A DNA stretch of 64,000 nucleotides from a virus (lineage: Duplodnaviria > Caudoviricetes). The notes below the pieces were generated by a model. The model worked only from the letters and a program-made list of their open reading frames with translations, did not search any database and was not told the origin of the DNA. Location of the stretch: the IMG/VR virus record IMGVR_UViG_3300044655_001017; one strand, given 5' to 3'. Shown here piece by piece: positions 1 through 64,000 of the stretch. A program made the translations under genes and the position numbers. How positions within the stretch are numbered: position 1 is the stretch's first letter; every line of letters begins with the position of its first letter.

Positions 1-1
1 T

Positions 2-574
2 CCTGATGCTATTAGAAATGCATCACAAGCTGCAGCAGGCGGCGTTGGTAATCCAAGTAAAGCTGCAAAAATTGGCGCGGGATTTGGTAACAACAAACTT
101 AAAACTGGTGTAGCGGCAGGTGCAATTGCCGGTGCAGGTGCAATGGATGCTGCTAACAGTTATGATGCAGCACACGCACAAACACAAGGTCAATCTCCAG
201 TTGGTAAACATCACGGTGGCGGACACGGTGGACATGGCGGTGGAAGTTATCCTCCAATCGATCCTGCAATCCAACAAGCATTAAAGGCTAAAGGTGCAGA
301 CTTAGGAACAACTGGTCCTAATGGTGACGGCGTTGATGGGGTTAATGGCCCATTAACACAAGCTGCTATTGCAAAATTTGGTATGCCAAATGGCCAACAA
401 GCGCAAGGCCAACAAGCGCCAGCAGCAGATGCAGCAGATGCAGCAGGTGATAAAGAAATGGCAGATTTAAAAGCGCAAATTCAAGCAATAACAGGTGAAC
501 TTAGCAAATCAGGCAATGCCGACGCGGCAAAAGCAGCAACTGACATGCAAGCAAAACTCAGTACTATGCAATAA
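2..574 (+). CDS. 5'-truncated Ala/Gly-rich protein with a peptidoglycan-binding-like domain
   Basis: The frame is open from base 2 (PDAIRNASQAAAGG...), so the listed ATG at 143 is probably internal. IQQALKAKGADLG...DGVDGVNGPLTQAAIAKF fits the PG_binding_1 DGxxGxxTxxA pattern. Confidence 0.55.
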   Translation, partial: PDAIRNASQAAAGGVGNPSKAAKIGAGFGNNKLKTGVAAGAIAGAGAMDAANSYDAAHAQTQGQSPVGKHHGGGHGGHGGGSYPPIDPAIQQALKAKGADLGTTGPNGDGVDGVNGPLTQAAIAKFGMPNGQQAQGQQAPAADAADAAGDKEMADLKAQIQAITGELSKSGNADAAKAATDMQAKLSTMQ

Positions 575-587
575 AAGTTTACAACTT

Positions 588-615
588 AAAAAAGGCAGCT
601 AGTCTGCCTTTTTTT
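588..615 (+). terminator. Intrinsic terminator (probably bidirectional)
   Basis: AAAAAA-GGCAG-ctagt-CTGCC-TTTTTTT just after the stop codon at 574. Confidence 0.8.
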
Positions 616-636
616 ACCTTTATTTTACCAAGCCAG

Positions 637-665
637 TTGACATACTGAGCAAACGAATATATAAT
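637..665 (+). promoter_or_regulatory. Sigma70-type promoter
   Basis: TTGACA (637-642), 17 bp spacer, TATAAT (660-665); an AAGGAG RBS follows before the ATG at 697. Confidence 0.85.
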
Positions 666-696
666 ATATACTTTATAACACAAAGGAGAAGTACTA

Positions 697-951
697 ATGA
701 GTAGAGCATATGGTCCAGAAGAAAAAGCTAAACTTGAAAAATTAATTAACGAAGGTTCTTTAGTTTTACGTGAAGTTGAAGACTTACAAGCTGGCTTAAA
801 AGATACTGTAAAAGCAGTAGCAGAAGAATTACAAGTTAAACCAGCAGTTATAAATAAAGCTATTAAGATAGCTCATAAAGGAAATTGGGCAGATCATAAT
901 GAAGATTGGGAAGAAGTTGAAGCAATCTTAGACATTACAAAACGTATTTAA
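697..951 (+). CDS. T4 DsbA / GapR-like small dsDNA-binding protein
   Basis: 84 aa, helical; LKDTVKAVAEELQVKPAVINKAIKIAHK pattern and acidic C-terminal helix resemble T4 DsbA; strong RBS. Confidence 0.55.
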   Translation: MSRAYGPEEKAKLEKLINEGSLVLREVEDLQAGLKDTVKAVAEELQVKPAVINKAIKIAHKGNWADHNEDWEEVEAILDITKRI

Positions 952-1002
952 CAAGTAGTAAAATGGAACGGCAGGCAGGCCATAAGCTGCAAAAGGGTAT
1001 TT

Positions 1003-1209
1003 GTGAGCCACAAGTCACATACACTGAGATACAATATGGAAGAATTTAATACCTGTACGGAATGCATCCGTCCGGAAGTATGTACAGTAAGATGTGAATG
1101 CAGTATCATTGTTCATGGATCAGAAGAAGTTGCAAAACAACGCGACGAAGCGATGTTTATGGAATGGATTAATGATCATGCAACTAATCGCGATAGAGGT
1201 GCAGAATGA
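1003..1209 (+). CDS. Small Cys-rich hypothetical protein
   Basis: CTEC...CTVRCEC cluster; stop overlaps the polymerase start (ATGA). The start may be the ATG at 1036. Confidence 0.45.
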   Translation: MSHKSHTLRYNMEEFNTCTECIRPEVCTVRCECSIIVHGSEEVAKQRDEAMFMEWINDHATNRDRGAE

Positions 1210-3869
1210 GTTATGTAGATGCATGGTTTGATCGCGATAATGATGTTATTAAAATTGTAGAAAGAAATTCAAAAGGTGAACGGGAATACAAAGATATTGC
1301 CGTTAAACACACATTATATTATACAGACCCGAAAGGGAAATATCAATCAATTTACGGAGACCCCGTATCAAAAGTAATTTGTAACAATACAAAAGAGTTC
1401 CGCAAAGAACTTTCAATACACGGTAATAAAAAGCTGTTTGAAGCAGATATTAATCCAATTTTTAAATGCTTATCAGATAACTACCTTAATCATGACGCAC
1501 CTAAATTAAATATTGCGTTTTATGATATTGAGGTTGATTTCGATCCAGAACGCGGGTATGCATCACCCGATGATGCGTTTATGCCTATTACTGCTATTGC
1601 AGTGTATTTACAATGGTTAGATACTCTTATTTGTTTAGCAATACCTCCAAAGACATTAACTATGGATCAAGCTAAAGAACAAATTAGAGATATTCCAAAT
1701 ACTATTCTCTTTAACACAGAAGCAGAGATGTTAGACACATTTTTAACACTGCTTGAAGATGCTGATATTATTAGCGGATGGAATAGTGAAGGATTTGATA
1801 TACCATACACTGTAAATCGTGTTACAAAAGTTCTATCAAAAGATGATACACGCAGATTCTGCTTGTTTAATCAATTACCAAAAAGACGTGAATATGAAAA
1901 GTACGGCAAAGCTGCAGTAACATACGACTTTGTAGGACGTGTGCATTTAGATAGTTTACAATTATATCAAAAGTACACATATGAAGAAAGACATAGTTTT
2001 AGACTTGATGCTATTGCTGAATATGAGTTAGGTGATCGTAAAACACAGTACGAAGGTACGCTTGATCAGTTATACAACAATGACTTTAGAACGTTTATTG
2101 AGTACAACCGTCAAGATACTATGCTATTACACAGACTTGATACAAAATTAAAGTTTATTGACCTAGCTAATACACTTGCACACGAGAACACTGTATTACT
2201 ACAAACTACTATGGGTGCGGTTGCTGTAACAGAACAAGCAATTATTAACGAATCACATCACAGAGGGTTTGTTGTACCTAACAGAAAAGGTAAAGCAGAA
2301 CCAATTCAAGCTGCAGGTGCGTATGTTGCGTATCCTAAAGAAGGAATTCATGACTGGATTGGCTCGCTAGATATTAACTCTCTGTATCCAAGTGCCATTA
2401 GAGCATTAAATATGGGTCCGGAGACTATTGTAGGACAACTTAGACCAATCGTAACTGACGAATACATAGGCTTACAACTAGCTAAAGGTAAATCGTTTGC
2501 TTCTGCATGGGAAGGGTTGTTTGGTACACTTGAATATACGTCTGTTATGAATGAAGAAATAGGTACTGATATTACAATTGACTGGGAAAATGGCGATACT
2601 GATATATTAAGTGCTGCTGAAGTATACAGATTGATATTTGAAAGTAATCAGCCATGGGTTATGTCAGCTAATGGAACTATCTTTTCATATGAAACAGAAG
2701 GTATTATTCCTGGATTACTAAAGCGATGGTATGCAGAACGTAAGGATATGCAGAAAAAGCTAAAAGAAGCTATTAATGCAGGTAATAAGATTGAAGAAGA
2801 ATATTGGGATAAACGTCAGCTGGTTAAGAAGATTAACCTAAATAGTTTATATGGTGCTATTCTTAATCCTGGATGTAGGTTCTTTGATAAACGTATTGGG
2901 CAATCAACTACGTTAACTGGCAGACAAATTGCTAAACACATGGCAGCTAAAGTAAATGAGATTATAACCGGCGAATACAATCACACAGGTAAGTCTATTA
3001 TTTACGGTGACACTGACTCTTGTTACTTTTCAGCGTATCCTACACTTAAACGTGAAATAGATAATGGTAGTTTACCATGGTCTAAGGAAACTGTTGTTCA
3101 ATTATATGATCAAATTAGTGATCAAGTTAATAGTACATTCCAACAGTTCATGCTTGATGCATTTCATTGCCCTAAATCACGTGGTGAAGTAATTAAAGCT
3201 GGTCGTGAGATTGTTGGTAGTAAGAGCTTATTCATTACTAAAAAACGTTATGCAGTACTAGTATACGATAAGGAAGGTAAACGTAAGGATACACTTGGTA
3301 AAAACGGTGAAATTAAAGCTATGGGCTTAGATTTAAAGCGTAGTGATACACCTGAATTTATTCAAGACTTCTTATCACAAGTATTAGAAATGGTATTAGG
3401 TGGTGATACTGAACAGCATGTACTAGATTACATCAGTAAGTTTAGGATATCGTTTAAAGCTAGACCAGGTTGGGAAAAAGGTTCGCCTAAACGCGCTAAT
3501 AGCATTACGTCTTATTTAGAAAAAGAAGCTAAACAAGGCAAAGTTAATATGCCCGGACATGTTAGAGCAAGTTTAAACTGGAATACACTAAAACGTATGT
3601 ATGATGACAAGTATTCGATGTCTATTACAGACGGTGCAAAGGTAATTGTATGTAAACTTAAACAAAACCCATTAGGGTTTACAAGTGTTGCGTACCCAGT
3701 AGATGAATTACGCTTACCGCAATGGTTTAAAAACCTACCATTTGATCATAATGGAATGGAAGATACTATTATTGATAACAAACTTGATAACTTGATTGGC
3801 ATTTTGAACTGGAAATTAGCTGACACGTCAGATAGAAACACATTTAACAGTTTATTTGAATTTGAATGA
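1206..3869 (+). CDS. gp43: Family B DNA polymerase (T4 gp43-like)
   Basis: ExoI DIEVD, ExoII GWNSEGFDIPY, polymerase motifs SLDINSLYPS, KINLNSLYG and YGDTDS, plus KKRYA. Confidence 0.97.
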   Translation: MSYVDAWFDRDNDVIKIVERNSKGEREYKDIAVKHTLYYTDPKGKYQSIYGDPVSKVICNNTKEFRKELSIHGNKKLFEADINPIFKCLSDNYLNHDAPKLNIAFYDIEVDFDPERGYASPDDAFMPITAIAVYLQWLDTLICLAIPPKTLTMDQAKEQIRDIPNTILFNTEAEMLDTFLTLLEDADIISGWNSEGFDIPYTVNRVTKVLSKDDTRRFCLFNQLPKRREYEKYGKAAVTYDFVGRVHLDSLQLYQKYTYEERHSFRLDAIAEYELGDRKTQYEGTLDQLYNNDFRTFIEYNRQDTMLLHRLDTKLKFIDLANTLAHENTVLLQTTMGAVAVTEQAIINESHHRGFVVPNRKGKAEPIQAAGAYVAYPKEGIHDWIGSLDINSLYPSAIRALNMGPETIVGQLRPIVTDEYIGLQLAKGKSFASAWEGLFGTLEYTSVMNEEIGTDITIDWENGDTDILSAAEVYRLIFESNQPWVMSANGTIFSYETEGIIPGLLKRWYAERKDMQKKLKEAINAGNKIEEEYWDKRQLVKKINLNSLYGAILNPGCRFFDKRIGQSTTLTGRQIAKHMAAKVNEIITGEYNHTGKSIIYGDTDSCYFSAYPTLKREIDNGSLPWSKETVVQLYDQISDQVNSTFQQFMLDAFHCPKSRGEVIKAGREIVGSKSLFITKKRYAVLVYDKEGKRKDTLGKNGEIKAMGLDLKRSDTPEFIQDFLSQVLEMVLGGDTEQHVLDYISKFRISFKARPGWEKGSPKRANSITSYLEKEAKQGKVNMPGHVRASLNWNTLKRMYDDKYSMSITDGAKVIVCKLKQNPLGFTSVAYPVDELRLPQWFKNLPFDHNGMEDTIIDNKLDNLIGILNWKLADTSDRNTFNSLFEFE

Positions 3870-3877
3870 ACTACTTA

Positions 3878-3906
3878 TTGACAAATTGATACAAATATAA
3901 TATAAT
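3878..3906 (+). promoter_or_regulatory. Sigma70-type promoter
   Basis: TTGACA (3878-3883), 17 bp spacer, TATAAT (3901-3906), then a GGAGA RBS and the ATG at 3928. Confidence 0.85.
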
Positions 3907-3927
3907 ATATAAAACTAGGAGATATAC

Positions 3928-4665
3928 ATGAAAAACTTTTTACAAGATTTAGTAGCACATACACACACATTAACCGTTTTACCATTAGTTAAAGTAACCG
4001 CAACTGCAGAAAATGCAGTGATCGAATCAGTAGCAGAAGATAGATCAGTAATGCTGTACGCAACTACACATACGCCAGTTAATGGTCTCGAACCATGCAT
4101 CTTTGGTATGCCAAACTTAAACAAATTAGACTTACATCTTAAATGTCCAGAATATAAAACTGATGCAACTATTAAAGTTGTACAAGAAACTAGAGATGGT
4201 GTGAAAATTCCAACAGGGTTACACTTTTCTAATGTAGCCGGCGATTATGAAAATGATTATAGATTTATGAATGAAGAAATCGTTAGTGCAAAAGTAAAAA
4301 GACCAAAACTTAAAGTAGAAATTGTGTATGACTTAGATTTTATTCCAGCTGAGGTAAGCATTCAGAGATTAAAACACCAAGCTGCTGCACATACTGAAGA
4401 AACTGTATTTCAACTAGTAACAGTTGATAACGATCTAGTATTTAGATTTGGTGATGCTAGTACACACGCAGGATCATTTGTATTCCATCATAACATTAAT
4501 ACTACATTAAAAAATACATGGTCATGGCCAATTACTCCAATTTTAAGTATTTTAAACTTAAATGGTAACTTAACTATGAAAGTTTCAGATCAAGGTTCGT
4601 TACAAATTATAGTTGACAGTGGTATTGCAGTTTATAACTACACTATTCCAGCATACACAAAATAA
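3928..4665 (+). CDS. Probable sliding clamp / polymerase processivity factor (gp45-like)
   Basis: 245 aa, clamp-sized, two-domain beta-rich pattern, directly after the polymerase. Family recognition only; no catalytic motif available. Confidence 0.6.
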   Translation: MKNFLQDLVAHTHTLTVLPLVKVTATAENAVIESVAEDRSVMLYATTHTPVNGLEPCIFGMPNLNKLDLHLKCPEYKTDATIKVVQETRDGVKIPTGLHFSNVAGDYENDYRFMNEEIVSAKVKRPKLKVEIVYDLDFIPAEVSIQRLKHQAAAHTEETVFQLVTVDNDLVFRFGDASTHAGSFVFHHNINTTLKNTWSWPITPILSILNLNGNLTMKVSDQGSLQIIVDSGIAVYNYTIPAYTK

Positions 4666-5057
4666 TGATGGATATTAGAAAAGCATTAAAATTATTAGAT
4701 ATCATATATGTAAACGAAAACGATAGCATTAAATCGTCAGTTGATAAACTAACAATGTTAGCGCAATTAGATATGCCATCTTATTCTATGCCAGGACCGT
4801 TTGAACAGTTTTATGTTGATTACGAATACATGAAACAACGTGTGCAAGGACTTGAATCGAGATTAACCACACTTGAAGATTATAATCGAAACCCATATAC
4901 AAATTACACTGTTAATTCGCATATAGTTGGACATGTTACTGCAAGTCCGCAGTTTGTAAGTGCATTTAACAGAATTACACAATTAGAAACTGAATTACAA
5001 GTTACTAAAACGTTACTTAGTAAGTTATTAACCCCAGAACAGGAAGAAGATGAATAG
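4665..5057 (+). CDS. Hypothetical protein with coiled-coil segments
   Basis: 130 aa ORF overlapping both neighbours; heptad-like stretches. Confidence 0.6.
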   Translation: MMDIRKALKLLDIIYVNENDSIKSSVDKLTMLAQLDMPSYSMPGPFEQFYVDYEYMKQRVQGLESRLTTLEDYNRNPYTNYTVNSHIVGHVTASPQFVSAFNRITQLETELQVTKTLLSKLLTPEQEEDE

Positions 5058-6945
5058 AAACTTAACAGCAACACAACAGGATTATGCCGTGTTTTTGCCA
5101 GCAACGTCGGGTTTTTACTCGACGTTTGTTGGAAAACAACGTTACGGCAATTATGTTGAGCCGTCACGTATTCCAACATCATTTAAAGCAGGCGTAGAAG
5201 GTCTTAATTACTTAGAACCAGAAAAAGGTGAATTTTATTACAGATGGTGTTTGTATTCAGCAGGGCATGCAAACTTAGATTTAAATAAGTTTGACGAAAG
5301 TGAAGATATGTTCCGTAATAGAGATAGAAGTACTAGCTGGGTGTTAGGTGACTCCGGAGGCTTCCAAATAGGGAAAGGTGTATGGGAAGGCGAATGGAGA
5401 GATCCTAACAGTGCAATAGTACAAACAACTATGGCTGATTGCATTGCTAAAGGTATTGAAACTGTTCCTGTACTTGACTCAACAGGAAATCCAGTAGTTA
5501 ACAAAAAAGGTGTTCCTAAAACTACTAAAATTGATCACGTTAAACTATATCAAGCTCGGTTAGATGCTGCTCAAAAGAAAAGAGAGCAAGTATTAGCATG
5601 GATGGATACGTTAATGGATTACGGAATGGTACTTGATATTCCAGCATGGGTTGAACGAAGTCCTGCTGGTAAACTTGCAACTGGTATTACAAGTTATGAC
5701 GAAGCAGTTGATGCTACAATTTATAACAATGAATACTTTATGAAACACCGCAATGGTAACTGTAAATTCTTAAACGTATTACAAGGTGAAACCCATACAC
5801 AAGCTGACGATTGGTATAGTAAGATGAAAGACTTTTGTGATCCTGCTATATATCCAGATACACACTTTAACGGGTGGTCAATGGGTGGTCAAAATATGTG
5901 TGATGCCGAACTAGTACTTAAACGTGTAGTAACATTAAAATTTGACAACTTGTTACAAGAAGGCAAACATGATTGGATGCATTTCTTAGGAACCAGTAAA
6001 TTAGAATGGGCATGCTTTTTAACTGATGTACAACGTGCAGTGCGTAAATATGTTAATCCAAAATTTACTATTAGTTATGATTGTGCTAGTCCATTTTTAG
6101 CTACTGCTAATGGTCAGGTATATATTACTACAGAATTAGATGATAGATCTAAATGGGTGTATCGAATGGTTCCAAGCGTTGACGATAAAAAGTATGCACA
6201 AGATGCTAGACTATTTAAAGATGCAGTAATACAAGATGGTATTTTTAGTGTGTTTGATCCAAGTCCATTAATTGATCAAGTAGCAATTAAAGACGTGTGT
6301 ATATATGGTCACGGTGTTCCTAATTGGACAGAAGTCAATAACGATAATGTTGATCATGCTAACCTATTTACAGATCCAAAATATTTAAATGATCCTAAAT
6401 ACTGGATAACATTAGGCGATGCAAATAAAATTAACAAGATTGGTAAAACTAGTTGGGATAGTTTTAGCTATGCTATTTTAATGGGGCATAATGTGTGGAG
6501 TCACGTTAATGCTGTACAAAAAGCAAATGAAGCTTACGACAACGGTATAATTCCTCGAATGTTAATAGGCGAAAAAACTCAACCGTATGTTGTTAGAGAT
6601 ATTATTGACCGGATTATTGCGTGTGATGATAGAACCGTTGCTATTAAGATGATTGAAGATCTTGAAAAGATATGGATGGCTATTCCGGGCACTAGAGGTA
6701 ACACTGGCAAAAACATAGTTAACAACGAAACTACTACTACTACTAATTATGTAGCCGAATCAATTATTACAGAAAAAGTTGAAAAAATTAGAAAAGTGTT
6801 ATTAACAGATCTTACATCACAAGTTAACAACTTATTTGATTTTGATGACAATATTACAGAAGAAGTAGAATCCGATGACTATGAGTTTTCTGAAGAAGAC
6901 GAACTTACCTTATCTAACCTAGAAGATAGCATTAAACATGAATAG
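5050..6945 (+). CDS. dpdA: DpdA-like DNA 7-deazaguanine transglycosylase (TGT fold)
   Basis: TGT signatures DSGGFQ, LDIP, GWSMGG, HFLG, YDCASP and GHN; clustered with folE, queE and a queD-like gene; acidic C-terminal tail. Confidence 0.8.
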   Translation: MNRNLTATQQDYAVFLPATSGFYSTFVGKQRYGNYVEPSRIPTSFKAGVEGLNYLEPEKGEFYYRWCLYSAGHANLDLNKFDESEDMFRNRDRSTSWVLGDSGGFQIGKGVWEGEWRDPNSAIVQTTMADCIAKGIETVPVLDSTGNPVVNKKGVPKTTKIDHVKLYQARLDAAQKKREQVLAWMDTLMDYGMVLDIPAWVERSPAGKLATGITSYDEAVDATIYNNEYFMKHRNGNCKFLNVLQGETHTQADDWYSKMKDFCDPAIYPDTHFNGWSMGGQNMCDAELVLKRVVTLKFDNLLQEGKHDWMHFLGTSKLEWACFLTDVQRAVRKYVNPKFTISYDCASPFLATANGQVYITTELDDRSKWVYRMVPSVDDKKYAQDARLFKDAVIQDGIFSVFDPSPLIDQVAIKDVCIYGHGVPNWTEVNNDNVDHANLFTDPKYLNDPKYWITLGDANKINKIGKTSWDSFSYAILMGHNVWSHVNAVQKANEAYDNGIIPRMLIGEKTQPYVVRDIIDRIIACDDRTVAIKMIEDLEKIWMAIPGTRGNTGKNIVNNETTTTTNYVAESIITEKVEKIRKVLLTDLTSQVNNLFDFDDNITEEVESDDYEFSEEDELTLSNLEDSIKHE

Positions 6946-7462
6946 ACAGTATAATAACATAACTACTAACACTGCTAAATTTTTTGTTGGTAACGAGGTA
7001 GAACACACACCAGCATATGGTTTAAAAACATTGTTTGTTGTTGGTAATCAAACTATAGAAGCAGTACATTATCGGTTAGATGCTGAAGAAGATGTTACAC
7101 ACATCTTCTTTGGTGCAAACCATAGCTTTAATCCAAATACACCAGGTGCATGGATTGACTGGAATCACATAATTGAACACTTTTTAAAATTAGGCAAACA
7201 GTGTTCATTAGATATTCCATTTACAGTAGTAAACGATTTTAATAATAAAACTAACTTATGTTCATATTCAAATTTTATTCCACAAATTAGAATTCCGGTT
7301 GCAAATATTAAAGATTGGAGTTATAATACAATGATAAAATTAGATGACATAGATTTTAACGCAACTAATCCCGGGGTGTGGACACATAACTTAAAAGCAT
7401 TGCAAAATGATGATGTGTTTACTAGCTGGACTGACTATAACAACGACAATATAATTAAATGA
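6938..7462 (+). CDS. Hypothetical protein coupled to dpdA and the queD-like gene
   Basis: 174 aa, overlaps both neighbours; globular alpha/beta pattern (FFVGNEVEHTPAYG, HIFFGANHSF). Confidence 0.7.
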   Translation: MNRQYNNITTNTAKFFVGNEVEHTPAYGLKTLFVVGNQTIEAVHYRLDAEEDVTHIFFGANHSFNPNTPGAWIDWNHIIEHFLKLGKQCSLDIPFTVVNDFNNKTNLCSYSNFIPQIRIPVANIKDWSYNTMIKLDDIDFNATNPGVWTHNLKALQNDDVFTSWTDYNNDNIIK

Positions 7463-7818
7463 CAGATACACAAATGATATGGGTTTCTTTTAAGAAAGAA
7501 GGAATTCACCATTACCCCGATGCATTAACTAACCCTAACTTAATAGATGTATCTTTTTTAGGACATCCACATAGACATATATTTCATTTTAAAGTATGGA
7601 TAGAAGTTACGCATTCTGACAGAGACATTGAGTTTATACAATTTAAACGATGGTTAGAATCATTGTATATTAGTTCAACATTATCATTAGATAACAAAAG
7701 TTGTGAAATGATAAGTAATGATTTATCATTAACAATTAGAAATGAATACCCTAATAGGGAAATTTGGATTGAAGTTTCTGAAGACGGCGAAAACGGATCA
7801 TTTATTAAGTATTTGTAA
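7459..7818 (+). CDS. QueD-like T-fold protein (DpdL-type LxxxHRHxF motif)
   Basis: 119 aa; EGIHHYP, LGHPHRHIF, RDIEF, SCEM, EDGENG. It is His-rich like QueD/PTPS but lacks the canonical CxxxHGH motif. Confidence 0.7.
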   Translation: MTDTQMIWVSFKKEGIHHYPDALTNPNLIDVSFLGHPHRHIFHFKVWIEVTHSDRDIEFIQFKRWLESLYISSTLSLDNKSCEMISNDLSLTIRNEYPNREIWIEVSEDGENGSFIKYL

Positions 7819-7819
7819 T

Positions 7820-8032
7820 ATGAAACATTTTGTCTCAAAAGCTATGCTTGAACAACAGATTAATCGGTTACGCCAAGAGATATCAGACTTTGAAATCCAA
7901 CATATGAAATCAGTTAACCCTAAACTTAAAAACGTATTACACATTAAACAATTAAGAAATCAACTGTACGATTTGAAGGAACAACTGCTAATTCGTACTA
8001 ATCAAACTATATTAAAAAACGGAAGAAAATAA
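7820..8032 (+). CDS. Hypothetical coiled-coil protein
   Basis: In-frame ATG at 7820 right after the previous stop, preferred over the listed 7742 start that overlaps the upstream gene. Confidence 0.55.
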   Translation: MKHFVSKAMLEQQINRLRQEISDFEIQHMKSVNPKLKNVLHIKQLRNQLYDLKEQLLIRTNQTILKNGRK

Positions 8033-8033
8033 A

Positions 8034-8288
8034 ATGGCTAAAAATTACAAAACATTCTCATACTTAGAATCACGTCCAGATGTTGTTAAAATCTTTGAAG
8101 ATTTAGAAGCATTCCATGACTTTTGCAGAATTGAGTTACGTAAATTTGATCCAGCAGATTTATATCGCAAAGATAGTAAATCGTACGGTTCGTACATAGC
8201 AAGTAAACGTCCACGTAAACCATATCAAGGTAATAAACCATGGCCAAACGGTGTTAGACCTAAAAACACATATCAAAAAAAATCTTAA
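8034..8288 (+). CDS. Hypothetical basic protein
   Basis: 84 aa, packed operon position, Lys/Pro-rich tail. Confidence 0.65.
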   Translation: MAKNYKTFSYLESRPDVVKIFEDLEAFHDFCRIELRKFDPADLYRKDSKSYGSYIASKRPRKPYQGNKPWPNGVRPKNTYQKKS

Positions 8289-8301
8289 TCTTATTTTCAA
8301 C

Positions 8302-8323
8302 TGAAAGCCCTACGGGGCTTTCA
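8302..8323 (+). other. RNA hairpin with cUACGg tetraloop
   Basis: TGAAAGCCC-TACG-GGGCTTTCA, a 9-bp perfect stem with no U-tract, just upstream of the glycosyltransferase RBS. Confidence 0.55.
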
Positions 8324-8337
8324 CCGCAGGACATATT

Positions 8338-9435
8338 ATGAAATTAAAACCTACTATTTGGATATTTGCTATTGAACCATTAGATACTCGGTATACTAAA
8401 CAATGGATCGAGCATATTCCATCACAACTTAAAGAACACGTTGGTGATTACAACATTGTACAAATTACTGGTGATCAACAAGACTCAGAAGTAACACCGG
8501 GTGCATTTTTAAACTTTATAGATACTAACATTTGGAAAGGATCACAGCTTGTTGGTTTTTTAAAAAACTATAAACGTACTACAACAGCTGACCATTTCTT
8601 ATTTACCGATGCATGGAATCCAGCAATTATAAACTTAAAGTACATTAAAGACTTAATGAGATTAAATTGGACATTTCACGGTTTGTGGCACGCTGGCAGT
8701 TACGACAAACACGATTTCTTAGGTTCAATTGATCACGGTTGGGTTAAACTAGCTGAAAAGAGTTATTATGCAGCATTTGATCATAATTACTTTGCAACTG
8801 AATTCCACGTGCGTATGTTTATGGAACAATTATTAAACAACGGAATGACTAGTGAAAATCCGTGGTTTGAAGAAGATTGGGATGAACGTTACGACGATGG
8901 TAAAATTGTACGCACTGGTTGGCCAATGGAATACTTAGCAGACGAACTAGCGCCGTATGCTAATAAAGAGAAACGTGATTTAATTGTATTTCCACATAGA
9001 GTTGCTAGCGAAAAACAAGTTGATATTTTTAAAGCATTAGCTCATCAATTACCACAATACGACTTTGTTGTATGTCAAGAACAAAAGCTAAGTAAAGATG
9101 AATATCACAACCTGTTAAGCGAAGCAAAGATCGTGTTTAGTGCTAACTTACAAGAAACATTAGGCATTAGTTGTTATGAAGGTGCGTTACTTGGTGCTAT
9201 TCCGATGGTTCCTGATAGATTAAGTTATAAAGAAATGTATATGTATCATTTTAAATATCCATCAGAATGGACTGCTAGTTATGCAGACTACGAATCACAC
9301 AGTTATGATTTGTGTAACAAAATTATCCATTACATAGAAAACTATAATGATATTGTACCATATGTTAAACAACAAGCCGATTACTTAGCACTGGAATTTT
9401 TTAATGCAGGAGATTTATATGACAAGTTTAAATGA
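8338..9435 (+). CDS. GT-B (GT4-like) glycosyltransferase
   Basis: FPHRVASEKQ, ETLGISCYE (E-x7-E nucleotide-sugar motif), GAIPMVPDRLSY, WHAGSYD. Confidence 0.85.
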   Translation: MKLKPTIWIFAIEPLDTRYTKQWIEHIPSQLKEHVGDYNIVQITGDQQDSEVTPGAFLNFIDTNIWKGSQLVGFLKNYKRTTTADHFLFTDAWNPAIINLKYIKDLMRLNWTFHGLWHAGSYDKHDFLGSIDHGWVKLAEKSYYAAFDHNYFATEFHVRMFMEQLLNNGMTSENPWFEEDWDERYDDGKIVRTGWPMEYLADELAPYANKEKRDLIVFPHRVASEKQVDIFKALAHQLPQYDFVVCQEQKLSKDEYHNLLSEAKIVFSANLQETLGISCYEGALLGAIPMVPDRLSYKEMYMYHFKYPSEWTASYADYESHSYDLCNKIIHYIENYNDIVPYVKQQADYLALEFFNAGDLYDKFK

Positions 9436-9835
9436 TACAATAACAACATCAGCTGGGTGTGATACTATTACATTTACGATGGATGGAGATCTACGTTACG
9501 GTATACCAGCTTTTGATACTATTACACTTAGTGACTATGTATCTAGTTCAACTGCTAGCGGAATATACAATGGAACAATGATGGGAACTGCTCCGTACAC
9601 AATTAGTAATTCTTCTACTATTGGAATTAATGGGGGTTCATCTTATTACACCGGCACTGGTGGTTATTGGAATCAATCATATAACGGTAAACCATTTGAA
9701 GATAACTTTCCAGAATGGAATGCATTTAGAGAGTTGTGTGATGAATATCCAGGATTAGAAAGAGCATATCAAAACTTAAAAACTTTTTATACTATGTGCC
9801 ATGCAGATAGTTTATTACCAAAGGACGATAAATGA
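9419..9835 (+). CDS. Hypothetical protein, Ser/Thr/Gly-rich with a helical C-terminal domain
   Basis: AGGAG RBS at about 9408 supports the ATG at 9419 (in frame with the listed 9404). Confidence 0.6.
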   Translation: MTSLNDTITTSAGCDTITFTMDGDLRYGIPAFDTITLSDYVSSSTASGIYNGTMMGTAPYTISNSSTIGINGGSSYYTGTGGYWNQSYNGKPFEDNFPEWNAFRELCDEYPGLERAYQNLKTFYTMCHADSLLPKDDK

Positions 9836-10362
9836 AAGTAGTAAAATACAGTTGGAAACAATTAGAAGGTGCGGCATTGGAGATTGCACGTCAAATACAA
9901 AAAGATAACTGGAAACCAGATTACATTGTTGGAATTACACGCGGTGGACTTATTCCTGCAAACTTACTTAGTCAGTATCTTGGAGTTAAGATGTTAACAT
10001 TACACGTTAGTTTACGTGATCATCCGGATGATAACGAACACAATGCATGGATGGCATGTGATGCATTTGGAATTACTGATGACGAACTAGCAAGTACCGG
10101 ACAAGCTAAAAACATCTTAATTGTTGATGACATAAATGACTCAGGTGCAACCCTTGCTTGGATTAAAGAAGATTGGCAATCATTGTGTTTACCAGATAAC
10201 ATACGATGGAAAAACGATGTTTGGCATAAGAATGTTAGATTTGCTGTAGTGTTTGATAATGCTGCTAGTAATGCACATGTTGATTATTGTGCTGAAGAAT
10301 TTGATAAACGAGACGATCCAATTTGGATCGACTTTCCATGGGAAAACTACTGGAAGAAATAA
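9832..10362 (+). CDS. Type I purine phosphoribosyltransferase (Gpt/XGPRT-like)
   Basis: GITRGGLIPA, PRPP-binding motif ILIVDDINDSGAT, C-terminal WIDFPWE typical of Gpt-like PRTases. Confidence 0.88.
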   Translation: MKVVKYSWKQLEGAALEIARQIQKDNWKPDYIVGITRGGLIPANLLSQYLGVKMLTLHVSLRDHPDDNEHNAWMACDAFGITDDELASTGQAKNILIVDDINDSGATLAWIKEDWQSLCLPDNIRWKNDVWHKNVRFAVVFDNAASNAHVDYCAEEFDKRDDPIWIDFPWENYWKK

Positions 10363-10694
10363 TGGAACTACACTCAATAGCTAAAAAACACGGTATACGA
10401 AGTATAGACGTTGAACAATATTATGCTACAGATGGTAATTATTCGTTAGATTGGTCAAGATCAAACCTGCCAAGCGAACGAGCAAACATTACAAGGTCGT
10501 TAACTGTTAAAATACACGAGAGAGATTTTATAACGTTAATTGACAACGCTGAAAAGTGTGAAGACTGGAATAAAAAATTTTATGAAGATATGTATGTTAG
10601 AGATTCTAATCCAACTGTTAAAGCAGCATACGAAAAATATCAAATGTTTTTAGAAATAGCAAGATCGGAGGTAAAAAATGACAGATTTAACTAA
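10362..10694 (+). CDS. Hypothetical protein
   Basis: TAATG overlap with the PRTase stop gives a start at 10362 (in frame with the listed 10323). Confidence 0.6.
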   Translation: MELHSIAKKHGIRSIDVEQYYATDGNYSLDWSRSNLPSERANITRSLTVKIHERDFITLIDNAEKCEDWNKKFYEDMYVRDSNPTVKAAYEKYQMFLEIARSEVKNDRFN

Positions 10695-10839
10695 AGAAGA
10701 ATTACAAGAAAAAATTGCACAAGTAAAACGTGATATTGCTAAACATAGCGATTCAAACAATCAACGTATGCTGTTAGGTTTGTCACAATATTTAGAATAC
10801 TTAGAAGACGACTTAAAAACATTGACAAACAAGCAATAG
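10678..10839 (+). CDS. Small coiled-coil hypothetical protein (53 aa, absent from the ORF track)
   Basis: GGAGGT RBS, then ATG 10678 (MTDLTKEELQEKIAQVKRDIAKH...) to TAG 10837-10839; fills the gap before folE. Confidence 0.65.
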   Translation: MTDLTKEELQEKIAQVKRDIAKHSDSNNQRMLLGLSQYLEYLEDDLKTLTNKQ

Positions 10840-10850
10840 TGTTGTATAAT
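10822..10850 (+). promoter_or_regulatory. Sigma70-type promoter for the folE-queE genes
   Basis: TTGACA (10822-10827), 17 bp spacer, TATAAT (10845-10850). Confidence 0.85.
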
Positions 10851-10876
10851 ACACACTTACAAATAGGAAATTAAAT

Positions 10877-11548
10877 ATGAGCTTTAATAAAACAAAAACC
10901 GATCTAGAATTAGGTTTAGCAATACATAATCATTTAGTAAGTTTAGGTGTAGAAACTCCAGTAACTGAAAAAATCTTAACAGCATCGGAAAAGATTAATA
11001 TCATTCAGGACAAGTTTTATGATATTATGGTAACATTAGGATTAGACTTAACAGACGATAGTTTAGCAGATACACCTAAACGTGTTGCAAAGATGTTTGT
11101 CAACGAAATATTTTGGGGCCTCGATTACGACGCATTTCCAAAGTGTACTACTATTCAAAATAAGATGGGATACAATGAAATGTTAATTGAACGCAACATT
11201 AACGTACAAAGTAACTGCGAACATCACTTTGTAGTAATTGACGGGTTTGCAACAGTAGGTTACATTCCAAAAGATGTTGTACTTGGATTAAGCAAAATTA
11301 ATCGCGTAGTTGAATACTTTGCAAAACGTCCACAAGTACAAGAAAGATTAACAGAACAAGTATTCCATGCATTGGCATACATTTTAGATACTGATAATAT
11401 TGCAGTAGTTATTGATGCAAAACACTATTGTGTTGCTGCAAGAGGTGTAGAAGATACAGGTAGCACTACTATTACTAGTAAGTTAGGCGGTGCATTTAAA
11501 AACGATCCAACTACTCGTGCAGAATTTATGAGTATTGTAAACAAATAA
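10877..11548 (+). CDS. folE: GTP cyclohydrolase I
   Basis: DTPKRVAKM, CEHH, GLSKINR, RPQVQERLT and HYCVAARGV motifs. Confidence 0.96.
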   Translation: MSFNKTKTDLELGLAIHNHLVSLGVETPVTEKILTASEKINIIQDKFYDIMVTLGLDLTDDSLADTPKRVAKMFVNEIFWGLDYDAFPKCTTIQNKMGYNEMLIERNINVQSNCEHHFVVIDGFATVGYIPKDVVLGLSKINRVVEYFAKRPQVQERLTEQVFHALAYILDTDNIAVVIDAKHYCVAARGVEDTGSTTITSKLGGAFKNDPTTRAEFMSIVNK

Positions 11549-11556
11549 GGAGAGTT

Positions 11557-12000
11557 ATGAAAGACTTAAAACCACAAATTCCAGCAGTAGGCATTATGAA
11601 AACAAGTGACTGGGGTAACAGTAAAATTTATAAAATTCAATGCACATGCGGCAACGACGATGATAGTATTGAGTTTATGGTTGAGGCAGATGATCTTAAT
11701 ATGATTACTGTAACTACATTTACAACGCAAAAAACTGCGTACTGGGATAGACCATTTGATGTTTCAAACACATACAAAATTAAAAATTCGTTTTTAAGCA
11801 GTATTGCATACGAAACATTGAGCTTTCTTAACGGGTTTCAGCATCGTATTAAAATGACATGGAATTTGTGGTTTAATGGTTATCTTAAATATCAGCAATC
11901 AACTATAATGACTGAACAACAGACATTAAACTATGCAGAAACATTGAAAGCTGCTATTAAAGATTGCAAAGATTTTCGTAAACAAGATAGGAACAATTAA
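11557..12000 (+). CDS. Hypothetical protein between folE and queE
   Basis: 147 aa, AAGGAG RBS, CxC motif (QCTCG), stop overlaps the queE start. Confidence 0.7.
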   Translation: MKDLKPQIPAVGIMKTSDWGNSKIYKIQCTCGNDDDSIEFMVEADDLNMITVTTFTTQKTAYWDRPFDVSNTYKIKNSFLSSIAYETLSFLNGFQHRIKMTWNLWFNGYLKYQQSTIMTEQQTLNYAETLKAAIKDCKDFRKQDRNN

Positions 12001-12839
12001 TGTTATTAAAAGTATCGGAATTATTTTACTCATTACAAGGCGAAGGGCGATTTATGGGAGTACCGTCCATCTTCTTACGTACATACGGTTGCAACTTTAA
12101 ATGCCAAGGGTTTGGCATGCCTAAAGGTGAACATAGTGTACAAGCAGATGCTATTGCTAATAACGGTGTGCAATATCATTCGTATGATGAGTTACCGTTA
12201 GTAACTACTGGCTGTGACAGTTATGCAAGTTGGCATCCAACGTTTAAACATCTAAGTCCAACTATGTCAATAGACGAAGTTGCAGCTAAAATGATTGAGC
12301 TGTTACCTAACAATGAATGGGGTGGTGTACACTTAGTTATTACAGGTGGCGAACCATTACTACCCGGTTGGCAAAAGATATATCCAGAATTACTAAGACA
12401 CCCATTATTAGCAGACTTAAAAAACATTACATTTGAAACTAATGGTACACAAGAACTGTTACAAGATTTTGAAAACTACTTATACATGGAAAGACGGTAT
12501 CAAACTACGTTTTCAGTTAGTCCTAAGCTAAGTGTAAGTGGCGAGCCTAGAGAAAAAGCTATACGTCCTGAGATTGTAACAGAATATCAATTTTCAGGTC
12601 ATAGTTCATTCTTAAAATTTGTAGTAGCATCCGAAGACGATGTAACAGAAGCACTTGAAGTAATGCAGCTATATAAAGACAACGGATTTAGAGGTGATAT
12701 TTACTTAATGCCAGTAGGCGGTGTAACTGATGTATACAATCTTAATAATCGACGAGTAGCAGAACTTGCATTAAAGCACGGATTGAGATACAGTGATAGA
12801 CTTCACCTCCCTCTCTTCGGTAACAACTGGGGAACATAA
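12000..12839 (+). CDS. queE: 7-carboxy-7-deazaguanine synthase (radical SAM)
   Basis: ELFYSLQGEG, FLRTYGCNFKC...GCDS, LVITGGEP, FETNG, SVSPK, YLMP and SDRLH motifs. Confidence 0.92.
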   Translation: MLLKVSELFYSLQGEGRFMGVPSIFLRTYGCNFKCQGFGMPKGEHSVQADAIANNGVQYHSYDELPLVTTGCDSYASWHPTFKHLSPTMSIDEVAAKMIELLPNNEWGGVHLVITGGEPLLPGWQKIYPELLRHPLLADLKNITFETNGTQELLQDFENYLYMERRYQTTFSVSPKLSVSGEPREKAIRPEIVTEYQFSGHSSFLKFVVASEDDVTEALEVMQLYKDNGFRGDIYLMPVGGVTDVYNLNNRRVAELALKHGLRYSDRLHLPLFGNNWGT

Positions 12840-13291
12840 TGTTTGAAAATTTTATAAAGAAAGTGTTTGGTGGTGAAAATCCAGAACTAAAACATCAACA
12901 AGAAGTACAAGCTGCAATTAAAGCTAAACAACAAGCTAAGGTTAAACCTAAACCTAAACCTAAAGCTAAAGCTAAAGAAAAGGTAATTGAAAAATTGCCA
13001 TTAACTGATAAAGAAAAAGCCACGTTAAGAAAAGAACCATGGGTTGATGTAATTGGATTTAAAGTTAATCCAAGTAACATTAGAAACGGTTTCTTTGAAA
13101 TTGATTGGAATGATTATTGGATTGAAAAATTAAAACAAGAGGGTTACGGGTTTGATGGTGATCCTGAAGAAGAAATAGTAGGTCGTTGGTACAGAGATAT
13201 TTGTATGAACGCTGCAGCCGTCGAAGGTGTTGATATATCAGATCAAGACTTCGGTTTCCTTAACGTGCAACGAGCAACAGGTAACAAATGA
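12839..13291 (+). CDS. Hypothetical protein
   Basis: 150 aa, Lys/Pro-rich linker then a globular domain (EPWVDV...GFFEIDWND); overlaps both neighbours. Confidence 0.7.
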   Translation: MFENFIKKVFGGENPELKHQQEVQAAIKAKQQAKVKPKPKPKAKAKEKVIEKLPLTDKEKATLRKEPWVDVIGFKVNPSNIRNGFFEIDWNDYWIEKLKQEGYGFDGDPEEEIVGRWYRDICMNAAAVEGVDISDQDFGFLNVQRATGNK

Positions 13292-14274
13292 CATTTATTT
13301 TAGTTGACACTTCAAACTTATTTTATCGAGCTAGGCATTCAGTGCAAGGCAATGCTGACTTAAAACTTGGTATGGCATTACACATTACATTTAATAGTGT
13401 TAAAAAAGCATGGCAAGACTTTGATGGTACACATGTAGTGTTTTGTTTAGAAGGACGCAGTTGGCGTAAAGACTTTTACGAACCATATAAACGCAATCGT
13501 GCAGAAACTCGAGCTGCTATGACAGTGCGTGAACAAGAAGAAGATAAACTTTTTTGGGAGGCATACGGTGATTTTACAACATTTTTAAATGAAAAAACTA
13601 ATTGTACCGTATTGCAACATTCACGTTTAGAAGCTGACGATTTAATTGCCGGATTTATTCAACTGCATCCGGAAGATAAGCACGTTATTGTTAGTACAGA
13701 TACTGATTTTCATCAACTAATTAGTGAATCTATTAGCCAGTATAACGGCGTAGCAGATCAACACGTTACACATACTGGTTATTACGATGCTAAGGGTAAA
13801 CCTGTAATTGATAAAAAAACAGGTGAACATAAAGTACCGTTTGATCCGGAATGGATATTATTTGAAAAATGTATCCGTGGCGATACTAGTGATAATGTGT
13901 TTTCAGCATATCCGGGTGCAAGAACTAAAGGTACTTCAAAGAAAATAGGATTAACTGAAGCATTTGAGGATCGCAACACAAAAGGATATGCATGGAATAA
14001 CTTCTTATTACAAAAATGGACTGATCATAATGGTCAAGAACATCGAGTTTTAGATGATTACGAACGAAATCGCGTATTAATCGACTTAACTAAACAGCCA
14101 GAAGACATACGTACAATTATCAACGAAACTATTAGTAATAATTCTAAGCCAAAGTGTATTACACAAGTTGGTTCACGAATGATTAAATTTTGCCAGTCAT
14201 ATGATATGAAAAGAATGATTGATAATATTCAAACATTTGCAGAACCTTTTCAAGCAAACTATCCAACAACATAA
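13288..14274 (+). CDS. rnh: RNase H / 5'-3' exonuclease (T4 Rnh, FEN-like)
   Basis: ILVDTSN, LEADDLIA, STDTDFHQL and GDTSDNV acidic FEN motifs. Confidence 0.9.
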   Translation: MTFILVDTSNLFYRARHSVQGNADLKLGMALHITFNSVKKAWQDFDGTHVVFCLEGRSWRKDFYEPYKRNRAETRAAMTVREQEEDKLFWEAYGDFTTFLNEKTNCTVLQHSRLEADDLIAGFIQLHPEDKHVIVSTDTDFHQLISESISQYNGVADQHVTHTGYYDAKGKPVIDKKTGEHKVPFDPEWILFEKCIRGDTSDNVFSAYPGARTKGTSKKIGLTEAFEDRNTKGYAWNNFLLQKWTDHNGQEHRVLDDYERNRVLIDLTKQPEDIRTIINETISNNSKPKCITQVGSRMIKFCQSYDMKRMIDNIQTFAEPFQANYPTT

Positions 14275-14276
14275 CT

Positions 14277-14477
14277 ATGAAAAAGATTACATTACAAAAA
14301 GAAGAACTAATCGAAATACTAGCAGTATTAGACAAATTCCCAGAAGTAGAAAAGATTGATATATCGTATGATAACAATAGTGGTATTGGTTACTTACTTA
14401 ACATATCGTTTCCGTATGTAGTAAATGGGGTTGCTACTACTCAAACTGTTGAAATTACCGGTGTAGATCAATGGTAG
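14277..14477 (+). CDS. Hypothetical protein
   Basis: 66 aa in a tightly packed operon. Confidence 0.6.
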   Translation: MKKITLQKEELIEILAVLDKFPEVEKIDISYDNNSGIGYLLNISFPYVVNGVATTQTVEITGVDQW

Positions 14478-14956
14478 AAATTGAATTACACGCTAAACCT
14501 ATAATAGATGGCAAATTTTGGATCGTAGAACAAGACGGTTTAAAGGTTGCTACTTTGCACAAGAAAGAAAACAACAAATACGTGTTAAGTAACACAGACG
14601 GTGAAATACTTTTTAATAAAAAAGAAGAAATAACCAATCAATTTGGATCTAATTTCTTTTTAAACAAACATAATATAAAAGTATCAGCAGTAGACACAAA
14701 TGAATGTTACGGGTATCCAACAAGTTGTAAACCGTATAATGCGGTATATGACGTTAGACGCAAGTTACCGCTATTTACTAAAAGTGATCAAAGTAAAAGT
14801 TTATATTGCGCCGGATACTATACAATTAAGTTTGAAAAAGGTTGGGTTAAGAGTTTCTGTCCTAAGGTAATTACTATTGAAAGAAATGAACATAAAGGCC
14901 CGTTTAAAACAGAATTTGAAATGAAACAGGTATTATCAAATGCAAAAACAGATTAA
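14471..14956 (+). CDS. Hypothetical protein
   Basis: 161 aa, overlaps neighbours, phage-like codon usage. Confidence 0.7.
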   Translation: MVEIELHAKPIIDGKFWIVEQDGLKVATLHKKENNKYVLSNTDGEILFNKKEEITNQFGSNFFLNKHNIKVSAVDTNECYGYPTSCKPYNAVYDVRRKLPLFTKSDQSKSLYCAGYYTIKFEKGWVKSFCPKVITIERNEHKGPFKTEFEMKQVLSNAKTD

Positions 14957-15188
14957 CACATCTCCTATTACCCAGTTTGCTCAATTGTTACGTGCAACTG
15001 AGCTTTCTCAGCAAAAAGAAGTTAAAATCCCAATTCATCAAGCTAGATTACTTAACTTAGCGTTAACTGAAATGTTAGATCAACTACATCAAGACTATAC
15101 ACTGTTGCTTGAGACATTACAACAGAAAGACAATGCTGAAGTTATTACTGTGCAATTTGACGGTGGAAGTTTTAGCGACAAAGAATAA
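14940..15188 (+). CDS. Hypothetical helical protein
   Basis: 82 aa in operon context. Confidence 0.65.
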   Translation: MQKQINTSPITQFAQLLRATELSQQKEVKIPIHQARLLNLALTEMLDQLHQDYTLLLETLQQKDNAEVITVQFDGGSFSDKE

Positions 15189-15189
15189 C

Positions 15190-15197
15190 GATAAATA
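15190..15197 (+). promoter_or_regulatory. Putative late promoter (GATAAATA)
   Basis: Intergenic GATAAATA 23 nt before the ATG at 15221; same octamer as upstream of a structural gene (35798-35805); resembles the T4 late consensus TATAAATA. Confidence 0.45.
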
Positions 15198-15220
15198 CAC
15201 GTAGTTAATAGGGGGACTAT

Positions 15221-15496
15221 ATGTCACGACCAAAACCGCGTGTATTATTAGAACATCTTGATCCAAACACTCTTCAATTAGATCAAATTTTAGAAGCAGA
15301 CGCTATATGGGCAGTTGTTTATAAGGATGAGCCGTTTAATTTAAAAACAAGTTTAAACCAAAATGACTCTAAATATAAAAAATCGTCCTTTTCAAATCCA
15401 GGACATGCGCACAGTTTAGCAGCTAAGTTAAATAGTATGTTTAACTGCAGCGATTTCACTGTTGTAAAGCTAACTAAAGGGGTTACAGTGCGATGA
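15221..15496 (+). CDS. Hypothetical protein
   Basis: 91 aa with a GGGGA RBS. Confidence 0.7.
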   Translation: MSRPKPRVLLEHLDPNTLQLDQILEADAIWAVVYKDEPFNLKTSLNQNDSKYKKSSFSNPGHAHSLAAKLNSMFNCSDFTVVKLTKGVTVR

Positions 15497-15876
15497 TTCC
15501 AAGAGATACACTAACACGTATATTTTTAGACCAATGGGGTAAATGTTCTGATGACACTAACGTGAAGTTATATTCACGTAAATGGTGGCAATCATCACGA
15601 GTAGGAAAACAAACAGCTTATAGATTAAGCGATGATGGCTTTGAGTTCTTAACTAACGCATTAGAACTCAAATCATACGAAATCCCATTTACAGATACAA
15701 TTGAGATAAGTCCGCAGACTATTGTGTTCTTAGAACGGTATTTAGATTGTCCTTATTACTTAACATATAAAAGTATAACAGTGTTCTCAGAACGCAAATG
15801 CGTTGAACTATATTTCTTTTCAGATGACATACGACGATTTGGATTAGCAAAAGCAATGAAAGAACGAACTTCTTAA
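15493..15876 (+). CDS. Hypothetical protein
   Basis: 127 aa, ATGA overlap with the upstream gene. Confidence 0.7.
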   Translation: MIPRDTLTRIFLDQWGKCSDDTNVKLYSRKWWQSSRVGKQTAYRLSDDGFEFLTNALELKSYEIPFTDTIEISPQTIVFLERYLDCPYYLTYKSITVFSERKCVELYFFSDDIRRFGLAKAMKERTS

Positions 15877-15889
15877 TTAAAAATAAGTA

Positions 15890-15917
15890 TTGACGTTTGC
15901 TAAAAATACTGTATAAT
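15890..15917 (+). promoter_or_regulatory. Sigma70-type promoter
   Basis: TTGACG (15890-15895), 16 bp spacer, TATAAT (15912-15917), upstream of the AAA ATPase. Confidence 0.65.
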
Positions 15918-16012
15918 ATGCTACATAGTTTGTTAGCAACACAACATATTAACACTGCTACAAGTTATTTAATTTACTTTTTCTTTTTTACTAACCTATG
16001 AGGTAATAATTT

Positions 16013-17104
16013 ATGAGCAACAACATCGCATCACGTACAGTCGGCCCAAAAGGCGCTAAAAAATCTTTACGCAAAGCGTTTAGCAGTAAACGTCCATTGT
16101 TTATTTGGGGACCTCCAGGAATTGGTAAATCAGACATTATTAAACAACTTGGTACTGAGTTAAATGCTCATGTTACTGACGTGCGTTTAAGTTTATGGGA
16201 GCCAACAGACATTAAAGGTATTCCATACTTTGATTCAGTAGACCAAACAATGGTATGGGCTCCACCATCAGAGCTGCCTAGCAAATCATTTGCTGAAAAA
16301 CACAAAATGATTATTTTGTTCTTAGATGAGATGAATTCTGCTGCACCAAGTGTACAGGCTGCTGCTTATCAACTTATTTTAAATCGTCGCGTAGGACAAT
16401 ACGAATTACCAGACAACGTTGTTATTGTTGCTGCTGGTAACAGAGAAACAGACAAAGGTGTTACTTATCGCATGCCAGCTCCATTAGCCAACAGATTTAT
16501 CCACTTAGAAATGGCTGTTGAATGGGATGACTACTTTGAATGGGCTACAGACAACAATGTACATCCAGATGTTGTTGGTTACTTAACTGCTTGCAAAAGT
16601 GATTTATACACCTTTGATTCAAAATCAGCAGATAGAGCATTTGCTACACCACGTTCATGGAGCTTTGTTAGCGAGTTGTTAACAGATGGCGACACTGACT
16701 CAGATACATTAGCTGACTTAGTTGCTGGTTCAATTGGCGAGGGTCTTGCTATTAAATTTATGGCACACAGACAGTTTTCAAGTAAACTTCCTGATCCACG
16801 CGCTGTACTTGACGGTAAAATTACACATTGCGAAACTAAAGAGATTTCAGCAATGTATTCACTAACTGTTAGTATGTGCTACGAGTTGAAAGAACTTTTC
16901 AACAAAAAATCTCCTAACAAAAACACAGCAATGAACAATTACTTTTTGTTTATGATGAACAACTTTGAAACTGAAATTGCAATTATGGGTACTAAACTTG
17001 CGTTATGCTCATACAAATTGCAAATTGATCCAGACGACATTGCGTGCTTTGATGATTTCCACAGCAAGTACGGCAAATACATTACTGCTGCAAGCGGTCA
17101 GTAA
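16013..17104 (+). CDS. MoxR-like AAA+ ATPase
   Basis: Walker A GPPGIGKS, Walker B ILFLDEMN, sensor AAGNR, PLANRF and TPRSW motifs. Confidence 0.9.
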   Translation: MSNNIASRTVGPKGAKKSLRKAFSSKRPLFIWGPPGIGKSDIIKQLGTELNAHVTDVRLSLWEPTDIKGIPYFDSVDQTMVWAPPSELPSKSFAEKHKMIILFLDEMNSAAPSVQAAAYQLILNRRVGQYELPDNVVIVAAGNRETDKGVTYRMPAPLANRFIHLEMAVEWDDYFEWATDNNVHPDVVGYLTACKSDLYTFDSKSADRAFATPRSWSFVSELLTDGDTDSDTLADLVAGSIGEGLAIKFMAHRQFSSKLPDPRAVLDGKITHCETKEISAMYSLTVSMCYELKELFNKKSPNKNTAMNNYFLFMMNNFETEIAIMGTKLALCSYKLQIDPDDIACFDDFHSKYGKYITAASGQ

Positions 17105-17115
17105 TACCAAAACAG

Positions 17116-17144
17116 TTGACACCGCCGCAAGGCGGTGTTATACT
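17116..17144 (+). promoter_or_regulatory. Sigma70-type promoter whose spacer is a GNRA hairpin/palindrome
   Basis: TTGACA (17116-17121), 17 bp spacer, TATACT (17139-17144); ACACCGCC-GCAA-GGCGGTGT at 17119-17138. Confidence 0.7.
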
Positions 17145-17174
17145 TTGTACTTTATAATTATGCAGGAGTAATTC

Positions 17175-18353
17175 ATGGCTTTAGATTCAATTGTTGATAA
17201 AATTATCGTAGCTCGCGTAGGCTTACTATTACGCCATCCTTTCTTTGGTACTATGGCAACACGTTTAAAAATTGTAGACGGATCCGACTGGTGTCCAACT
17301 GCAGCAACTGACGGTCGTCATATCTTTTATAATCGTGAGTTTTTTGAACCGTTAACTGTAAAACAAATTGAATTTGTTATTGGTCATGAAATTCTACACA
17401 ACGTTTTTGATCACATGTCACGTCGTGATGGTCGCAATCCTAAAATCTTTAATATTGCATGTGACTATAATGTAAATGGTCAGTTAATTCGTGATAAGAT
17501 CGGTGAAGTTCCGCCTGTTATTAAAATCTTCCACGACACTAACTATTACGGTATGGGTTCTGAAGAAATTTATGATAAGTTACTAGAAGATCACGATGAA
17601 GAGTCACTTTCTAAAATCGGTGAAATGCTCGACGAACACATTGACTGGGAAAGTGCAGGCCCAAACGGTCGTCCAACATACAGTAAAGAAGAATTGAAAA
17701 AGATTCGTGATGAGATTCGTGAAGCCACTATGACTGCAGCACAAGCAGCTGGTGCAGGTAATACTCCGGCAAGTATTGCGCGGTTGATTAGAGATCTTAC
17801 TGAATCTAAAATGAACTGGCGTGAGATTTTACGTCAGCAAATTCAAAGTACTATTAAAAATGACTTTTCGTTTATGCGTCCTAACAGAAAAGGTTGGCAC
17901 ATGAATGCTATTTTGCCAGGTACTAACTATGACGAAACAATTGATATCTGTGTTGCAATCGATATGTCAGGTTCAATTGGCGATGATCAAGCTAGAGATT
18001 TCTTAAGTGAGATTAAAGGCATCATGCAAGAGTATCAAGACTTTAGTATTAAGTTATGGTGCTTTGATACACAAGTATACAACGAAGCATCATTTACCGG
18101 TTATACTATTTCTGAATTTGATGAATATCAACCAAAAGGTGGCGGTGGTACTGACTTTGATGTTAACTGGGAATATATGAAGGAAAATGACATTGTTCCT
18201 AAAAAGTTCATTATGTTTACTGACGGGTATCCGTTTGGCAGTTGGGGCGACGAAACGTACACAGATACTTTATTTATTATACACGGTAATGATTCAATTG
18301 TTCCACCATGGGGCGAATATTCATACTATGAGTTTTCAAAAGAAAAGGCATAA
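17175..18353 (+). CDS. Metallopeptidase-like + vWA domain protein (DUF2201-like)
   Basis: TAATDG and HEILH (HExxH) in the N-terminal half; MIDAS DMSGS, GGGGTDF and FTDGY in the C-terminal half. Confidence 0.85.
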   Translation: MALDSIVDKIIVARVGLLLRHPFFGTMATRLKIVDGSDWCPTAATDGRHIFYNREFFEPLTVKQIEFVIGHEILHNVFDHMSRRDGRNPKIFNIACDYNVNGQLIRDKIGEVPPVIKIFHDTNYYGMGSEEIYDKLLEDHDEESLSKIGEMLDEHIDWESAGPNGRPTYSKEELKKIRDEIREATMTAAQAAGAGNTPASIARLIRDLTESKMNWREILRQQIQSTIKNDFSFMRPNRKGWHMNAILPGTNYDETIDICVAIDMSGSIGDDQARDFLSEIKGIMQEYQDFSIKLWCFDTQVYNEASFTGYTISEFDEYQPKGGGGTDFDVNWEYMKENDIVPKKFIMFTDGYPFGSWGDETYTDTLFIIHGNDSIVPPWGEYSYYEFSKEKA

Positions 18354-18641
18354 ATGGCACTAAAAAATGGAAAACCTAATCCATTAGATTATTTTAAAAT
18401 GCGGAGAGTAGATTTTGCTTGTCCGCATTTTGAATACTTTACTATTAATAAATCAAGAACGGATTTACTCGAATTTATTAATGAATGGATTACTAAAAAC
18501 TTAAATAGCAGATACTACATTGGAAAAGGAATTTCATTAGATAGTAATAACGCTATTGTTTACAACATTACAATTGGGTTTGAATCAGAAAAAGAACTTA
18601 GCTTTTTCACAATTGCATGCCCGTACATACATTCAAGATAA
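18354..18641 (+). CDS. Hypothetical protein
   Basis: 95 aa, abuts the upstream stop. Confidence 0.65.
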   Translation: MALKNGKPNPLDYFKMRRVDFACPHFEYFTINKSRTDLLEFINEWITKNLNSRYYIGKGISLDSNNAIVYNITIGFESEKELSFFTIACPYIHSR

Positions 18642-18672
18642 TTAAGTATATTAGACTTACAAAGGAAACATT

Positions 18673-18903
18673 ATGACAGAAAATACACAAGCAGTACCAG
18701 AAACTGCAGCAGAACCAACTCAAGAACAATCAGGTACAGATCTTACAATTAATGATCTAAACGCATTAAAAACTATTATTGACATTGCAAGTTCGCGTGG
18801 TGCATTTAAACCAAATGAAATGGTTGCTGTTGGTCAAACATACACCAAGTTAGATTCTTTTTTAGCAGCAATTGCCGAACAAGCTAAAGCAGGAGCTCAA
18901 TAA
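18673..18903 (+). CDS. Hypothetical protein
   Basis: 76 aa with an AAGGA RBS. Confidence 0.7.
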   Translation: MTENTQAVPETAAEPTQEQSGTDLTINDLNALKTIIDIASSRGAFKPNEMVAVGQTYTKLDSFLAAIAEQAKAGAQ

Positions 18904-19565
18904 TGGCTGAACTTAAACACGTCGGTCGAGTTATTGGATCAGGCAAAAAATGCATTGTAGCATATCGTACATTGCCAGGCGACGCATACAACTGCTTAGT
19001 TGTACCTACTGAAAACTTACCCGATAGTTATCACGATGCGTTAATTAACTTAGTTGAGAGTAATGCAGGACAAAGTTCATACGAATTTGCAGAAGCTATG
19101 GCGCGTACTAATTTTCCAGATGGATACATTATGTTAACTGCGTTACATACTCAAAATAGACTAGTTAAAGTTTCGACTGATCAAGTTGAAATGCTACCAA
19201 CTACATCACAGTCAATTAAATTGTCTGAATTAAATCAAATTATTGCAGAACAACGCGGTACTACAGTTGATGAGCTTTCATTAAAATCAGCAGTAAAAGA
19301 AGAACCGTTTAAAGAAAAAGAAACTGCAAAAACTGAAGATCCAAAAGCGGCACTTGTTGAACTATTGACTCCCGAGCAAAAAGCTAAACACTATCGTTCA
19401 GAAGCAGATCGCCTTTCAAAAGAAGCTGCATCTTTACGTAGACAAGCTGAAGAATTAGTACCAACTGCTAAAAAAGTTAAATCTGAAACTGTAGCAGAAG
19501 AAGTAGTAACTACAACTACCGCAAAAAAGGAAAAAGTTGTTAAAACAGACGAAACCGCTTCCTAA
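18903..19565 (+). CDS. Hypothetical protein with a charged C-terminal tail
   Basis: 220 aa, TAATG overlap with the upstream gene. Confidence 0.75.
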   Translation: MAELKHVGRVIGSGKKCIVAYRTLPGDAYNCLVVPTENLPDSYHDALINLVESNAGQSSYEFAEAMARTNFPDGYIMLTALHTQNRLVKVSTDQVEMLPTTSQSIKLSELNQIIAEQRGTTVDELSLKSAVKEEPFKEKETAKTEDPKAALVELLTPEQKAKHYRSEADRLSKEAASLRRQAEELVPTAKKVKSETVAEEVVTTTTAKKEKVVKTDETAS

Positions 19566-19857
19566 AGAAGTAGTTGCACACTGGCCAGAAGTATTTGAAG
19601 AGGTATCACTTAATGTGTTACCTCTTCTTTATTTGCATTCAGTAGTTATTAATTTTAAAGATAATAAGTCTTGGGAAATAAAATTAACAACTAAAATAAA
19701 AAAAGATGGATGGAATAGCTTTCAACAGAGTTTATCAGAATTGTTAAATTCGTATGAAGAAGAAATAGACGATGTAGATTTTAAACTAGATGCAGTAAAA
19801 GTAAAAAAAGATGTAGAAAAACTAACCAATAAATTTTTAAAGAAACAAAAATTATGA
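19537..19857 (+). CDS. Hypothetical protein
   Basis: 106 aa, TTG start with an upstream AAGG, overlaps thyX. Confidence 0.6.
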   Translation: MLKQTKPLPKEVVAHWPEVFEEVSLNVLPLLYLHSVVINFKDNKSWEIKLTTKIKKDGWNSFQQSLSELLNSYEEEIDDVDFKLDAVKVKKDVEKLTNKFLKKQKL

Positions 19858-20621
19858 ACATTAAATTAGTATCATATTCTCAACCAACTGAAGAATTTGC
19901 TGAATTAGGAATTACCGATGCACAAGAACTTATAGCATTTTGCGCTCGTGTAAGTAATCCGTCAAATCAGTTTAATACAGAAACTTCAGAAAAACTTATC
20001 AACTACTTAATTAAGCATGCGCATTGGTCACCGCTTGAAATGGTTAATGTGTGTTTAGAAGTAAATACCACCCGCGATATTGCACGTCAATTACTACGTC
20101 ACGCTTCATTTAGATTCCAAGAGTTTAGTCAACGCTATGCAGATCCAACAAACGATCTGTCTTTTGAAATACGCGATGCTAGATTTCAAGATCCTAAAAA
20201 TCGTCAAAATTCAATTACAATTAATACTGCAGAAGAAGAGGCGATTAATGACGAATGGCATCTAAGACAAGAAGCTCATATTAATTCAGCAAAAGCACAA
20301 TATGAATGGGCAATTAGCAAAGGCATTGCTAAAGAGCAAGCTCGTGTCGTTCTTCCAGAAGGCAACACTAAAAGTCGTGTGTATGTTAACGGGACGTTGC
20401 GCTCATGGATTCATTACATACAAGTGCGCAGTAACGTGGATACACAGCTTGAACACAAACAAGTTGCAGTAGCGTGTGCGCAAGCAATTAGCGCAGTATT
20501 TCCAATGGTAAATGACTTTGTTTATAAGGAAGAACCAGTTTTAGAACCTATTAAAGAAGAAATTGTTGAACCTAAAAAACTTAAATGGCATCAACACTTT
20601 TTTAATTTTTACAAACACTAA
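19854..20621 (+). CDS. thyX: Flavin-dependent thymidylate synthase
   Basis: ARVS, HWSPLE, RHASFRFQEFSQRY (RHx-x7-S), EQARVVLP, TLRSWIHY and TQLEH motifs. Confidence 0.93.
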   Translation: MNIKLVSYSQPTEEFAELGITDAQELIAFCARVSNPSNQFNTETSEKLINYLIKHAHWSPLEMVNVCLEVNTTRDIARQLLRHASFRFQEFSQRYADPTNDLSFEIRDARFQDPKNRQNSITINTAEEEAINDEWHLRQEAHINSAKAQYEWAISKGIAKEQARVVLPEGNTKSRVYVNGTLRSWIHYIQVRSNVDTQLEHKQVAVACAQAISAVFPMVNDFVYKEEPVLEPIKEEIVEPKKLKWHQHFFNFYKH

Positions 20622-20628
20622 TCACAAC

Positions 20629-20650
20629 AAAGCCGGCATATGCCGGCTTT
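20629..20650. terminator. Bidirectional terminator between convergent gene blocks
   Basis: Perfect 22-bp palindrome AAAGCCGGCATATGCCGGCTTT between the thyX stop and the giant fibre stop. Confidence 0.85.
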
Positions 20651-20661
20651 ATCATTTATAT

Positions 20662-23600
20662 TTACAAGTTAAAATCCTTACTATACGTCTTACCTACTAC
20701 TAAAGGAGCATCTTTAAAATATACGTTCACAAACGCTTTTCCTCGAAATGCATTGTCTGGAATTGATAGTGTAGATGTAGAACTCGACTCTCCAACTGTA
20801 GAAAACGAATAATCGTTTGGATCAACTAATTCATACGTTGCCTCATATACTTTTTTGTGTATATTATTAGTAGCACTTGTAATATTATCAGTAACAGATA
20901 TAGTAGACCAGTCATTGTTTACAACGTTTGATATCCCTCCGGTTAACTCACGCGACGGTATTGCAGGTAATGATGGTAGTAATACTGGTCCTGTAATGGG
21001 ACCAGTATTACCTCCTCCTTGCACTGGTCCAATAATAACAATTCCAGCATTTGGGTCTGCTAACCCAATTGCTGTTGTTTTTGTTGCAGTTTTACCATCT
21101 ACAAACGTAATTGTTAATATTGCTGATCCAATTATACCATATGGTATAGTGCCAGTTCCTGTTCCTGTCTGTATAGGTAAGGTTATCTGTGGAGAAACAC
21201 CTACAGTAACACCAGTACCGCCAGTACTATATGTGTAAACTGCAGTTTTTGATATAATTTCTAACTGACTTGTTGTTGTATCAGATACTACAAACACAGT
21301 ATTAGAACCGTTTTTAGTATTTGAGGTAGTAGTAAAGCTTCCAGTAATTACACGTAATGCTTCGTCAACTGCAGTTCTACCACTTGTAGATTCAGTCGCA
21401 TAACCTGTAGCATTTCTTGCAATAACTGTTACTGTATAATTTACATACTGTTGCAAATTATTATATGCGCGTATAAAGAGTCCGTTATTTTCAGAAATTA
21501 TTGTCGGATAGTTTGGATTTACATCTATATTTGTTTCATAACTAGCTACTGCACCACCTGAGGTCGGAGCCCTCCATTGGATTGCTAAACTCGAAGGTGA
21601 TATTGCACTAATTAACAAACTAGTAGGTTTTCCGGGAGATGCAGGTGGTTGCTGTATTAACTCCTGTATTCCAAACGATCTCGTAATTGGTAACGTTCTA
21701 TCATCTCGAAAATGCAACGTTAATGTTGCAGATCCAATAACACCTGCTGGCATTACAAATGAAGTTATTGGTGTGTTTCCCGCTAGTGTATCATATTTTT
21801 GAACGTTATATTGAGGAGCTGCCTCACCACCAACATACCCAGTAACATATGATGCTAAGAATGATCTGCCATCAATATTAGCTGATACAATATTGTCAGA
21901 TATAGAAATAGTAACAAAATTAGTAGTACCTTGTCGCGTACTAGTTATATTAAATTCACCTGTGTAATCTTGCGGTAGTAAGGTAAACGCAGTAGTAGCA
22001 GTTGTCTGTGCAGAATTTGATCCTGACACATTAATTGCAGTTACTGTAATTGTATATAATGTATGTTGAGTTAACCCCGATAATGTAGTTGTGTACAAAT
22101 CTCCAGATGCATCTGTTGTTGTATAGATTGTGTCAGTACCATTAATTGGAGTACTTGTCGCATATTGTGCAGAAACTGTATATCGGTCAGCTGACCCACC
22201 TATTGGGCTAGTAGTCTTACGCCAGTGAACTAACATTGACGTGTTTTGTATTCGACTTACACTTACTGCCGACGGTGCGCCTGCTACCGATTGCACTGCA
22301 GGTAAATTAGATTTTTCTGTCGAAACTGTTAATTTTTGTCCATCTGCATATGTTAATGTTAAAAATCCTTGGCAGTCAGTCGAAAATGCAATATCAATTG
22401 GGTTTGGTGCCGACTGAGCTGCTGTCTTAGTTGCTTTAGTACCGTATACATAATAATAAGTACGTTGTGCGCTAATATCATCACTAGTAATGTTAGCTGT
22501 TATTGATGCAATTACTTTAGTACGATTTGTGTCGTAAGCTAAATTTAAAGTTAATGTACCTGAATATTCATGCACTGTACCAGGTGAAATTGTACGACCA
22601 GTCCACGGAGTCCACGATCCTATATTATCGCCATACTGTGATTCAACATACTCAAAAGTAATTGATACCATACCATCGTCTGGGTTTGACCCTGCAAATC
22701 TAAATCCAGTCGGGACATACGATGTTCCGCCTTTGCCGCCAGTTGCACCATCTTTAGATGTATTACCAAGAGTTCCGGCGGCGCCACCTGGGGCGCCGCC
22801 ACCACCGCCACCGGCGCCACCTTTACCGCTTCCATCAGAGCCTGTTACACCGTTAGAAATTGCAGAATAAGATGATGATTGGTTAGTAGCAGAGGCATTA
22901 CCACCTGCACCACCGCTTTCTGTTGAATAACTTCCTCCGCCGCCGCCACCTGCACCTACACATACCGGGGTTCCTACAAAAGAAGTCCCAATAAATATTG
23001 CAGATGCGCCGCCGCCTGCACCGCCGCCGCCTGATTCAGATGCACCACTCTTCCCTCCAGAGCCGCCTATTCCTAATACGTTGTTAACAGCAATACCCGG
23101 TGCATACCGAACACTTTCTGCCGGAGTTCCTAGTTGCCCGACTACTACGGATAAAGAAGTAGCTGATGTTAATGCAGTCGATGTACCACTTATTGAATCA
23201 CCAGGAGTTGGATTTCTACTATATCCCATACTTCCGGCAGCTCCTGAAACAACAACTGATTTAACTTTCACACCGTCTCGAAATACGATAACACCCGATA
23301 CTCCGTAATGTTTAGTAACCGTTTTTATTACATCTGTAATAGTTAGTGTAGCAGTTCTAGTATTCCCATCTTCAAATTTTGCAGTAAACGTACCAACACC
23401 TGCACCGGGGTTACTATCTTTATACTCTATTGTTAACTTACCAGTACTATCTAAATTTGCTTTATGCCACGAACTGTTGCTTGTAAAAGTACCTGTACCA
23501 ACTATTGATATTAACACTTGTGAGCCAGCTTTACCACCTGTTATCATTACGTTTGAAGTTCCATTAGATCCGCGTGACGCAGGATCAATTACTATCGATT

Positions 23601-26600
23601 GATTATATATTGTTGCAACTTCTAATGTAATATCTGCACTACTAACAAACAATGATGCATTTGTATAAGGATTGTTAGTAGTAAATTTTATAGTAAATGC
23701 CAAATAACCAGTTAATCCGACAACTGGACTTGCTTGTAAATTTGCAAAAACTTGATAGGTATTTGATGATAAAAATGTAGTATCTTTAGTTGTTAACACA
23801 CCAGTTGTTTCGTTAGCACCTAGTGACCGGCGTATTAATGGATTAGTTGTTTCTACAGTAATTGTTATTGGTAATATTCTATCAACTGGATCAAATTGAG
23901 CTACTACTTTATACACAGTAGTATCAGTAACTTTTAATGTAAACGGCTGTTCTTTGATAGATGCAATAATTTGTGGTTTTGGAGGTTCATTAACTGTTAA
24001 TATAGCAGAACACGATGGTGTTTTGCTATTAAAACTTGCAGTAAATGTTTTAATTCCACCAGTTTTCCATGTACTAATGTTTGCTGTGTAATTTCCATTT
24101 ACATCTAATTTAAATCCTTGTCCAACTGCATAGTCCACACCCATATCTTTCACAGGAGCACCAGTTGAAAGTATAGACCCCTGATCTTCAGGTTTACCGC
24201 CGCTAATACTCAATGTAGACACTTCGTTATAATTAACAGTTGGCTTAACAATTTTCATAGTTGGGGCATATACAATTGCAATTGGAGGTGCATTAGGAAC
24301 TATAAATTCTAATATTTTAGAAGTTATAGTACACGTTGGTTCTGTTACACTTGTAAATTGAACTTGAAACTGTTCGGAATTTTTAATCTCTTGACGATAT
24401 GCTGATGTATATGTAATTTCAAGCGTTGAGGTGCTACTAGTAGTTACAATTTTAGAATTAGTCGAACCTTGATTTAATGCTCCAAAAATAAATGTGTGTG
24501 ATGCATTAACAATAGAACACTTAAATTGTTCACCAGTAAACGCAGGAGACACTGCAGCTGTAATTCTTAAAGTTCCAGTTTCCTTGTTAACAACTGCTGA
24601 TGCTGACGCTGGCATAGTAATACCTGCGATACTTCCAACACCGTTACCATTAAAATAACCTGTAATATCAACAGTATGTTTTAGTTTTTTTGAAGTATCC
24701 TCAAGTTTTACTTTTGGACTTGACCCTTGATTTGTTAACACTTTTCCAGGTTCGGTAGCGTCTACTGATATATAAAATTCAGTTACTGTATCGTCTAACT
24801 GATTTGCAACTGCAGTAAAATCAAACCAAGTATTATTAGATGGATCTTTAGTTTTACTTCCACTATTAGTTTGTAACCCTAATCGTTTATAATCAACACC
24901 AATTAAAGTCCAGCTTATTAAAGTACCGGCAGGAACTGACGTTGGCGTTGTAACTGTAAATCGAACTGTGTTCTTTGTTGGTGTTTCATCAATTGTCAGA
25001 AAATTAGCAGTAATTACATACGAATCCGGAGCAACTAATGTAAATGTAGGTTTAAGACCAGTAGACCCAAACCGTAAATTAGTACTTTGAGGGAGACTAT
25101 AATTAAGAGTATGTGGCTGATTTAATAGTTGGTTACCTGTTACTGTCCGGACATCGCTAATCTTACCTGTTGCCGGCGCTTGAGAAAGTGCTGTAGGATC
25201 CGGAACACTAACTATGCGTTCTACTGTAAAAGGAGCCGGAGTTGGTGTATATGCATCTGGATCAGCAAAAATTTCAATTGTTGTAAATGGATAATAATAG
25301 GGTACAAATACTTTATACACTAAATCTGGAGCATTTTTTCCTGCTGGACTATGTATTAAAGTATTACCAGTATCAAGATAAATATCTATGTTTTTAAGGT
25401 AATACAGCTCTACATATGTATACGTATTGGAATGGTTTATCTCGTATGTTAAGAGAGCTCCGCCAATTCTTAATTCAAGAAGAACTGCAAACCCTATCCA
25501 TATGGCAGATAAACTAGGTGTTGCAACACTAAAATCAAGTTTGGCTTGGTTAGCAGGTAGAGTTATTGAACCAGTTAACACCAATTGCGGCGGCAGCACT
25601 GGAGTGCCTGTACCAGCTATATTTTTCCAAGGCACAATCACCCAGTCAATTACCCGATCCGATGCAGTAGGTCCATCGGTAGTAAGAGTAAACTCCATTG
25701 GATCACCTAGTATAACCTTACTATACTTAGCTGTTAAGTACCAGTATTTATAATTTGGTGTAGTTGGACCACCTGGGGTAGTTGTAACTGGACCACCTGG
25801 GGTAGGTGTAACTGGACCACCTGGAGTAGTTGTAACTGGTGCATCTTTAATTGTTACTGTCCCGCTAGATACATAACTAGATTGCGCAAGGTTGTATAAT
25901 CTAACAGTAAAAGGTCTGCTACCTTTTGCTGGGTTAGGATTAACAGTAGTTAACGTAAGTGTTCCGGCATATCCGGTAATTAAATTTACATTTAGTGTCA
26001 TGCTACCTTCACCAAAATCGCTAGCGGTAATTGCGCCAGGGACTGTTGAGACAATCTCGCATAACAACTGTGTATTAATATCAAGCTTTGGTGACGTAAC
26101 TTCAAATACTATAACATTACCTGCCGTAACCTCGCGGGCTGTTTCTTTAATTTTATACGGTGTATCCTCAGTAATAGTAATAGTTGGGCTACCGCCTGTT
26201 AATATAATTAATACATTACTTTGATATATTTCAACTTGGAACTGTTCCGACCCTTCTGGAGCGATGAGTGAACCAACTGTTGTTGATATAGAAAGATTGT
26301 AAGAACTTGCTTCTTTAGTTACTATAAACGACCCAGTTAAACTAGCCGGTGAAAAATCAGAGCCGTCTAACGTGCTACCATTAGCACCTACTCCAATAAG
26401 TCTATAAGAGTATGTTATGTCTTGTAGTAACTTTGGAGTTGAGAATACAAATGTTGCTGTATTACCCTCCATTACTGAATTATTTGGAGTAGTTGAAGTT
26501 AATGTATATACTGCAAGTTCTGTAATTTTTACAATTGGACTCGGTAAACCTAACGTAACCGGTGTTTGACTACCTTGAGGTCTTAATTCAATACGGAATG

Positions 26601-29600
26601 ATTCATCAACTTCTTTAGGTGAATTAGCTGCAGCAAGTAACGTAAAATTACCTAAACCATATTGATCAATCGTAACTGGATTAGTTAACGATGACAATCC
26701 AACAAAATCATCAGAAGTTATAGTACTGTTAGCTTCAGGAACAATCGTATATGTCATTGTTGTACCAAACGAAGCATCCGGAGTTGAAATATCAAATCTT
26801 ACGCCAGTTGAACTACCTTCTGTAATTGAAGAATTATTTGCTTTAATTAGGTAAGGAGTTGCATCAACTAATGATACTGGCATTGCGCTAGTAGCAACCT
26901 CTGTGCCGTTAACTGACCCAGTACGTAACACAAGTAAGAACATACGATCAGCGTCAATTCTATTATTATTTGCAGAAGCTGTTACAGTAATAGTAGTGCG
27001 ACCTAATTTACTTGCAGTGCCCGGATTGTCATATGTAATATATACCGGAGATGAACTTTGAGTTTGCAATAATTCGCAATTATTACTTCTAACTGTCGAC
27101 CAATAAAGCGGAGTTGCTGGTAATACGTTATCTGTAAGAACGTCAAATATAACCGATTCACCTTCTATAATTTTTGTTTTTCTAGGAACAACATCGTATG
27201 TTGGTGGTTCTGGTTCTGGAACCACTATAGTTTGAGAGGTGTCAACCATAGTAACAACTGTACTAGTAGCTAATAAAGTTCCTGATGTACTCCACAATTT
27301 TAACCCAAAATTCTTAATACCCGATTCAGTAAATGTATCTTTGTTTATTGTTCTAAAAATCTTTGCAGAATTACCATTAACTGTAACTGATCCGGATGTT
27401 GAATCAGTAAAGTCCGGATGATCGGTTGTGTTTATGGTACCAAGGGTTGAAAACGTAGTCCAGTTTAACTGGAGTTTTTCTTGATCTGAAATCCATGGTG
27501 TAGTAACATTAAACTGTACAGTATCGCCTTCGTTAGCTGACACTACCGACGGACTAATAGTATATGGTATAATCTCATTTAATGTAATTAACTCCGACTC
27601 TTTTTGAACTGCACCTAATTTTGAATCAATACGTAATTGAATCTTGAATGTTTCAGGCTCTTCAGTTACATTATCACGTCTAGCTGAAATAATAAATGAA
27701 CCTTTATTTTTTGTAGTAAGTGCATACCCATCTAATCGTTGTGCTGCGCCACCTTGCGCATCCGATACAATAAAATCATCAGCAGTAATATTACCAGCAT
27801 GTCTTAGTGTAGTCCAAAATATTTTAGTGTTGTCCGGTAAAGATGGTGTTGTAAAACTAAAAGTAATTGCAGTTGAGCCTTCAGTAAATGACGGTGTAGA
27901 CGCATTAATTGTAAACCCAACATCTTCACCAATTGTAACTATCGAACTAGTAGCAACCTTAGTACTAATTGCAGAGCCTGTTTTTAAAATTAAATGGAAC
28001 GATTCTTTGCCTTCAGTTAATGCGTCAAGAATTGCAACCCTAGGAATAGTTCCCATGTTACCGTTAATCTCAACAGTACCTGATAATCTGTTATCTGTAA
28101 AATCCGATGCTGTAATTGATCCAGTATCTACTACAGTTTGCCAGTATAATAGTGTTCCGTTTGCTAAAAATGGTGTTTTAACTTCAAAATTAACACCTGG
28201 TTGATTTTCAACAATATATGATGTTGTTGGTAAAATTTCATAAGCAACGGTTTCAGTAATAGAAGTAAGTTGGCTTGAAACTAAAATTGGGCCGCTAGTA
28301 CCTTCAGATGCCCGAATTTCTAAATGAAATTGTTCAATACCTTCTACTAATAAATCGGTTGCAGCACGTCTAAGAATACTACCTTTATTAGCATTAATTA
28401 CAACCGTACCATCGATTGCGTTATCTGTAAAATCAGATGCGATAACAACACCTTGTCTAGACACAGTAGTCCAGTATAATATAGTACCATTAGTCAACCA
28501 CGGTGTAGTAAGATCAAACATAACACCTGCTCCAAGTGCACCGCTTGTAGTACTTTCTGCCATTGTTGCCGGAGTTCTAAGTAATTGATAGGTTACAGTT
28601 TCGTCAATAGTAATTGGATCACTATCAACTAACCATTTTGTCATCCCAACGTCTGAATATACCGATAAATGAAATGTTTCATTACCTTCAGTTAACAAAT
28701 CTTTTTTTGCTTTTCTAACAACAATACCAACGTTATTTTTTATAACAACTGAACCAGTTAATGTACCATCAGTAAAATCTGTAGCTGTTAGCACACCGTT
28801 ATCTTTAACTGTTTTCCAATATAATTTTGTATTTACTGGAAGTTTTGGTGTGTTAATAGTAAACGTTACTTTAGTTGTTGAATCTTCTGGAATAGAATTA
28901 TCATCAGCAAGTACAACATACGGTACATCTGGTTCAATAGAAACTTTATCAGTAATTTTTACTAATTCACTAGTTTGAACAGTTTTTGAAATACCAGTAT
29001 CTAGATTAACTACTGACAACACAATTTGATAAGATTCTGCAGTAGTTTCAGATAATGTATCTTCATAAATTGTTCTATACAATTCAGTTAAGTTTCCATA
29101 TACTGTGATAACGCCATTTAATCTATTATCTAAAAAGTCGTTTGCTTGAAGTGACGGTGTTAATACTTTTGTTGACCAATATAAATCAGTTCCATCTTTT
29201 ACATTTTTAGTAACAATTCGGTATAATATAGTTTGACCTTCTGTTACTGCAGTTGTTGACAACGGTAAAATTGAATATGTCGGCGCAGGTGGTGTCAACG
29301 AAGTGTCTGTAATTATTTCTAATGAACTTAATTGTGCAAGTACTGGACTTTTAGGATCGTTATCAATTCTTAATTGAACTTGGAATTGTTCTTTACCTTC
29401 TGTAAATAAGTCTGCAGCCGGAATTAATGTAAATGTTCCAGTATTGCCTACAATATCAACTGTTCCGTATAACGTGTTTAATACAAGATCCGATGTTGGA
29501 TCAAAATCAGATTTTGAAATACTAGTACCAAACACTGTAAAATATAACAAGCCGTCGGAGAAATTCGTAGTTGTTACAGTAAACACAACATTAAGATTTG

Positions 29601-30486
29601 TTTCATTAACGCTAGCTATAGACCTTGATAATGCATAAGTTGGGTTAGACACCCCTGCAGCAAATTCACTATATGCAATCGGAGGTGAAATATCAACATA
29701 ACTACCTGATGCATAATACGCGCTAACAACACTATGAATTACACCAGTTACATTTGCTCCGGCGTTTATGTAATAAATTGTAAAAACAATAGTAGCAGTG
29801 TCATTATCTTTTCTAGCTACAATTTGATATATATTAGCCGACGGCGTATCTGATTTAGTTTTCTTAAATACAATTTGATCATCTGCAGTTAATGATTTAA
29901 AACCAACTGACGATCCTGTTGATTTAGTCGAAGTAGTTGATGCATATTTAAAACTAACTACTCCTAATCCAGATAATAATGAACTCCATGCAACTGATTT
30001 TGTATTAGTTGCAGTATTAACACTCGACGCACTAAATTCAATGGAACTACCGGTATTAAAATAATAACGCATTTGTTCCGCGTCATCAAACTGTACAGTT
30101 ACTGTGTGAGTAGTTGTATTGTTCCATGTGTTAGACGGTGTTTCTTCGTTTGCTAACTCAACCCTAGTTGCTTGTGTTGAATGAGGCGGCACTAATTTTG
30201 ATGCCTCAACTTGAGTCATTACTGTTAAAAATTGTGACCACTGTCCTGCAGTAATGGTAGTTCCTATTACAGAAATAGGAAGTGTTGCAGGTATACCAAC
30301 TTGGTGATATTTAGCAGCTAGTATATCGTTACGTAATTCTGTAAAATCAGGTATTTGTGCCGGAACAGTAGTGGCTAACTGAGAACTTTCTAATAGTTGT
30401 CCGTATCCAAACTCGTTTGCCCCAACACCTAGAATTTTTGAAATTCTAGCTTGGAGTGCATTATAATCACTTGTTAAAATTGCCAT
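20662..30486 (-). CDS. Giant (3274 aa) tail fibre / adhesin-like virion protein
   Basis: N-terminal virion attachment-like domain, about 11 Ig/Calx-beta-like repeats of roughly 115 aa, Pro/Thr linker, Gly-rich block and two FN3-like domains; last gene of the tail module. Confidence 0.75.
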   Translation of the reverse strand: MAILTSDYNALQARISKILGVGANEFGYGQLLESSQLATTVPAQIPDFTELRNDILAAKYHQVGIPATLPISVIGTTITAGQWSQFLTVMTQVEASKLVPPHSTQATRVELANEETPSNTWNNTTTHTVTVQFDDAEQMRYYFNTGSSIEFSASSVNTATNTKSVAWSSLLSGLGVVSFKYASTTSTKSTGSSVGFKSLTADDQIVFKKTKSDTPSANIYQIVARKDNDTATIVFTIYYINAGANVTGVIHSVVSAYYASGSYVDISPPIAYSEFAAGVSNPTYALSRSIASVNETNLNVVFTVTTTNFSDGLLYFTVFGTSISKSDFDPTSDLVLNTLYGTVDIVGNTGTFTLIPAADLFTEGKEQFQVQLRIDNDPKSPVLAQLSSLEIITDTSLTPPAPTYSILPLSTTAVTEGQTILYRIVTKNVKDGTDLYWSTKVLTPSLQANDFLDNRLNGVITVYGNLTELYRTIYEDTLSETTAESYQIVLSVVNLDTGISKTVQTSELVKITDKVSIEPDVPYVVLADDNSIPEDSTTKVTFTINTPKLPVNTKLYWKTVKDNGVLTATDFTDGTLTGSVVIKNNVGIVVRKAKKDLLTEGNETFHLSVYSDVGMTKWLVDSDPITIDETVTYQLLRTPATMAESTTSGALGAGVMFDLTTPWLTNGTILYWTTVSRQGVVIASDFTDNAIDGTVVINANKGSILRRAATDLLVEGIEQFHLEIRASEGTSGPILVSSQLTSITETVAYEILPTTSYIVENQPGVNFEVKTPFLANGTLLYWQTVVDTGSITASDFTDNRLSGTVEINGNMGTIPRVAILDALTEGKESFHLILKTGSAISTKVATSSIVTIGEDVGFTINASTPSFTEGSTAITFSFTTPSLPDNTKIFWTTLRHAGNITADDFIVSDAQGGAAQRLDGYALTTKNKGSFIISARRDNVTEEPETFKIQLRIDSKLGAVQKESELITLNEIIPYTISPSVVSANEGDTVQFNVTTPWISDQEKLQLNWTTFSTLGTINTTDHPDFTDSTSGSVTVNGNSAKIFRTINKDTFTESGIKNFGLKLWSTSGTLLATSTVVTMVDTSQTIVVPEPEPPTYDVVPRKTKIIEGESVIFDVLTDNVLPATPLYWSTVRSNNCELLQTQSSSPVYITYDNPGTASKLGRTTITVTASANNNRIDADRMFLLVLRTGSVNGTEVATSAMPVSLVDATPYLIKANNSSITEGSSTGVRFDISTPDASFGTTMTYTIVPEANSTITSDDFVGLSSLTNPVTIDQYGLGNFTLLAAANSPKEVDESFRIELRPQGSQTPVTLGLPSPIVKITELAVYTLTSTTPNNSVMEGNTATFVFSTPKLLQDITYSYRLIGVGANGSTLDGSDFSPASLTGSFIVTKEASSYNLSISTTVGSLIAPEGSEQFQVEIYQSNVLIILTGGSPTITITEDTPYKIKETAREVTAGNVIVFEVTSPKLDINTQLLCEIVSTVPGAITASDFGEGSMTLNVNLITGYAGTLTLTTVNPNPAKGSRPFTVRLYNLAQSSYVSSGTVTIKDAPVTTTPGGPVTPTPGGPVTTTPGGPTTPNYKYWYLTAKYSKVILGDPMEFTLTTDGPTASDRVIDWVIVPWKNIAGTGTPVLPPQLVLTGSITLPANQAKLDFSVATPSLSAIWIGFAVLLELRIGGALLTYEINHSNTYTYVELYYLKNIDIYLDTGNTLIHSPAGKNAPDLVYKVFVPYYYPFTTIEIFADPDAYTPTPAPFTVERIVSVPDPTALSQAPATGKISDVRTVTGNQLLNQPHTLNYSLPQSTNLRFGSTGLKPTFTLVAPDSYVITANFLTIDETPTKNTVRFTVTTPTSVPAGTLISWTLIGVDYKRLGLQTNSGSKTKDPSNNTWFDFTAVANQLDDTVTEFYISVDATEPGKVLTNQGSSPKVKLEDTSKKLKHTVDITGYFNGNGVGSIAGITMPASASAVVNKETGTLRITAAVSPAFTGEQFKCSIVNASHTFIFGALNQGSTNSKIVTTSSTSTLEITYTSAYRQEIKNSEQFQVQFTSVTEPTCTITSKILEFIVPNAPPIAIVYAPTMKIVKPTVNYNEVSTLSISGGKPEDQGSILSTGAPVKDMGVDYAVGQGFKLDVNGNYTANISTWKTGGIKTFTASFNSKTPSCSAILTVNEPPKPQIIASIKEQPFTLKVTDTTVYKVVAQFDPVDRILPITITVETTNPLIRRSLGANETTGVLTTKDTTFLSSNTYQVFANLQASPVVGLTGYLAFTIKFTTNNPYTNASLFVSSADITLEVATIYNQSIVIDPASRGSNGTSNVMITGGKAGSQVLISIVGTGTFTSNSSWHKANLDSTGKLTIEYKDSNPGAGVGTFTAKFEDGNTRTATLTITDVIKTVTKHYGVSGVIVFRDGVKVKSVVVSGAAGSMGYSRNPTPGDSISGTSTALTSATSLSVVVGQLGTPAESVRYAPGIAVNNVLGIGGSGGKSGASESGGGGAGGGASAIFIGTSFVGTPVCVGAGGGGGGSYSTESGGAGGNASATNQSSSYSAISNGVTGSDGSGKGGAGGGGGGAPGGAAGTLGNTSKDGATGGKGGTSYVPTGFRFAGSNPDDGMVSITFEYVESQYGDNIGSWTPWTGRTISPGTVHEYSGTLTLNLAYDTNRTKVIASITANITSDDISAQRTYYYVYGTKATKTAAQSAPNPIDIAFSTDCQGFLTLTYADGQKLTVSTEKSNLPAVQSVAGAPSAVSVSRIQNTSMLVHWRKTTSPIGGSADRYTVSAQYATSTPINGTDTIYTTTDASGDLYTTTLSGLTQHTLYTITVTAINVSGSNSAQTTATTAFTLLPQDYTGEFNITSTRQGTTNFVTISISDNIVSANIDGRSFLASYVTGYVGGEAAPQYNVQKYDTLAGNTPITSFVMPAGVIGSATLTLHFRDDRTLPITRSFGIQELIQQPPASPGKPTSLLISAISPSSLAIQWRAPTSGGAVASYETNIDVNPNYPTIISENNGLFIRAYNNLQQYVNYTVTVIARNATGYATESTSGRTAVDEALRVITGSFTTTSNTKNGSNTVFVVSDTTTSQLEIISKTAVYTYSTGGTGVTVGVSPQITLPIQTGTGTGTIPYGIIGSAILTITFVDGKTATKTTAIGLADPNAGIVIIGPVQGGGNTGPITGPVLLPSLPAIPSRELTGGISNVVNNDWSTISVTDNITSATNNIHKKVYEATYELVDPNDYSFSTVGESSSTSTLSIPDNAFRGKAFVNVYFKDAPLVVGKTYSKDFNL
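25766..25837. repeat. 3 x 24-bp tandem repeat encoding a PGGPVT(T/P)T linker
   Basis: GGACCACCTGG(G/A)GTAG(T/G)TGTAACT three times: 25766, 25790, 25814. Confidence 0.9.
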
Positions 30487-30500
30487 TTATTTCTTGCTCC

Positions 30501-32015
30501 TTACAGCACTAATGCTTCAACTATTTTAATATCTTCAAACTCGCTAGAATCTAATGCAACTGCAAATACAAAACTTGAATCATCTGCATTTGTATAACTT
30601 CTTGCTACACCACTATCAGTAGAAATTAATCGATCACCTTTTGTTACTTTTCCAACTACTTTTACCGGTACGCGTCCTTTTAATGCAATTGCAATGCCGC
30701 CTTCTAGGCTAGCATTCATTAAGTACGCAGGATCTTGTGATACGGTACCAATTGCACGATGTCCTGATGTTGCAGCAGTAACTTCGTTATCACCGCCGAT
30801 CATCATTACAGTTCCCACGTCATATACTGCATCGGCTAAGTATTTTTCTGCAATATCACCATTTCCTAAAAATGCATTACCAATAAAGTATGTTGCAGTA
30901 ATTGACCCTGCGGTACATTGGATTCCACCAAATTCGATAATATCATTTGTTCTTACTACTACAGTATCCGGATCTGCTGCTGCACTAGCTAATTTTGCAA
31001 CGCCGTCGAGTGTTACTCCATCGGCACTAGTTGCATTACCTTCAAATGTAGTTGCATATACTGTATTAAATTTTTCAGTAGGTGAACCAATATTTGAATT
31101 ATTCGCATTACCAGGTATAATATTTTGACCAACTAATTTCATTGGATATTTTGTTAATGTTAATTCAGTTGTTTTAAATGTAATTGTACTGTTGCTTTGA
31201 TTGTAAAATGTAGGTGTAGATCCATCGATTGATATAAGTAATCTTTCATTTGGAGCAGCACCGATTGATAATCCAGTATCTGCAAAATTTGCAAGATTTG
31301 GAAAAATTGGTAAAGTTTTGTTAATGTACTCGCTAGATTCAAACCCATCTAATCTTTGAGAATCAGATGCAGTTCCCCAAAACTGATACGTATCCGATGT
31401 AAATAATGTTGAATTAATTCCTTTAATAGTAATACCGGGATAAATGGTTAAGAAACCAACTGAAGTTAAATCCTCTGTAGGATCTAAAGTAAATTCAGCT
31501 GACGCGCTGCTAATTACAAACGTAGTAACATTGTCAATCATTGCTTCTATAACTTCGTAAGATTCACCGTCATCTGCTAATACTGTACTAGATTTCATTG
31601 CAGTTGAAATACCAATAAGTTTCCCACCAATTAATACATTTTCAGTTGCACTTTTACACCATAGTTGTTCATTAGTAGTATTCCAAAATAAATCACCAGT
31701 TTCTAAATCGTTAATCTTAGTAACACTATTATTTACAACTACCTCAACTACTCCAAGTGTACGCCATTTTCCAGTACCGTTGTTAAGTTTTAATTTTTGT
31801 TCAGAAGTATCATACCATAGTTGGCCAACGATTGCTTTTGGTGGAGCAGTTTGACTTGCAAAATTCTCAAGCAACCATGTGTAATTTTCGTTTTGAGCTT
31901 CGCCATAACCGGCATAATTTTTGCCAATTAATTTAAGATCAAGAGTAGTATTGATTGTGCCATCATCTACTACTGCTGCTTGATCACCGTTGTATTTGTT
32001 AATGATGTATGCCAT
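30501..32015 (-). CDS. Tail fibre/structural protein with a C-terminal chaperone-like (peptidase G2-like) domain
   Basis: N-terminal LIGKNYAGYG...ENF...GQLWYD module; C-terminal GDIAEKY...GRVPVKV...GDRL pattern. Confidence 0.65.
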   Translation of the reverse strand: MAYIINKYNGDQAAVVDDGTINTTLDLKLIGKNYAGYGEAQNENYTWLLENFASQTAPPKAIVGQLWYDTSEQKLKLNNGTGKWRTLGVVEVVVNNSVTKINDLETGDLFWNTTNEQLWCKSATENVLIGGKLIGISTAMKSSTVLADDGESYEVIEAMIDNVTTFVISSASAEFTLDPTEDLTSVGFLTIYPGITIKGINSTLFTSDTYQFWGTASDSQRLDGFESSEYINKTLPIFPNLANFADTGLSIGAAPNERLLISIDGSTPTFYNQSNSTITFKTTELTLTKYPMKLVGQNIIPGNANNSNIGSPTEKFNTVYATTFEGNATSADGVTLDGVAKLASAAADPDTVVVRTNDIIEFGGIQCTAGSITATYFIGNAFLGNGDIAEKYLADAVYDVGTVMMIGGDNEVTAATSGHRAIGTVSQDPAYLMNASLEGGIAIALKGRVPVKVVGKVTKGDRLISTDSGVARSYTNADDSSFVFAVALDSSEFEDIKIVEALVL

Positions 32016-32039
32016 CTTGTAGGATTCCTTATTTTATTA

Positions 32040-32047
32040 TATTTAGT
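32040..32047 (-). promoter_or_regulatory. Putative late promoter (ACTAAATA)
   Basis: Intergenic TAAATA core about 25 nt before the start at 32015. Confidence 0.35.
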
Positions 32048-32062
32048 TGTATTTGTTATAAA

Positions 32063-32947
32063 TTAGCTTGGAATTTGCCATGTTCCACTTGTTAAGTAAA
32101 ACTGTCTAATAGTTATTTGGCTTTCAATTGGAGCAGTAGTGTCATTGCAAATCACCTTACATCTAGTAGTGCCGCCTGCAACATTATATTCAGATGGGGG
32201 GAATAATACATTAAGATAGTCTGTTATAATCTTTGCATTTTTATCTCCAGTAAATGCAGAAATGTCAACTGATACAACTAATGGTGCTAATTTTATACTG
32301 TTAATTAATGTACGTTTATTTACGGCATCTTGTAAACTTACCGGATCTGCAACATTTGTTATTATTGATGAGTTAATTAAATTTAAACCAACTTTAATTT
32401 GATCCGAAAAGCCAGATGCTAAGATATCAGAACCGGGAGTAAATTCTTCATTACTATAAATTGCAAACAGTACAGTATCAATTACTAATACCATTAGTGT
32501 TTTAGGTATATCATAAATGTCTAACACTTCAATAATGCTAAATCCAGTTACTGCAGGATCGTACGGCCCTGCTAAAATCGTTGCAACTCCGTCATTAAAA
32601 TACAATTGCTGACGTTTACTATCAATCCATATATCGCCTTGTGCAATTGACGACGGCACGATATCAGACACAATAGTACCACTAGTTAATTTAAACCCTG
32701 CAGTGCTGTCATATACTTTTACCCGTTTTTCAATTGTATCATACCACAACTGCCCTTCAACCGGATGCAACGGCTGTGATGTATTAGCAAAATTTTCTAA
32801 TAATCTAACTAAATTTTCATTAATATATTCACCGTATGCACTTGCACTTTTACCAATTAACGTTAAATCAGTTGCTACTTGATCAATATTTCCATCAGTA
32901 ATTTCAGTTAATACTGAACCATCTGTTTTGTTTATAATATAACTCAT
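32063..32947 (-). CDS. Tail/baseplate structural protein (same N-terminal module)
   Basis: LIGKSASAYGEYINENLVRLLENF...GQLWYD, paralogous to its neighbours. Confidence 0.65.
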   Translation of the reverse strand: MSYIINKTDGSVLTEITDGNIDQVATDLTLIGKSASAYGEYINENLVRLLENFANTSQPLHPVEGQLWYDTIEKRVKVYDSTAGFKLTSGTIVSDIVPSSIAQGDIWIDSKRQQLYFNDGVATILAGPYDPAVTGFSIIEVLDIYDIPKTLMVLVIDTVLFAIYSNEEFTPGSDILASGFSDQIKVGLNLINSSIITNVADPVSLQDAVNKRTLINSIKLAPLVVSVDISAFTGDKNAKIITDYLNVLFPPSEYNVAGGTTRCKVICNDTTAPIESQITIRQFYLTSGTWQIPS

Positions 32948-35166
32948 TGTAATACACCAGTAAAAATAATATAATTTATTGTTTGATATGGATTCATAAT
33001 TGAATTAGGATTTCCTGTGGCATTCTCTGTCACATTGCTTCCGTGTACGCCAACTACCGACGGTACACCAAACGATTCACTTCCTGAACCTGCACCTAAT
33101 GTAGTTGATGAATTATGATGAACTCGGAATGCTCGATCGCTGCCAGCAGTCCCAATACCATTTCGATTGCCGCCTGCATTTACTTCTAAGTTTGATGCAG
33201 TACGCACTGTTAAATCGTTATCCATGTCATCTCTGCCTAACGGAAACCGTCCTCGCAAATCAGGTAATGCAAATGTGCCGTCACCTACTAATCCTGTTTT
33301 ATTTCGATATGAGTACCCAATTATATTAAATAAATCTGGATACGATGCAATTTGAACTTCACAGCCGTCACATAACAAATAGCCAACAGGTGCATATATA
33401 CCTGCATATGTTATAATTGACCCAATTGGCACTACTGGTACAGATGCTAAAAATAGCTGCTTAGTAGTTCTTTGTAGACCAGTACTTGGGCGAAATGTTA
33501 AGATTTCATCAGTTACTAACGATTTAGTTGCTGCCGGTTTTGCTGAAATAAAATTAGGACTTACTGTAGTTTCAAGTGTTACATTTGCAGAACCATTAAA
33601 TGGGACAGCAGTAGCTGTTACATCACCTGATACTGTAAACAGTCTAGCAAATTGTAACGTATTTGCAGAACCGTATACATTACCGTCTACGTTGCCTGTG
33701 ATATCTCCGTTAATATCACCATAAATTGTTTGAGCATAGATGTCTCTAAATGGTAAACTTTCTGATCCAATATCATATAACGGCATTCCAATTTGTGTTT
33801 CCGAATATGATGGCAACATTACTGATCCACCGCTCTCTTTATAAAAGCTAACCGTATTGTTAAATTTAGCAGTATCGCCAAAATTTGACTTTTTAGTAAC
33901 TGCTAATCCGCCACTTGTTATAATACTGCCAGTTGTTAGTGATGTAGAATCAGATGTACCAGTAACCTTTAACGCACTATTAGTTAAAATATTTCCATTT
34001 ACATCTAATGCTTCAGTTGGTGACGAATTTCTAATCCCAACTGTTAAATCTGACTTAATAAACAGTCCAGACGAATATCCAGCATCAGCACTTTTAATTT
34101 GACCATATACTGTTACTGGTCCAGGATTAACTGCTATTACATAGCTAACTGAACTTGCACTAGCGCCAACTACTGTAAATGTTCCGTTATATGCAGTTGG
34201 AATAAATCTAGCAACACTAATCGATGTACCAATTGCAAATGGAGTTTTTGGTAACGTTGCAAATGTTAATGTTACAATAGTTGATGACCAAGATGCGCCG
34301 ACAGCTAAAATAGTATCTTCTGAATTAGTAAAATCAAAACTAATGTTTTTACCAGATCGTGCAGTTAAGCTAACTAAATTTGATACATCATCAACACTTA
34401 TTTTAAAACTAATATTAGTGCCAATACCAATTCCATCGTTTGATCGAATATTAATTGATTTACTAGTTGATGAAATTACATCTGATCTTAAAAAATTATT
34501 TGAACTAACTACACTTCCATTAATAACTAATCCATCTGCGCTTTCTGCAGTTCCCCAAAATTTAGTTAGATTAACCGATTGATTAGCAGTTGACAAATTA
34601 ATACCTTTATTAATCTGTTTAAACCCGCTAATGCTTAACTTCGGAGTAAATGCAGATTGACTAATAATAACAACTTGTTCATTTTGCGCATATATAGCTG
34701 CAACTGCATGGTCGTCACCTAAAATATCAGTAATAATCTCAACTACTGGACCTGATTTTAATCCACTACTAAACTGCGGACCAATTAAGTCCCAGTTTGA
34801 CCCCGAAAACATAAACAACTGTTTAGTATTTGGATTTACCCATAAATCGCCATTAACACTTTCTGTTAATGACGGTGGGGTTGATGCTTTTTTAATAGCA
34901 CCTGCCGGATTCCATATGGTTCCATTATAAATTTTAAGTGCATTAACTCCAGGAGTATTATCATACCATAACTGTCCTTCAACTGGATTTAATGGTGCAG
35001 AAATGTTTGCAAAATTTTCCATTAAATGTAGAAAGTTTTCGGCAATTATTTGACCATAACCTGCATAATTTTTTCCAACAAAACTCAACGATGTTGAGTT
35101 ATTAATAACCTGATCTGCAACAATTGTTTTTTGTTGGCCATCTGTATGATTAACAGGATATGACAT
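32944..35166 (-). CDS. Short tail fibre with a phage tail collar domain (gp12-like)
   Basis: Shared N-terminal module; C-terminal collar motif PIGSIITYAG...GYLLCDG...YPDLFNIIG...FALPDLRGRFPLG. Confidence 0.8.
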   Translation of the reverse strand: MSYPVNHTDGQQKTIVADQVINNSTSLSFVGKNYAGYGQIIAENFLHLMENFANISAPLNPVEGQLWYDNTPGVNALKIYNGTIWNPAGAIKKASTPPSLTESVNGDLWVNPNTKQLFMFSGSNWDLIGPQFSSGLKSGPVVEIITDILGDDHAVAAIYAQNEQVVIISQSAFTPKLSISGFKQINKGINLSTANQSVNLTKFWGTAESADGLVINGSVVSSNNFLRSDVISSTSKSINIRSNDGIGIGTNISFKISVDDVSNLVSLTARSGKNISFDFTNSEDTILAVGASWSSTIVTLTFATLPKTPFAIGTSISVARFIPTAYNGTFTVVGASASSVSYVIAVNPGPVTVYGQIKSADAGYSSGLFIKSDLTVGIRNSSPTEALDVNGNILTNSALKVTGTSDSTSLTTGSIITSGGLAVTKKSNFGDTAKFNNTVSFYKESGGSVMLPSYSETQIGMPLYDIGSESLPFRDIYAQTIYGDINGDITGNVDGNVYGSANTLQFARLFTVSGDVTATAVPFNGSANVTLETTVSPNFISAKPAATKSLVTDEILTFRPSTGLQRTTKQLFLASVPVVPIGSIITYAGIYAPVGYLLCDGCEVQIASYPDLFNIIGYSYRNKTGLVGDGTFALPDLRGRFPLGRDDMDNDLTVRTASNLEVNAGGNRNGIGTAGSDRAFRVHHNSSTTLGAGSGSESFGVPSVVGVHGSNVTENATGNPNSIMNPYQTINYIIFTGVLQ

Positions 35167-35777
35167 TATTGAACTCCTACTACACTAGTTAAACTTTGAA
35201 TTCGTACTGTATAGTCAATCTGAATTAATCGATTTAACGATTTTTGCACTGGGTGAAAAATAACATGAGTTAATAACATGTTATTGCCATCTGCACCGTA
35301 AGACTTTAATCCTAATTCATCAAAAATAAATGCGTTGTTAACTGTTGAAGAATTATCAAATGCAGATTGCCCTGCAGGTTCAGTATAATCTAACAAGCAA
35401 GTAACAAATACATCAGTATAATTGTGACCAGGCACATGTCGAGTTTCAATATAATTACGAGTTGGATCTAAATTGTTAATTGACGAATCATTAACAATCT
35501 TAGAAAATTGCTCGTTATATAAACTAGCATTTGAACCTGAGCTATTTGGCGTTAAATATGTAATAATTCCAGTATCATCAATGGATGTGCCCCCGTTACC
35601 AAAACTCATCTCATATATAAACCCATCTCCTCTGTTTGCAATCCCTCTTGCTAACGCAATACTAATATTTTCATAGTGAATTGCGTTACGTTTATTCACA
35701 TAAACTTCTTTACTAGCGGGATCAAAAATCTTAAGATGTCCTTCGATATGTATCCCTGTTAAATCTGTAGTCTGCAT
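35166..35777 (-). CDS. Virion structural protein
   Basis: 203 aa, beta-rich, coupled to the fibre gene, preceded by GATAAATA. Confidence 0.6.
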   Translation of the reverse strand: MQTTDLTGIHIEGHLKIFDPASKEVYVNKRNAIHYENISIALARGIANRGDGFIYEMSFGNGGTSIDDTGIITYLTPNSSGSNASLYNEQFSKIVNDSSINNLDPTRNYIETRHVPGHNYTDVFVTCLLDYTEPAGQSAFDNSSTVNNAFIFDELGLKSYGADGNNMLLTHVIFHPVQKSLNRLIQIDYTVRIQSLTSVVGVQ

Positions 35778-35797
35778 AATGTTCTCTCGTTATTCTA

Positions 35798-35805
35798 TAT
35801 TTATC
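35798..35805 (-). promoter_or_regulatory. Putative late promoter (GATAAATA)
   Basis: Intergenic, about 20 nt before the start at 35777. Confidence 0.5.
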
Positions 35806-35826
35806 ACGTGATAATAAGTGTTATGT

Positions 35827-37533
35827 TTATTTGTATACACGGATTTTAGCTCTAGGAAATACATTCCCAACAGTTGGTCTTACTTTAAAATTTCTTTTTG
35901 GGTATACTGAATTTACTAACGGGCGTTCTGGATATGCATACAAATATAAATTTGGTGCACCTTGTAAATCATGTGTATCCGAAGTACCTCCCGATGTACC
36001 TGTTATTTGATTTAGTCTAGCATAAGATTGAATATAGTGTAGTGCATCTGCTTGATTCATAGAAGGATACGCCTCTAATACACATGCTAACACTCCGCAT
36101 ACTTGCGGACTAGCCATAGATGTTCCAGAAATTTTTCCATTAAAATAATTACTATTTGTTGGGTCAGTTACAGCCCCATAATAATGGTTGTCATTGAATG
36201 AACTCATTATATTAGTTCCAGGTGCAAACACAGTAATTCGAGGTCCGGTGTTACTATACGATGCTTTATCTTCTACAGAATTTATGCCAACTGCACCTAC
36301 AGCAATCACATTTGATACAGCCGCAGGTGCCTGACCCCTATGTTGATACCAAAGATAATTAGTTTCGTCATATGTAGCATCAAACGTATTATTATAATCA
36401 AGGCCGTCATCGTTATCTATAAAGAACGAATCATTGCCTGCTGCAGCTACGATTATTATTCCGGCAGCGATTGCTTGTTCTATGTCAGCTGCAGTTGCTT
36501 CATTAAAGTATGGCACCGTTGCAGTTACTACTCCTGATTCTGTAGTGTTATAAATTCCAACAGAATTTAATTCAGCAGCGGTTAATGCTACAATATCGTC
36601 ACCAATTTCAGTGTTTCGATAACTAGCATACGTAATTGGTCCGGTTGTATAGCCTAAAGTATTTGGAAATTTTAAAGATGCTCCGTAACTGCAATTACAT
36701 ATAGTTGGGTTTTTAACACCAGTTGCGGGATTTACAGTTTTTGATAAATGAAATGCTATTATGTAATCCCACATAATTAACGAACTTAACGAATTTGGAT
36801 TAGTACTAGTATACGGGCTAATGTTATAAATGTTTGCATCGCGTGCCCACCCGTTTTCATTACCTGCTGCTACTCCGGCAACATGACATCCATGATTATT
36901 ATCCGATGCTGCGTCCGATCCAAACCCGGTTGAATATGGAGTATATGTATAAGTTCCAGATAACAAAGTTGCTGCATCATCGTCAACTGACGATACTAAT
37001 GAATTTAGCGTATACCAATCAAATTGATTAACTCTACTTCCGCCTGTGCCATTGGCATTTATACTAAATGTTGGATGTGATGGATTAACATGTCCGTCAA
37101 CAATAATAACATCAACATTCTTACCACTTAAACTGTAAGATGATGTACTTGTAATACTTGGAGTTCCTGGATTTCCCCACGGGCTTAATTGATTTCCATA
37201 CGTACACCGCTTTATACCCCAGTTATAGTGTGTTCCCCAATTAGTTGACGATTTGTCATAAGTTTGAGACGGTGTTGTCCAGTTAGGTGTAATTGAATTT
37301 AATATCATTTCAGCTAATGTAACACCTGCAACTCTTGGATCATTATTAATTAATTTTGCTTCTTCATGAGTTAGCATGTAATGTGTATTTCTACTAATTG
37401 GTCTTCTACGATATACTAGAACAGCACGTTCTGGTATATCAGTAGTTCCGCCTGTCGTCTCGAGATCGTGATAAAAATCATCAGAATCCTCTAACTTATG
37501 TAACGTAATGATATATTCATGAAGATCTTTCAT
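35827..37533 (-). CDS. Subtilisin-like (S8) serine protease
   Basis: Triad motifs VIIVDG (Asp), NHGCHVAG (His), SGTSMASP (Ser); oxyanion AAAGND; N-terminal prodomain-like segment. Confidence 0.9.
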   Translation of the reverse strand: MKDLHEYIITLHKLEDSDDFYHDLETTGGTTDIPERAVLVYRRRPISRNTHYMLTHEEAKLINNDPRVAGVTLAEMILNSITPNWTTPSQTYDKSSTNWGTHYNWGIKRCTYGNQLSPWGNPGTPSITSTSSYSLSGKNVDVIIVDGHVNPSHPTFSINANGTGGSRVNQFDWYTLNSLVSSVDDDAATLLSGTYTYTPYSTGFGSDAASDNNHGCHVAGVAAGNENGWARDANIYNISPYTSTNPNSLSSLIMWDYIIAFHLSKTVNPATGVKNPTICNCSYGASLKFPNTLGYTTGPITYASYRNTEIGDDIVALTAAELNSVGIYNTTESGVVTATVPYFNEATAADIEQAIAAGIIIVAAAGNDSFFIDNDDGLDYNNTFDATYDETNYLWYQHRGQAPAAVSNVIAVGAVGINSVEDKASYSNTGPRITVFAPGTNIMSSFNDNHYYGAVTDPTNSNYFNGKISGTSMASPQVCGVLACVLEAYPSMNQADALHYIQSYARLNQITGTSGGTSDTHDLQGAPNLYLYAYPERPLVNSVYPKRNFKVRPTVGNVFPRAKIRVYK

Positions 37534-37534
37534 T

Positions 37535-38722
37535 TTATATCTCCAACGGTAACAACGTTAATGTTACAGTGATTGTACAAGGAACTTGACTTGTATTAGT
37601 TACTGCTAATTGAATATTTGAAGTTGGTACAGCTTCGTCGCTAAATCCAAAAACTCCTGGTGTAATTGGAACTGTTGCGTTTGTAATAGTAATAACTTCA
37701 GCAAGTATGCCTTGTATAGACGGATCACTTGTTTGTAATCTAGATGCATCTGATGTTCTTGATGCGGAATTTGTATAGATTCTTACCCATGCACCGCCGC
37801 TACCTGCTGAAGAAAATGTCTCAACTTTGTACAACGCATAACCTTTGTATCCAACAATTGTTAAATTAACAGTTGAACCAGGAAATATAACTGTTGTTGT
37901 ATTTGATACAGGTGTTCTTGAACTAGCAAGAGTACTAGTAATTACACCACTACCGTTAATTATAATAGATGTACCGTCAACTTTTACACCGCCTAACTCA
38001 GTAGTTGTTGCAATTGGTAGTGAATATGCAGCAGCTGCACTAATTATACCATTAGAAATAGTAATAGTAGTGTTGTCAACTTTTACACCGCCTAACTCAG
38101 TAGTTGATGCAACTGGCAATAAATATGCAGAAGCTGCACTAATTATACCATTAGAAATAGTAACAGATGATCCATCAACTTTTACGCCACCTAACGCAGT
38201 TGTACTAGCAATTGGTAACGTATATACTGAACTTATAACACCACTATTATTAATTAAAATAGATGATCCGTCAACTCTCACACCGCCTTTTTCAGATTGG
38301 CTCGCTGTTGGTAGTGAATATGCAGCAGCTGCACTAATTATACCATTAGAAATAGTAACTGTAGTACCGTCAACTTTTACACCGCCTATTGTACTTGTAC
38401 TTGCTGTTGGTAGTGAGTAGACTGAAGTACTAATTACACCACTTCCGTTAACTGTAATAGAAGATCCGTCAACTTTTACACCGCCTATTGTACTTGTACT
38501 TGCTGTTGGTAACACATACGGAGTTACTATTGCGTTTATTGTACAATTATTACCTACTTTAGATAATGTAATGTGAGATCCTGCAAGTAATCTAGTAAAC
38601 ACCGAATCATTGTTCTGATACAATTCGGTAAAATTACTATTAATTTTTATTGCACCACCTCGCAGTGTATCACCTGTTGCATCATTAGACGATGAACCTA
38701 CGTTTATTGTTTGTTTAGCCAT
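37535..38722 (-). CDS. gp9/gp10-like baseplate-attached protein with 6 internal repeats
   Basis: N-terminus KQTINVGSSSNDATGDTLRGGAIKINSNFTELY matches the T4 gp9/gp10-type N-terminal motif; six YxLPxA...GGVKVDG repeats follow. Confidence 0.7.
   Translation of the reverse strand: MAKQTINVGSSSNDATGDTLRGGAIKINSNFTELYQNNDSVFTRLLAGSHITLSKVGNNCTINAIVTPYVLPTASTSTIGGVKVDGSSITVNGSGVISTSVYSLPTASTSTIGGVKVDGTTVTISNGIISAAAAYSLPTASQSEKGGVRVDGSSILINNSGVISSVYTLPIASTTALGGVKVDGSSVTISNGIISAASAYLLPVASTTELGGVKVDNTTITISNGIISAAAAYSLPIATTTELGGVKVDGTSIIINGSGVITSTLASSRTPVSNTTTVIFPGSTVNLTIVGYKGYALYKVETFSSAGSGGAWVRIYTNSASRTSDASRLQTSDPSIQGILAEVITITNATVPITPGVFGFSDEAVPTSNIQLAVTNTSQVPCTITVTLTLLPLEI
37945..38520. repeat. Six degenerate 96-99 bp coding repeats
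   Basis: Core TCAACT(T/C)T(T/C)AC(A/G)CC(G/A)CC recurs at about 37977, 38076, 38175, 38272, 38370 and 38469. Confidence 0.85.
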
Positions 38723-38737
38723 TTATTTTATCCTTAA

Positions 38738-41700
38738 TTAAAATCTTGTATCTTCACTATCAAATGTAATGCTAGTTGAATCATATGTTATTGAGATATC
38801 AGCATAATCAACTCCAGGTACTGACCCTATAAAATTTAATTCTGTTTGATTGTTAACCCATTTACTGCCTTGTCGTTTAATAATAGTTACTATTGTATTT
38901 GCACTTAACACATTTGTTAATCGTATTTGTTTAGTAGTACCGTTTACTGAAAAGTCTGCATCAAATGTATGCTCACCTTCTTCAGAATTTATATTGTAAA
39001 CAACATACGGCGTCTTTTTCAATCGTATATTTCCAATAAAATAATTCCATTTACTACGATCATTTTTAAAATTACTACTACTTACATGTTGAACTGCGCA
39101 TCGGTAAACATACACTCCAACATTTACAATGTCATTCACATAATACACAGTCTCTAATGTCCATATTTTATAATTATCGTATCCCCCAACAAATACTTCA
39201 ATTTCATCACTTTGTCCATATTCTGCAAGTGCAGGATCTGCAAAACTCCATTTAGTATTTGCTACTTTGTTAGGTGTGTACGACAAATTTATAAAATGGG
39301 TTCCATTTGATACTACTTGTTCAATTTGTGTATTTTCAACATATGGAATTGTTTCAGTTAGACCTAGCTCTTGCACAATTGATTCGGCTCTATGCACAGT
39401 CGGAATTCCTGTACCCATAGTTCCCCTACGAAGACCGCTTAACACGTTATCTACATTTGAGAAAAATTCAATACGTTCACCATTAATGTCAATTATGCCA
39501 TAACTACCATACGATGTTTGATCAAACAAACTTGAATCTTCAACTGTAATAGTAGTATCGTAATAATTTAACTCGTTAACTAATCGGGTACGTTTATTTG
39601 CATTTAACCGAATATACCGATATTGATTTAACATATTTTTAAAATGCATAAACGACGTAAATTCACCCGATGGCAATTTATTAAATACTTTAATTCCAAG
39701 TGTGTCAATAACTTGTCCCGGAACTACTTCTTCTGGACCAATGCCAGCAGTTACTGAATTAAAATCGTCACCATCAACTACTATATCCTCAGCCGATAGC
39801 CCATCCGACATTGCGTTATAAGAAAAATTACCACCTGACAATGCAGTGTCATACTCGTTAACTATCGCACCGTCACTTGTTTCTTTACGTATAATAATAG
39901 TATCACCTGCATCTGCACTTATTGAAGTTGGAATTTCAATAATATCAGTATCACCTGTTGCAATTGGTGTTAACATTGCTGCATTTGGATTTGCAAGGTC
40001 TACTACGTCAATATCGTAAGTTTTTGAATCAATACGCACTGCTTCAGTATTTGGTTTTACAAGATACACGTTTAATCTTGTACCAATTGTTGGAACATAT
40101 GGAAGTTTAATTGTATAAGAAAACTCGTCACCTAATGTGTACTTAACGTCGTTGAGTGCAGGATCAAAGTTGTCCCAAGTGTCGTTATAGTACGGCATAC
40201 TATCCCAACCATGATCAACTTCAAAACTTAATCCGCTAACTACTACTCCGCCATAATCGATCCCTGACATCAACTGCGGTAAATCATTTCCTACATCACC
40301 CGAATTTGGTTTGTAATAATAATGTATTCTATCGGTTGCCGTTAGCAACCCAGTATCTTTATAATATGATATAATAAGTTCACTACCGCGCATTGGTGCA
40401 GTTTTAAATGTAATTACACCAGTGTGAACAGGATGGCCATCAACAATTGATATAACTGTTCCCATTTTATAATTGTCGCGGATTTCAAGTACACCGTTAA
40501 CAGTTACTGAAGTTTTTCCAATTGATACATCTGGTATCCATTTAAGAATAAACTGAACTTTAGTACCGGTTACGATTGACGCGCCTTTAATAGTTTCAAC
40601 ATGTTGCAAGTTATCAATAAGATAATTTTGATTTACTCGATCAAACTTTAATGCAATATTGCTTGTTCTTACTACGCTTTTACCTAAAATTGGAATAGCA
40701 GTTGCAGATTTACCATTATTTGAATACCCTCCAGTAATTACAATCTTAGGTGTTGTTTTATATCCAGACCCTGGAGTAATTAATTTAATTCTAGATATTT
40801 GCTTATTAACAATAAATGCGCGAGCGGTTGCGCCCAATCCGGTTTTAGATTCAATAGTTACTGCTGGTTCTGTTAAATATTCTGCTCCACCACTAGTAAT
40901 TTTTATATCAACTAGTGAATACCCTACATTATCTAACCAAAACTTCCACGGATATGAATTAATTAACGGATTATCGTAATCTACTACTGAAACTACATTT
41001 CGATCTAAGTCGTATGCAGGTGGTAAATCAAAATCAGTTATTGCAACATTACTATCATCTAAATTAGTATACGAACTTATATATTCACGGATTTGTGTTC
41101 GATACGGCTTCACTTCAGACACATAATCTTCAAAATTAGACAAGTTATCATTTTTATAGGTAACTCGTTGCTGTAATTTACCTACTTGATGCATTACATT
41201 TACAAAACTAGTTTTAAATATCCAGTCAATATAGGTTTGCTCATTCATTGCATATCTAACAGTTGAAAAGAACAATTCTAAATACTTAGTTTTTAAATTG
41301 CCTATTAGCAAATCATCCTTAATTGCAATTAAAATATTGCGCAATTCAATAGATGCAAAATTGTCATGCATTCCGGAATCATATAACATGCCGTCATACC
41401 CAATAACAGTACCGTAAAAATCGTACAATAATGAGCTAAACTGAATAGTACCGTTTTGGCTACCAATTACGGTATACAAGTGTGTCCAATCAAACGATGC
41501 AGTTTCTTCTAGTTGTTGGTTAACTGTAGGATCATGTTTTTGCAATAATACCCATCGACCTGAATTAGTTGTTTTTACTTTTACAATATCACCAACTGTA
41601 TCATTTAGTTGAGATAATTCTGCATACGTGGTTACTAGATGGGTTGCTGTTGTAAATTGATTAAACCCAGGTTTATACCAATCAACATACTTCCAATACT

Positions 41701-44700
41701 TTGTCGTATCGTACGTGTATGTTAACGATTTATACCATGTGCTAGTAGAAAGAACATATGAATAAATACTCCATTTTCCGTTACTAGTTGCATCACTTAG
41801 CACTAATACTGAAAAACTTCTAACTGTTAACACATGATTGGATGTATACCCGTCGCCACCGTTAAGAATTTTAACTCCGGTTATTTGTCCAGATTCGTTA
41901 ATAATTGACTGAATTACTGCACCCTTGCCAGTACCAGTAACTGTAATATAAGGCGCAATTAAATAGCCTTGACCGGAACTAATAATATTAACATTTGTAA
42001 TTTTTCCATCTGTAATATCTGCAGTTAAACTAGGCGCAATATAATACTTTGTGATCACATACTGCAATTCTAAATTAGTATCTAATGTAGTGTCATATAA
42101 CCGCCGAATACTAGTCGGCGGAGTATCATATGATGTTAACAACGAAAGATCTCTTGTATCGACAATTAACTCTGATTTTAAATGTATGTTAGTTTGTTCA
42201 ATTACTTGTTTAATTGCTTCAAATCGATTAACAAACATACTTTGACGAGGTCTGTTTTCAATACCATATTTTAATTTAGGCGGTAACAGTTGATCTGGCA
42301 CTAATCGATCGTTAACATCTTTACCGCATAAACTATCAATCCATTTTTGTTCTATAGATGCTGGTATGTCAGTTGACGACGATGTACTAATTAATTTCCA
42401 TTGAGTGTGTATATTCTGATCAGTTTTATCTATTAACCAGTATTCAATCGATAACACAATATCATCATGCAACAGATATGGTTTAACATTAACTAAACTA
42501 AATGAATTTAACCCAGTTAATGCAAGGTATTCATACCCCTCGCCTTTAGGATTTGAAATTACCCTAGAAACATTTGCAGCTGATATTGTTCTACCAATAG
42601 TTGACGAAATTGTTTCTTTATTTTTAACCCAATAATAATAAGTAGACGAAAACTGCTGACTTATCGTGTCATATGTTTTTACTTCCACATATGCACTATC
42701 TCCGTATAACGATGTTCCACTTATACCTTGCGCTAACCCTGCAGATGTATCAGCGTCTGCATCCCAGTCTGCCGGTAACAACTCAGTTTCAACCCATTCG
42801 TAAATATCAACTGATGCACCAGTTGCTAATGTACCTAACATGCTGTTTCTATAAACAGAATTGTCTGTAAAATTGTCAAAGAACTTAGTAGTGCGCACAT
42901 CCCACCATAACGAACCAACTTGTGCTGCGCCCCATGCAATACCTTCATCCACAGTAACTACAGTAGTTGTAGCATGCGAATAAATTGCAGGATCATATGG
43001 GGATTTATACTTTACTTCTCGTTCTGCAATAATAGGATGTTTATTTTGTATAGGGTCTACAACATCTAAATATTTTATTAATTTATTAGATACTTTGTTG
43101 TATAAAAACGCTTGTTTAACTTTAGTAATGTCAGGTTTAGTAATTGATGTATTTTTAACTGTCCATGAAAATTGGTTAACTGGCTTAACATATTCATATA
43201 TTTTTCCAGCACCATTACCTGTACTTGATACAAATACATATGTTGTTGTTATATCAGTAGTTATTGTAGTGGCTATTGGGAATGTAACTGTAAATTCTAT
43301 AAAATCACTTTGAGGATTAACTGCAGTAATTACCGACCCTTCCGGAATACCGTTGCCAATAATAATGTCGTTAATGGCAATGTTACACACTAAGTCTTTA
43401 TCTTTATCAATTTTACCAGTAGCCGTTGTATTTGTATGTGCGGTATTATTAATTAGATTAATAGTTGCTGTTTGCTCAGTCCATGCAGGTGCACCTACTA
43501 TTAAATTAGTAGCAGTAACTGCAAATATTGGTGATGCATATTTTGGTTCTAGGCGTTCACTAAAAATCCAATCTTTTTCATAAATGTTGTATACATCTGC
43601 AACAGAAACATAATCAAAATCACAAATTACTAGCGTACGATAGTCGTCTGTAAAAAACACTGCAGGAGCATTTGCTGAACTAAATTCAACAGTTGGAATA
43701 ACCTGTACAGATTCTTTTAGTGATAAAGAATAGATATTTACATTACGTGCAGTTGAACTTAAAATATTTGAAATTGCAATAAAATCATCATTCTTTGACA
43801 ATGAAATATGTTGTCCAACGGTGTTAGCTACTATATTATCAATTTGATTAGCTGAGTTATAAACAAAATCTTCATTTGCATAATATACATATACTTTGCC
43901 ATTTGTACGTGGATCTGATATTGCAATTGTATTGTTTAACGACACTGAAATGTCTGTACCAAACGCATCAGATGCACCAGTCGGTTTACTAATACTAGGT
44001 AATTCAGCCCATTCGTAAACTGAAAACGCAATACGACCTGCAGGTTTTTCTGCAGGTTCGAGACTAATTATAATAGTAGTTCCATTAACTACAGATGACA
44101 CTAAATGGTTAGGTGTAAAACCGTTACCTGATAGTATCATCCCGCGTGATATACCTGCAGTACTAGCAACTACTAATGTAGTGCCTTTACTTCCGTTAGA
44201 CACAAAGGTAGTGAATCCTTTTTCTGTTAATTTATATTCATATCTATAAACTGTACTAGCAGTTGTACCTACAAACATCATATTAGTACCAAATGCAATA
44301 GAATTTCCAAAATGTTCATTGTCTAAAGGCTCTGGACTAATCCGTGTGTCAACTAATACATATAAGCTGTTAACATCTCGTTTATATATTGAAATAACTC
44401 CTTGATTATTGCTATCAGCAGTTGGTGATCCTAATGCTAACCATTCTCCATCTGGCGACAACGCAACAACTGTTGCTACATTATCCTCATTATCAACTTC
44501 GCTAACACTTTGAAATCTTAATGGACGTTTAATAATTTGAGTTGCAATCCAATCATTTTTAGTGTTATTATAAATTACAACTTCTCCTCTAAAAATATCG
44601 TACCCATTATCAGATTTTTGAGATACTGCAATTGTGGTACCATCGTCAGTTGTTGCAATTGCACGTCCGTATTGACTAATTTTTGAATTTAAATTGGGCC

Positions 44701-47700
44701 TAGCAGTTAATGCATATACTGGGTTATATTCCCACACTTTCCAGTTGCTAGTATCTTGATAATAATCAGTAACATTAGAATCATTATCAGTCCATATTAA
44801 ATAATTAGATTTTAGATCAGCATTAGTATAATTGTTGTTATCAAGAGTAGTGCCAATTCTTCGAGGTATTAACAGACCAACCGTTGAGTTTTCAGTTGCA
44901 GTAATAATTACATCAGTAACAACAGTTATAATATTACCTTGAATAGCAGTAACGGTGTAAACTTTGTCATCTCCTACATTTTTAAATACAATTAGTGTGC
45001 CTACTGAAATTTCAGCCGTGTTATCAAGTGTGATGTATGTTCCATCGTCATCTGAAGTAATTAACGTAATTTGAATTTTATATGAATCATTAATACTACG
45101 ATCAAAATATTGATAAACGTTCCAGTCAGTTGGAGCAAATGTACATAAAATATAGTCACCATTCTTAACCATTGCAATATTAATATCAGAAAGTTGTTTT
45201 ACACTAAACGCAACTTCATCAACTCTTGCATAAACCGTTGAAGTTTTTAACGGTTTAGCCACTGGCCATAAATTTGGTGTGTACCTTGCAGGTTTTACAT
45301 AGATATCAGTAACTCCTTGTTGAATAACTAAGGTTTCATGGAATCGATCTTTAGTATTAACTAATTCAAATCCTTGTGGATTTATTTTAAATTGAGATTC
45401 TGATAACACAAATTCAATGCTTTCAAACGACGAACATGCACCGTACTGCCCAGTACGAACTGCCCATTCTTCATAAAATTGTAAACTTTCATTGCCAGCT
45501 GCACTCAACACATCGAATAGCTTATTAAGAACATTTTGGGTTCCTTTTTCAATAATCATACCTTGATAAAATTTATATTCACTTACATCATCTTGAATAA
45601 TATTTTCAAGATACTGTCTTTTCTGATAACCAATTAAATGTTGAGCATAATTTTGCTGAGCTATATCAAAATTTTCACTATCTAAACTATAAAAATCAGT
45701 AAACTGTGTTGCTTTATACGTCCAGTTTGGTAACATTTTTGGTGTTGGTTTTTTATCTAATTTTGACCATTTTGCAGAATCAAACGATTCTGCGCCAGCT
45801 AACGAAGATTTAGCACTGTAATAAAATGATTTATATTTTACAGTATCACCAATAATATAATGTTTCCACGGGGTCCACTCAGTTATAATTGCACGATCAA
45901 CAATAAATCCCGGAGCAGATAACGTACCGTTCCAATTAGAACTTACGTAACCCGAAACTTTAATCTTATCTTGTTTGTAACCGCTTTCAGGATTGTAAAT
46001 TGTATCGTTAAACATTGTAGTGTTATTAAGAACTACAACATGTTCACGTTGAATTAAGTAAAAACTTGCACAAAAGATACCATCATCAGTTTTTGGGATG
46101 TATGTTACTGCGTTATCAATTCTAAACATGTTTATGAAGCTTTTGTGAATTGCAACGCCGCTAGCATTTAAAATCTCATATTCATTATTTGGATTTGTAA
46201 CATCATCAATTGTAGTTAAAATAGTGTTAAACACTAATTTATTTGCAGACGGACTAAGTGATATTACAGCATGACCTGATAAATCAAGACCATTTAACAA
46301 ATAGTAGTCAGACTCATTAAATACAGTCGGTTGCATATCTTTTAATGCTTTGTAATATGATCCGTTGTATCGTACTATGTCACCATATCTAATTGTCATA
46401 GTTGTGGTCCAATCGGCCCACGTAGAATTTGGTGCCGACCAATTTTGAGTAGTCCAAAACATAAACTCTTTTGCACTAGTTTCCCAGTTTTCAATTGCAC
46501 TAAGATTTGAATTATATTCATTAAATATAAACCCTTGCGCACTTAACCATTTTCCATACCCTAATAAGAAGTCAACAACTTCTTGAATTGAATTTAGTTT
46601 AGTTCCGTATGGTATAATTTTAGTAGTAGTATCCCATTTATTTTTAAAATATGCGTTAACACCGCCTACTATTGGCATTTTTTCTAAAGAATAAAACTTG
46701 TTAAACTCAAATAATAACGTTGATTTATGATCAACTAGAACTCGATAATACCTTAAAAGATATCTAACTAACGATCCTACAAAGTAGTCTTGTCCTTGTG
46801 CCCATTCAACAAAACTTTCAGAAATGCCTGCAACATTAACCGAAACCCCCGACGTTAGTGAAGGAAAATATTTAAAATATGGTTGTAGTTGGCTATAACC
46901 CTTAACTTCAAATCCGCCAGCAATTTTAGTAATTACAACTCCACTGTATGTTAAAATTCCGATTGGAGATGACGAGTTTAACACAAGGGTGTAGTCTTCT
47001 TGCGGAATAAAAATACTGCCAACTGCAATAGGTGACTTTGAATCTAATAACAAATTAAATTTTTCTTTGCTTGTATATGCACTTACTCTGTAACATAACT
47101 TTGCTACAATATTTTCTAATTCAAATTTATAATTGTTGTATTGTGTTAACGTGTTGCAATCAATGTAATTAATCAAATAATTAACTAATCCTGCAGTTTG
47201 AATACGATTAGAGCTTAAATATACAGTTGGTAACTCAATACTAGATGGCGTAATTCTTAAATTTGTATCAGTATATATTAACTGTCCGGTTTTACTAATC
47301 ACAATCCGTGAACGATCTAACAATACACCAATTACTCTTGCAGGATTTAATAAAATAGCTGTTTTTATTACACTAAATGCATAATGCGAATTTCTCCTCC
47401 ATGCAGCTTCAATTGGAGAAACATCACCAAAGATAAAGTCGCCTTGAATACTAGGAGTTATATAACCCGTTGCTAAATTGATATCATACGGACTAAGTAA
47501 ATTCCCATCGTCATCAACTGGTATATGATCCATTAAAAACGGTTTAACATATTTTTTAAGACGAATTGGTAGTTTGTTTGGCTCTTTTACTAGCCCGCGG
47601 CTAATATCTTGCCATAAAATTAAGTTATTTTTAGTATACGGTGCTGGACCATATACTGATATCCACCAACTAGGTTCTTCGGAAAACCCTAACATTTCCC

Positions 47701-50700
47701 ATGGGCACATATGAGGGCGATCAGTATCTAAAATCCACTGGTATATGCCTCTCCAAAAACCAGGCGTAACTCTTCCATCAGGCGCAGCCTGTTTAGAATA
47801 ACTAAAAGTAAAAGAATCACGAGTATCATACGATAGTGGTGTTGCAAAATCAACGCCAACTTTCGAAGACCATTTATAAAAATTTGACATTAATGAAGAA
47901 TTAAACTGCTCTCTACTATAATCCGATTTTCTTGAATACGCAGGAATTACATCTGCAACATCGAATAATGTCGGATCATATGTTACTTTTATGTTATTAT
48001 AAATTCGTTTTTCTAACTCTAATACTAATGCATCTCGATAATCGTTATATGCTAATGTTAAACTTCCATCGTGTCCTTGAATCATATTCACAGGAATACG
48101 TAACGTAGTATCTAAAAATATTTTTGGTTCATATTTTGGCCACATGCCTAATTTAGTTGGTGTTTCAGGTATTAGGCAACCGTCGGTACTTTCATATTCA
48201 TAAACTGTTATAGTATCGCCGGCTGTTAACTCTGCAGTTACATATATAAACCCTTGATCAGTAAATGAATACTCTTTACCGTGCAATAATTGCATACCGT
48301 TTAAATATACTCCTACTGCAGTTGATGATAACGTAGACAATGAAAACCCTTGCGATAAAGAAAACAAATTATCTTCAGGTGCAGCTACTAAGAAATCTGT
48401 TTGAATTCTTGATCCATAAGGTGCCATATCGCTAAAATAATATGCCGACGTACTTGGCGCATCTTTATTAATATGGCGTAGTATTAAATTTACATGAGTA
48501 AACTCGTCTGCATCAACCCCTAACGATTCTGCAACAAACATAAATGTCTTTTTAAATTTACAATAGTCATCTCTAGATTGATCAATTGCACGAATTATAT
48601 TATTTGTATCCGAAGTAATATGATACATTGATAAACTTGCAGGACCGCTATGTTGAACAAACTTTGTACCGTATTGCGAAACTGAGCCTAAATCTCTTAA
48701 ATTGCTTATCCCAGGATAGTTTCCAAAAAAACCGCTAGTATGCACGTTATCAACAATACTGCCAACATGATCAATTACTTCACCTAATGTAAATTCTGAT
48801 AACACGCCATTTAATGGATTATTTTGTAAGTTAATTGGAATCTCAAAATACCCGTTAGCATTAACTGGAAGATTTGAATACACTTTAATCATTATTGAAT
48901 CAGTTAACTTTACATCAGTGTTAAAAATTATTTGATGATAATTTAGATATCGATTAGTTGAGCTTATTGGTTTAAATATCCAATCGTTAGATCGAACATT
49001 ATTAACATACACTCTAGCCTCGAATTCTGAAAGACTTGGCAAATAATCAAAAATGTCAATATCAAAATTATTAGTTTTATCTGAATTCCTATACAATCTA
49101 ATTGCCGCTTGTGTGTGTTCAACTTCGCTAGTTTTCCACCCATTAACATATGATATCTTTCCAGCTGCATCATACTTAATTAAGAACCCGGTATCAACCT
49201 GTTTACTAACAATTTTTTCATTTACTTCATAACTAAACTTATCAGTTACTAACGAAAAATTAAAAACAATATCGCCAATGTTGTTAATATTTTTATATGA
49301 CAATGCAAAACCTAAATTTTTATCTGCTATTGTTGTTCCAACCTTATAAGAAAAAATAGAAGTTCCATCAAACGACGTACCTGGATATACCGATAAATCT
49401 CCAAAACTATATTCATTTTCATCAACTAAATCGAATAGTGGCGGCTGGTTTGCTTTAGTTTTTTGTTGGCATAATTTCCACACTGTGCCATTAAACCAAT
49501 ACATTTGTCCTTGCGAAACAGTGCCGTATTGTATTAACGCAACTTGATTGTATACTGGTTTTGCCACTTCAACTAATCGAATTTGATTACTATTAATAAC
49601 ACAAATAATATCAGCAACTGTTCCAACAGTTGGTTTGTTGCCGCCAATTATGCGATATTCAATACTAGTTGAATCAATTATTGCAGAAACTCTTGCAGAC
49701 CCGGCACTGCCTGAAGGGCCGCCACCTAACTTTCCGGTTTTGTCTGTTACCGCAATTAGTGTTCCTACATTTAATCCAGCAGTTGAATTCATGTTGGTAA
49801 TTTTAGCGGTCCATCCGCTATTAGTTGCACTAATTGAATCAATTTTTCCTTTGCTACTAATTTTCTGCAAACTATTTTCATGTAATACATTAATAAAATC
49901 AATACGATAGATGTTGTTTGTTACACGATCATCTAAGTCAGCTGTAAAAATAACATGTTGGCCATCTTTAAGGTCAACACCATCAATATTATATCCAAAT
50001 GCTCCCTCTACTATTGAAAATGCATCAACTGTAACCGTATCAATAACCGCAATATCAATGATAGATGTAGTTCCAAAATTAAATAATTTTAAATTTTTCT
50101 CAAACTCAATAATTGGCCTTGCTGCTCGCATTGACTGATCATAAGCAGGATGTATGCCATTTTTTAACGCACTTTTTTCAATAACATCTTTGTGAATCCA
50201 TTTGTTATTTCTACTCCAAAAATTCTTATCAACAGATGCACGATTAATTACAATGTAATCAGGGTTAGTAACATACGAAATTGAGTCACTAAATGGAGTT
50301 GTATCAAATAGTGTTGTGTCAAATAACATTGACGAAGTATTAGTGTATGCAGTAATAATTTGTAAATCATTTTCATGTATTAATCGAATTGCATCCCCAA
50401 CGCCTTCAACATAATATCTTCCAGTAGCATACTTTTTAGGAAATACATTTCCAGCAAATTGCACTTTCATGCCGTTGCTTAATGCAAACGGCACTATTGT
50501 TTCATCAACTAATGTTATAGTACCATAGCTATACGTTTTCTTTCCAATAAGATCGGACTCTACGTTAATATACCCAGTCTCACTTACATCTAAGATATTA
50601 AACACTCCTCCCATATCAATATTATTTTCACTTACGTATGCTAGTTCATCAGGGGCATTGTTCGGAACTGTAAATGTTATAGTGCCAGTTTCGATTGCAT

Positions 50701-51406
50701 TATTAAGTAATAACGGATTTATGTATCGATCTAATGGCCCAGTAGTTCGTAACGTTTTAATACTAAATGGATTTTCAACACTGTTAATTATAAATTTATA
50801 TTGTTGTCCTCTATATAATGTAATTACTGGATTTCTAGTCATTCCATCAGGTGAAAAAATATAAGAACTACCATACTCTGTTGTTTCAACGTTTACAGTG
50901 TAAGTACTAGTAATTTGTATTTTTGATTTGTTTTGTATAGTAATGGTATCAGGACCGTGAGGCATCCAATAATAATTTTGAAAATTAACAAATTTATCCC
51001 AATCAATATGAGGATTCCAACTGTAAAATTCTTGTTTGTTTAGTCTAGAATGATTTGAAACATCGGCACCAAATACACGTAATTGATTAATATAATCTTG
51101 ATAATCTTTTAAAAACACGTTATTATGCATGTTATCTTCAATTACGAATCCGGGTTCAAGTTGATAATTTTGGCGATTACGAGTTGGCGCATTAACAAAT
51201 GTATCATCGGACAACGTAGCTTTTGAATACTGTCTTCCAATATAACCGCTAACTTTTTTTACAGCCCCTGGTTGAGTAAGTTGATTTATTGTTGAATGTA
51301 AAAACTTTTTATTTGAATCAGTTCTATAAATTCGAGGTAAAAAAGATGCAGACGTAGCATCATCACTTGGATCAGTTGCTGTTATTCTAGGTATATTGTT
51401 AGCCAT
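38738..51406 (-). CDS. Giant (4222 aa) baseplate/virion structural protein
   Basis: Uninterrupted 12.7-kb ORF coupled to the gp6-like gene; FG-GAP-like propeller repeats, G-x-GY beta repeats and a C-terminal ITYDSTSITFDS motif. Confidence 0.75.
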   Translation of the reverse strand: MANNIPRITATDPSDDATSASFLPRIYRTDSNKKFLHSTINQLTQPGAVKKVSGYIGRQYSKATLSDDTFVNAPTRNRQNYQLEPGFVIEDNMHNNVFLKDYQDYINQLRVFGADVSNHSRLNKQEFYSWNPHIDWDKFVNFQNYYWMPHGPDTITIQNKSKIQITSTYTVNVETTEYGSSYIFSPDGMTRNPVITLYRGQQYKFIINSVENPFSIKTLRTTGPLDRYINPLLLNNAIETGTITFTVPNNAPDELAYVSENNIDMGGVFNILDVSETGYINVESDLIGKKTYSYGTITLVDETIVPFALSNGMKVQFAGNVFPKKYATGRYYVEGVGDAIRLIHENDLQIITAYTNTSSMLFDTTLFDTTPFSDSISYVTNPDYIVINRASVDKNFWSRNNKWIHKDVIEKSALKNGIHPAYDQSMRAARPIIEFEKNLKLFNFGTTSIIDIAVIDTVTVDAFSIVEGAFGYNIDGVDLKDGQHVIFTADLDDRVTNNIYRIDFINVLHENSLQKISSKGKIDSISATNSGWTAKITNMNSTAGLNVGTLIAVTDKTGKLGGGPSGSAGSARVSAIIDSTSIEYRIIGGNKPTVGTVADIICVINSNQIRLVEVAKPVYNQVALIQYGTVSQGQMYWFNGTVWKLCQQKTKANQPPLFDLVDENEYSFGDLSVYPGTSFDGTSIFSYKVGTTIADKNLGFALSYKNINNIGDIVFNFSLVTDKFSYEVNEKIVSKQVDTGFLIKYDAAGKISYVNGWKTSEVEHTQAAIRLYRNSDKTNNFDIDIFDYLPSLSEFEARVYVNNVRSNDWIFKPISSTNRYLNYHQIIFNTDVKLTDSIMIKVYSNLPVNANGYFEIPINLQNNPLNGVLSEFTLGEVIDHVGSIVDNVHTSGFFGNYPGISNLRDLGSVSQYGTKFVQHSGPASLSMYHITSDTNNIIRAIDQSRDDYCKFKKTFMFVAESLGVDADEFTHVNLILRHINKDAPSTSAYYFSDMAPYGSRIQTDFLVAAPEDNLFSLSQGFSLSTLSSTAVGVYLNGMQLLHGKEYSFTDQGFIYVTAELTAGDTITVYEYESTDGCLIPETPTKLGMWPKYEPKIFLDTTLRIPVNMIQGHDGSLTLAYNDYRDALVLELEKRIYNNIKVTYDPTLFDVADVIPAYSRKSDYSREQFNSSLMSNFYKWSSKVGVDFATPLSYDTRDSFTFSYSKQAAPDGRVTPGFWRGIYQWILDTDRPHMCPWEMLGFSEEPSWWISVYGPAPYTKNNLILWQDISRGLVKEPNKLPIRLKKYVKPFLMDHIPVDDDGNLLSPYDINLATGYITPSIQGDFIFGDVSPIEAAWRRNSHYAFSVIKTAILLNPARVIGVLLDRSRIVISKTGQLIYTDTNLRITPSSIELPTVYLSSNRIQTAGLVNYLINYIDCNTLTQYNNYKFELENIVAKLCYRVSAYTSKEKFNLLLDSKSPIAVGSIFIPQEDYTLVLNSSSPIGILTYSGVVITKIAGGFEVKGYSQLQPYFKYFPSLTSGVSVNVAGISESFVEWAQGQDYFVGSLVRYLLRYYRVLVDHKSTLLFEFNKFYSLEKMPIVGGVNAYFKNKWDTTTKIIPYGTKLNSIQEVVDFLLGYGKWLSAQGFIFNEYNSNLSAIENWETSAKEFMFWTTQNWSAPNSTWADWTTTMTIRYGDIVRYNGSYYKALKDMQPTVFNESDYYLLNGLDLSGHAVISLSPSANKLVFNTILTTIDDVTNPNNEYEILNASGVAIHKSFINMFRIDNAVTYIPKTDDGIFCASFYLIQREHVVVLNNTTMFNDTIYNPESGYKQDKIKVSGYVSSNWNGTLSAPGFIVDRAIITEWTPWKHYIIGDTVKYKSFYYSAKSSLAGAESFDSAKWSKLDKKPTPKMLPNWTYKATQFTDFYSLDSENFDIAQQNYAQHLIGYQKRQYLENIIQDDVSEYKFYQGMIIEKGTQNVLNKLFDVLSAAGNESLQFYEEWAVRTGQYGACSSFESIEFVLSESQFKINPQGFELVNTKDRFHETLVIQQGVTDIYVKPARYTPNLWPVAKPLKTSTVYARVDEVAFSVKQLSDINIAMVKNGDYILCTFAPTDWNVYQYFDRSINDSYKIQITLITSDDDGTYITLDNTAEISVGTLIVFKNVGDDKVYTVTAIQGNIITVVTDVIITATENSTVGLLIPRRIGTTLDNNNYTNADLKSNYLIWTDNDSNVTDYYQDTSNWKVWEYNPVYALTARPNLNSKISQYGRAIATTDDGTTIAVSQKSDNGYDIFRGEVVIYNNTKNDWIATQIIKRPLRFQSVSEVDNEDNVATVVALSPDGEWLALGSPTADSNNQGVISIYKRDVNSLYVLVDTRISPEPLDNEHFGNSIAFGTNMMFVGTTASTVYRYEYKLTEKGFTTFVSNGSKGTTLVVASTAGISRGMILSGNGFTPNHLVSSVVNGTTIIISLEPAEKPAGRIAFSVYEWAELPSISKPTGASDAFGTDISVSLNNTIAISDPRTNGKVYVYYANEDFVYNSANQIDNIVANTVGQHISLSKNDDFIAISNILSSTARNVNIYSLSLKESVQVIPTVEFSSANAPAVFFTDDYRTLVICDFDYVSVADVYNIYEKDWIFSERLEPKYASPIFAVTATNLIVGAPAWTEQTATINLINNTAHTNTTATGKIDKDKDLVCNIAINDIIIGNGIPEGSVITAVNPQSDFIEFTVTFPIATTITTDITTTYVFVSSTGNGAGKIYEYVKPVNQFSWTVKNTSITKPDITKVKQAFLYNKVSNKLIKYLDVVDPIQNKHPIIAEREVKYKSPYDPAIYSHATTTVVTVDEGIAWGAAQVGSLWWDVRTTKFFDNFTDNSVYRNSMLGTLATGASVDIYEWVETELLPADWDADADTSAGLAQGISGTSLYGDSAYVEVKTYDTISQQFSSTYYYWVKNKETISSTIGRTISAANVSRVISNPKGEGYEYLALTGLNSFSLVNVKPYLLHDDIVLSIEYWLIDKTDQNIHTQWKLISTSSSTDIPASIEQKWIDSLCGKDVNDRLVPDQLLPPKLKYGIENRPRQSMFVNRFEAIKQVIEQTNIHLKSELIVDTRDLSLLTSYDTPPTSIRRLYDTTLDTNLELQYVITKYYIAPSLTADITDGKITNVNIISSGQGYLIAPYITVTGTGKGAVIQSIINESGQITGVKILNGGDGYTSNHVLTVRSFSVLVLSDATSNGKWSIYSYVLSTSTWYKSLTYTYDTTKYWKYVDWYKPGFNQFTTATHLVTTYAELSQLNDTVGDIVKVKTTNSGRWVLLQKHDPTVNQQLEETASFDWTHLYTVIGSQNGTIQFSSLLYDFYGTVIGYDGMLYDSGMHDNFASIELRNILIAIKDDLLIGNLKTKYLELFFSTVRYAMNEQTYIDWIFKTSFVNVMHQVGKLQQRVTYKNDNLSNFEDYVSEVKPYRTQIREYISSYTNLDDSNVAITDFDLPPAYDLDRNVVSVVDYDNPLINSYPWKFWLDNVGYSLVDIKITSGGAEYLTEPAVTIESKTGLGATARAFIVNKQISRIKLITPGSGYKTTPKIVITGGYSNNGKSATAIPILGKSVVRTSNIALKFDRVNQNYLIDNLQHVETIKGASIVTGTKVQFILKWIPDVSIGKTSVTVNGVLEIRDNYKMGTVISIVDGHPVHTGVITFKTAPMRGSELIISYYKDTGLLTATDRIHYYYKPNSGDVGNDLPQLMSGIDYGGVVVSGLSFEVDHGWDSMPYYNDTWDNFDPALNDVKYTLGDEFSYTIKLPYVPTIGTRLNVYLVKPNTEAVRIDSKTYDIDVVDLANPNAAMLTPIATGDTDIIEIPTSISADAGDTIIIRKETSDGAIVNEYDTALSGGNFSYNAMSDGLSAEDIVVDGDDFNSVTAGIGPEEVVPGQVIDTLGIKVFNKLPSGEFTSFMHFKNMLNQYRYIRLNANKRTRLVNELNYYDTTITVEDSSLFDQTSYGSYGIIDINGERIEFFSNVDNVLSGLRRGTMGTGIPTVHRAESIVQELGLTETIPYVENTQIEQVVSNGTHFINLSYTPNKVANTKWSFADPALAEYGQSDEIEVFVGGYDNYKIWTLETVYYVNDIVNVGVYVYRCAVQHVSSSNFKNDRSKWNYFIGNIRLKKTPYVVYNINSEEGEHTFDADFSVNGTTKQIRLTNVLSANTIVTIIKRQGSKWVNNQTELNFIGSVPGVDYADISITYDSTSITFDSEDTRF

Positions 51407-54400
51407 TAGTTACTCCCATAAGCTGAACTTGTTATAAATTGGCGATTTATTGTATTGTTTTCAGTGATTAAATTTGAAGATTTTATATTTGATGCAGTAA
51501 TACCTGATATAATTTCTATATCATTAACCGTTGCACCATTGATTAAAATTTCATTCATAGCCGATTTTATTTCGTACAACCCTCCAAAATTAATACTATT
51601 ATGTTTTGGAACAATAACAAAATTAGATATATTTGGTGCAACTTTAGTCGTTACATATGTTGCTAACTCTGTAAAAAAGAACGTATCTCCAAAATCCCAA
51701 TTATCTAACACAAAGAAGTCATTAATTGCTGCAATTACTTGAGATTTAACATCGTTATCTGAAATTACTTGACCTGGTGTTTTTGTAATCTTAAAAGTTG
51801 CTTGCAACTCAGATGATGCAGTGGTCCCAAATAAAATTTTATAATTTACCGGGTGATATATTACTTCATCCGAAATTGATTTAATTAAGTTTAAAGACGG
51901 TGCTACTATATTATATAATTCTTCAGAACTAGGAGGCAACGGTTTAGTAGTTATTGCACCACTTACCCATTGTCTGTAGTAAGTATCATACGATTTAGTT
52001 AATATATATACATCAATAATGTTACTTGCACCTGGGTCAATTCTAGAATCGTATTTTGCGTTATGTACATATTGAAATTTTAATCCAGATCTGCCAACAT
52101 ACACTTTATAATCAATCGATGCTTCTAATGTTCCAGTTGACGATGCTTTTTTTACAGTATTAGTATCTATAAAATAATAGTATTTTCCAGGTTGTACGGT
52201 ATAGCTTTCAGTTGAACGAACAAAATTTAAAATAGTTCCATTATTTTTAATAAATTTATAATCTTCTTGACCTTGAGAAATTACATACTTCTCTTGTATA
52301 ACATACGTGTTTGTTGATACAATCTGGGTAAAGACATCTGGATCATCAACAACTCCGTTATTATCGCTATCAGAAAACGATATTACGATCTTCTTATTAT
52401 CAACGTACCCGTCTAAGCCAATATACTCAGATACAACATCCCATGAAAAATCAGTAGTATATGATTTTGTATTAGAATTAGTGTTAATACTTAACACTTT
52501 AATCTTATCACGAACTGAAGAATTAGATACACTGTTGTATACCGATTGAGTTTTATCGTAAAAAAATCTTAACTGCGTATCACTTTCAAAAATATATCTT
52601 GTCTCACGACTAGATATTGTATATGTTTCGTTATCTGTTGTAAACAAAATCATCCAACTAGAATCTTGCTGCTTGTTTGTAATATCACCTTGCGATAAAA
52701 TATTAAAAGCATTTAAATAATTTAAATTTGATTCTCGAATAATTTGCCATTGTTGTAATGACGTATTGTAACTTAATCCAAATTCTTTATTTTCAAATAT
52801 TAAATCAGTTATTGTGGTAATAACTGAAGTCTCTAATATTGATCTAAATTGAGGAATAATTTGACTAACTGTTGACCCAGCTGGTACATTAACATTTAAT
52901 ATAATGCTGTTTGCATCAAGTCCATCGTTTGAAACCGATACTACTGCAGCCCATATATAAGTAGTAGCACCAAAGTGATTTGTAATTTCATCATTAATTC
53001 CCAACGTTTCTAATTTATTTTGATTAGTTGTATCAAAATATTGATTTGACGGACTAATAAATTTAATTAGTGCACCGGATTTAATGTAGGACAACATTAA
53101 ACTTCCAGATGTAGTTGCACCAACCTGAAGAATATCGCCCAATAATGTACCTGATTTAATGCACCCTGATGTATCTACATTTGACGACCACACATAAATG
53201 TCGTCAGCAGTTTGAAACTTAGTTGTATAGTGCGAGTAATAAAAATTTCTTAACTCATCTTTCTTAAGAATCTTGTTAATAATATTTGCAATAACACCCT
53301 GGATATCAGTTTTGCTAATATATTTAAATTTGTCAGTTGATTGATAATTTTCAGTGTAAATTACGCCATCATCTGCAAATAAATTAGTCGAACTATACTT
53401 GCCTGTTGGATCAACTAGGTCAAAATACCGACTAATACCACTAGACGATCTGTTAACTGCTTTAACTTTTAAAATTTGCTGACTAACACTCAACGGTGCA
53501 ATATTGTAATCTTCACCAGTTATCATTCTATTCTGCGTATAATACGTAGCAGGAGCGTTTGCTTTAATATTTGCGTTTGTTTCAGTGGTTTCAGCTGTGC
53601 TAATTGTAGTTTCTAATGATAAGGATACTGTTAATACTTCTTGTTGGCCATAGTTTGACACATACGGAATAGAAAGTGTTATGTTTCTAATGTCTTTTGG
53701 ATTAACTACATAGGAAATTCCGTTACTAGTACGATAGTAAACTTTAAATGTACCTAATGGTTTGTTACCAAATGTGCCATCGCTAAAGTTTAAACTTACT
53801 GCATCATTTGCACGAGTTGTTACACTGTAAATGTTTCTAATACTTTTGTTAACACTATTATAGATAATATTGTTGCCTTCAAAGTTTGAAACTTTTGTCC
53901 ATTCTTCTGTTTCTAATCCATTTTTATCTAATCTATACAACCACAAATCGGTATTATTAATACCAGTAGTGCCAATATCTACAATTTCGTTACTTCTTGG
54001 TTGTGTAATCGTAAACTGAGCGTTTGCTATTGTTCCTTGTGTAAAGTTTAAAAAGAAACCAGACCCGGCACTCCCGTATCCTTGTCCGTCATTTTTAAAT
54101 ATACATGATAACTTACGACCTGCTTTAGGTGTTTCTTCGTATATGTAATTTTGTCCAGCAAAGGTTGTGCTAGTAACTTCAAAATTCATAGTTCTGCCAG
54201 CAACAGTTTTTGTGAATGAATACACTGGTACATCATTTGAGTTAGTTTCTAGTGTATATTTTTCAGTTAAAGTACCGTATATCGTAGCTTTATCAGATGG
54301 ATTACCAAACTGTTGGTTTACAGACATTGACGCGTTCATAATCTTAATAAACTGATCATACCAGTTAGAGTTTGATGGGTCATTCCATGTTACAATTTGG

Positions 54401-54816
54401 CCAGCCATATTACGACCATTGCTGTCAATTACTGATTGAGTGGTTTGAATTGAGCTAAATTTTAATAAACCAGTTGACGGTATGTTTCGTTTTGCATTGT
54501 AACTAATTAATCTTGCTAACCGCAATACACTGTCTCGGCGTTCTGCCAACTCAAAGAAATTTTCACGAGCGTTTAAATCAACTCGAAACGAAATACTTTG
54601 TCCTAAAAATGCAATTACATCTAATAATGCTAGATACTCTGAACTTTCTATATAGTCATTGAAATCTTCTGGATAATTTTGACGAATATAATCAACCATT
54701 GTGCGTCTTAAATTTTCAAAATCATAACTTTGAAAATCCGCATTTTTAAAAGATTGGTATACTTTTTTCCAATCTTCGGCCACTAATAATCTGTTTTGTC
54801 TGTCGGTTGCGCTCAT
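51406..54816 (-). CDS. Baseplate wedge subunit (T4 gp6-like)
   Basis: SYDFENLR...FNDYIESSEY...ENFFELAERRDSVLRLARLISY and QNRMITGEDY match gp6-family motifs. Confidence 0.85.
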   Translation of the reverse strand: MSATDRQNRLLVAEDWKKVYQSFKNADFQSYDFENLRRTMVDYIRQNYPEDFNDYIESSEYLALLDVIAFLGQSISFRVDLNARENFFELAERRDSVLRLARLISYNAKRNIPSTGLLKFSSIQTTQSVIDSNGRNMAGQIVTWNDPSNSNWYDQFIKIMNASMSVNQQFGNPSDKATIYGTLTEKYTLETNSNDVPVYSFTKTVAGRTMNFEVTSTTFAGQNYIYEETPKAGRKLSCIFKNDGQGYGSAGSGFFLNFTQGTIANAQFTITQPRSNEIVDIGTTGINNTDLWLYRLDKNGLETEEWTKVSNFEGNNIIYNSVNKSIRNIYSVTTRANDAVSLNFSDGTFGNKPLGTFKVYYRTSNGISYVVNPKDIRNITLSIPYVSNYGQQEVLTVSLSLETTISTAETTETNANIKANAPATYYTQNRMITGEDYNIAPLSVSQQILKVKAVNRSSSGISRYFDLVDPTGKYSSTNLFADDGVIYTENYQSTDKFKYISKTDIQGVIANIINKILKKDELRNFYYSHYTTKFQTADDIYVWSSNVDTSGCIKSGTLLGDILQVGATTSGSLMLSYIKSGALIKFISPSNQYFDTTNQNKLETLGINDEITNHFGATTYIWAAVVSVSNDGLDANSIILNVNVPAGSTVSQIIPQFRSILETSVITTITDLIFENKEFGLSYNTSLQQWQIIRESNLNYLNAFNILSQGDITNKQQDSSWMILFTTDNETYTISSRETRYIFESDTQLRFFYDKTQSVYNSVSNSSVRDKIKVLSINTNSNTKSYTTDFSWDVVSEYIGLDGYVDNKKIVISFSDSDNNGVVDDPDVFTQIVSTNTYVIQEKYVISQGQEDYKFIKNNGTILNFVRSTESYTVQPGKYYYFIDTNTVKKASSTGTLEASIDYKVYVGRSGLKFQYVHNAKYDSRIDPGASNIIDVYILTKSYDTYYRQWVSGAITTKPLPPSSEELYNIVAPSLNLIKSISDEVIYHPVNYKILFGTTASSELQATFKITKTPGQVISDNDVKSQVIAAINDFFVLDNWDFGDTFFFTELATYVTTKVAPNISNFVIVPKHNSINFGGLYEIKSAMNEILINGATVNDIEIISGITASNIKSSNLITENNTINRQFITSSAYGSN

Positions 54817-54835
54817 GTTGTTGTCCTAATAATGG

Positions 54836-54843
54836 TATTTATT
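54836..54843 (-). promoter_or_regulatory. Putative late promoter (AATAAATA)
   Basis: Intergenic, about 20 nt before the start at 54816. Confidence 0.5.
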
Positions 54844-54865
54844 GAATAAATTAACCACGCAGTTA

Positions 54866-55300
54866 TTATGCTATGCCATTCTCTTGATCAAATCGCAATG
54901 TTATATCTTCTGAAACTCTATAAGGGTTATATGCTAATGTAAATGCAATCTCTATACCACTCTCATATGTTGTTATTGTAGTATCAGAAATTGATACCCT
55001 CGGATCGTAGTTAATAATTGCATTTACATCTTGTTCAATTAACGATCTTACATCAGAAGTTAACGGTTCAAATAGCAAATCCCATATAATTGTGCCAAAT
55101 CTAGGTTGCATTAATCGTTCACCTTGCCTAACATGGAAGTGATTTAAGATATCTTGCTTAATAAGTTCGTAGTCATACAGACTAAAATGTTCTGTATTAC
55201 TGCTTATTGAACTAAACCCGCGATATGTCTTTGGTGCTAATAATTCAGGTTTAGTTGGTATCGCAGGTAACGAAATCCTATCGTATAATACTGAGCTCAT
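54866..55300 (-). CDS. Baseplate wedge protein gp25-like
   Basis: LIKQDILNHF...GERLMQPRFGTIIWDLLFEP...YDPRV fits the gp25 family. Confidence 0.88.
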   Translation of the reverse strand: MSSVLYDRISLPAIPTKPELLAPKTYRGFSSISSNTEHFSLYDYELIKQDILNHFHVRQGERLMQPRFGTIIWDLLFEPLTSDVRSLIEQDVNAIINYDPRVSISDTTITTYESGIEIAFTLAYNPYRVSEDITLRFDQENGIA

Positions 55301-56694
55301 TTTTTCTTCTCCGGTGGTTTAACTTTATTAAAGGTATCAGTTGTAGTTGTATATTTTTTAAACATTGCAGGTACTACAGGTTTAGGTGGTGGTGTTACTA
55401 CAGATTTAGTTTTAGCCGGTGTAACTAACGTTGGATCTAAATTCTCATGCCCTGCCCATGGTTCTTTTGTTGGTATTCTATTTGTTTTTGGTGCAACTGC
55501 TGCAGCCGGACCATTCATATGAATCTGTGGAGCAGTTTCTATAATGTTGCCACCTGCTTTTGTTTCATTAGTTCCGCTTGACGTTTCTAATATCTTTCCC
55601 GTTGCATTAGTGCTAACGTTACCTGCAATTGTAGTAAAATTAATATCTCTACCAGCAGTAAAGTTTATATCCTGCTCAGAATGCATGCTAATACTATCTT
55701 TAGAATACACGTCTATCTTGCCATTTGCAGTCATTTCAATCCAAGAATTGCCGCTGCCATGTGAAATGTAAATTAAATCTTCACTGTTATGTAATAAAAT
55801 TTGATGTCCGGTTCTAGTCCTAATTCGAACTAATTCGTTATGCGGCATGGTATGATCTTTTGCAGTTTTACCCTGTTCAACAGGAATATAGTTAGGTCCT
55901 GCTTCTGATGGTTTCTTTTCTCTAACAAACTTGTCATCACCGTCGTCCATTACAAACGTTGAACCACCTAACCTGCTTACATACGCATTCTTAATTGCAT
56001 GCTCTTTCTTTCCAATAGTACCTTGTTTTGCACCATTTTGCTTATCAATTGGGCCAGGTGTTGATATTCCAAATACCATACTAGGAGTTTCTCGTCTAGC
56101 ACTACTAGTTGTTATGCCTCGAGTATCGTCTTTGTCTAACCCGCTTGTTACTAAAACTGCAGCAAACGGATGTACTGGTTTTTTAAATTTAGTTGGGTCA
56201 GATGTTTCTTTATTGATCTGTTTATTATATTCTGCAACTGGTACCCTAGAACCGTTCTTAATAGTATTTTTGTACTTTTCTTCAATAATAGTGTTTTCAG
56301 TACTTGCTATACCTGGCGTCATAAAATTCATGTTTTCATCTTGTACGCAGCCAATCCAAAAACCGCGTTTAGGATCGCCATCAATAAAAATAACAACTAC
56401 TGTACAACCCGGATCTGGTGGAACCATCCACATTCCATAACTTTTTTGTGTATTATTATAATCATTTGGATCTTTTCCGACCTGCTCAACTCCAGTTGCG
56501 CCGCAAAACGGACTTAGGTATTTTACTTGATGCAATTGCCCTTCTGAATGATCGTTACCTGATGCTCTTAATAATTCAACTTCTAACCCTCCCATATATG
56601 TCGGGTCTAAATGACTAATAACTTTTGCAAGGTACGGTCCTGGAGTACTAGCCGGTTCTGACGAACGTGAAACGTCTTTTGTATTATCTGCCAT
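55297..56694 (-). CDS. Baseplate central spike (gp5/VgrG-like OB fold + beta-helix)
   Basis: GPYLAKV...DPTYMGGLEV...YGMWMVPPDPG...GFWIG N-terminus; RTRTGHQI and C-terminal beta-helix strands. Confidence 0.75.
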   Translation of the reverse strand: MADNTKDVSRSSEPASTPGPYLAKVISHLDPTYMGGLEVELLRASGNDHSEGQLHQVKYLSPFCGATGVEQVGKDPNDYNNTQKSYGMWMVPPDPGCTVVVIFIDGDPKRGFWIGCVQDENMNFMTPGIASTENTIIEEKYKNTIKNGSRVPVAEYNKQINKETSDPTKFKKPVHPFAAVLVTSGLDKDDTRGITTSSARRETPSMVFGISTPGPIDKQNGAKQGTIGKKEHAIKNAYVSRLGGSTFVMDDGDDKFVREKKPSEAGPNYIPVEQGKTAKDHTMPHNELVRIRTRTGHQILLHNSEDLIYISHGSGNSWIEMTANGKIDVYSKDSISMHSEQDINFTAGRDINFTTIAGNVSTNATGKILETSSGTNETKAGGNIIETAPQIHMNGPAAAVAPKTNRIPTKEPWAGHENLDPTLVTPAKTKSVVTPPPKPVVPAMFKKYTTTTDTFNKVKPPEKKK

Positions 56695-56696
56695 TG

Positions 56697-58871
56697 TTAA
56701 ATTCCAAAAAACCCGCCAATTGCAGCCAACCCATCTTTTGTAAGCTGTCCCAAATTAAACAATCCATCTTTAGATGGCTCGCTTGTATTTTCTTGTCCTG
56801 GTAATCTATTTCCATGTAACCTCTGTGTAAATGATCCGTTTTTAAAATAACTAGTAAGCGTGTTTACTCTAAATAATCCACTATATAGCAGCAACGGTGA
56901 CGACGGCACCTCTGGTGCAAATTGATACATTCCAGTAGTTTGGTCGACGTCAATTGGGGTTCTAAAATTAACTATTACGTTTACTTCACCAGTTTGGTAG
57001 TTTACCGTACCATCAGTATTTAAACCTTGAAATTGAGATTGTGCAGCGGTATAAGTTCCAGTTCCACTTTGTGCAATAAAAAATGGATCTCCTACTATTT
57101 CCATATCTAACATTAACATGTCAGACCCTCTAGTAACATTATCATGAAAAATTCTAGCAGCACGAGTTTCAATAGTATCAGCAGGGCCGCCACCTAAATT
57201 TTCAGAATTAGAAAGTAATCCGCCATAATCAATAACAGCCGGATGTCCTGTTTTTTGAGGTTTAGCACCTTTTAATGCTAATGTATTTGCTTTTGGCTCT
57301 TCTGCATCATTCTCTTGTGCAGTTCTAATATCCTGTGATCGTTTTCCTGCGTCAGCGCCCATAGTAGCTGCAAAACTATTTTCTAATTTAATTTCAAACG
57401 ATATTACGTCTACATTCTTACCAGTATACAAATAATTGTATTCTTTTACGGTCTTCTTGCGTAATTCATCAAAACCAACTGCTGGTTGATTTGTTCCAGT
57501 TGGCGCAGAACTGTTATGAACATTATACGGGATTACTCGGTATACTATAATTATAGGTTTACGACCAGTTTGAGAATATGTTGCATCAGTTGATACATTA
57601 TACACTTGAATATCAATTCTCCACCATTTTACGTATCCTTCTGCTGATAACGAATCTGGATTAAACGCACCTTTTGGATAATCACTTTGCAATAACACTT
57701 GGTTAATTGCATTTGTTAGCGAGGTGTCTTGTCTAAATCTAAAATCACTCTCATCTAACTTTGGCGTATTTTCTGCTCGTACATTAACTTTTAAATCAGG
57801 ATTATAAATCGCGTTGTCGTTGCCGTAAGGCGCACTTGCAAACTTATTAGTACCTACACCAATCTTTGCTTTTCCAATTAAGTTAACGTCTTTAATATCT
57901 TGAACTTGAATTTGTATTTTATTGTTGTCTGCATCAACTACTACATCTTTAGTAGTTGTACCTAAATTAGTGTAAATTGTTTTTGAATCTGCTGCAGAGC
58001 CAGTAGTTGCACTATCGCCGCTGCTGCCTCCATCATCTTCACTTGTTGTAATATTAGTTGGGAATAAAATTATTATTTCATCTGGCACATCAATAACCTT
58101 ATCTGTTTTAAGCTGCTGTAATCTTTTATTCCATACTGCTTGCAAACTTTTTTCACCAGTTTGTAACACTTCTTGAACAGTTGACCCTTTAACAGACACA
58201 TCCGTTTTTAACGTTGAGTTTCTTACATTATGACCTTGATCATTCCATATCATTCCAGTTACTTGGTACACTGCACCATCTTGATTTACATTCATACTTA
58301 AATTTATAAATCTAAACGGTATGAATCTAGTTGTTGTAGGAATTAATGACATCATTCCTAGTTCGTCATTACCACGAAATTCAATAGTTAAAACAAACGG
58401 TGCTACTCTCCAGTTTTGATGGCCGGCTTCCCATGCCGCCTGTTGACAGGCCATCGGAAAAATTCCCATACTATACGGTTCATTAATAGTAAATGAAATA
58501 TTTGTTGAATTAGTAACGTTTCCACGCTCATGCCCAATTACTGCATCAATTACTAAATTATCAATGAAAAAATCAAATGTTCCATAGTCAGTCTTAACTC
58601 GATTGCTTGGATCAGCATTTGCAGATTTACAAATTAACTTTAACCCTTTGTAAGACATGTATCTATTAGGGTTTTGAAGATCAGCATCGCTTAACACTGC
58701 AATACCTAAGATGTAATCATAACTTGCATAGTCATGTAATACATTTGGCAGCGGAATTTGGATATCACCGACTGATTTAAATGCAGTTGCTATGCTTGAT
58801 GCAAACTCTGACACTGTAGATGCTATACTAGATGCTGCACTACCGACTAATGTTGTTGCTGAATCTGTCAT
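56697..58871 (-). CDS. Probable baseplate hub protein
   Basis: 724 aa between the gp53-like and gp5-like genes; C-terminal IVGDPFF...YSGLFRV...FKNGSFTQRL resembles hub proteins. Mostly positional evidence. Confidence 0.5.
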   Translation of the reverse strand: MTDSATTLVGSAASSIASTVSEFASSIATAFKSVGDIQIPLPNVLHDYASYDYILGIAVLSDADLQNPNRYMSYKGLKLICKSANADPSNRVKTDYGTFDFFIDNLVIDAVIGHERGNVTNSTNISFTINEPYSMGIFPMACQQAAWEAGHQNWRVAPFVLTIEFRGNDELGMMSLIPTTTRFIPFRFINLSMNVNQDGAVYQVTGMIWNDQGHNVRNSTLKTDVSVKGSTVQEVLQTGEKSLQAVWNKRLQQLKTDKVIDVPDEIIILFPTNITTSEDDGGSSGDSATTGSAADSKTIYTNLGTTTKDVVVDADNNKIQIQVQDIKDVNLIGKAKIGVGTNKFASAPYGNDNAIYNPDLKVNVRAENTPKLDESDFRFRQDTSLTNAINQVLLQSDYPKGAFNPDSLSAEGYVKWWRIDIQVYNVSTDATYSQTGRKPIIIVYRVIPYNVHNSSAPTGTNQPAVGFDELRKKTVKEYNYLYTGKNVDVISFEIKLENSFAATMGADAGKRSQDIRTAQENDAEEPKANTLALKGAKPQKTGHPAVIDYGGLLSNSENLGGGPADTIETRAARIFHDNVTRGSDMLMLDMEIVGDPFFIAQSGTGTYTAAQSQFQGLNTDGTVNYQTGEVNVIVNFRTPIDVDQTTGMYQFAPEVPSSPLLLYSGLFRVNTLTSYFKNGSFTQRLHGNRLPGQENTSEPSKDGLFNLGQLTKDGLAAIGGFFGI

Positions 58872-58872
58872 A

Positions 58873-59172
58873 TTATATACCTAATGAATTTTTTAATTTA
58901 CTAAGTTGCGGAATGTAGATTTTTGTACCTGGCACAAAATCAAAAATTGGATCTTGTAATACATCTAAATTGCGCTGTATAAAAACCCACCATAATGCAG
59001 CATCATTATATAAATCAAATGCTAACAAATCCGGACGATGTGTATATTGCGATTCAATTGTATAAAGGTAATCTGAATATTCTGCCGCAACTGGCCGAAT
59101 TTTTAAAATATCTAAGTAATCTTGTGTAATTAGTGTTTTAAACCAAGGACTTCTATTATTATATTGTGCCAT
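58873..59172 (-). CDS. gp53-like / LysM-like baseplate wedge protein
   Basis: YTHRPDLLAFDLY...LWWVF...N...DPIFDF..G..IYIP motif. Confidence 0.8.
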   Translation of the reverse strand: MAQYNNRSPWFKTLITQDYLDILKIRPVAAEYSDYLYTIESQYTHRPDLLAFDLYNDAALWWVFIQRNLDVLQDPIFDFVPGTKIYIPQLSKLKNSLGI

Positions 59173-60098
59173 TAAACATATCCAAAACTATTGTTAAGAT
59201 ACCCGCCTGCAACAAAGTTGTCTAAGCTAAATTTGCGAGCACTTGTTCTACTATACATAGGTGTTAAATTTACAGTGAATGTACTTTTAGTTGGTACATA
59301 TGCAGTTCCGCCGCCCATTGATCCGCCAAACCCTAAAGAATTAGCCATAGTTGCTACAGATGAAATTCCATCTGTAATGTCAGTTATTTTATCAGTTACT
59401 TTTGATACACCAAATGCACCACCAACTGCTCCTGCAATAGCACCTATCCCTCCTGCAGCCGAAGCAACTGCGCCAGCAATACTTGTGTTAGTTTGAACCG
59501 GAATGTAATCACATTCTGCATTTAAATTTGTACTAAAACTAGTTACTACAACCGGAACATTATTAAACACATAACTCCCGTACCCATTTAGCTGCACAAT
59601 TGGCGGCGGGTTACCTGCTTTTGGATCGTTACCTGAAAACATCTTTGTCATTGCCCTGAAATAATGTAATGCAGCAATCCAATACAACGCTTGTGCATTA
59701 TCTTCAACATTCATCGGAGCAGTAATAGTAATTGTACCAGGATCACTATGCTGATATGTATTAAATTTAAAATTTGAATGAACTGGTGTCATTGCCGAAT
59801 ACGATGCACTATTACTAAGCTGAATTGACGGAGTGTATGGAAATATCATACCGCCTGCATCTTTTAACGGTTTTAATACTGGACTACCCCTAAAACTTGG
59901 CCATGTTGGTAATGTCATTCTTACTCGCCAATCGTCAATTGTACTATCTTTATATACAGAATACACACTCATTAAATCACCTGCAACTTCGCCAGCTCGT
60001 GGTAATGTTGCCGATCGTATGTTACTCATAAAATTTATTGCACCACCTGCTGCACCTATACCGGCTGCTGCTGCGGCGCCTGCGCCTGCTATTGACAT
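59172..60098 (-). CDS. Tail tube initiator / baseplate-tube junction (gp48/gp54-like)
   Basis: FPYTPSI...S....ITITA...GNPPPIV.LNGYG...VPVVVTSF pattern; first gene of the tail module. Confidence 0.6.
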   Translation of the reverse strand: MSIAGAGAAAAAGIGAAGGAINFMSNIRSATLPRAGEVAGDLMSVYSVYKDSTIDDWRVRMTLPTWPSFRGSPVLKPLKDAGGMIFPYTPSIQLSNSASYSAMTPVHSNFKFNTYQHSDPGTITITAPMNVEDNAQALYWIAALHYFRAMTKMFSGNDPKAGNPPPIVQLNGYGSYVFNNVPVVVTSFSTNLNAECDYIPVQTNTSIAGAVASAAGGIGAIAGAVGGAFGVSKVTDKITDITDGISSVATMANSLGFGGSMGGGTAYVPTKSTFTVNLTPMYSRTSARKFSLDNFVAGGYLNNSFGYV

Positions 60099-60121
60099 AT
60101 TTAATTCCTTTATTATTGTAT

Positions 60122-60129
60122 TATTTATT
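60122..60129 (-). promoter_or_regulatory. Putative late promoter for the tail operon (AATAAATA)
   Basis: About 24 nt before the start at 60098, ahead of an AAGGA RBS. Confidence 0.5.
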
Positions 60130-60157
60130 TGACTTTATTAACTGTAGAGTTTATAAT
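60129..60157 (+). promoter_or_regulatory. Sigma70-type promoter for gp55-gp47-gp46
   Basis: TTGACT (60129-60134), 17 bp spacer, TATAAT (60152-60157). Confidence 0.8.
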
Positions 60158-60182
60158 ATACATGTAAATGGAGATACGAACA

Positions 60183-61007
60183 ATGCTTACACCAAAAGTA
60201 AATTACTTAAATAATAAAGATATGCTGTTAGAAATACATAGATCAAAAAGTTCTTATTGTGTTTTTACAAACCCGTCATACCACCAATATGATATTATTT
60301 TACCCGGAGTGGATAAAATAAACATCCGCACTATCGCTACTGCAAAACGGAATCAAGCAAAGCGTATAGGGGACTTAGCGTATTTAACTAGAAAGAGCGA
60401 AGGCGAAAAAATTAAACAAGCCGAATGTGAAGTAAATTATAAAACTATTTCAAAAGACAGTTTAGTATTTAGAATTATGACATACGATCATATTCCACTT
60501 AACTCAGTTAGGAAGAAAAATCCAAAAACAGAAGCAGATAAACGAGAAAAAGTTAACTTTCCACCTTTTCAACACTGGAAATTTATAGACAACACGCTAG
60601 TATGTGTAGGCAAAAGCCATTGGAGCGGCGACTTAGAAACTGGACATTTTGATAAAAATGCAGGTCAGATTACTAATACGCTAGCTCGTATGATGATTAA
60701 ATTATGTGAACGTTATGCTACTAGAGGAAACGTTAGGGGTTACACATACAACGATGAGATGCGTGGACAAGCAATACTGCAATTAACACAGATTGGATTA
60801 CAATTTGACGAATCTAAGTCAGATAACCCGTTTGCTTATTTTACAGCAGCAGTTACTAATAGTTTTGTTAGAGTTATTAACATTGAAAAACGAAATCAAA
60901 ATATTAGAGATGACATTTTAGAAATGAACGGAATGAATCCATCTTACACTAGAACAGGATCCGAGGAATACGAGAATGCAATGCGACGATCAGACGAATA
61001 CGAATAA
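60183..61007 (+). CDS. gp55: Late-transcription sigma factor (T4 gp55-like)
   Basis: NYLNNKDML and RGYTYNDEM...FDESKSDNPFAYFT...IEK match gp55; followed by gp47/gp46 as in T4. GGAG RBS favours the ATG at 60183 over 60168. Confidence 0.85.
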   Translation: MLTPKVNYLNNKDMLLEIHRSKSSYCVFTNPSYHQYDIILPGVDKINIRTIATAKRNQAKRIGDLAYLTRKSEGEKIKQAECEVNYKTISKDSLVFRIMTYDHIPLNSVRKKNPKTEADKREKVNFPPFQHWKFIDNTLVCVGKSHWSGDLETGHFDKNAGQITNTLARMMIKLCERYATRGNVRGYTYNDEMRGQAILQLTQIGLQFDESKSDNPFAYFTAAVTNSFVRVINIEKRNQNIRDDILEMNGMNPSYTRTGSEEYENAMRRSDEYE

Positions 61008-61227
61008 TACACTAGATATAGCACATCCTGCACTTGATGATGCTTATCAAATTCTTAAAGAAGAACACTTGGATGCTAAAGCTAGTTATATTGAAAAACT
61101 GTTTGAAGAAACTTATAAATGCAAAGTAAATTTTAACAGTAGCTTTGGCGGTTCAGTTACATTTAACACAAACAAAGATTTAGTTTGGTTTTTATTAAAA
61201 TACGACTCAACAGGAAATAATGGATAA
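60976..61227 (+). CDS. Hypothetical protein
   Basis: 83 aa, fills the gap between gp55 and gp47; start uncertain. Confidence 0.5.
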   Translation: MQCDDQTNTNNTLDIAHPALDDAYQILKEEHLDAKASYIEKLFEETYKCKVNFNSSFGGSVTFNTNKDLVWFLLKYDSTGNNG

Positions 61228-62233
61228 TTTATTTAAAAAAGCAGCAGTTTTTACAGATATCCACTTTGGATTAAAGTCAAATAGCAGTGTACACAATCAA
61301 GATTGTGAAGATTTTATAGATTGGTACATTGGTACTGCTAAAACAGAAGGGTGTGATGTTGGAATCTTTATGGGAGATTGGCATCACAATCGCAACAGTT
61401 TAAACATTACAACAATGGATTACAGTCTAAGAGCATTAGAGAAATTAGGCCAAGCGTTTGATGAATTTTACTTTTTTCCTGGTAATCACGACCTATATTA
61501 CAAAGATAAACGTGACATACACAGCGTTGAATTTGGCAAATATATCCCCGGAATTACAGTAGTTCATCATCCAACTACCATTGGAAATGTTACATTATGC
61601 CCTTGGTTAGTACATGATGAATGGAAAGAAATTGGTAAGAAAGGTGCGAAATATATCTTTGGACACTTTGAATTACCGCATTTTTTTATGAACGCAATGG
61701 TACAAATGCCTGATCACGGTGAGATTAGTTTAGACTCTTTTAGCAGTTACGAACTTGGTTTTAGTGGTCATTTTCACAAAAGACAACAACGTGAAAACAT
61801 GCATTACATCGGTAATGCATTTCCTCATAACTATGCAGATGCATGGGATGATGCAAGAGGTATGATGACATTAGAGTGGGGCGGACAACCAGAATTCTTT
61901 ACATGGCCCAATCAACCTACATTTAGAACTGTTAAATTAAGTCAACTTTTAGACGATGCTGATAATATTCTTAAACCAAATCAACACTTAAGAGTAGCAT
62001 TAGATATTGATATTAGCTTTGAAGAAGCTAGCTTTATTAAAGAAAAGTTTATTGGAGATTACAAATTAAGAGAACTTAAAGTAATTGAAGAACGCAAATC
62101 GATAGACGTAACAAGCAATGTAGATATTGAAGCATTTGAAAGTATAGACGAAATTGTAGCTACTCAAATTGTAAACATTGACTCAGAAACATATAACAAA
62201 AACACATTATTATCAATCTATAGCAATTTATGA
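61220..62233 (+). CDS. gp47: Recombination endonuclease subunit (gp47 / Mre11 / SbcD-like)
   Basis: Phosphoesterase motifs DIHFG, GDWHH, GNHD, GHF and SGHFH. Confidence 0.93.
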   Translation: MDNLFKKAAVFTDIHFGLKSNSSVHNQDCEDFIDWYIGTAKTEGCDVGIFMGDWHHNRNSLNITTMDYSLRALEKLGQAFDEFYFFPGNHDLYYKDKRDIHSVEFGKYIPGITVVHHPTTIGNVTLCPWLVHDEWKEIGKKGAKYIFGHFELPHFFMNAMVQMPDHGEISLDSFSSYELGFSGHFHKRQQRENMHYIGNAFPHNYADAWDDARGMMTLEWGGQPEFFTWPNQPTFRTVKLSQLLDDADNILKPNQHLRVALDIDISFEEASFIKEKFIGDYKLRELKVIEERKSIDVTSNVDIEAFESIDEIVATQIVNIDSETYNKNTLLSIYSNL

Positions 62234-63993
62234 AACTACAAAATTTAACTGTGAAAAACTTTATGAGTGTTGGTAATCAGACTCAAGCTGTAGACTTTGA
62301 GAAAGAAAACCTAACACTTGTACTAGGAGAAAACTTAGATCAAGGCGGTGATGATGCAGGATCTAGAAACGGTACAGGCAAAACTACTATCGTAAATGCG
62401 CTCAGTTATGCGCTTTACGGTACTGCTCTTACTAACATTAAAAAAGACAATTTAATCAACAAAATTAATAATAAGAACATGTTAGTTACACTATCTTTTG
62501 AAAAGGATGGTAACACATATCGCATCGAACGTGGTCGTAAACCAACTGTTCTTAAGTTTTTTGTTAATGAAGAATCACAAGTTTTAGCAGACGATGCACA
62601 AGGCGATATGCGTGAAACACAGAAAGACTTACATCATTTGTTTGGTATGAGTCATGATATGTTCAAACATATTGTTGCATTAAACACTTATACAGAACCG
62701 TTCTTATCAATGAGAGCAAATGATCAACGAGAGATCATCGAACAATTGCTAGGTATTACATTACTCAGTGAAAAAGCCGAAGCACTTAAAGAGCAAGTTA
62801 GGCAAACCAAAGATACGATTTATCAAGAAACTGCTAATATTGAAGCTGCTAAAAAGTCAAATGAGAAGATTCAACAGAGCATCGATACATTACTTTTAAG
62901 ACAAAAAGCATGGTATAATCAACAAGAAACTGACTTAGAAAAACTTGCTCGTGCTATTGTAGAGATGGAAGGTGTAGATATTGAAGCTGAAATTGCCAAT
63001 CATGCATTGTTAAAAGAGTACTTAGAACAACGTGCAACAATGGCAAGTCTTAACAAAGAAAAAGCAACTTTAGAGTCTGCATCAAGTCAAGCTACTAAAA
63101 CTAGAGACAAGTATGTTAAAGAAATTGATTCATTAGATAACAAGAAATGTCATGCTTGTGACCAAGAATTACATGATCATAAACACGAAGAATTATTAGA
63201 AACTGCTACACAACATTTGCTTGAAGCACAGAAATATTATGATAAAGTACTAACAGATCACACTAAAATCTGTGAAGAACTTAGCAAGGTTACAGTAATT
63301 AATACACGCCCAAATACATATTATGAAACACTAGAAGATGCATTAAAACATCAAACTAACTTTAGATCATTAGAACAACAGTTAGAAATTAAAGCAGTAG
63401 ATACTGATCCGTATCAAGAACAGATTGACGAAATGCGCAATGCTGCACTACAAGATATTAGTTGGGATATTATCAATGAAGCAAATACACTTAAAGATCA
63501 TCAAGAGTTTTTGCTTAAACTATTAACAAACAAAGACAGTTTTATCCGTAAAAAGATTATAGATCAAAACTTAGCGTACTTAAACAACCGTTTAACATAC
63601 TACTTAGATAAGATGGGGTTGCCGCATAATGTAGTATTTCAAAATGATTTAACTGTCGAAATTACACAACTTGGACAGGATTTAGATTTTCATAATCTTT
63701 CAAGAGGAGAAATGAATAGAGTTATTATTTCGTTAAGTTTAGCTTTTCGAGATGTATGGGAAAGCTTATATCAAAAAATTAACCTACTGTTTGTTGACGA
63801 ATTGTTAGACAACGGGCTTGATTCAAACGGCATTGAGTGTGCGTTGTCAATCTTAAAAGCTAGAGCTAGACAATCAGATTCGTCAATTTGGTTAATTAGT
63901 CATAAAGAAGAATTAATCGGACGAGTAGACAACATATTGCGAGTTTACAAAGAAAACGGTTTTACGAATTACGATTATCCAACTATACAATGA
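62230..63993 (+). CDS. gp46: Recombination ATPase subunit (gp46 / Rad50 / SbcC-like)
   Basis: Walker A NGTGKT, zinc hook CHAC in coiled coil, signature LSRGE, Walker B LFVDE, switch ISH. Confidence 0.94.
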   Translation: MKLQNLTVKNFMSVGNQTQAVDFEKENLTLVLGENLDQGGDDAGSRNGTGKTTIVNALSYALYGTALTNIKKDNLINKINNKNMLVTLSFEKDGNTYRIERGRKPTVLKFFVNEESQVLADDAQGDMRETQKDLHHLFGMSHDMFKHIVALNTYTEPFLSMRANDQREIIEQLLGITLLSEKAEALKEQVRQTKDTIYQETANIEAAKKSNEKIQQSIDTLLLRQKAWYNQQETDLEKLARAIVEMEGVDIEAEIANHALLKEYLEQRATMASLNKEKATLESASSQATKTRDKYVKEIDSLDNKKCHACDQELHDHKHEELLETATQHLLEAQKYYDKVLTDHTKICEELSKVTVINTRPNTYYETLEDALKHQTNFRSLEQQLEIKAVDTDPYQEQIDEMRNAALQDISWDIINEANTLKDHQEFLLKLLTNKDSFIRKKIIDQNLAYLNNRLTYYLDKMGLPHNVVFQNDLTVEITQLGQDLDFHNLSRGEMNRVIISLSLAFRDVWESLYQKINLLFVDELLDNGLDSNGIECALSILKARARQSDSSIWLISHKEELIGRVDNILRVYKENGFTNYDYPTIQ

Positions 63994-64000
63994 AACAGTC

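Follow-up and report, generated by a model that had tools for sequence, protein, structure and literature searches.

What does a phage base-exchange enzyme gain from carrying, in its tail, nearly the same peptide as that in which the replicative DNA polymerase encoded nearby ends? The window, which is the whole stretch of 64,000 nucleotides analysed here, belongs to a jumbo phage related to T4, whose replication block is ordered as a gp43-like polymerase, a PCNA-fold clamp, a 130-aa ORF and a DpdA-like transglycosylase, with 7-deazaguanine synthesis genes after them (Table 1). An earlier note on this DNA had drawn attention to FNSLFEFE in the polymerase and VNNLFDFDD in the transglycosylase, both of which translation placed exactly where it had put them, and had proposed that the transglycosylase rides the sliding clamp.

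Table 1. Features of the replication block and the neighbouring genes, in coordinates of the window.
Feature	Coordinates	Strand	Basis and remarks
Family-B (T4 gp43-like) DNA polymerase, 887 aa	1206..3869	+	Pfam, PHROG matches
FNSLFEFE, polymerase C-terminal motif, putative clamp-binding peptide	3843..3866	+	Translation
Perfect sigma-70-type promoter consensus upstream of the clamp gene	3878..3906	+	12/12, TTGACA-17 nt-TATAAT; consensus match only
Predicted PCNA/gp45-type sliding clamp, 245 aa	3928..4665	+	AF2 model and Foldseek
Small ORF between clamp and transglycosylase, 130 aa	4665..5057	+	Start overlaps clamp stop; end overlaps next gene
Transglycosylase ORF, 631 aa	5050..6945	+	
Catalytic domain, residues 1-550, divergent TGT/DpdA-superfamily transglycosylase	5050..6699	+	AF2, Foldseek, hhalign
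Asp101 in GDSGGFQ	5350..5352	+	Invariant in 67 sequences; paired by hhalign with E. coli Tgt TDSGGFQ
Asp344 in YDCASPF	6079..6081	+	Invariant in 67 sequences; paired by hhalign with E. coli Tgt FDCVMPT
Acidic, largely low-confidence C-terminal tail, residues 551-631	6700..6942	+	AF2, composition
VNNLFDFDD, residues 592-600, putative clamp-binding peptide	6823..6849	+	Translation, homologue conservation
Second conserved tail module, acidic stretch and predicted helix, EF[ST]E[DE]E..L..LE..[VI]K	6892..6942	+	AF2, homologues
FolE gene	10877..11548		
QueE-like gene	12000..12839		

The polymerase, the clamp and their gene order

The polymerase matched Pfam DNA_pol_B (8.4e-37) and DNA_pol_B_exo1 (2e-18) as well as phrog_262 (4.2e-201), and shared 25.7% identity with T4 gp43 over 876 columns. 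Its stop codon (3867-3869) directly follows FNSLFEFE. The ORF at 3928-4665 showed no similarity to T4 gp45 by BLAST. Its AF2 model had a mean pLDDT of 82.7 and a pTM of 0.83, and all 50 of the 50 PDB matches listed by Foldseek were sliding clamps, nearly all of them PCNA and one a 9-1-1 checkpoint clamp, with a best E of 2e-10, a TM of ~0.6-0.7 over the full length and the two-domain clamp fold. As judged from the predicted structure, this ORF has the PCNA-type sliding-clamp fold, in agreement with its earlier assignment as the probable clamp. In addition, gp44-like clamp loaders were found in all three complete relatives.

The promoter suggested earlier at 3878 proved to be one of three perfect sigma-70 matches within 600-14500, and no terminator-like site was found on the + strand across that whole interval. 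The genes abut or overlap at 4665/4665, 5050/5057 and 6938/6945, and those from the clamp to the transglycosylase are probably co-transcribed. The 130-aa ORF had no match in Pfam or PHROG.

A divergent transglycosylase

No sequence match of the 631-aa protein was found in Pfam, PHROG, NCBIfam or PDB. The AF2 model showed a TGT-type TIM-barrel fold, with pLDDT above 90 for residues 1-550 (90.5 given for the TGT fold). All the top PDB matches listed by Foldseek were tRNA-guanine transglycosylases (E ~1e-6, probability 1.0), with a TM (by target) of ~0.5, and the matches in BFVD included R9TGF0 of Vibrio phage nt-1 (2e-9), a Motura TGT (2.9e-9) and a phiST protein (1.3e-3). R9TGF0 was equated with nt-1 DpdA2 indirectly, the accession of DpdA2 in its paper being YP_008125322; the family profile matched nt-1 DpdA2 weakly (E 1.7e-5, 20 bits), and Campylobacter phage CP220 gave no match to the family. 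Alignment by hhalign with E. coli Tgt reached 86.5% probability (E 4.6e-6), and the column of Asp344 is, as we take it from established knowledge of TGT, the position of the catalytic nucleophile. The cysteine cluster of the canonical TGT zinc site, CxCxxC...H, was not found in the 631-aa protein; beyond residue 344 the only conserved Cys or His were C417 (49/67) and H480 (60/67), and H73 and the invariant H311 lie upstream of it.

The enzyme is linked in the genome to 7-deazaguanine synthesis genes, as phage DpdA is. Downstream of it in the window lie the FolE and QueE-like genes and also a PRTase gene. Beside its homologue in Vibrio phage 2.275.O are QueF, QueC and FolE, the homologue in PAC2 adjoins a gene that carries the annotation 7-carboxy-7-deazaguanine synthase (QueE), and FolE is present at two further loci (L002 and L084). 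The 631-aa protein is a divergent enzyme of the TGT/DpdA superfamily with both catalytic Asp residues kept, which agrees, at the level of the superfamily, with its earlier naming as DpdA, and DNA is its presumed substrate. It resembles phage DpdA1, DpdA2, DpdA3 and DpdA4 in fold, in catalytic residues and in the linkage to FolE and QueE/QueC/QueF, the similarity to nt-1 DpdA2 being structural in addition to the weak profile match. Unlike the described DpdA enzymes, it is larger, contains insertions and an 80-residue tail, and is without the conserved CxCxxC zinc site. The 2019 survey did not include the Vibrio phage 2.275.O homologue among the DpdA proteins.

The motif common to the two tails

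The last 81 residues of the transglycosylase contain 21 D+E against 6 K+R, and AF2 gave pLDDT below 50 at residues 551-577 and 591-609. Because the second of these spans covers it, VNNLFDFDD lies in a probably disordered stretch, so that the acidic and probably disordered tail described earlier was recovered. F-x-x-L-F-[DE] was present in 105 of 121 close homologues, the other 16 having conservative variants (LY, LW, IF). It was separated from the end of the catalytic domain by 12 to 41 residues; some homologues have it at the C-terminus, the others 26-43 residues short of there, in a tail whose flanking sequence diverges. The second tail module, with a helix at residues 615-630 and block-mean pLDDT of 78 and 82 for 611-630, recurred in many homologues, distant ones too, and was absent where the protein ends at LF[DE]. 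Neither the polymerase motif nor the transglycosylase motif has the Gln at the position required by the PIP box, Q-x-x-[ILM]-x-x-[FY]-[FY].

The polymerase tail was NTFN[SKN]LF[DE]F in 81 related loci. Within the window, the motif occurred at a C-terminus or in a disordered context only in the polymerase and the transglycosylase. Its strict C-terminal form was sought in 3591 ORFs, taken from 87 related loci and from the window's first 21 kb; those that had it were 81 polymerases, 24 transglycosylases and 26 others, the last mostly short antisense ORFs. The core motif was present in the last 60 residues of 41 of 100 distant homologues, which were full-length representatives of 50%-identity clusters, compared with 11.4 +/- 3.1 in 2000 composition-preserving shuffles (maximum 25), an approximately 4-fold excess; in the same set, the motif was 6-10 times as dense in the tail as in the catalytic body. 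The likeness of the polymerase and transglycosylase motifs is not due to chance. Moreover, in the seven divergent lineages examined the two proteins shared the motif class (Table 2), and a clamp homologue was encoded in 7/7. The clamp was at most a gene or two away from the polymerase in 6/7 and close upstream of the transglycosylase in 6/7, the clamp and transglycosylase genes being far apart in Phosso. The terminal Trp common to both proteins of Vibrio phage 2.275.O is specific to that lineage, which suggests co-evolution with one pocket. The motif noted in the window is thus strongly conserved among the homologues of related phages, distant ones included, and accompanies the motif class of the polymerase.

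Table 2. Tail motifs of the polymerase and the transglycosylase in seven lineages.
Lineage	Polymerase	Transglycosylase
Window	TFNSLFEFE	VNNLFDFDD
L002	TFNKLFDF	TFDSLFE
L084	TLDDLFDF	VNNLFDFS
PA5oct-like PAC2	HFDSLFGW	SFNSLFDVD
Vibrio phage 2.275.O	NNTDLFDW	NNNDLFGW
Sinorhizobium phage Phosso	TFNDLFTF	VEGLF (weak match)
L128	AMKLFNY	AKSLFEF

Three homologues without the motif (P0257, P0335, P0312) were located in integrase-bearing islands. No T4-type polymerase was called near them, one of the three loci having a separate 232-aa ORF with a polymerase-B exonuclease domain, and no clamp homologue was found around them where the DNA was readable. No such C-terminal motif was seen in the gp55-like late sigma homologues of either PAC2 or Vibrio phage 2.275.O, so that the positive control which T4 would lead one to expect is missing. 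Vibrio phage nt-1 is T4-like and has a gp45-type system, and its polymerase ends in TLESFFG, yet its DpdA2 is without the motif; tethering is therefore not general to phage DpdA enzymes. In Vibrio phage 2.275.O, the protein adjoining the transglycosylase has the motif at its N-terminus, an unusual place for T4-type clamp clients.

The partner of the motif

In T4, gp43 ends in SLDFLFG and gp55 in SLDFLYEAND, and the clamp-binding motifs of gp43, gp55 and gp33 are interchangeable, lie behind variable linkers and are functional when internal (PMC2988020). The two window proteins resemble these clients in carrying a short hydrophobic-acidic peptide, common to several clients, which follows a variable unstructured linker and lies at the C-terminus or close to it. 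The clamp of the T4 clients is one trimeric PCNA-type phage clamp, and the window polymerase is a gp43 homologue. Unlike in T4, the consensus here is Phi-x-x-L-F-[DE]-Phi in place of S-L-D-F-L-[FY], and where T4 has a transcription factor as the second client, the window has a base-exchange enzyme. By this analogy, we read the Phi-x-x-L-F-[DE]-(Phi) common to both tails as the peptide by which proteins of this phage clade bind the clamp, and we infer that the phage clamp is the partner of the tail motif. With comparative genomics added to the analogy with gp43 and gp55, which together form the basis for the proposed physical binding to the clamp and action at the fork, a clamp-binding peptide of the T4 type probably tethers the transglycosylase to the phage clamp and couples base exchange to replication. 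Since the motif is conserved and the ORF at 3928-4665 has a clamp fold, the objections that the motif is not conserved and that this ORF is not a clamp are rejected.

It is rather unlikely that this real short linear motif binds another replisome or localisation factor, such as SSB, helicase/primase or a scaffold of the replication compartment, and no clamp. Conservation and mobility of the motif show function and not the identity of the partner, the gp55-like proteins lack it, the second conserved acidic helix module gives the tail more than one interaction surface, and the N-terminal copy on the Vibrio phage 2.275.O neighbour is of the same tendency. However, in all T4-type systems studied so far, it is with its very C-terminal end that the family-B polymerase binds the clamp (PMC2988020), and the hydrophobic-acidic character of the motif matches that of T4.

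We consider it improbable that the polymerase and the transglycosylase are recruited to host-type clamps by binding of the motif to the host beta sliding clamp (DnaN). The x-S/N-L-F core resembles the bacterial clamp-binding consensus, QL[SD]LF, and one phage protein, MuC of phage Mu, is reported to use the host beta clamp (PMC12867686). On the other hand, all seven lineages encode a PCNA-fold clamp of their own, with the gp44-like loader in the three complete relatives, and the polymerase is a homologue of gp43, whose tail binds gp45 in T4 and RB69 (PMC2988020). The Gln that is conserved in the beta motif is missing here, and the lineage-specific variation between terminal Trp and Phe is more readily explained by a phage partner that evolves fast than by the conserved beta pocket.

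A tRNA-modifying TGT acting on phage or host tRNAs, with a tail motif unrelated to DNA modification, is very improbable. Its PDB neighbours among those listed are all tRNA-guanine transglycosylases, and jumbo phages often encode tRNAs, but the gene belongs to a replication block, with the clamp gene on one side and the deazaguanine synthesis genes on the other, and it is hard to see why such an enzyme would share a motif with the replicative polymerase. The nearest named viral structural neighbour is the nt-1 protein taken as DpdA2; the DNA of nt-1 contains dPreQ0, and PA5oct is credited in a comparative survey with a system for making and incorporating deazaguanine. Least credible is the view that two acidic tails have come to look alike by chance or through their composition, with no function behind it, since the shortness of the motif and the occurrence of LF-containing pentamers in ~10% of unrelated protein tails (background counts) are outweighed by the excess over shuffled tails, by the motif or a conservative variant in 121/121 close homologues despite divergent flanks, and by its pairing with the polymerase motif in seven lineages.

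Proposed clamp tethering and replication-coupled base exchange

Tethering of the transglycosylase to the phage clamp, the reading favoured here, has a precedent. According to PMC13216743, T4 alpha-glucosyltransferase co-purifies with gp45, its modification was proposed to be concomitant with replication (referring to Sommer 2004), and the interaction is not the main determinant of modification levels. The likeness would be that of a phage DNA-modifying enzyme on a phage sliding clamp, with glucosylation of hmC there and guanine base exchange here. The C-terminus of T4 alpha-glucosyltransferase, when inspected, had no such motif, and we know of no shared C-terminal motif for this enzyme. DNMT1 and UNG2, PCNA clients with a PIP box, are DNA-modifying or repair enzymes tethered via a short motif in a disordered region; the principle of clamp tethering is alike, and the differences are the missing Gln, the bacteriophage setting and base exchange. 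The general principle is thus already known from the binding of T4 alpha-glucosyltransferase to gp45, and no report of a clamp-tethered DpdA was found in the literature searched, as the earlier note had supposed. In the DpdA papers, the modifications are described as post-replicative, and the word "clamp" does not occur.

In the mechanism we propose, the phage clamp loader would put the clamp on primer termini, the polymerase would sit in one clamp pocket, and the tail motif of the transglycosylase would dock into a free one. With its flexible linker of ~40 residues, the catalytic domain could then extend to the duplex that comes out behind the clamp and swap guanine for a 7-deazaguanine base in it. 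This would couple modification to replication and direct it to phage DNA, and tethering may in this way make modification more efficient or more selective.

Conservation of the tail motif

The polymerase and the DpdA-like transglycosylase both carried a short hydrophobic-acidic LF-type peptide, putatively clamp-binding, in their tails, and the coordinates and translations recorded for the two peptides in the earlier note were exact. The promoter that the note had placed upstream of the clamp gene coincided with a perfect sigma-70 consensus, and its description of an acidic, probably disordered transglycosylase tail agreed with a net charge of about -15 over 81 residues and with AF2 pLDDT values below 50 at residues 551-577 and 591-609, around the motif.

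Features of the window that bear on the shared tail motif
Feature	Position	Strand	Remarks
Family-B polymerase, 887 aa	1206-3869	+	ends FNSLFEFE, then stop
Polymerase tail motif FNSLFEFE	3843-3866	+
Promoter consensus TTGACA-17-TATAAT	3878-3906	+	perfect match (12/12); sequence consensus
Further sigma-70 consensus promoters	637-665; 10822-10850	+	perfect match (12/12)
Sliding clamp, 245 aa	3928-4665	+	predicted PCNA-type fold
DpdA-like transglycosylase, 631 aa	5050-6945	+	assigned by fold and profile-profile comparison
Transglycosylase tail motif VNNLFDFDD	6823-6849	+	residues 592-600
Second conserved tail module	6892-6942	+	residues 615-631

The check on DpdA homologues that had been proposed with the note found the motif or a conservative variant in all 121 of the closest ones: 105 matched [Phi]-x-x-[LFM]-[FW]-[polar or acidic], with the consensus F-x-x-L-F-[ED], and the remaining 16 carried variants (LY, LW, IF). 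The rest of the tail diverged in these proteins. The motif followed the domain end by 12-41 residues. It either sat within 1-3 residues of the C-terminus or was set back from it by 26-43 residues, with an acidic extension after it. In a distant sample of 100 full-length representatives of at most 50% pairwise identity, the last 60 residues were compared with 2000 composition-preserving shuffles. The core motif was present in 41 tails against 11.4 ± 3.1 expected (maximum of 25 in the 2000 shuffles), the full motif was present in 33 against 6.1 ± 2.4, and the motif density of the tails was 6-10 times that of the catalytic body. Conserved amid divergent, length-variable tails and enriched over the shuffles, the peptide is very probably a functional short linear motif.

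A second conserved module, consisting of an acidic stretch and a predicted amphipathic helix, was located past the motif. Many homologues, close as well as distant, had its pattern, EF[ST]E[DE]E..L..LE..[VI]K; tails that ended at LF[DE] lacked it.

Pairing of the polymerase and transglycosylase tails

The polymerase C-terminus read NTFN[SKN]LF[DE]F in 81 related loci. Among 3591 ORFs from 87 related loci and the first 21 kb of the window, the strict C-terminal motif occurred in 81 polymerases, 24 transglycosylases and 26 other ORFs, most of them short and antisense, and was essentially confined to polymerases and transglycosylases. Seven divergent lineages carried the motif on both tails and encoded a clamp homologue, which in six of them was no more than two genes away from the polymerase. 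In locus L128, two ORFs, one of 340 aa and the other the C-terminal polymerase piece, were present between the N-terminal polymerase piece and the clamp. Both Vibrio phage 2.275.O proteins ended in a lineage-specific Trp, which points to a common pocket.

Tail motifs of the two proteins in the seven lineages
Lineage	Polymerase	Transglycosylase
Window	TFNSLFEFE	VNNLFDFDD
L002 type	TFNKLFDF	TFDSLFE
L084	TLDDLFDF	VNNLFDFS
PAC2 (PA5oct-like)	HFDSLFGW	SFNSLFDVD
Vibrio phage 2.275.O	NNTDLFDW	NNNDLFGW
Phosso	TFNDLFTF	VEGLF
L128	AMKLFNY	AKSLFEF

The placed homologues without the motif, a small sample of three (P0257, P0335, P0312), were situated in islands that bear an integrase, and no T4-type polymerase was called in their vicinity; no clamp homologue was found where the DNA could be searched. 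The P0312 contig contained a separate 232-aa ORF with a polymerase-B exonuclease domain two genes upstream. Two further homologues were uninformative: P0297, which ends FNTLFQ, was on a 12-kb contig with no visible polymerase, and P0309 was on a 2.4-kb contig. Both P0335 and P0312 had, immediately ahead of them, an overlapping ORF (556-573 aa) without a Pfam match (L086:8341-11371; P0312 contig 8283-10004 and 10001-11335), an arrangement suggestive of a two-gene module conserved in mobile elements or bacteria; the ORF preceding P0257 was only 111 aa.

Identity of the clamp and the transglycosylase

Pfam and PDB sequence searches with the 245-aa clamp product gave no match. Its AlphaFold2 model, built on an alignment of 30 homologues, had a pLDDT of 82.7 and a pTM of 0.83, and every one of the 50 listed PDB structural matches was a sliding clamp, in nearly all cases PCNA, with the alignment spanning the full length (best E 2e-10, TM about 0.6-0.7). 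The predicted structure thus confirmed the sliding-clamp fold of a product previously noted as a probable clamp. Clamp homologues adjoined the polymerase in PA5oct-like phages, Atu_ph07, RaK2-like phages and elsewhere; one was annotated PCNA in a PA5oct-like record, and gp44-like clamp loaders were encoded in all three complete relatives.

Searches of Pfam, PHROGs, NCBIfam and PDB sequences with the 631-aa protein gave nothing useful, and only fold and profile-profile comparison provided a family. Its AF2 model (67 diverse homologues) had a pLDDT of 90.5, with residues 1-550 well ordered, and the listed top PDB structural matches were all tRNA-guanine transglycosylases (TGT; E about 1e-6, probability 1.0). 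Among predicted viral structures it matched R9TGF0 of Vibrio phage nt-1 (2e-9), presumably the protein called DpdA2 in the 2019 paper, and the TGT of Achromobacter phage Motura (2.9e-9). Weaker matches among these structures were a Cellulophaga phiST protein and classical phage queuine tRNA-ribosyltransferase-like proteins. D101-S102-x-G104 (GDSGGFQ) and D344 were invariant in the family alignment. Profile-profile alignment with E. coli Tgt (86.5% probability, E 4.6e-6) paired the D101 motif with TDSGGFQ and the D344 motif with FDCVMPT, both catalytic-aspartate motifs of TGT, and the canonical zinc site CxCxxC...H was not conserved in the family. Downstream of the gene in the window were genes for a PRTase, FolE, a QueE-like radical-SAM enzyme and a FEN/RNase H-type exonuclease. 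The PAC2 homologue was flanked by an annotated QueE, those in L002 and L084 by FolE, and that of Vibrio phage 2.275.O by QueF, QueC, FolE and a vitamin-uptake-type transporter gene, which the 2019 survey lists under YhhQ. Owing to the TGT fold, the paired catalytic aspartates and the nearby deazaguanine genes, a DpdA-like DNA transglycosylase is the best assignment, and the DpdA call of the earlier note is likely correct at the level of a TGT/DpdA-like identity.

This family stands apart from the DpdA subfamilies described so far, and its Vibrio phage 2.275.O member was not scored as DpdA in the 2019 survey. At least 7546 homologues were scored in metagenomes, and clustering at 50% identity gave 870 representatives; in the phage collection, tblastn returned 13 records even at E = 1.

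Genes overlapped or abutted from 3928 to past 6945, and a scan of 600-14500 showed no + strand site resembling a terminator, which makes co-transcription of the clamp gene, a small ORF and the transglycosylase gene plausible. The three consensus promoters stood ahead of, in turn, the block with the DsbA-like gene and polymerase, that with the clamp and transglycosylase, and that with FolE and QueE. In the 347,844-base relative, a Na+/H+ exchanger-family gene (L002:8588-9763) was inserted between the clamp and transglycosylase genes.

Comparison with known clamp-binding peptides

Translation of the T4 genome showed that gp43 ends SLDFLFG and gp55 ends SLDFLYEAND. The C-terminal clamp-binding motifs of T4 gp43, gp55 and gp33 are hydrophobic and acidic, interchangeable, attached through linkers that vary, and still functional once moved to an internal position (PMC2988020). 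The window motif agrees in being hydrophobic-acidic, common to several proteins, set behind a variable linker and allowed internally, and by this agreement it probably works like a T4-type clamp-binding peptide. The window motifs contain no Gln and so fall outside the definition of the PIP box. By this analogy and the comparative genomics, we moderately favor the joint claim that the motif partner is the phage clamp and that tethering couples modification to replication. That the two tails would instead bind another shared replisome component is unlikely, and the host β clamp, DnaN, is a minor alternative; the window motif also resembles the bacterial β-clamp consensus.

The clamp-like tail motif was absent from the DpdA2 of nt-1 (L132:4913-6307; L134), the polymerase of which has a T4-like tail ending TLESFFG. 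Modification in nt-1 is low-level (PMC6884629), and this single case fits tethering accompanying high-level modification. The transglycosylase family profile found nothing in Campylobacter phage CP220; its polymerase ends TLEEW and a candidate 259-aa ORF beside it ends SKMLD, with no parallel to the window pairing. Given nt-1 and CP220, the tail motif belongs to this transglycosylase family and not to DpdA enzymes generally.

Other carriers of the motif

The proteomes of PAC2 and Vibrio phage 2.275.O were scanned as relatives of the window. Their gp55-like late-transcription factors, the positive control to be expected from T4, lacked the C-terminal motif. The miniature DnaE-like polymerase (phrog_11778) of PAC2 ended in an acidic linker and FKLFS (L097:15268-15870, record 129268-129870); those of Phosso and Vibrio phage 2.275.O had no C-terminal extension and no motif.

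NVP2275O_469 (L088:7535-8647; 370 aa), which adjoins the 2.275.O transglycosylase, begins MFNELFDFND, a peptide of the motif class at the N-terminus. Its sole family match was a weak one to Amidoligase_2 (E 1.8e-4; 21.9 bits, cut-off 22), and the protein may be a second tailoring enzyme tethered to the clamp. In the same phage, a dNMP kinase (L118:13553-14203) ended QGLFQ and a 74-aa ORF (L113:4713-4937) ended SSLFEW, which closely resembles the tails of the phage's polymerase and transglycosylase. An HNH endonuclease ORF (L009:7601-8011), about 640 bases downstream of a transglycosylase gene, ended NFNNLFELV, also of the motif class. The large terminase subunit of PAC2 (L097:150-1718, record 114150-115718) had the hydrophobic-acidic C-terminus DDDSMPMPFLF, which could be chance or a packaging-clamp link.

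Proposed coupling of DNA modification to replication

In the proposed mechanism, the transglycosylase would ride the phage sliding clamp as a tool-belt client. The more tentative clade-wide version set out below adds that the enzyme would reach nascent phage DNA within seconds of its synthesis and modify it selectively and at high stoichiometry, and that other tailoring enzymes, for example the neighbor in Vibrio phage 2.275.O that bears the motif, would perhaps be clamp clients as well. T4 α-glucosyltransferase is known to bind gp45, and the proposal was made that it works at the same time as replication (PMC13216743). The 2026 study confirmed gp45 binding, but found that the α/β glucosylation ratio was set mainly by expression level and not by clamp binding (PMC13216743). 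Because of this precedent, the principle of a clamp-tethered modifying enzyme is already known and the DpdA case would be the new part. The word "clamp" is absent from the two main DpdA papers, of which the 2023 one calls the modification post-replicative, and full-text searches found nothing relevant linking DpdA to a sliding clamp or deazaguanine to PCNA.

It is a tentative proposal that a large, mostly uncultured T4-related jumbo-phage clade may have made the "post-replicative" DpdA reaction replisome-coupled, with its enzymes as clamp tool-belt clients. Cultured members of the motif-marked family (the PA5oct group, Vibrio phage 2.275.O and Phosso) make the tethering idea open to bench testing. 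If it is true, the client list of phage sliding clamps would grow beyond the polymerase, late-transcription factors and α-glucosyltransferase, and a clamp-binding consensus useful in finding more clients would be defined for PA5oct- and RaK2-type jumbo phages. A clamp-binding peptide would offer a concrete mechanism, recruitment to freshly loaded phage clamps, for the so far unexplained high or complete replacement and the choice of phage over host DNA. The tentative clade-wide proposal would explain in general terms how near-complete replacement across a genome can be reached by base exchange.

Follow-up and report, generated by a model that had tools for sequence, protein, structure and literature searches.

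A predicted GT-B glycosyltransferase encoded in a probable QueC-less 7-deazaguanine DNA modification locus of a Caudoviricetes virus

Described systems and the locus in the window

Among described systems, the nearest to the one considered here is that of the Cellulophaga phage phiST, a QueC-less DpdL system in which 100% dDG is present in place of dG (Cui, Hutinet et al., NAR 2023, PMC10516641). In that work DpdL, the proposed CDG decarboxylase, is separated from QueD by the motif LxxxHRHxF, the corresponding motif of QueD being CxxxHGH (PMC10516641). Both dpdL and dpdA are also listed there for the Acidovorax phage ACP17, and when the ACP17 pair was placed in E. coli no dDG was obtained, leading the authors to suggest that further enzymes are needed (PMC10516641). 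The Pseudomonas phage PA5oct, which carries EST35_0317, an orthologue of the glycosyltransferase described below, has DNA that resists enzymes with G in their restriction sites (PMC12191111). A sugar on a 7-deazaguanine nucleoside is known from tRNA, where the vertebrate enzyme QTMAN (GTDC1) mannosylates queuosine (PMC11755703, PMC12518689), its acceptor being the tRNA and not queuine (PMC11755703).

The locus analysed here lies in a stretch of 64,000 nucleotides (the window) from a virus of the Caudoviricetes, IMG/VR record IMGVR_UViG_3300044655_001017, and combines deazaguanine genes with a gene for a predicted glycosyltransferase. To our knowledge, glycosylation of DNA bases is known only for hydroxylated pyrimidines, and of the eight described 7-deazaguanine DNA modifications that we know of, none has a sugar.

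As in phiST, the window encodes FolE, QueE, a DpdL with the LxxxHRHxF motif and a DpdA3-like transglycosylase, beside a DNA polymerase (Table 1). It differs in that no phiST record was matched by the glycosyltransferase query in a tblastn search of phages, and PMC10516641 makes no mention of a glycosyltransferase. Two further differences are an added Gpt-like purine phosphoribosyltransferase (PRTase) and the lack of a detected canonical QueD in the window. QueC was likewise not found in the window, and this gene is absent from the genomes of PA5oct and the Sinorhizobium phage Phosso as well. Given the DpdL motif, FolE and QueE, the DpdA3-like gene and the lack of QueC in the window, we take the locus to be of the QueC-less DpdL type.

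Table 1. Features of the window around the predicted glycosyltransferase gene
Feature	Position	Strand	Length	Remarks
Family B DNA polymerase	1206-3869	+		
ORF	3928-4665	+	245 aa	Phosso homologue annotated as sliding clamp
DpdA3-like DNA 7-deazaguanine transglycosylase	5050-6945	+	631 aa	GDSGG + Q motif
Protein between dpdA and dpdL	6938-7462	+	174 aa	Function not assigned
DpdL (QueD paralogue, proposed CDG decarboxylase)	7459-7818	+	119 aa	LxxxHRHxF
Small basic protein, directly upstream of the glycosyltransferase	8034-8288	+	84 aa	pI 9.8
Predicted GT-B (GT4-like) glycosyltransferase	8338-9435	+	365 aa	ATG start, AGGA ~8 nt upstream
ORF	9404-9835	+	143 aa	
Gpt-like PRTase	9832-10362	+	176 aa	PF00156, 4.8e-17
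FolE, GTP cyclohydrolase I	10877-11548	+		PF01227, 3.7e-60
ORF	11557-12000	+	147 aa	
QueE-type radical SAM (7-carboxy-7-deazaguanine synthase)	12000-12839	+		PF04055, 3.8e-07
Conserved protein after queE	12839-13291	+	150 aa	
Flap endonuclease	13288-14274	+		
ThyX	19854-20621			

The glycosyltransferase ORF sits in a long run of plus-strand genes. The first-pass annotation had placed it inside a deazaguanine cluster, and this is borne out by the DpdA3-like, DpdL, PRTase, FolE and QueE genes that surround it. That its neighbours are all deazaguanine genes was, however, an overstatement, as several small ORFs with no assigned function lie between them. The ORF itself is confirmed as a real, conserved gene: clustering of its homologues at 90% identity gives more than 8000 clusters, and at 50% identity there are 1078 representatives (E ≤ 1e-3), many of them on viral contigs of 100–400 kb.

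The assignments of the two Dpd proteins were made by motif and sequence comparison. The LxxxHRHxF motif of the putative DpdL is conserved in 14 aligned homologues, and the protein is 31% identical to its phiST match (tblastn) and 56% identical to that of ACP17. The proposed transglycosylase has the invariant GDSGG and Q motif, as in TGT; it aligns with a 424-aa protein encoded upstream of the ACP17 glycosyltransferase (hhalign probability 83%, E 9e-6), and BLAST single linkage joins it to a gene of the Xanthomonas phage BUDD that is annotated as a queuine tRNA-ribosyltransferase. Pfam TGT gave no match to this ORF, and HMM searches with the DpdA and DpdL alignments against Pfam and the PDB found neither TGT nor PTPS. 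Taking the motif, the hhalign result and the BLAST chain together, we consider its identity as a DpdA3-like transglycosylase to be moderately well supported.

The window QueE is homologous to the annotated QueE of PA5oct, ACP17 and BUDD. The PRTase has a xanthine PRTase as its best NCBIfam match and is closest to xanthine/guanine PRTases; it may function in guanine salvage or in a nucleotide route. The ORF at 11557-12000, considered as a candidate for QueD, was rejected, since it has neither the CxxxHGH motif nor a PTPS match.

Fold and relatives of the predicted glycosyltransferase

Single-sequence searches with the glycosyltransferase against Pfam, PHROGs, NCBIfam and PDB sequences gave no match. 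A family alignment was used, containing 62 diverse homologues that are 28–76% identical to the window protein. Of these family members, 47 weakly match Glycos_transf_1 (PF00534) at E ≤ 1, the best at 3e-8, while the window protein itself scores 14.7 bits, below the gathering cut-off of 26.4. By sequence the family is a divergent relative that lies outside the Pfam model itself. An AlphaFold2 model built from the 62 homologues (mean pLDDT 94.2, pTM 0.92) has two Rossmann-like halves. Foldseek matched the model to GT4/GT5 structures at E 1e-10, and VIA-align superimposed residues 3–365 on such structures with Z of 20–26. The best structural matches are sucrose-phosphate synthase (SPS; Z 26.0), BshA (24.5) and MshA (23.9), with GlgM, LmbT, glycogen synthase and PimA also matching. 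The GT-B fold proposed in the first-pass annotation is thus upheld by the predicted structure, the GT4/GT5 matches and the weak PF00534 matches within the family.

The nearest solved structures belong to enzymes with small-molecule acceptors (fructose-6-P, malate, inositol-P, ergothioneine), and a tetrahydrobiopterin glucosyltransferase is among the GT4 enzymes nearest in structure. BshA and MshA, the UDP-GlcNAc transferases of the bacillithiol and mycothiol pathways, superimpose with an rmsd of ~3 Å over ~300 residues at Z 24, and in their pathways a deacetylase follows the glycosyltransferase, an arrangement also seen in one of the phage lineages described below (L091) and in PhiXhv-12, which has a distant homologue. 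The sequence identity is only 10–12%, however, and the acceptors of BshA and MshA are small metabolites and their genomic context is unrelated.

Conservation across the 62 sequences suggests an intact donor site. E281 does not vary, and conservation reaches 90% or more at H118, R221, K226 and E273; E273 and E281 form an E-x7-E motif, and R221 and K226 are, in the C-terminal domain, a candidate Arg/Lys pair for binding the diphosphate of the nucleotide sugar. By analogy with GT4 enzymes, from which the roles of these residues are taken, H118, R221, K226 and E273-x7-E281 likely correspond to the GT4 donor-site constellation. In the N-terminal domain few of the conserved residues are basic, most being acidic or aromatic. 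Net charge was dropped as a test for DNA binding, as DpdA and the polymerase of the same phage, which act on DNA, are equally acidic. We conclude that the protein has a two-domain GT-B fold and is a divergent, GT4-like and probably active enzyme, from which we infer sugar transfer. GT4/GT5 enzymes are retaining, and by analogy the mechanism here is probably retaining too.

T4-type DNA glucosyltransferases also have the GT-B fold. The T4 alpha- and beta-glucosyltransferases, like other phage DNA glycosyltransferases with 5hmC, 5hmU or 5hoC as acceptor, resemble the window protein in this respect and in being encoded by phages among genes of DNA metabolism, and for both a similar role may be presumed, in which a non-canonical base is decorated after replication and host nucleases are thereby escaped. 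Unlike them, the window protein would act on a purine analogue, and there is no sequence similarity between the two. Neither T4 enzyme is among the best 50 PDB matches of the model; in a fold search of the viral models of BFVD, a cyanophage DNA alpha-glucosyltransferase came 25th, with a TM of 0.50.

In a shape search of the ESM Atlas, bacterial QTMAN_N proteins were among the nearest named clusters (TM 0.71–0.74), although these values are no better than those for other GT4 clusters. Profile comparison did discriminate: with hhalign the glycosyltransferase profile scored 77–108 against six QTMAN_N proteins (E 3e-10 to 1e-14), and no more than 41 against 24 other Glycos_transf_1 proteins taken as controls from the same genomes. 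The signal is confined to the C-terminal donor domain (hhalign probability 99.2%, E 1.4e-19), the N-terminal domains giving E 0.05 and a probability of 1%. The HR...K and E...E of QTMAN-family proteins line up with R221/K226 and E273/E281, and in addition to a GT4-type GT-B fold the two share the motifs HR...(D/E)K and P(D/N)RL(S/A)YxE. By these profile alignments, the QTMAN family is specifically the closest relative found for the donor half. Membership of the whole protein in the QTMAN family was rejected, as only the C-terminal domain is related and the N-terminal acceptor domain is not detectably so; QTMAN_N (PF12038) gave no match at E ≤ 1 in five glycosyltransferase-carrying genomes, four of phages and one of a bacterium. 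A further difference concerns the acceptor: QTMAN attaches its sugar to the cyclopentenediol hydroxyl of tRNA queuosine, and this side chain cannot be made by the cluster described here.

Linkage to deazaguanine genes in phages and bacteria

Homologues 21–47% identical to the window protein occur in Sinorhizobium phage Phosso, the Pseudomonas PA5oct group, Acidovorax ACP17, Xanthomonas phages BUDD and X1 and Burkholderia phage BCSR5, and more distant ones on metagenomic contigs. In all ten divergent phage lineages with enough flanking sequence, a DpdL homologue is encoded within 9 kb of the glycosyltransferase. The two genes often abut or overlap, stop codon to start codon, even though gene order is shuffled between lineages; in ACP17, for example, the glycosyltransferase orthologue lies between dpdA and dpdL. 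QueE is found nearby in eight of the ten lineages, DpdA in seven and FolE in seven, and no other family occurs in more than seven. At the level of single records of the phage database, 22 match the glycosyltransferase and 28 match DpdL; 17 match both, compared with 0.012 expected by chance, though these records are not phylogenetically independent and collapse to ~5 lineages. The five records with the glycosyltransferase only are distant partial homologues beside GlmS and a deacetylase. Conversely, seven phage lineages that carry DpdL, phiST among them, have no glycosyltransferase, and we therefore regard it as an optional add-on to the DpdL system.

Closer relatives of the locus were found in IMG/VR using a 17-sequence glycosyltransferase alignment, giving 27 full loci. 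All 27 keep the order polymerase, clamp-like ORF, dpdA, dpdL, glycosyltransferase, queE. The conserved 150-aa protein after queE is also present in every one of them, as well as in PA5oct and Phosso, and the PRTase is present in 22 and in PA5oct. The 84-aa basic protein occurs in 24 of the loci, with no homologue detected in the distant lineages. The 174-aa protein between dpdA and dpdL occurs in 25 and in ACP17, and was not found in the other distant lineages; its candidacy as a universal partner that makes an acceptor hydroxyl was accordingly rejected, only the close clade and ACP17 having it.

A scan covering one genome for each species yielded 19 glycosyltransferase loci, ten of which lie in bacterial chromosomes or large contigs. 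The hosts of these islands include Pelagibacterium, Ochrobactrum, Devosia, Aurantimonas, Azospirillum and Roseobacter. A DpdA3-like gene adjoins the glycosyltransferase in all ten, and between or beside the two genes there is in nine of them a membrane protein of ~175 aa with a YhhQ/Vut_1-type motif and a weak match to Pfam Vut_1, a family that we take to include transporters of 7-deazapurine precursors. DpdL was detected in only two. The islands are surrounded by ordinary chromosomal genes, one locus also having a resolvase, and no phage replication genes were found around the glycosyltransferase. They therefore tie the glycosyltransferase to DpdA independently of the phages.

The first-pass annotation had also noted that no dCMP hydroxymethylase is encoded in the window, and this holds for the window ORFs scanned, among which there is ThyX and no ThyA-family gene. 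The complete genomes of ACP17 and BUDD, both of which carry the glycosyltransferase, likewise contain no ThyA-family gene. PA5oct and Phosso each encode one. The Phosso protein has canonical PCH and PFNIASY motifs and is thymidylate synthase-like, and the PA5oct protein is divergent, with the uracil-type Asn kept. Tet/JBP gave no match in four genomes, in a search whose control was silent too.

Taken together, the linkage in ten of ten phage lineages and ten of ten islands strongly supports a tie between the glycosyltransferase and the deazaguanine system. With ACP17 and BUDD lacking ThyA, that part of the first-pass reading which assigned the enzyme to a deazaguanine rather than an hmC system is well supported. 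The other part, in which the acceptor could be a 7-substituted deazaguanine in DNA, meets a chemical difficulty, since a locus of the DpdL type is expected to give unsubstituted dDG.

Proposed acceptor, linkage chemistry and sugar donor

We consider the chances about even that the glycosyltransferase modifies the 7-deazaguanine made by the cluster, probably in DNA, as a dedicated accessory of the QueC-less DpdL/DpdA3 system. In such a pathway FolE, a QueD encoded by the host or elsewhere in the genome, and QueE would produce 7-carboxy-7-deazaguanine, which DpdL would convert to 7-deazaguanine, and the DpdA3-like transglycosylase would exchange this for guanine in the phage DNA. The glycosyltransferase would then use a nucleotide sugar of the host to add a hexose or N-acetylhexosamine to the base, most likely after insertion, and the sugar would form a second protective layer against nucleases or glycosylases that recognise deazaguanine DNA. 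Both the DNA acceptor and the protective role of the product are what we infer from the context of the gene. Transfer after insertion would fit both the failure of dpdL and dpdA from ACP17 and the resistance of PA5oct DNA at G-containing sites.

The weak point of this scheme lies in its chemistry. With neither a hydroxyl nor an amine at C7, dDG cannot form a T4-type O-glycoside without an extra step. No hydroxylase, oxygenase or reductase was found to be conserved with the glycosyltransferase across the phage lineages, and for both reasons the linkage would be unusual. The sugar may be attached to the nucleophilic C7 as a C-glycoside, to dCDG as an acyl glycoside, through N2 or to a substituent that is as yet undescribed; alternatively, a precursor may be the acceptor. 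In the literature we found neither a description of a glycosylated deazaguanine in DNA nor mass-spectrometric data that point to a glycosylated purine. Modelling of the glycosyltransferase in complex with DpdL scored 0.00, a value obtained without controls and with no bearing either way on binding. The wider proposal, which we hold somewhat more tentatively, is that phages of this type, among them the cultured PA5oct, ACP17, Phosso and BUDD, together with some alphaproteobacteria, have a sugar on the 7-deazaguanine of their DNA, that its attachment involves a chemistry so far unseen in DNA, such as the C7 C-glycoside of dDG or the acyl glycoside of dCDG, and that the glycosyltransferase is a distant cousin of the enzyme that mannosylates queuosine in animal tRNA.

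Transfer to a precursor is the subject of a different reading, which we think rather unlikely. Here the enzyme would act on a free 7-deazapurine base, a nucleotide or a pterin precursor, and DpdA3 or, by way of the PRTase, the polymerase would handle the glycosylated or sugar-activated intermediate. Such a role would suit the linkage to DpdL, the closest of all, which is predicted to be a free-base enzyme and whose gene so often abuts or overlaps that of the glycosyltransferase, as well as the small-molecule acceptors of the nearest GT4 structures, including the tetrahydrobiopterin glucosyltransferase, and the paucity of basic residues among the conserved positions of the N-domain. It sits less well with the bacterial islands, eight of ten of which have the glycosyltransferase together with DpdA and a transporter and with no detected DpdL. 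The published DNA base glycosylations that were surveyed take place on the polymer (PMC13326640), and QTMAN, too, works on tRNA and not on queuine (PMC11755703). Still less probable is an acceptor that is neither nucleic acid nor precursor, be it an envelope glycan of the host or a protein, for instance DpdA or one of the host's defence proteins. GT4 acceptors are very diverse and the fold alone gives no function, which leaves room for such targets, but they would hardly account for linkage to dpdL or dpdA over ten phage lineages and ten islands with no other conserved partner, and the sequence has no evident membrane segment or signal peptide.

The enzyme might instead modify another DNA base, namely hydroxymethyl-uracil, hydroxymethyl-cytosine or 5-hydroxycytosine, in the manner of the T-even and RB69 enzymes, and be merely located in a replication and modification module. 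The characterised phage DNA glycosyltransferases in the surveyed literature do act on hydroxylated pyrimidines, and ThyA-family proteins are encoded by PA5oct and Phosso, that of PA5oct being the divergent one with its uracil-type Asn. That the glycosyltransferase is an hmC/hmU-type enzyme is nevertheless unlikely, and we give this reading little credence: ACP17 and BUDD carry the gene in complete genomes with no ThyA-family gene, the scanned ORFs of the window include ThyX but no ThyA, the Phosso ThyA is canonical, and the Tet/JBP search, for what it is worth with a silent control, found nothing in the four genomes. The bacterial islands, moreover, hold DpdA and the glycosyltransferase with no pyrimidine-modifying gene found in them. 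A loss of catalysis, with the protein kept as a structural partner of DpdL or DpdA, seems very improbable; it would agree with the failure of any Pfam model to reach threshold on the sequence, but not with donor-site residues that change little or not at all across 62 diverse sequences, nor with the sugar-tailoring genes found beside the glycosyltransferase in some lineages.

If glycosylation of deazaguanine in DNA is indeed the function, it would provide the first case in any genome of a purine analogue that bears a sugar, and the way in which the glycosyltransferase travels with DpdL and DpdA in phages and islands leads us to predict a hypermodified purine of a new class. The absence of the glycosyltransferase may explain why reconstitution with dpdL and dpdA failed in E. 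coli (PMC10516641). There would also be consequences for our understanding of modification-dependent defences, and of the ways in which jumbo phages such as PA5oct, a candidate for therapy, evade them or set them off (PMC12191111). The link to QTMAN, for its part, suggests that the addition of sugars to deazaguanine in tRNA and in DNA has a common origin.

As to the donor, no sugar-tailoring genes were found in the window, and a host nucleotide sugar is therefore presumed. Such genes are present in some other lineages. In L091 the cluster includes a polysaccharide deacetylase and a methyltransferase, in another lineage (L098) it includes a UDP-GlcNAc 2-epimerase and an FdtA-like isomerase, and the distant homologue in PhiXhv-12 lies beside GlmS and a BshB-like deacetylase. 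These neighbours offer a hint that in those phages the donor is an N-acetylhexosamine.

Small ORFs and signals around the glycosyltransferase

Two small ORFs close to the GT (the GT4-like GT-B glycosyltransferase of the deazaguanine cluster) and dpdL (the QueD paralogue proposed to decarboxylate CDG) are largely conserved among the 27 full IMG/VR loci of the close GT clade. The basic ORF directly upstream of the GT is retained in 24 of these, and the 174-aa ORF in 25; in ACP17 the latter adjoins dpdA, the DpdA3-like DNA transglycosylase gene. No homologues of the basic protein were detected in the distant lineages, the other phages with a divergent GT. It could be a DNA-binding helper.

The 49 nt separating the basic ORF from the GT start contain a perfect hairpin (8-bp GC-rich stem, 4-nt loop). 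It is not followed by a T-run on the + strand, and its role may lie in RNA processing or stability. Just upstream of folE (GTP cyclohydrolase I), all 12 positions of the sigma-70 consensus (TTGACA, 17 nt, TATAAT) are matched, and no second site in 10 kb fits it perfectly.

Features in the window and in the compared phage loci
Sequence	Coordinates	Strand	Feature
Window	6938-7462		174-aa protein, between dpdA and dpdL, overlapping both
Window	8034-8288		Basic protein, 84 aa, pI 9.8, tail rich in Lys/Arg/Pro
Window	8304-8323		Hairpin
Window	10822-10850		Sigma-70 consensus match
Window	16013-18353		MoxR-type AAA+ ATPase, then DUF2201 metallopeptidase/VWA protein
Window	20662-30486	-	Giant ORF, 3274 aa
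Window	38738-51406	-	Giant ORF, 4222 aa
PA5oct (L005)	1501-2361		Divergent ThyA-family protein
PhiXhv-12 (L008)	6642-9876		GlmS, BshB-like deacetylase, distant GT homologue
Metagenomic contig L091	12303-13891		Polysaccharide deacetylase, methyltransferase
RHph_I1_18 (L093)	8408-9232		dpdL, then macrodomain protein
Metagenomic contig L098	6316-8026		UDP-GlcNAc 2-epimerase, FdtA-like sugar isomerase

Gene content of other phage loci

DpdL and the GT do not always occur together. Rhizobium phage RHph_I1_18 encodes a DpdL with 58% identity to that of the window, the phage tblastn search with the GT returned none of its records, and a macrodomain (Appr-1-p processing) protein occupies the slot that the GT fills in other phages. 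The distant GT homologue of Xanthomonas phage PhiXhv-12 follows GlmS and a BshB-like deacetylase, with no DpdL nearby, and this context suggests a glucosamine-type modification belonging to a different system.

Sugar-tailoring genes are found inside the GT-bearing deazaguanine clusters of the metagenomic contigs L091 and L098. In the ThyA-family protein of PA5oct, PSCH replaces PPCH and the uracil-type Asn is retained, leaving it a candidate either for a thymidylate synthase or for a dUMP-modifying enzyme.

Bacterial islands carrying the glycosyltransferase

Ten bacterial chromosomal loci (L108-L116 and L118) hold compact islands combining a DpdA3-like gene (10/10), a YhhQ/Vut_1-like transporter (9/10) and the GT. 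The hosts include Pelagibacterium, Ochrobactrum, Devosia, Aurantimonas, Azospirillum and a Roseobacter, and one island has a resolvase nearby. These islands may represent a cellular DNA deazaguanine system which includes a sugar step.

Giant ORFs of the window

Both giant ORFs are surrounded by baseplate and tail genes, and the first contains fibronectin type III repeats.
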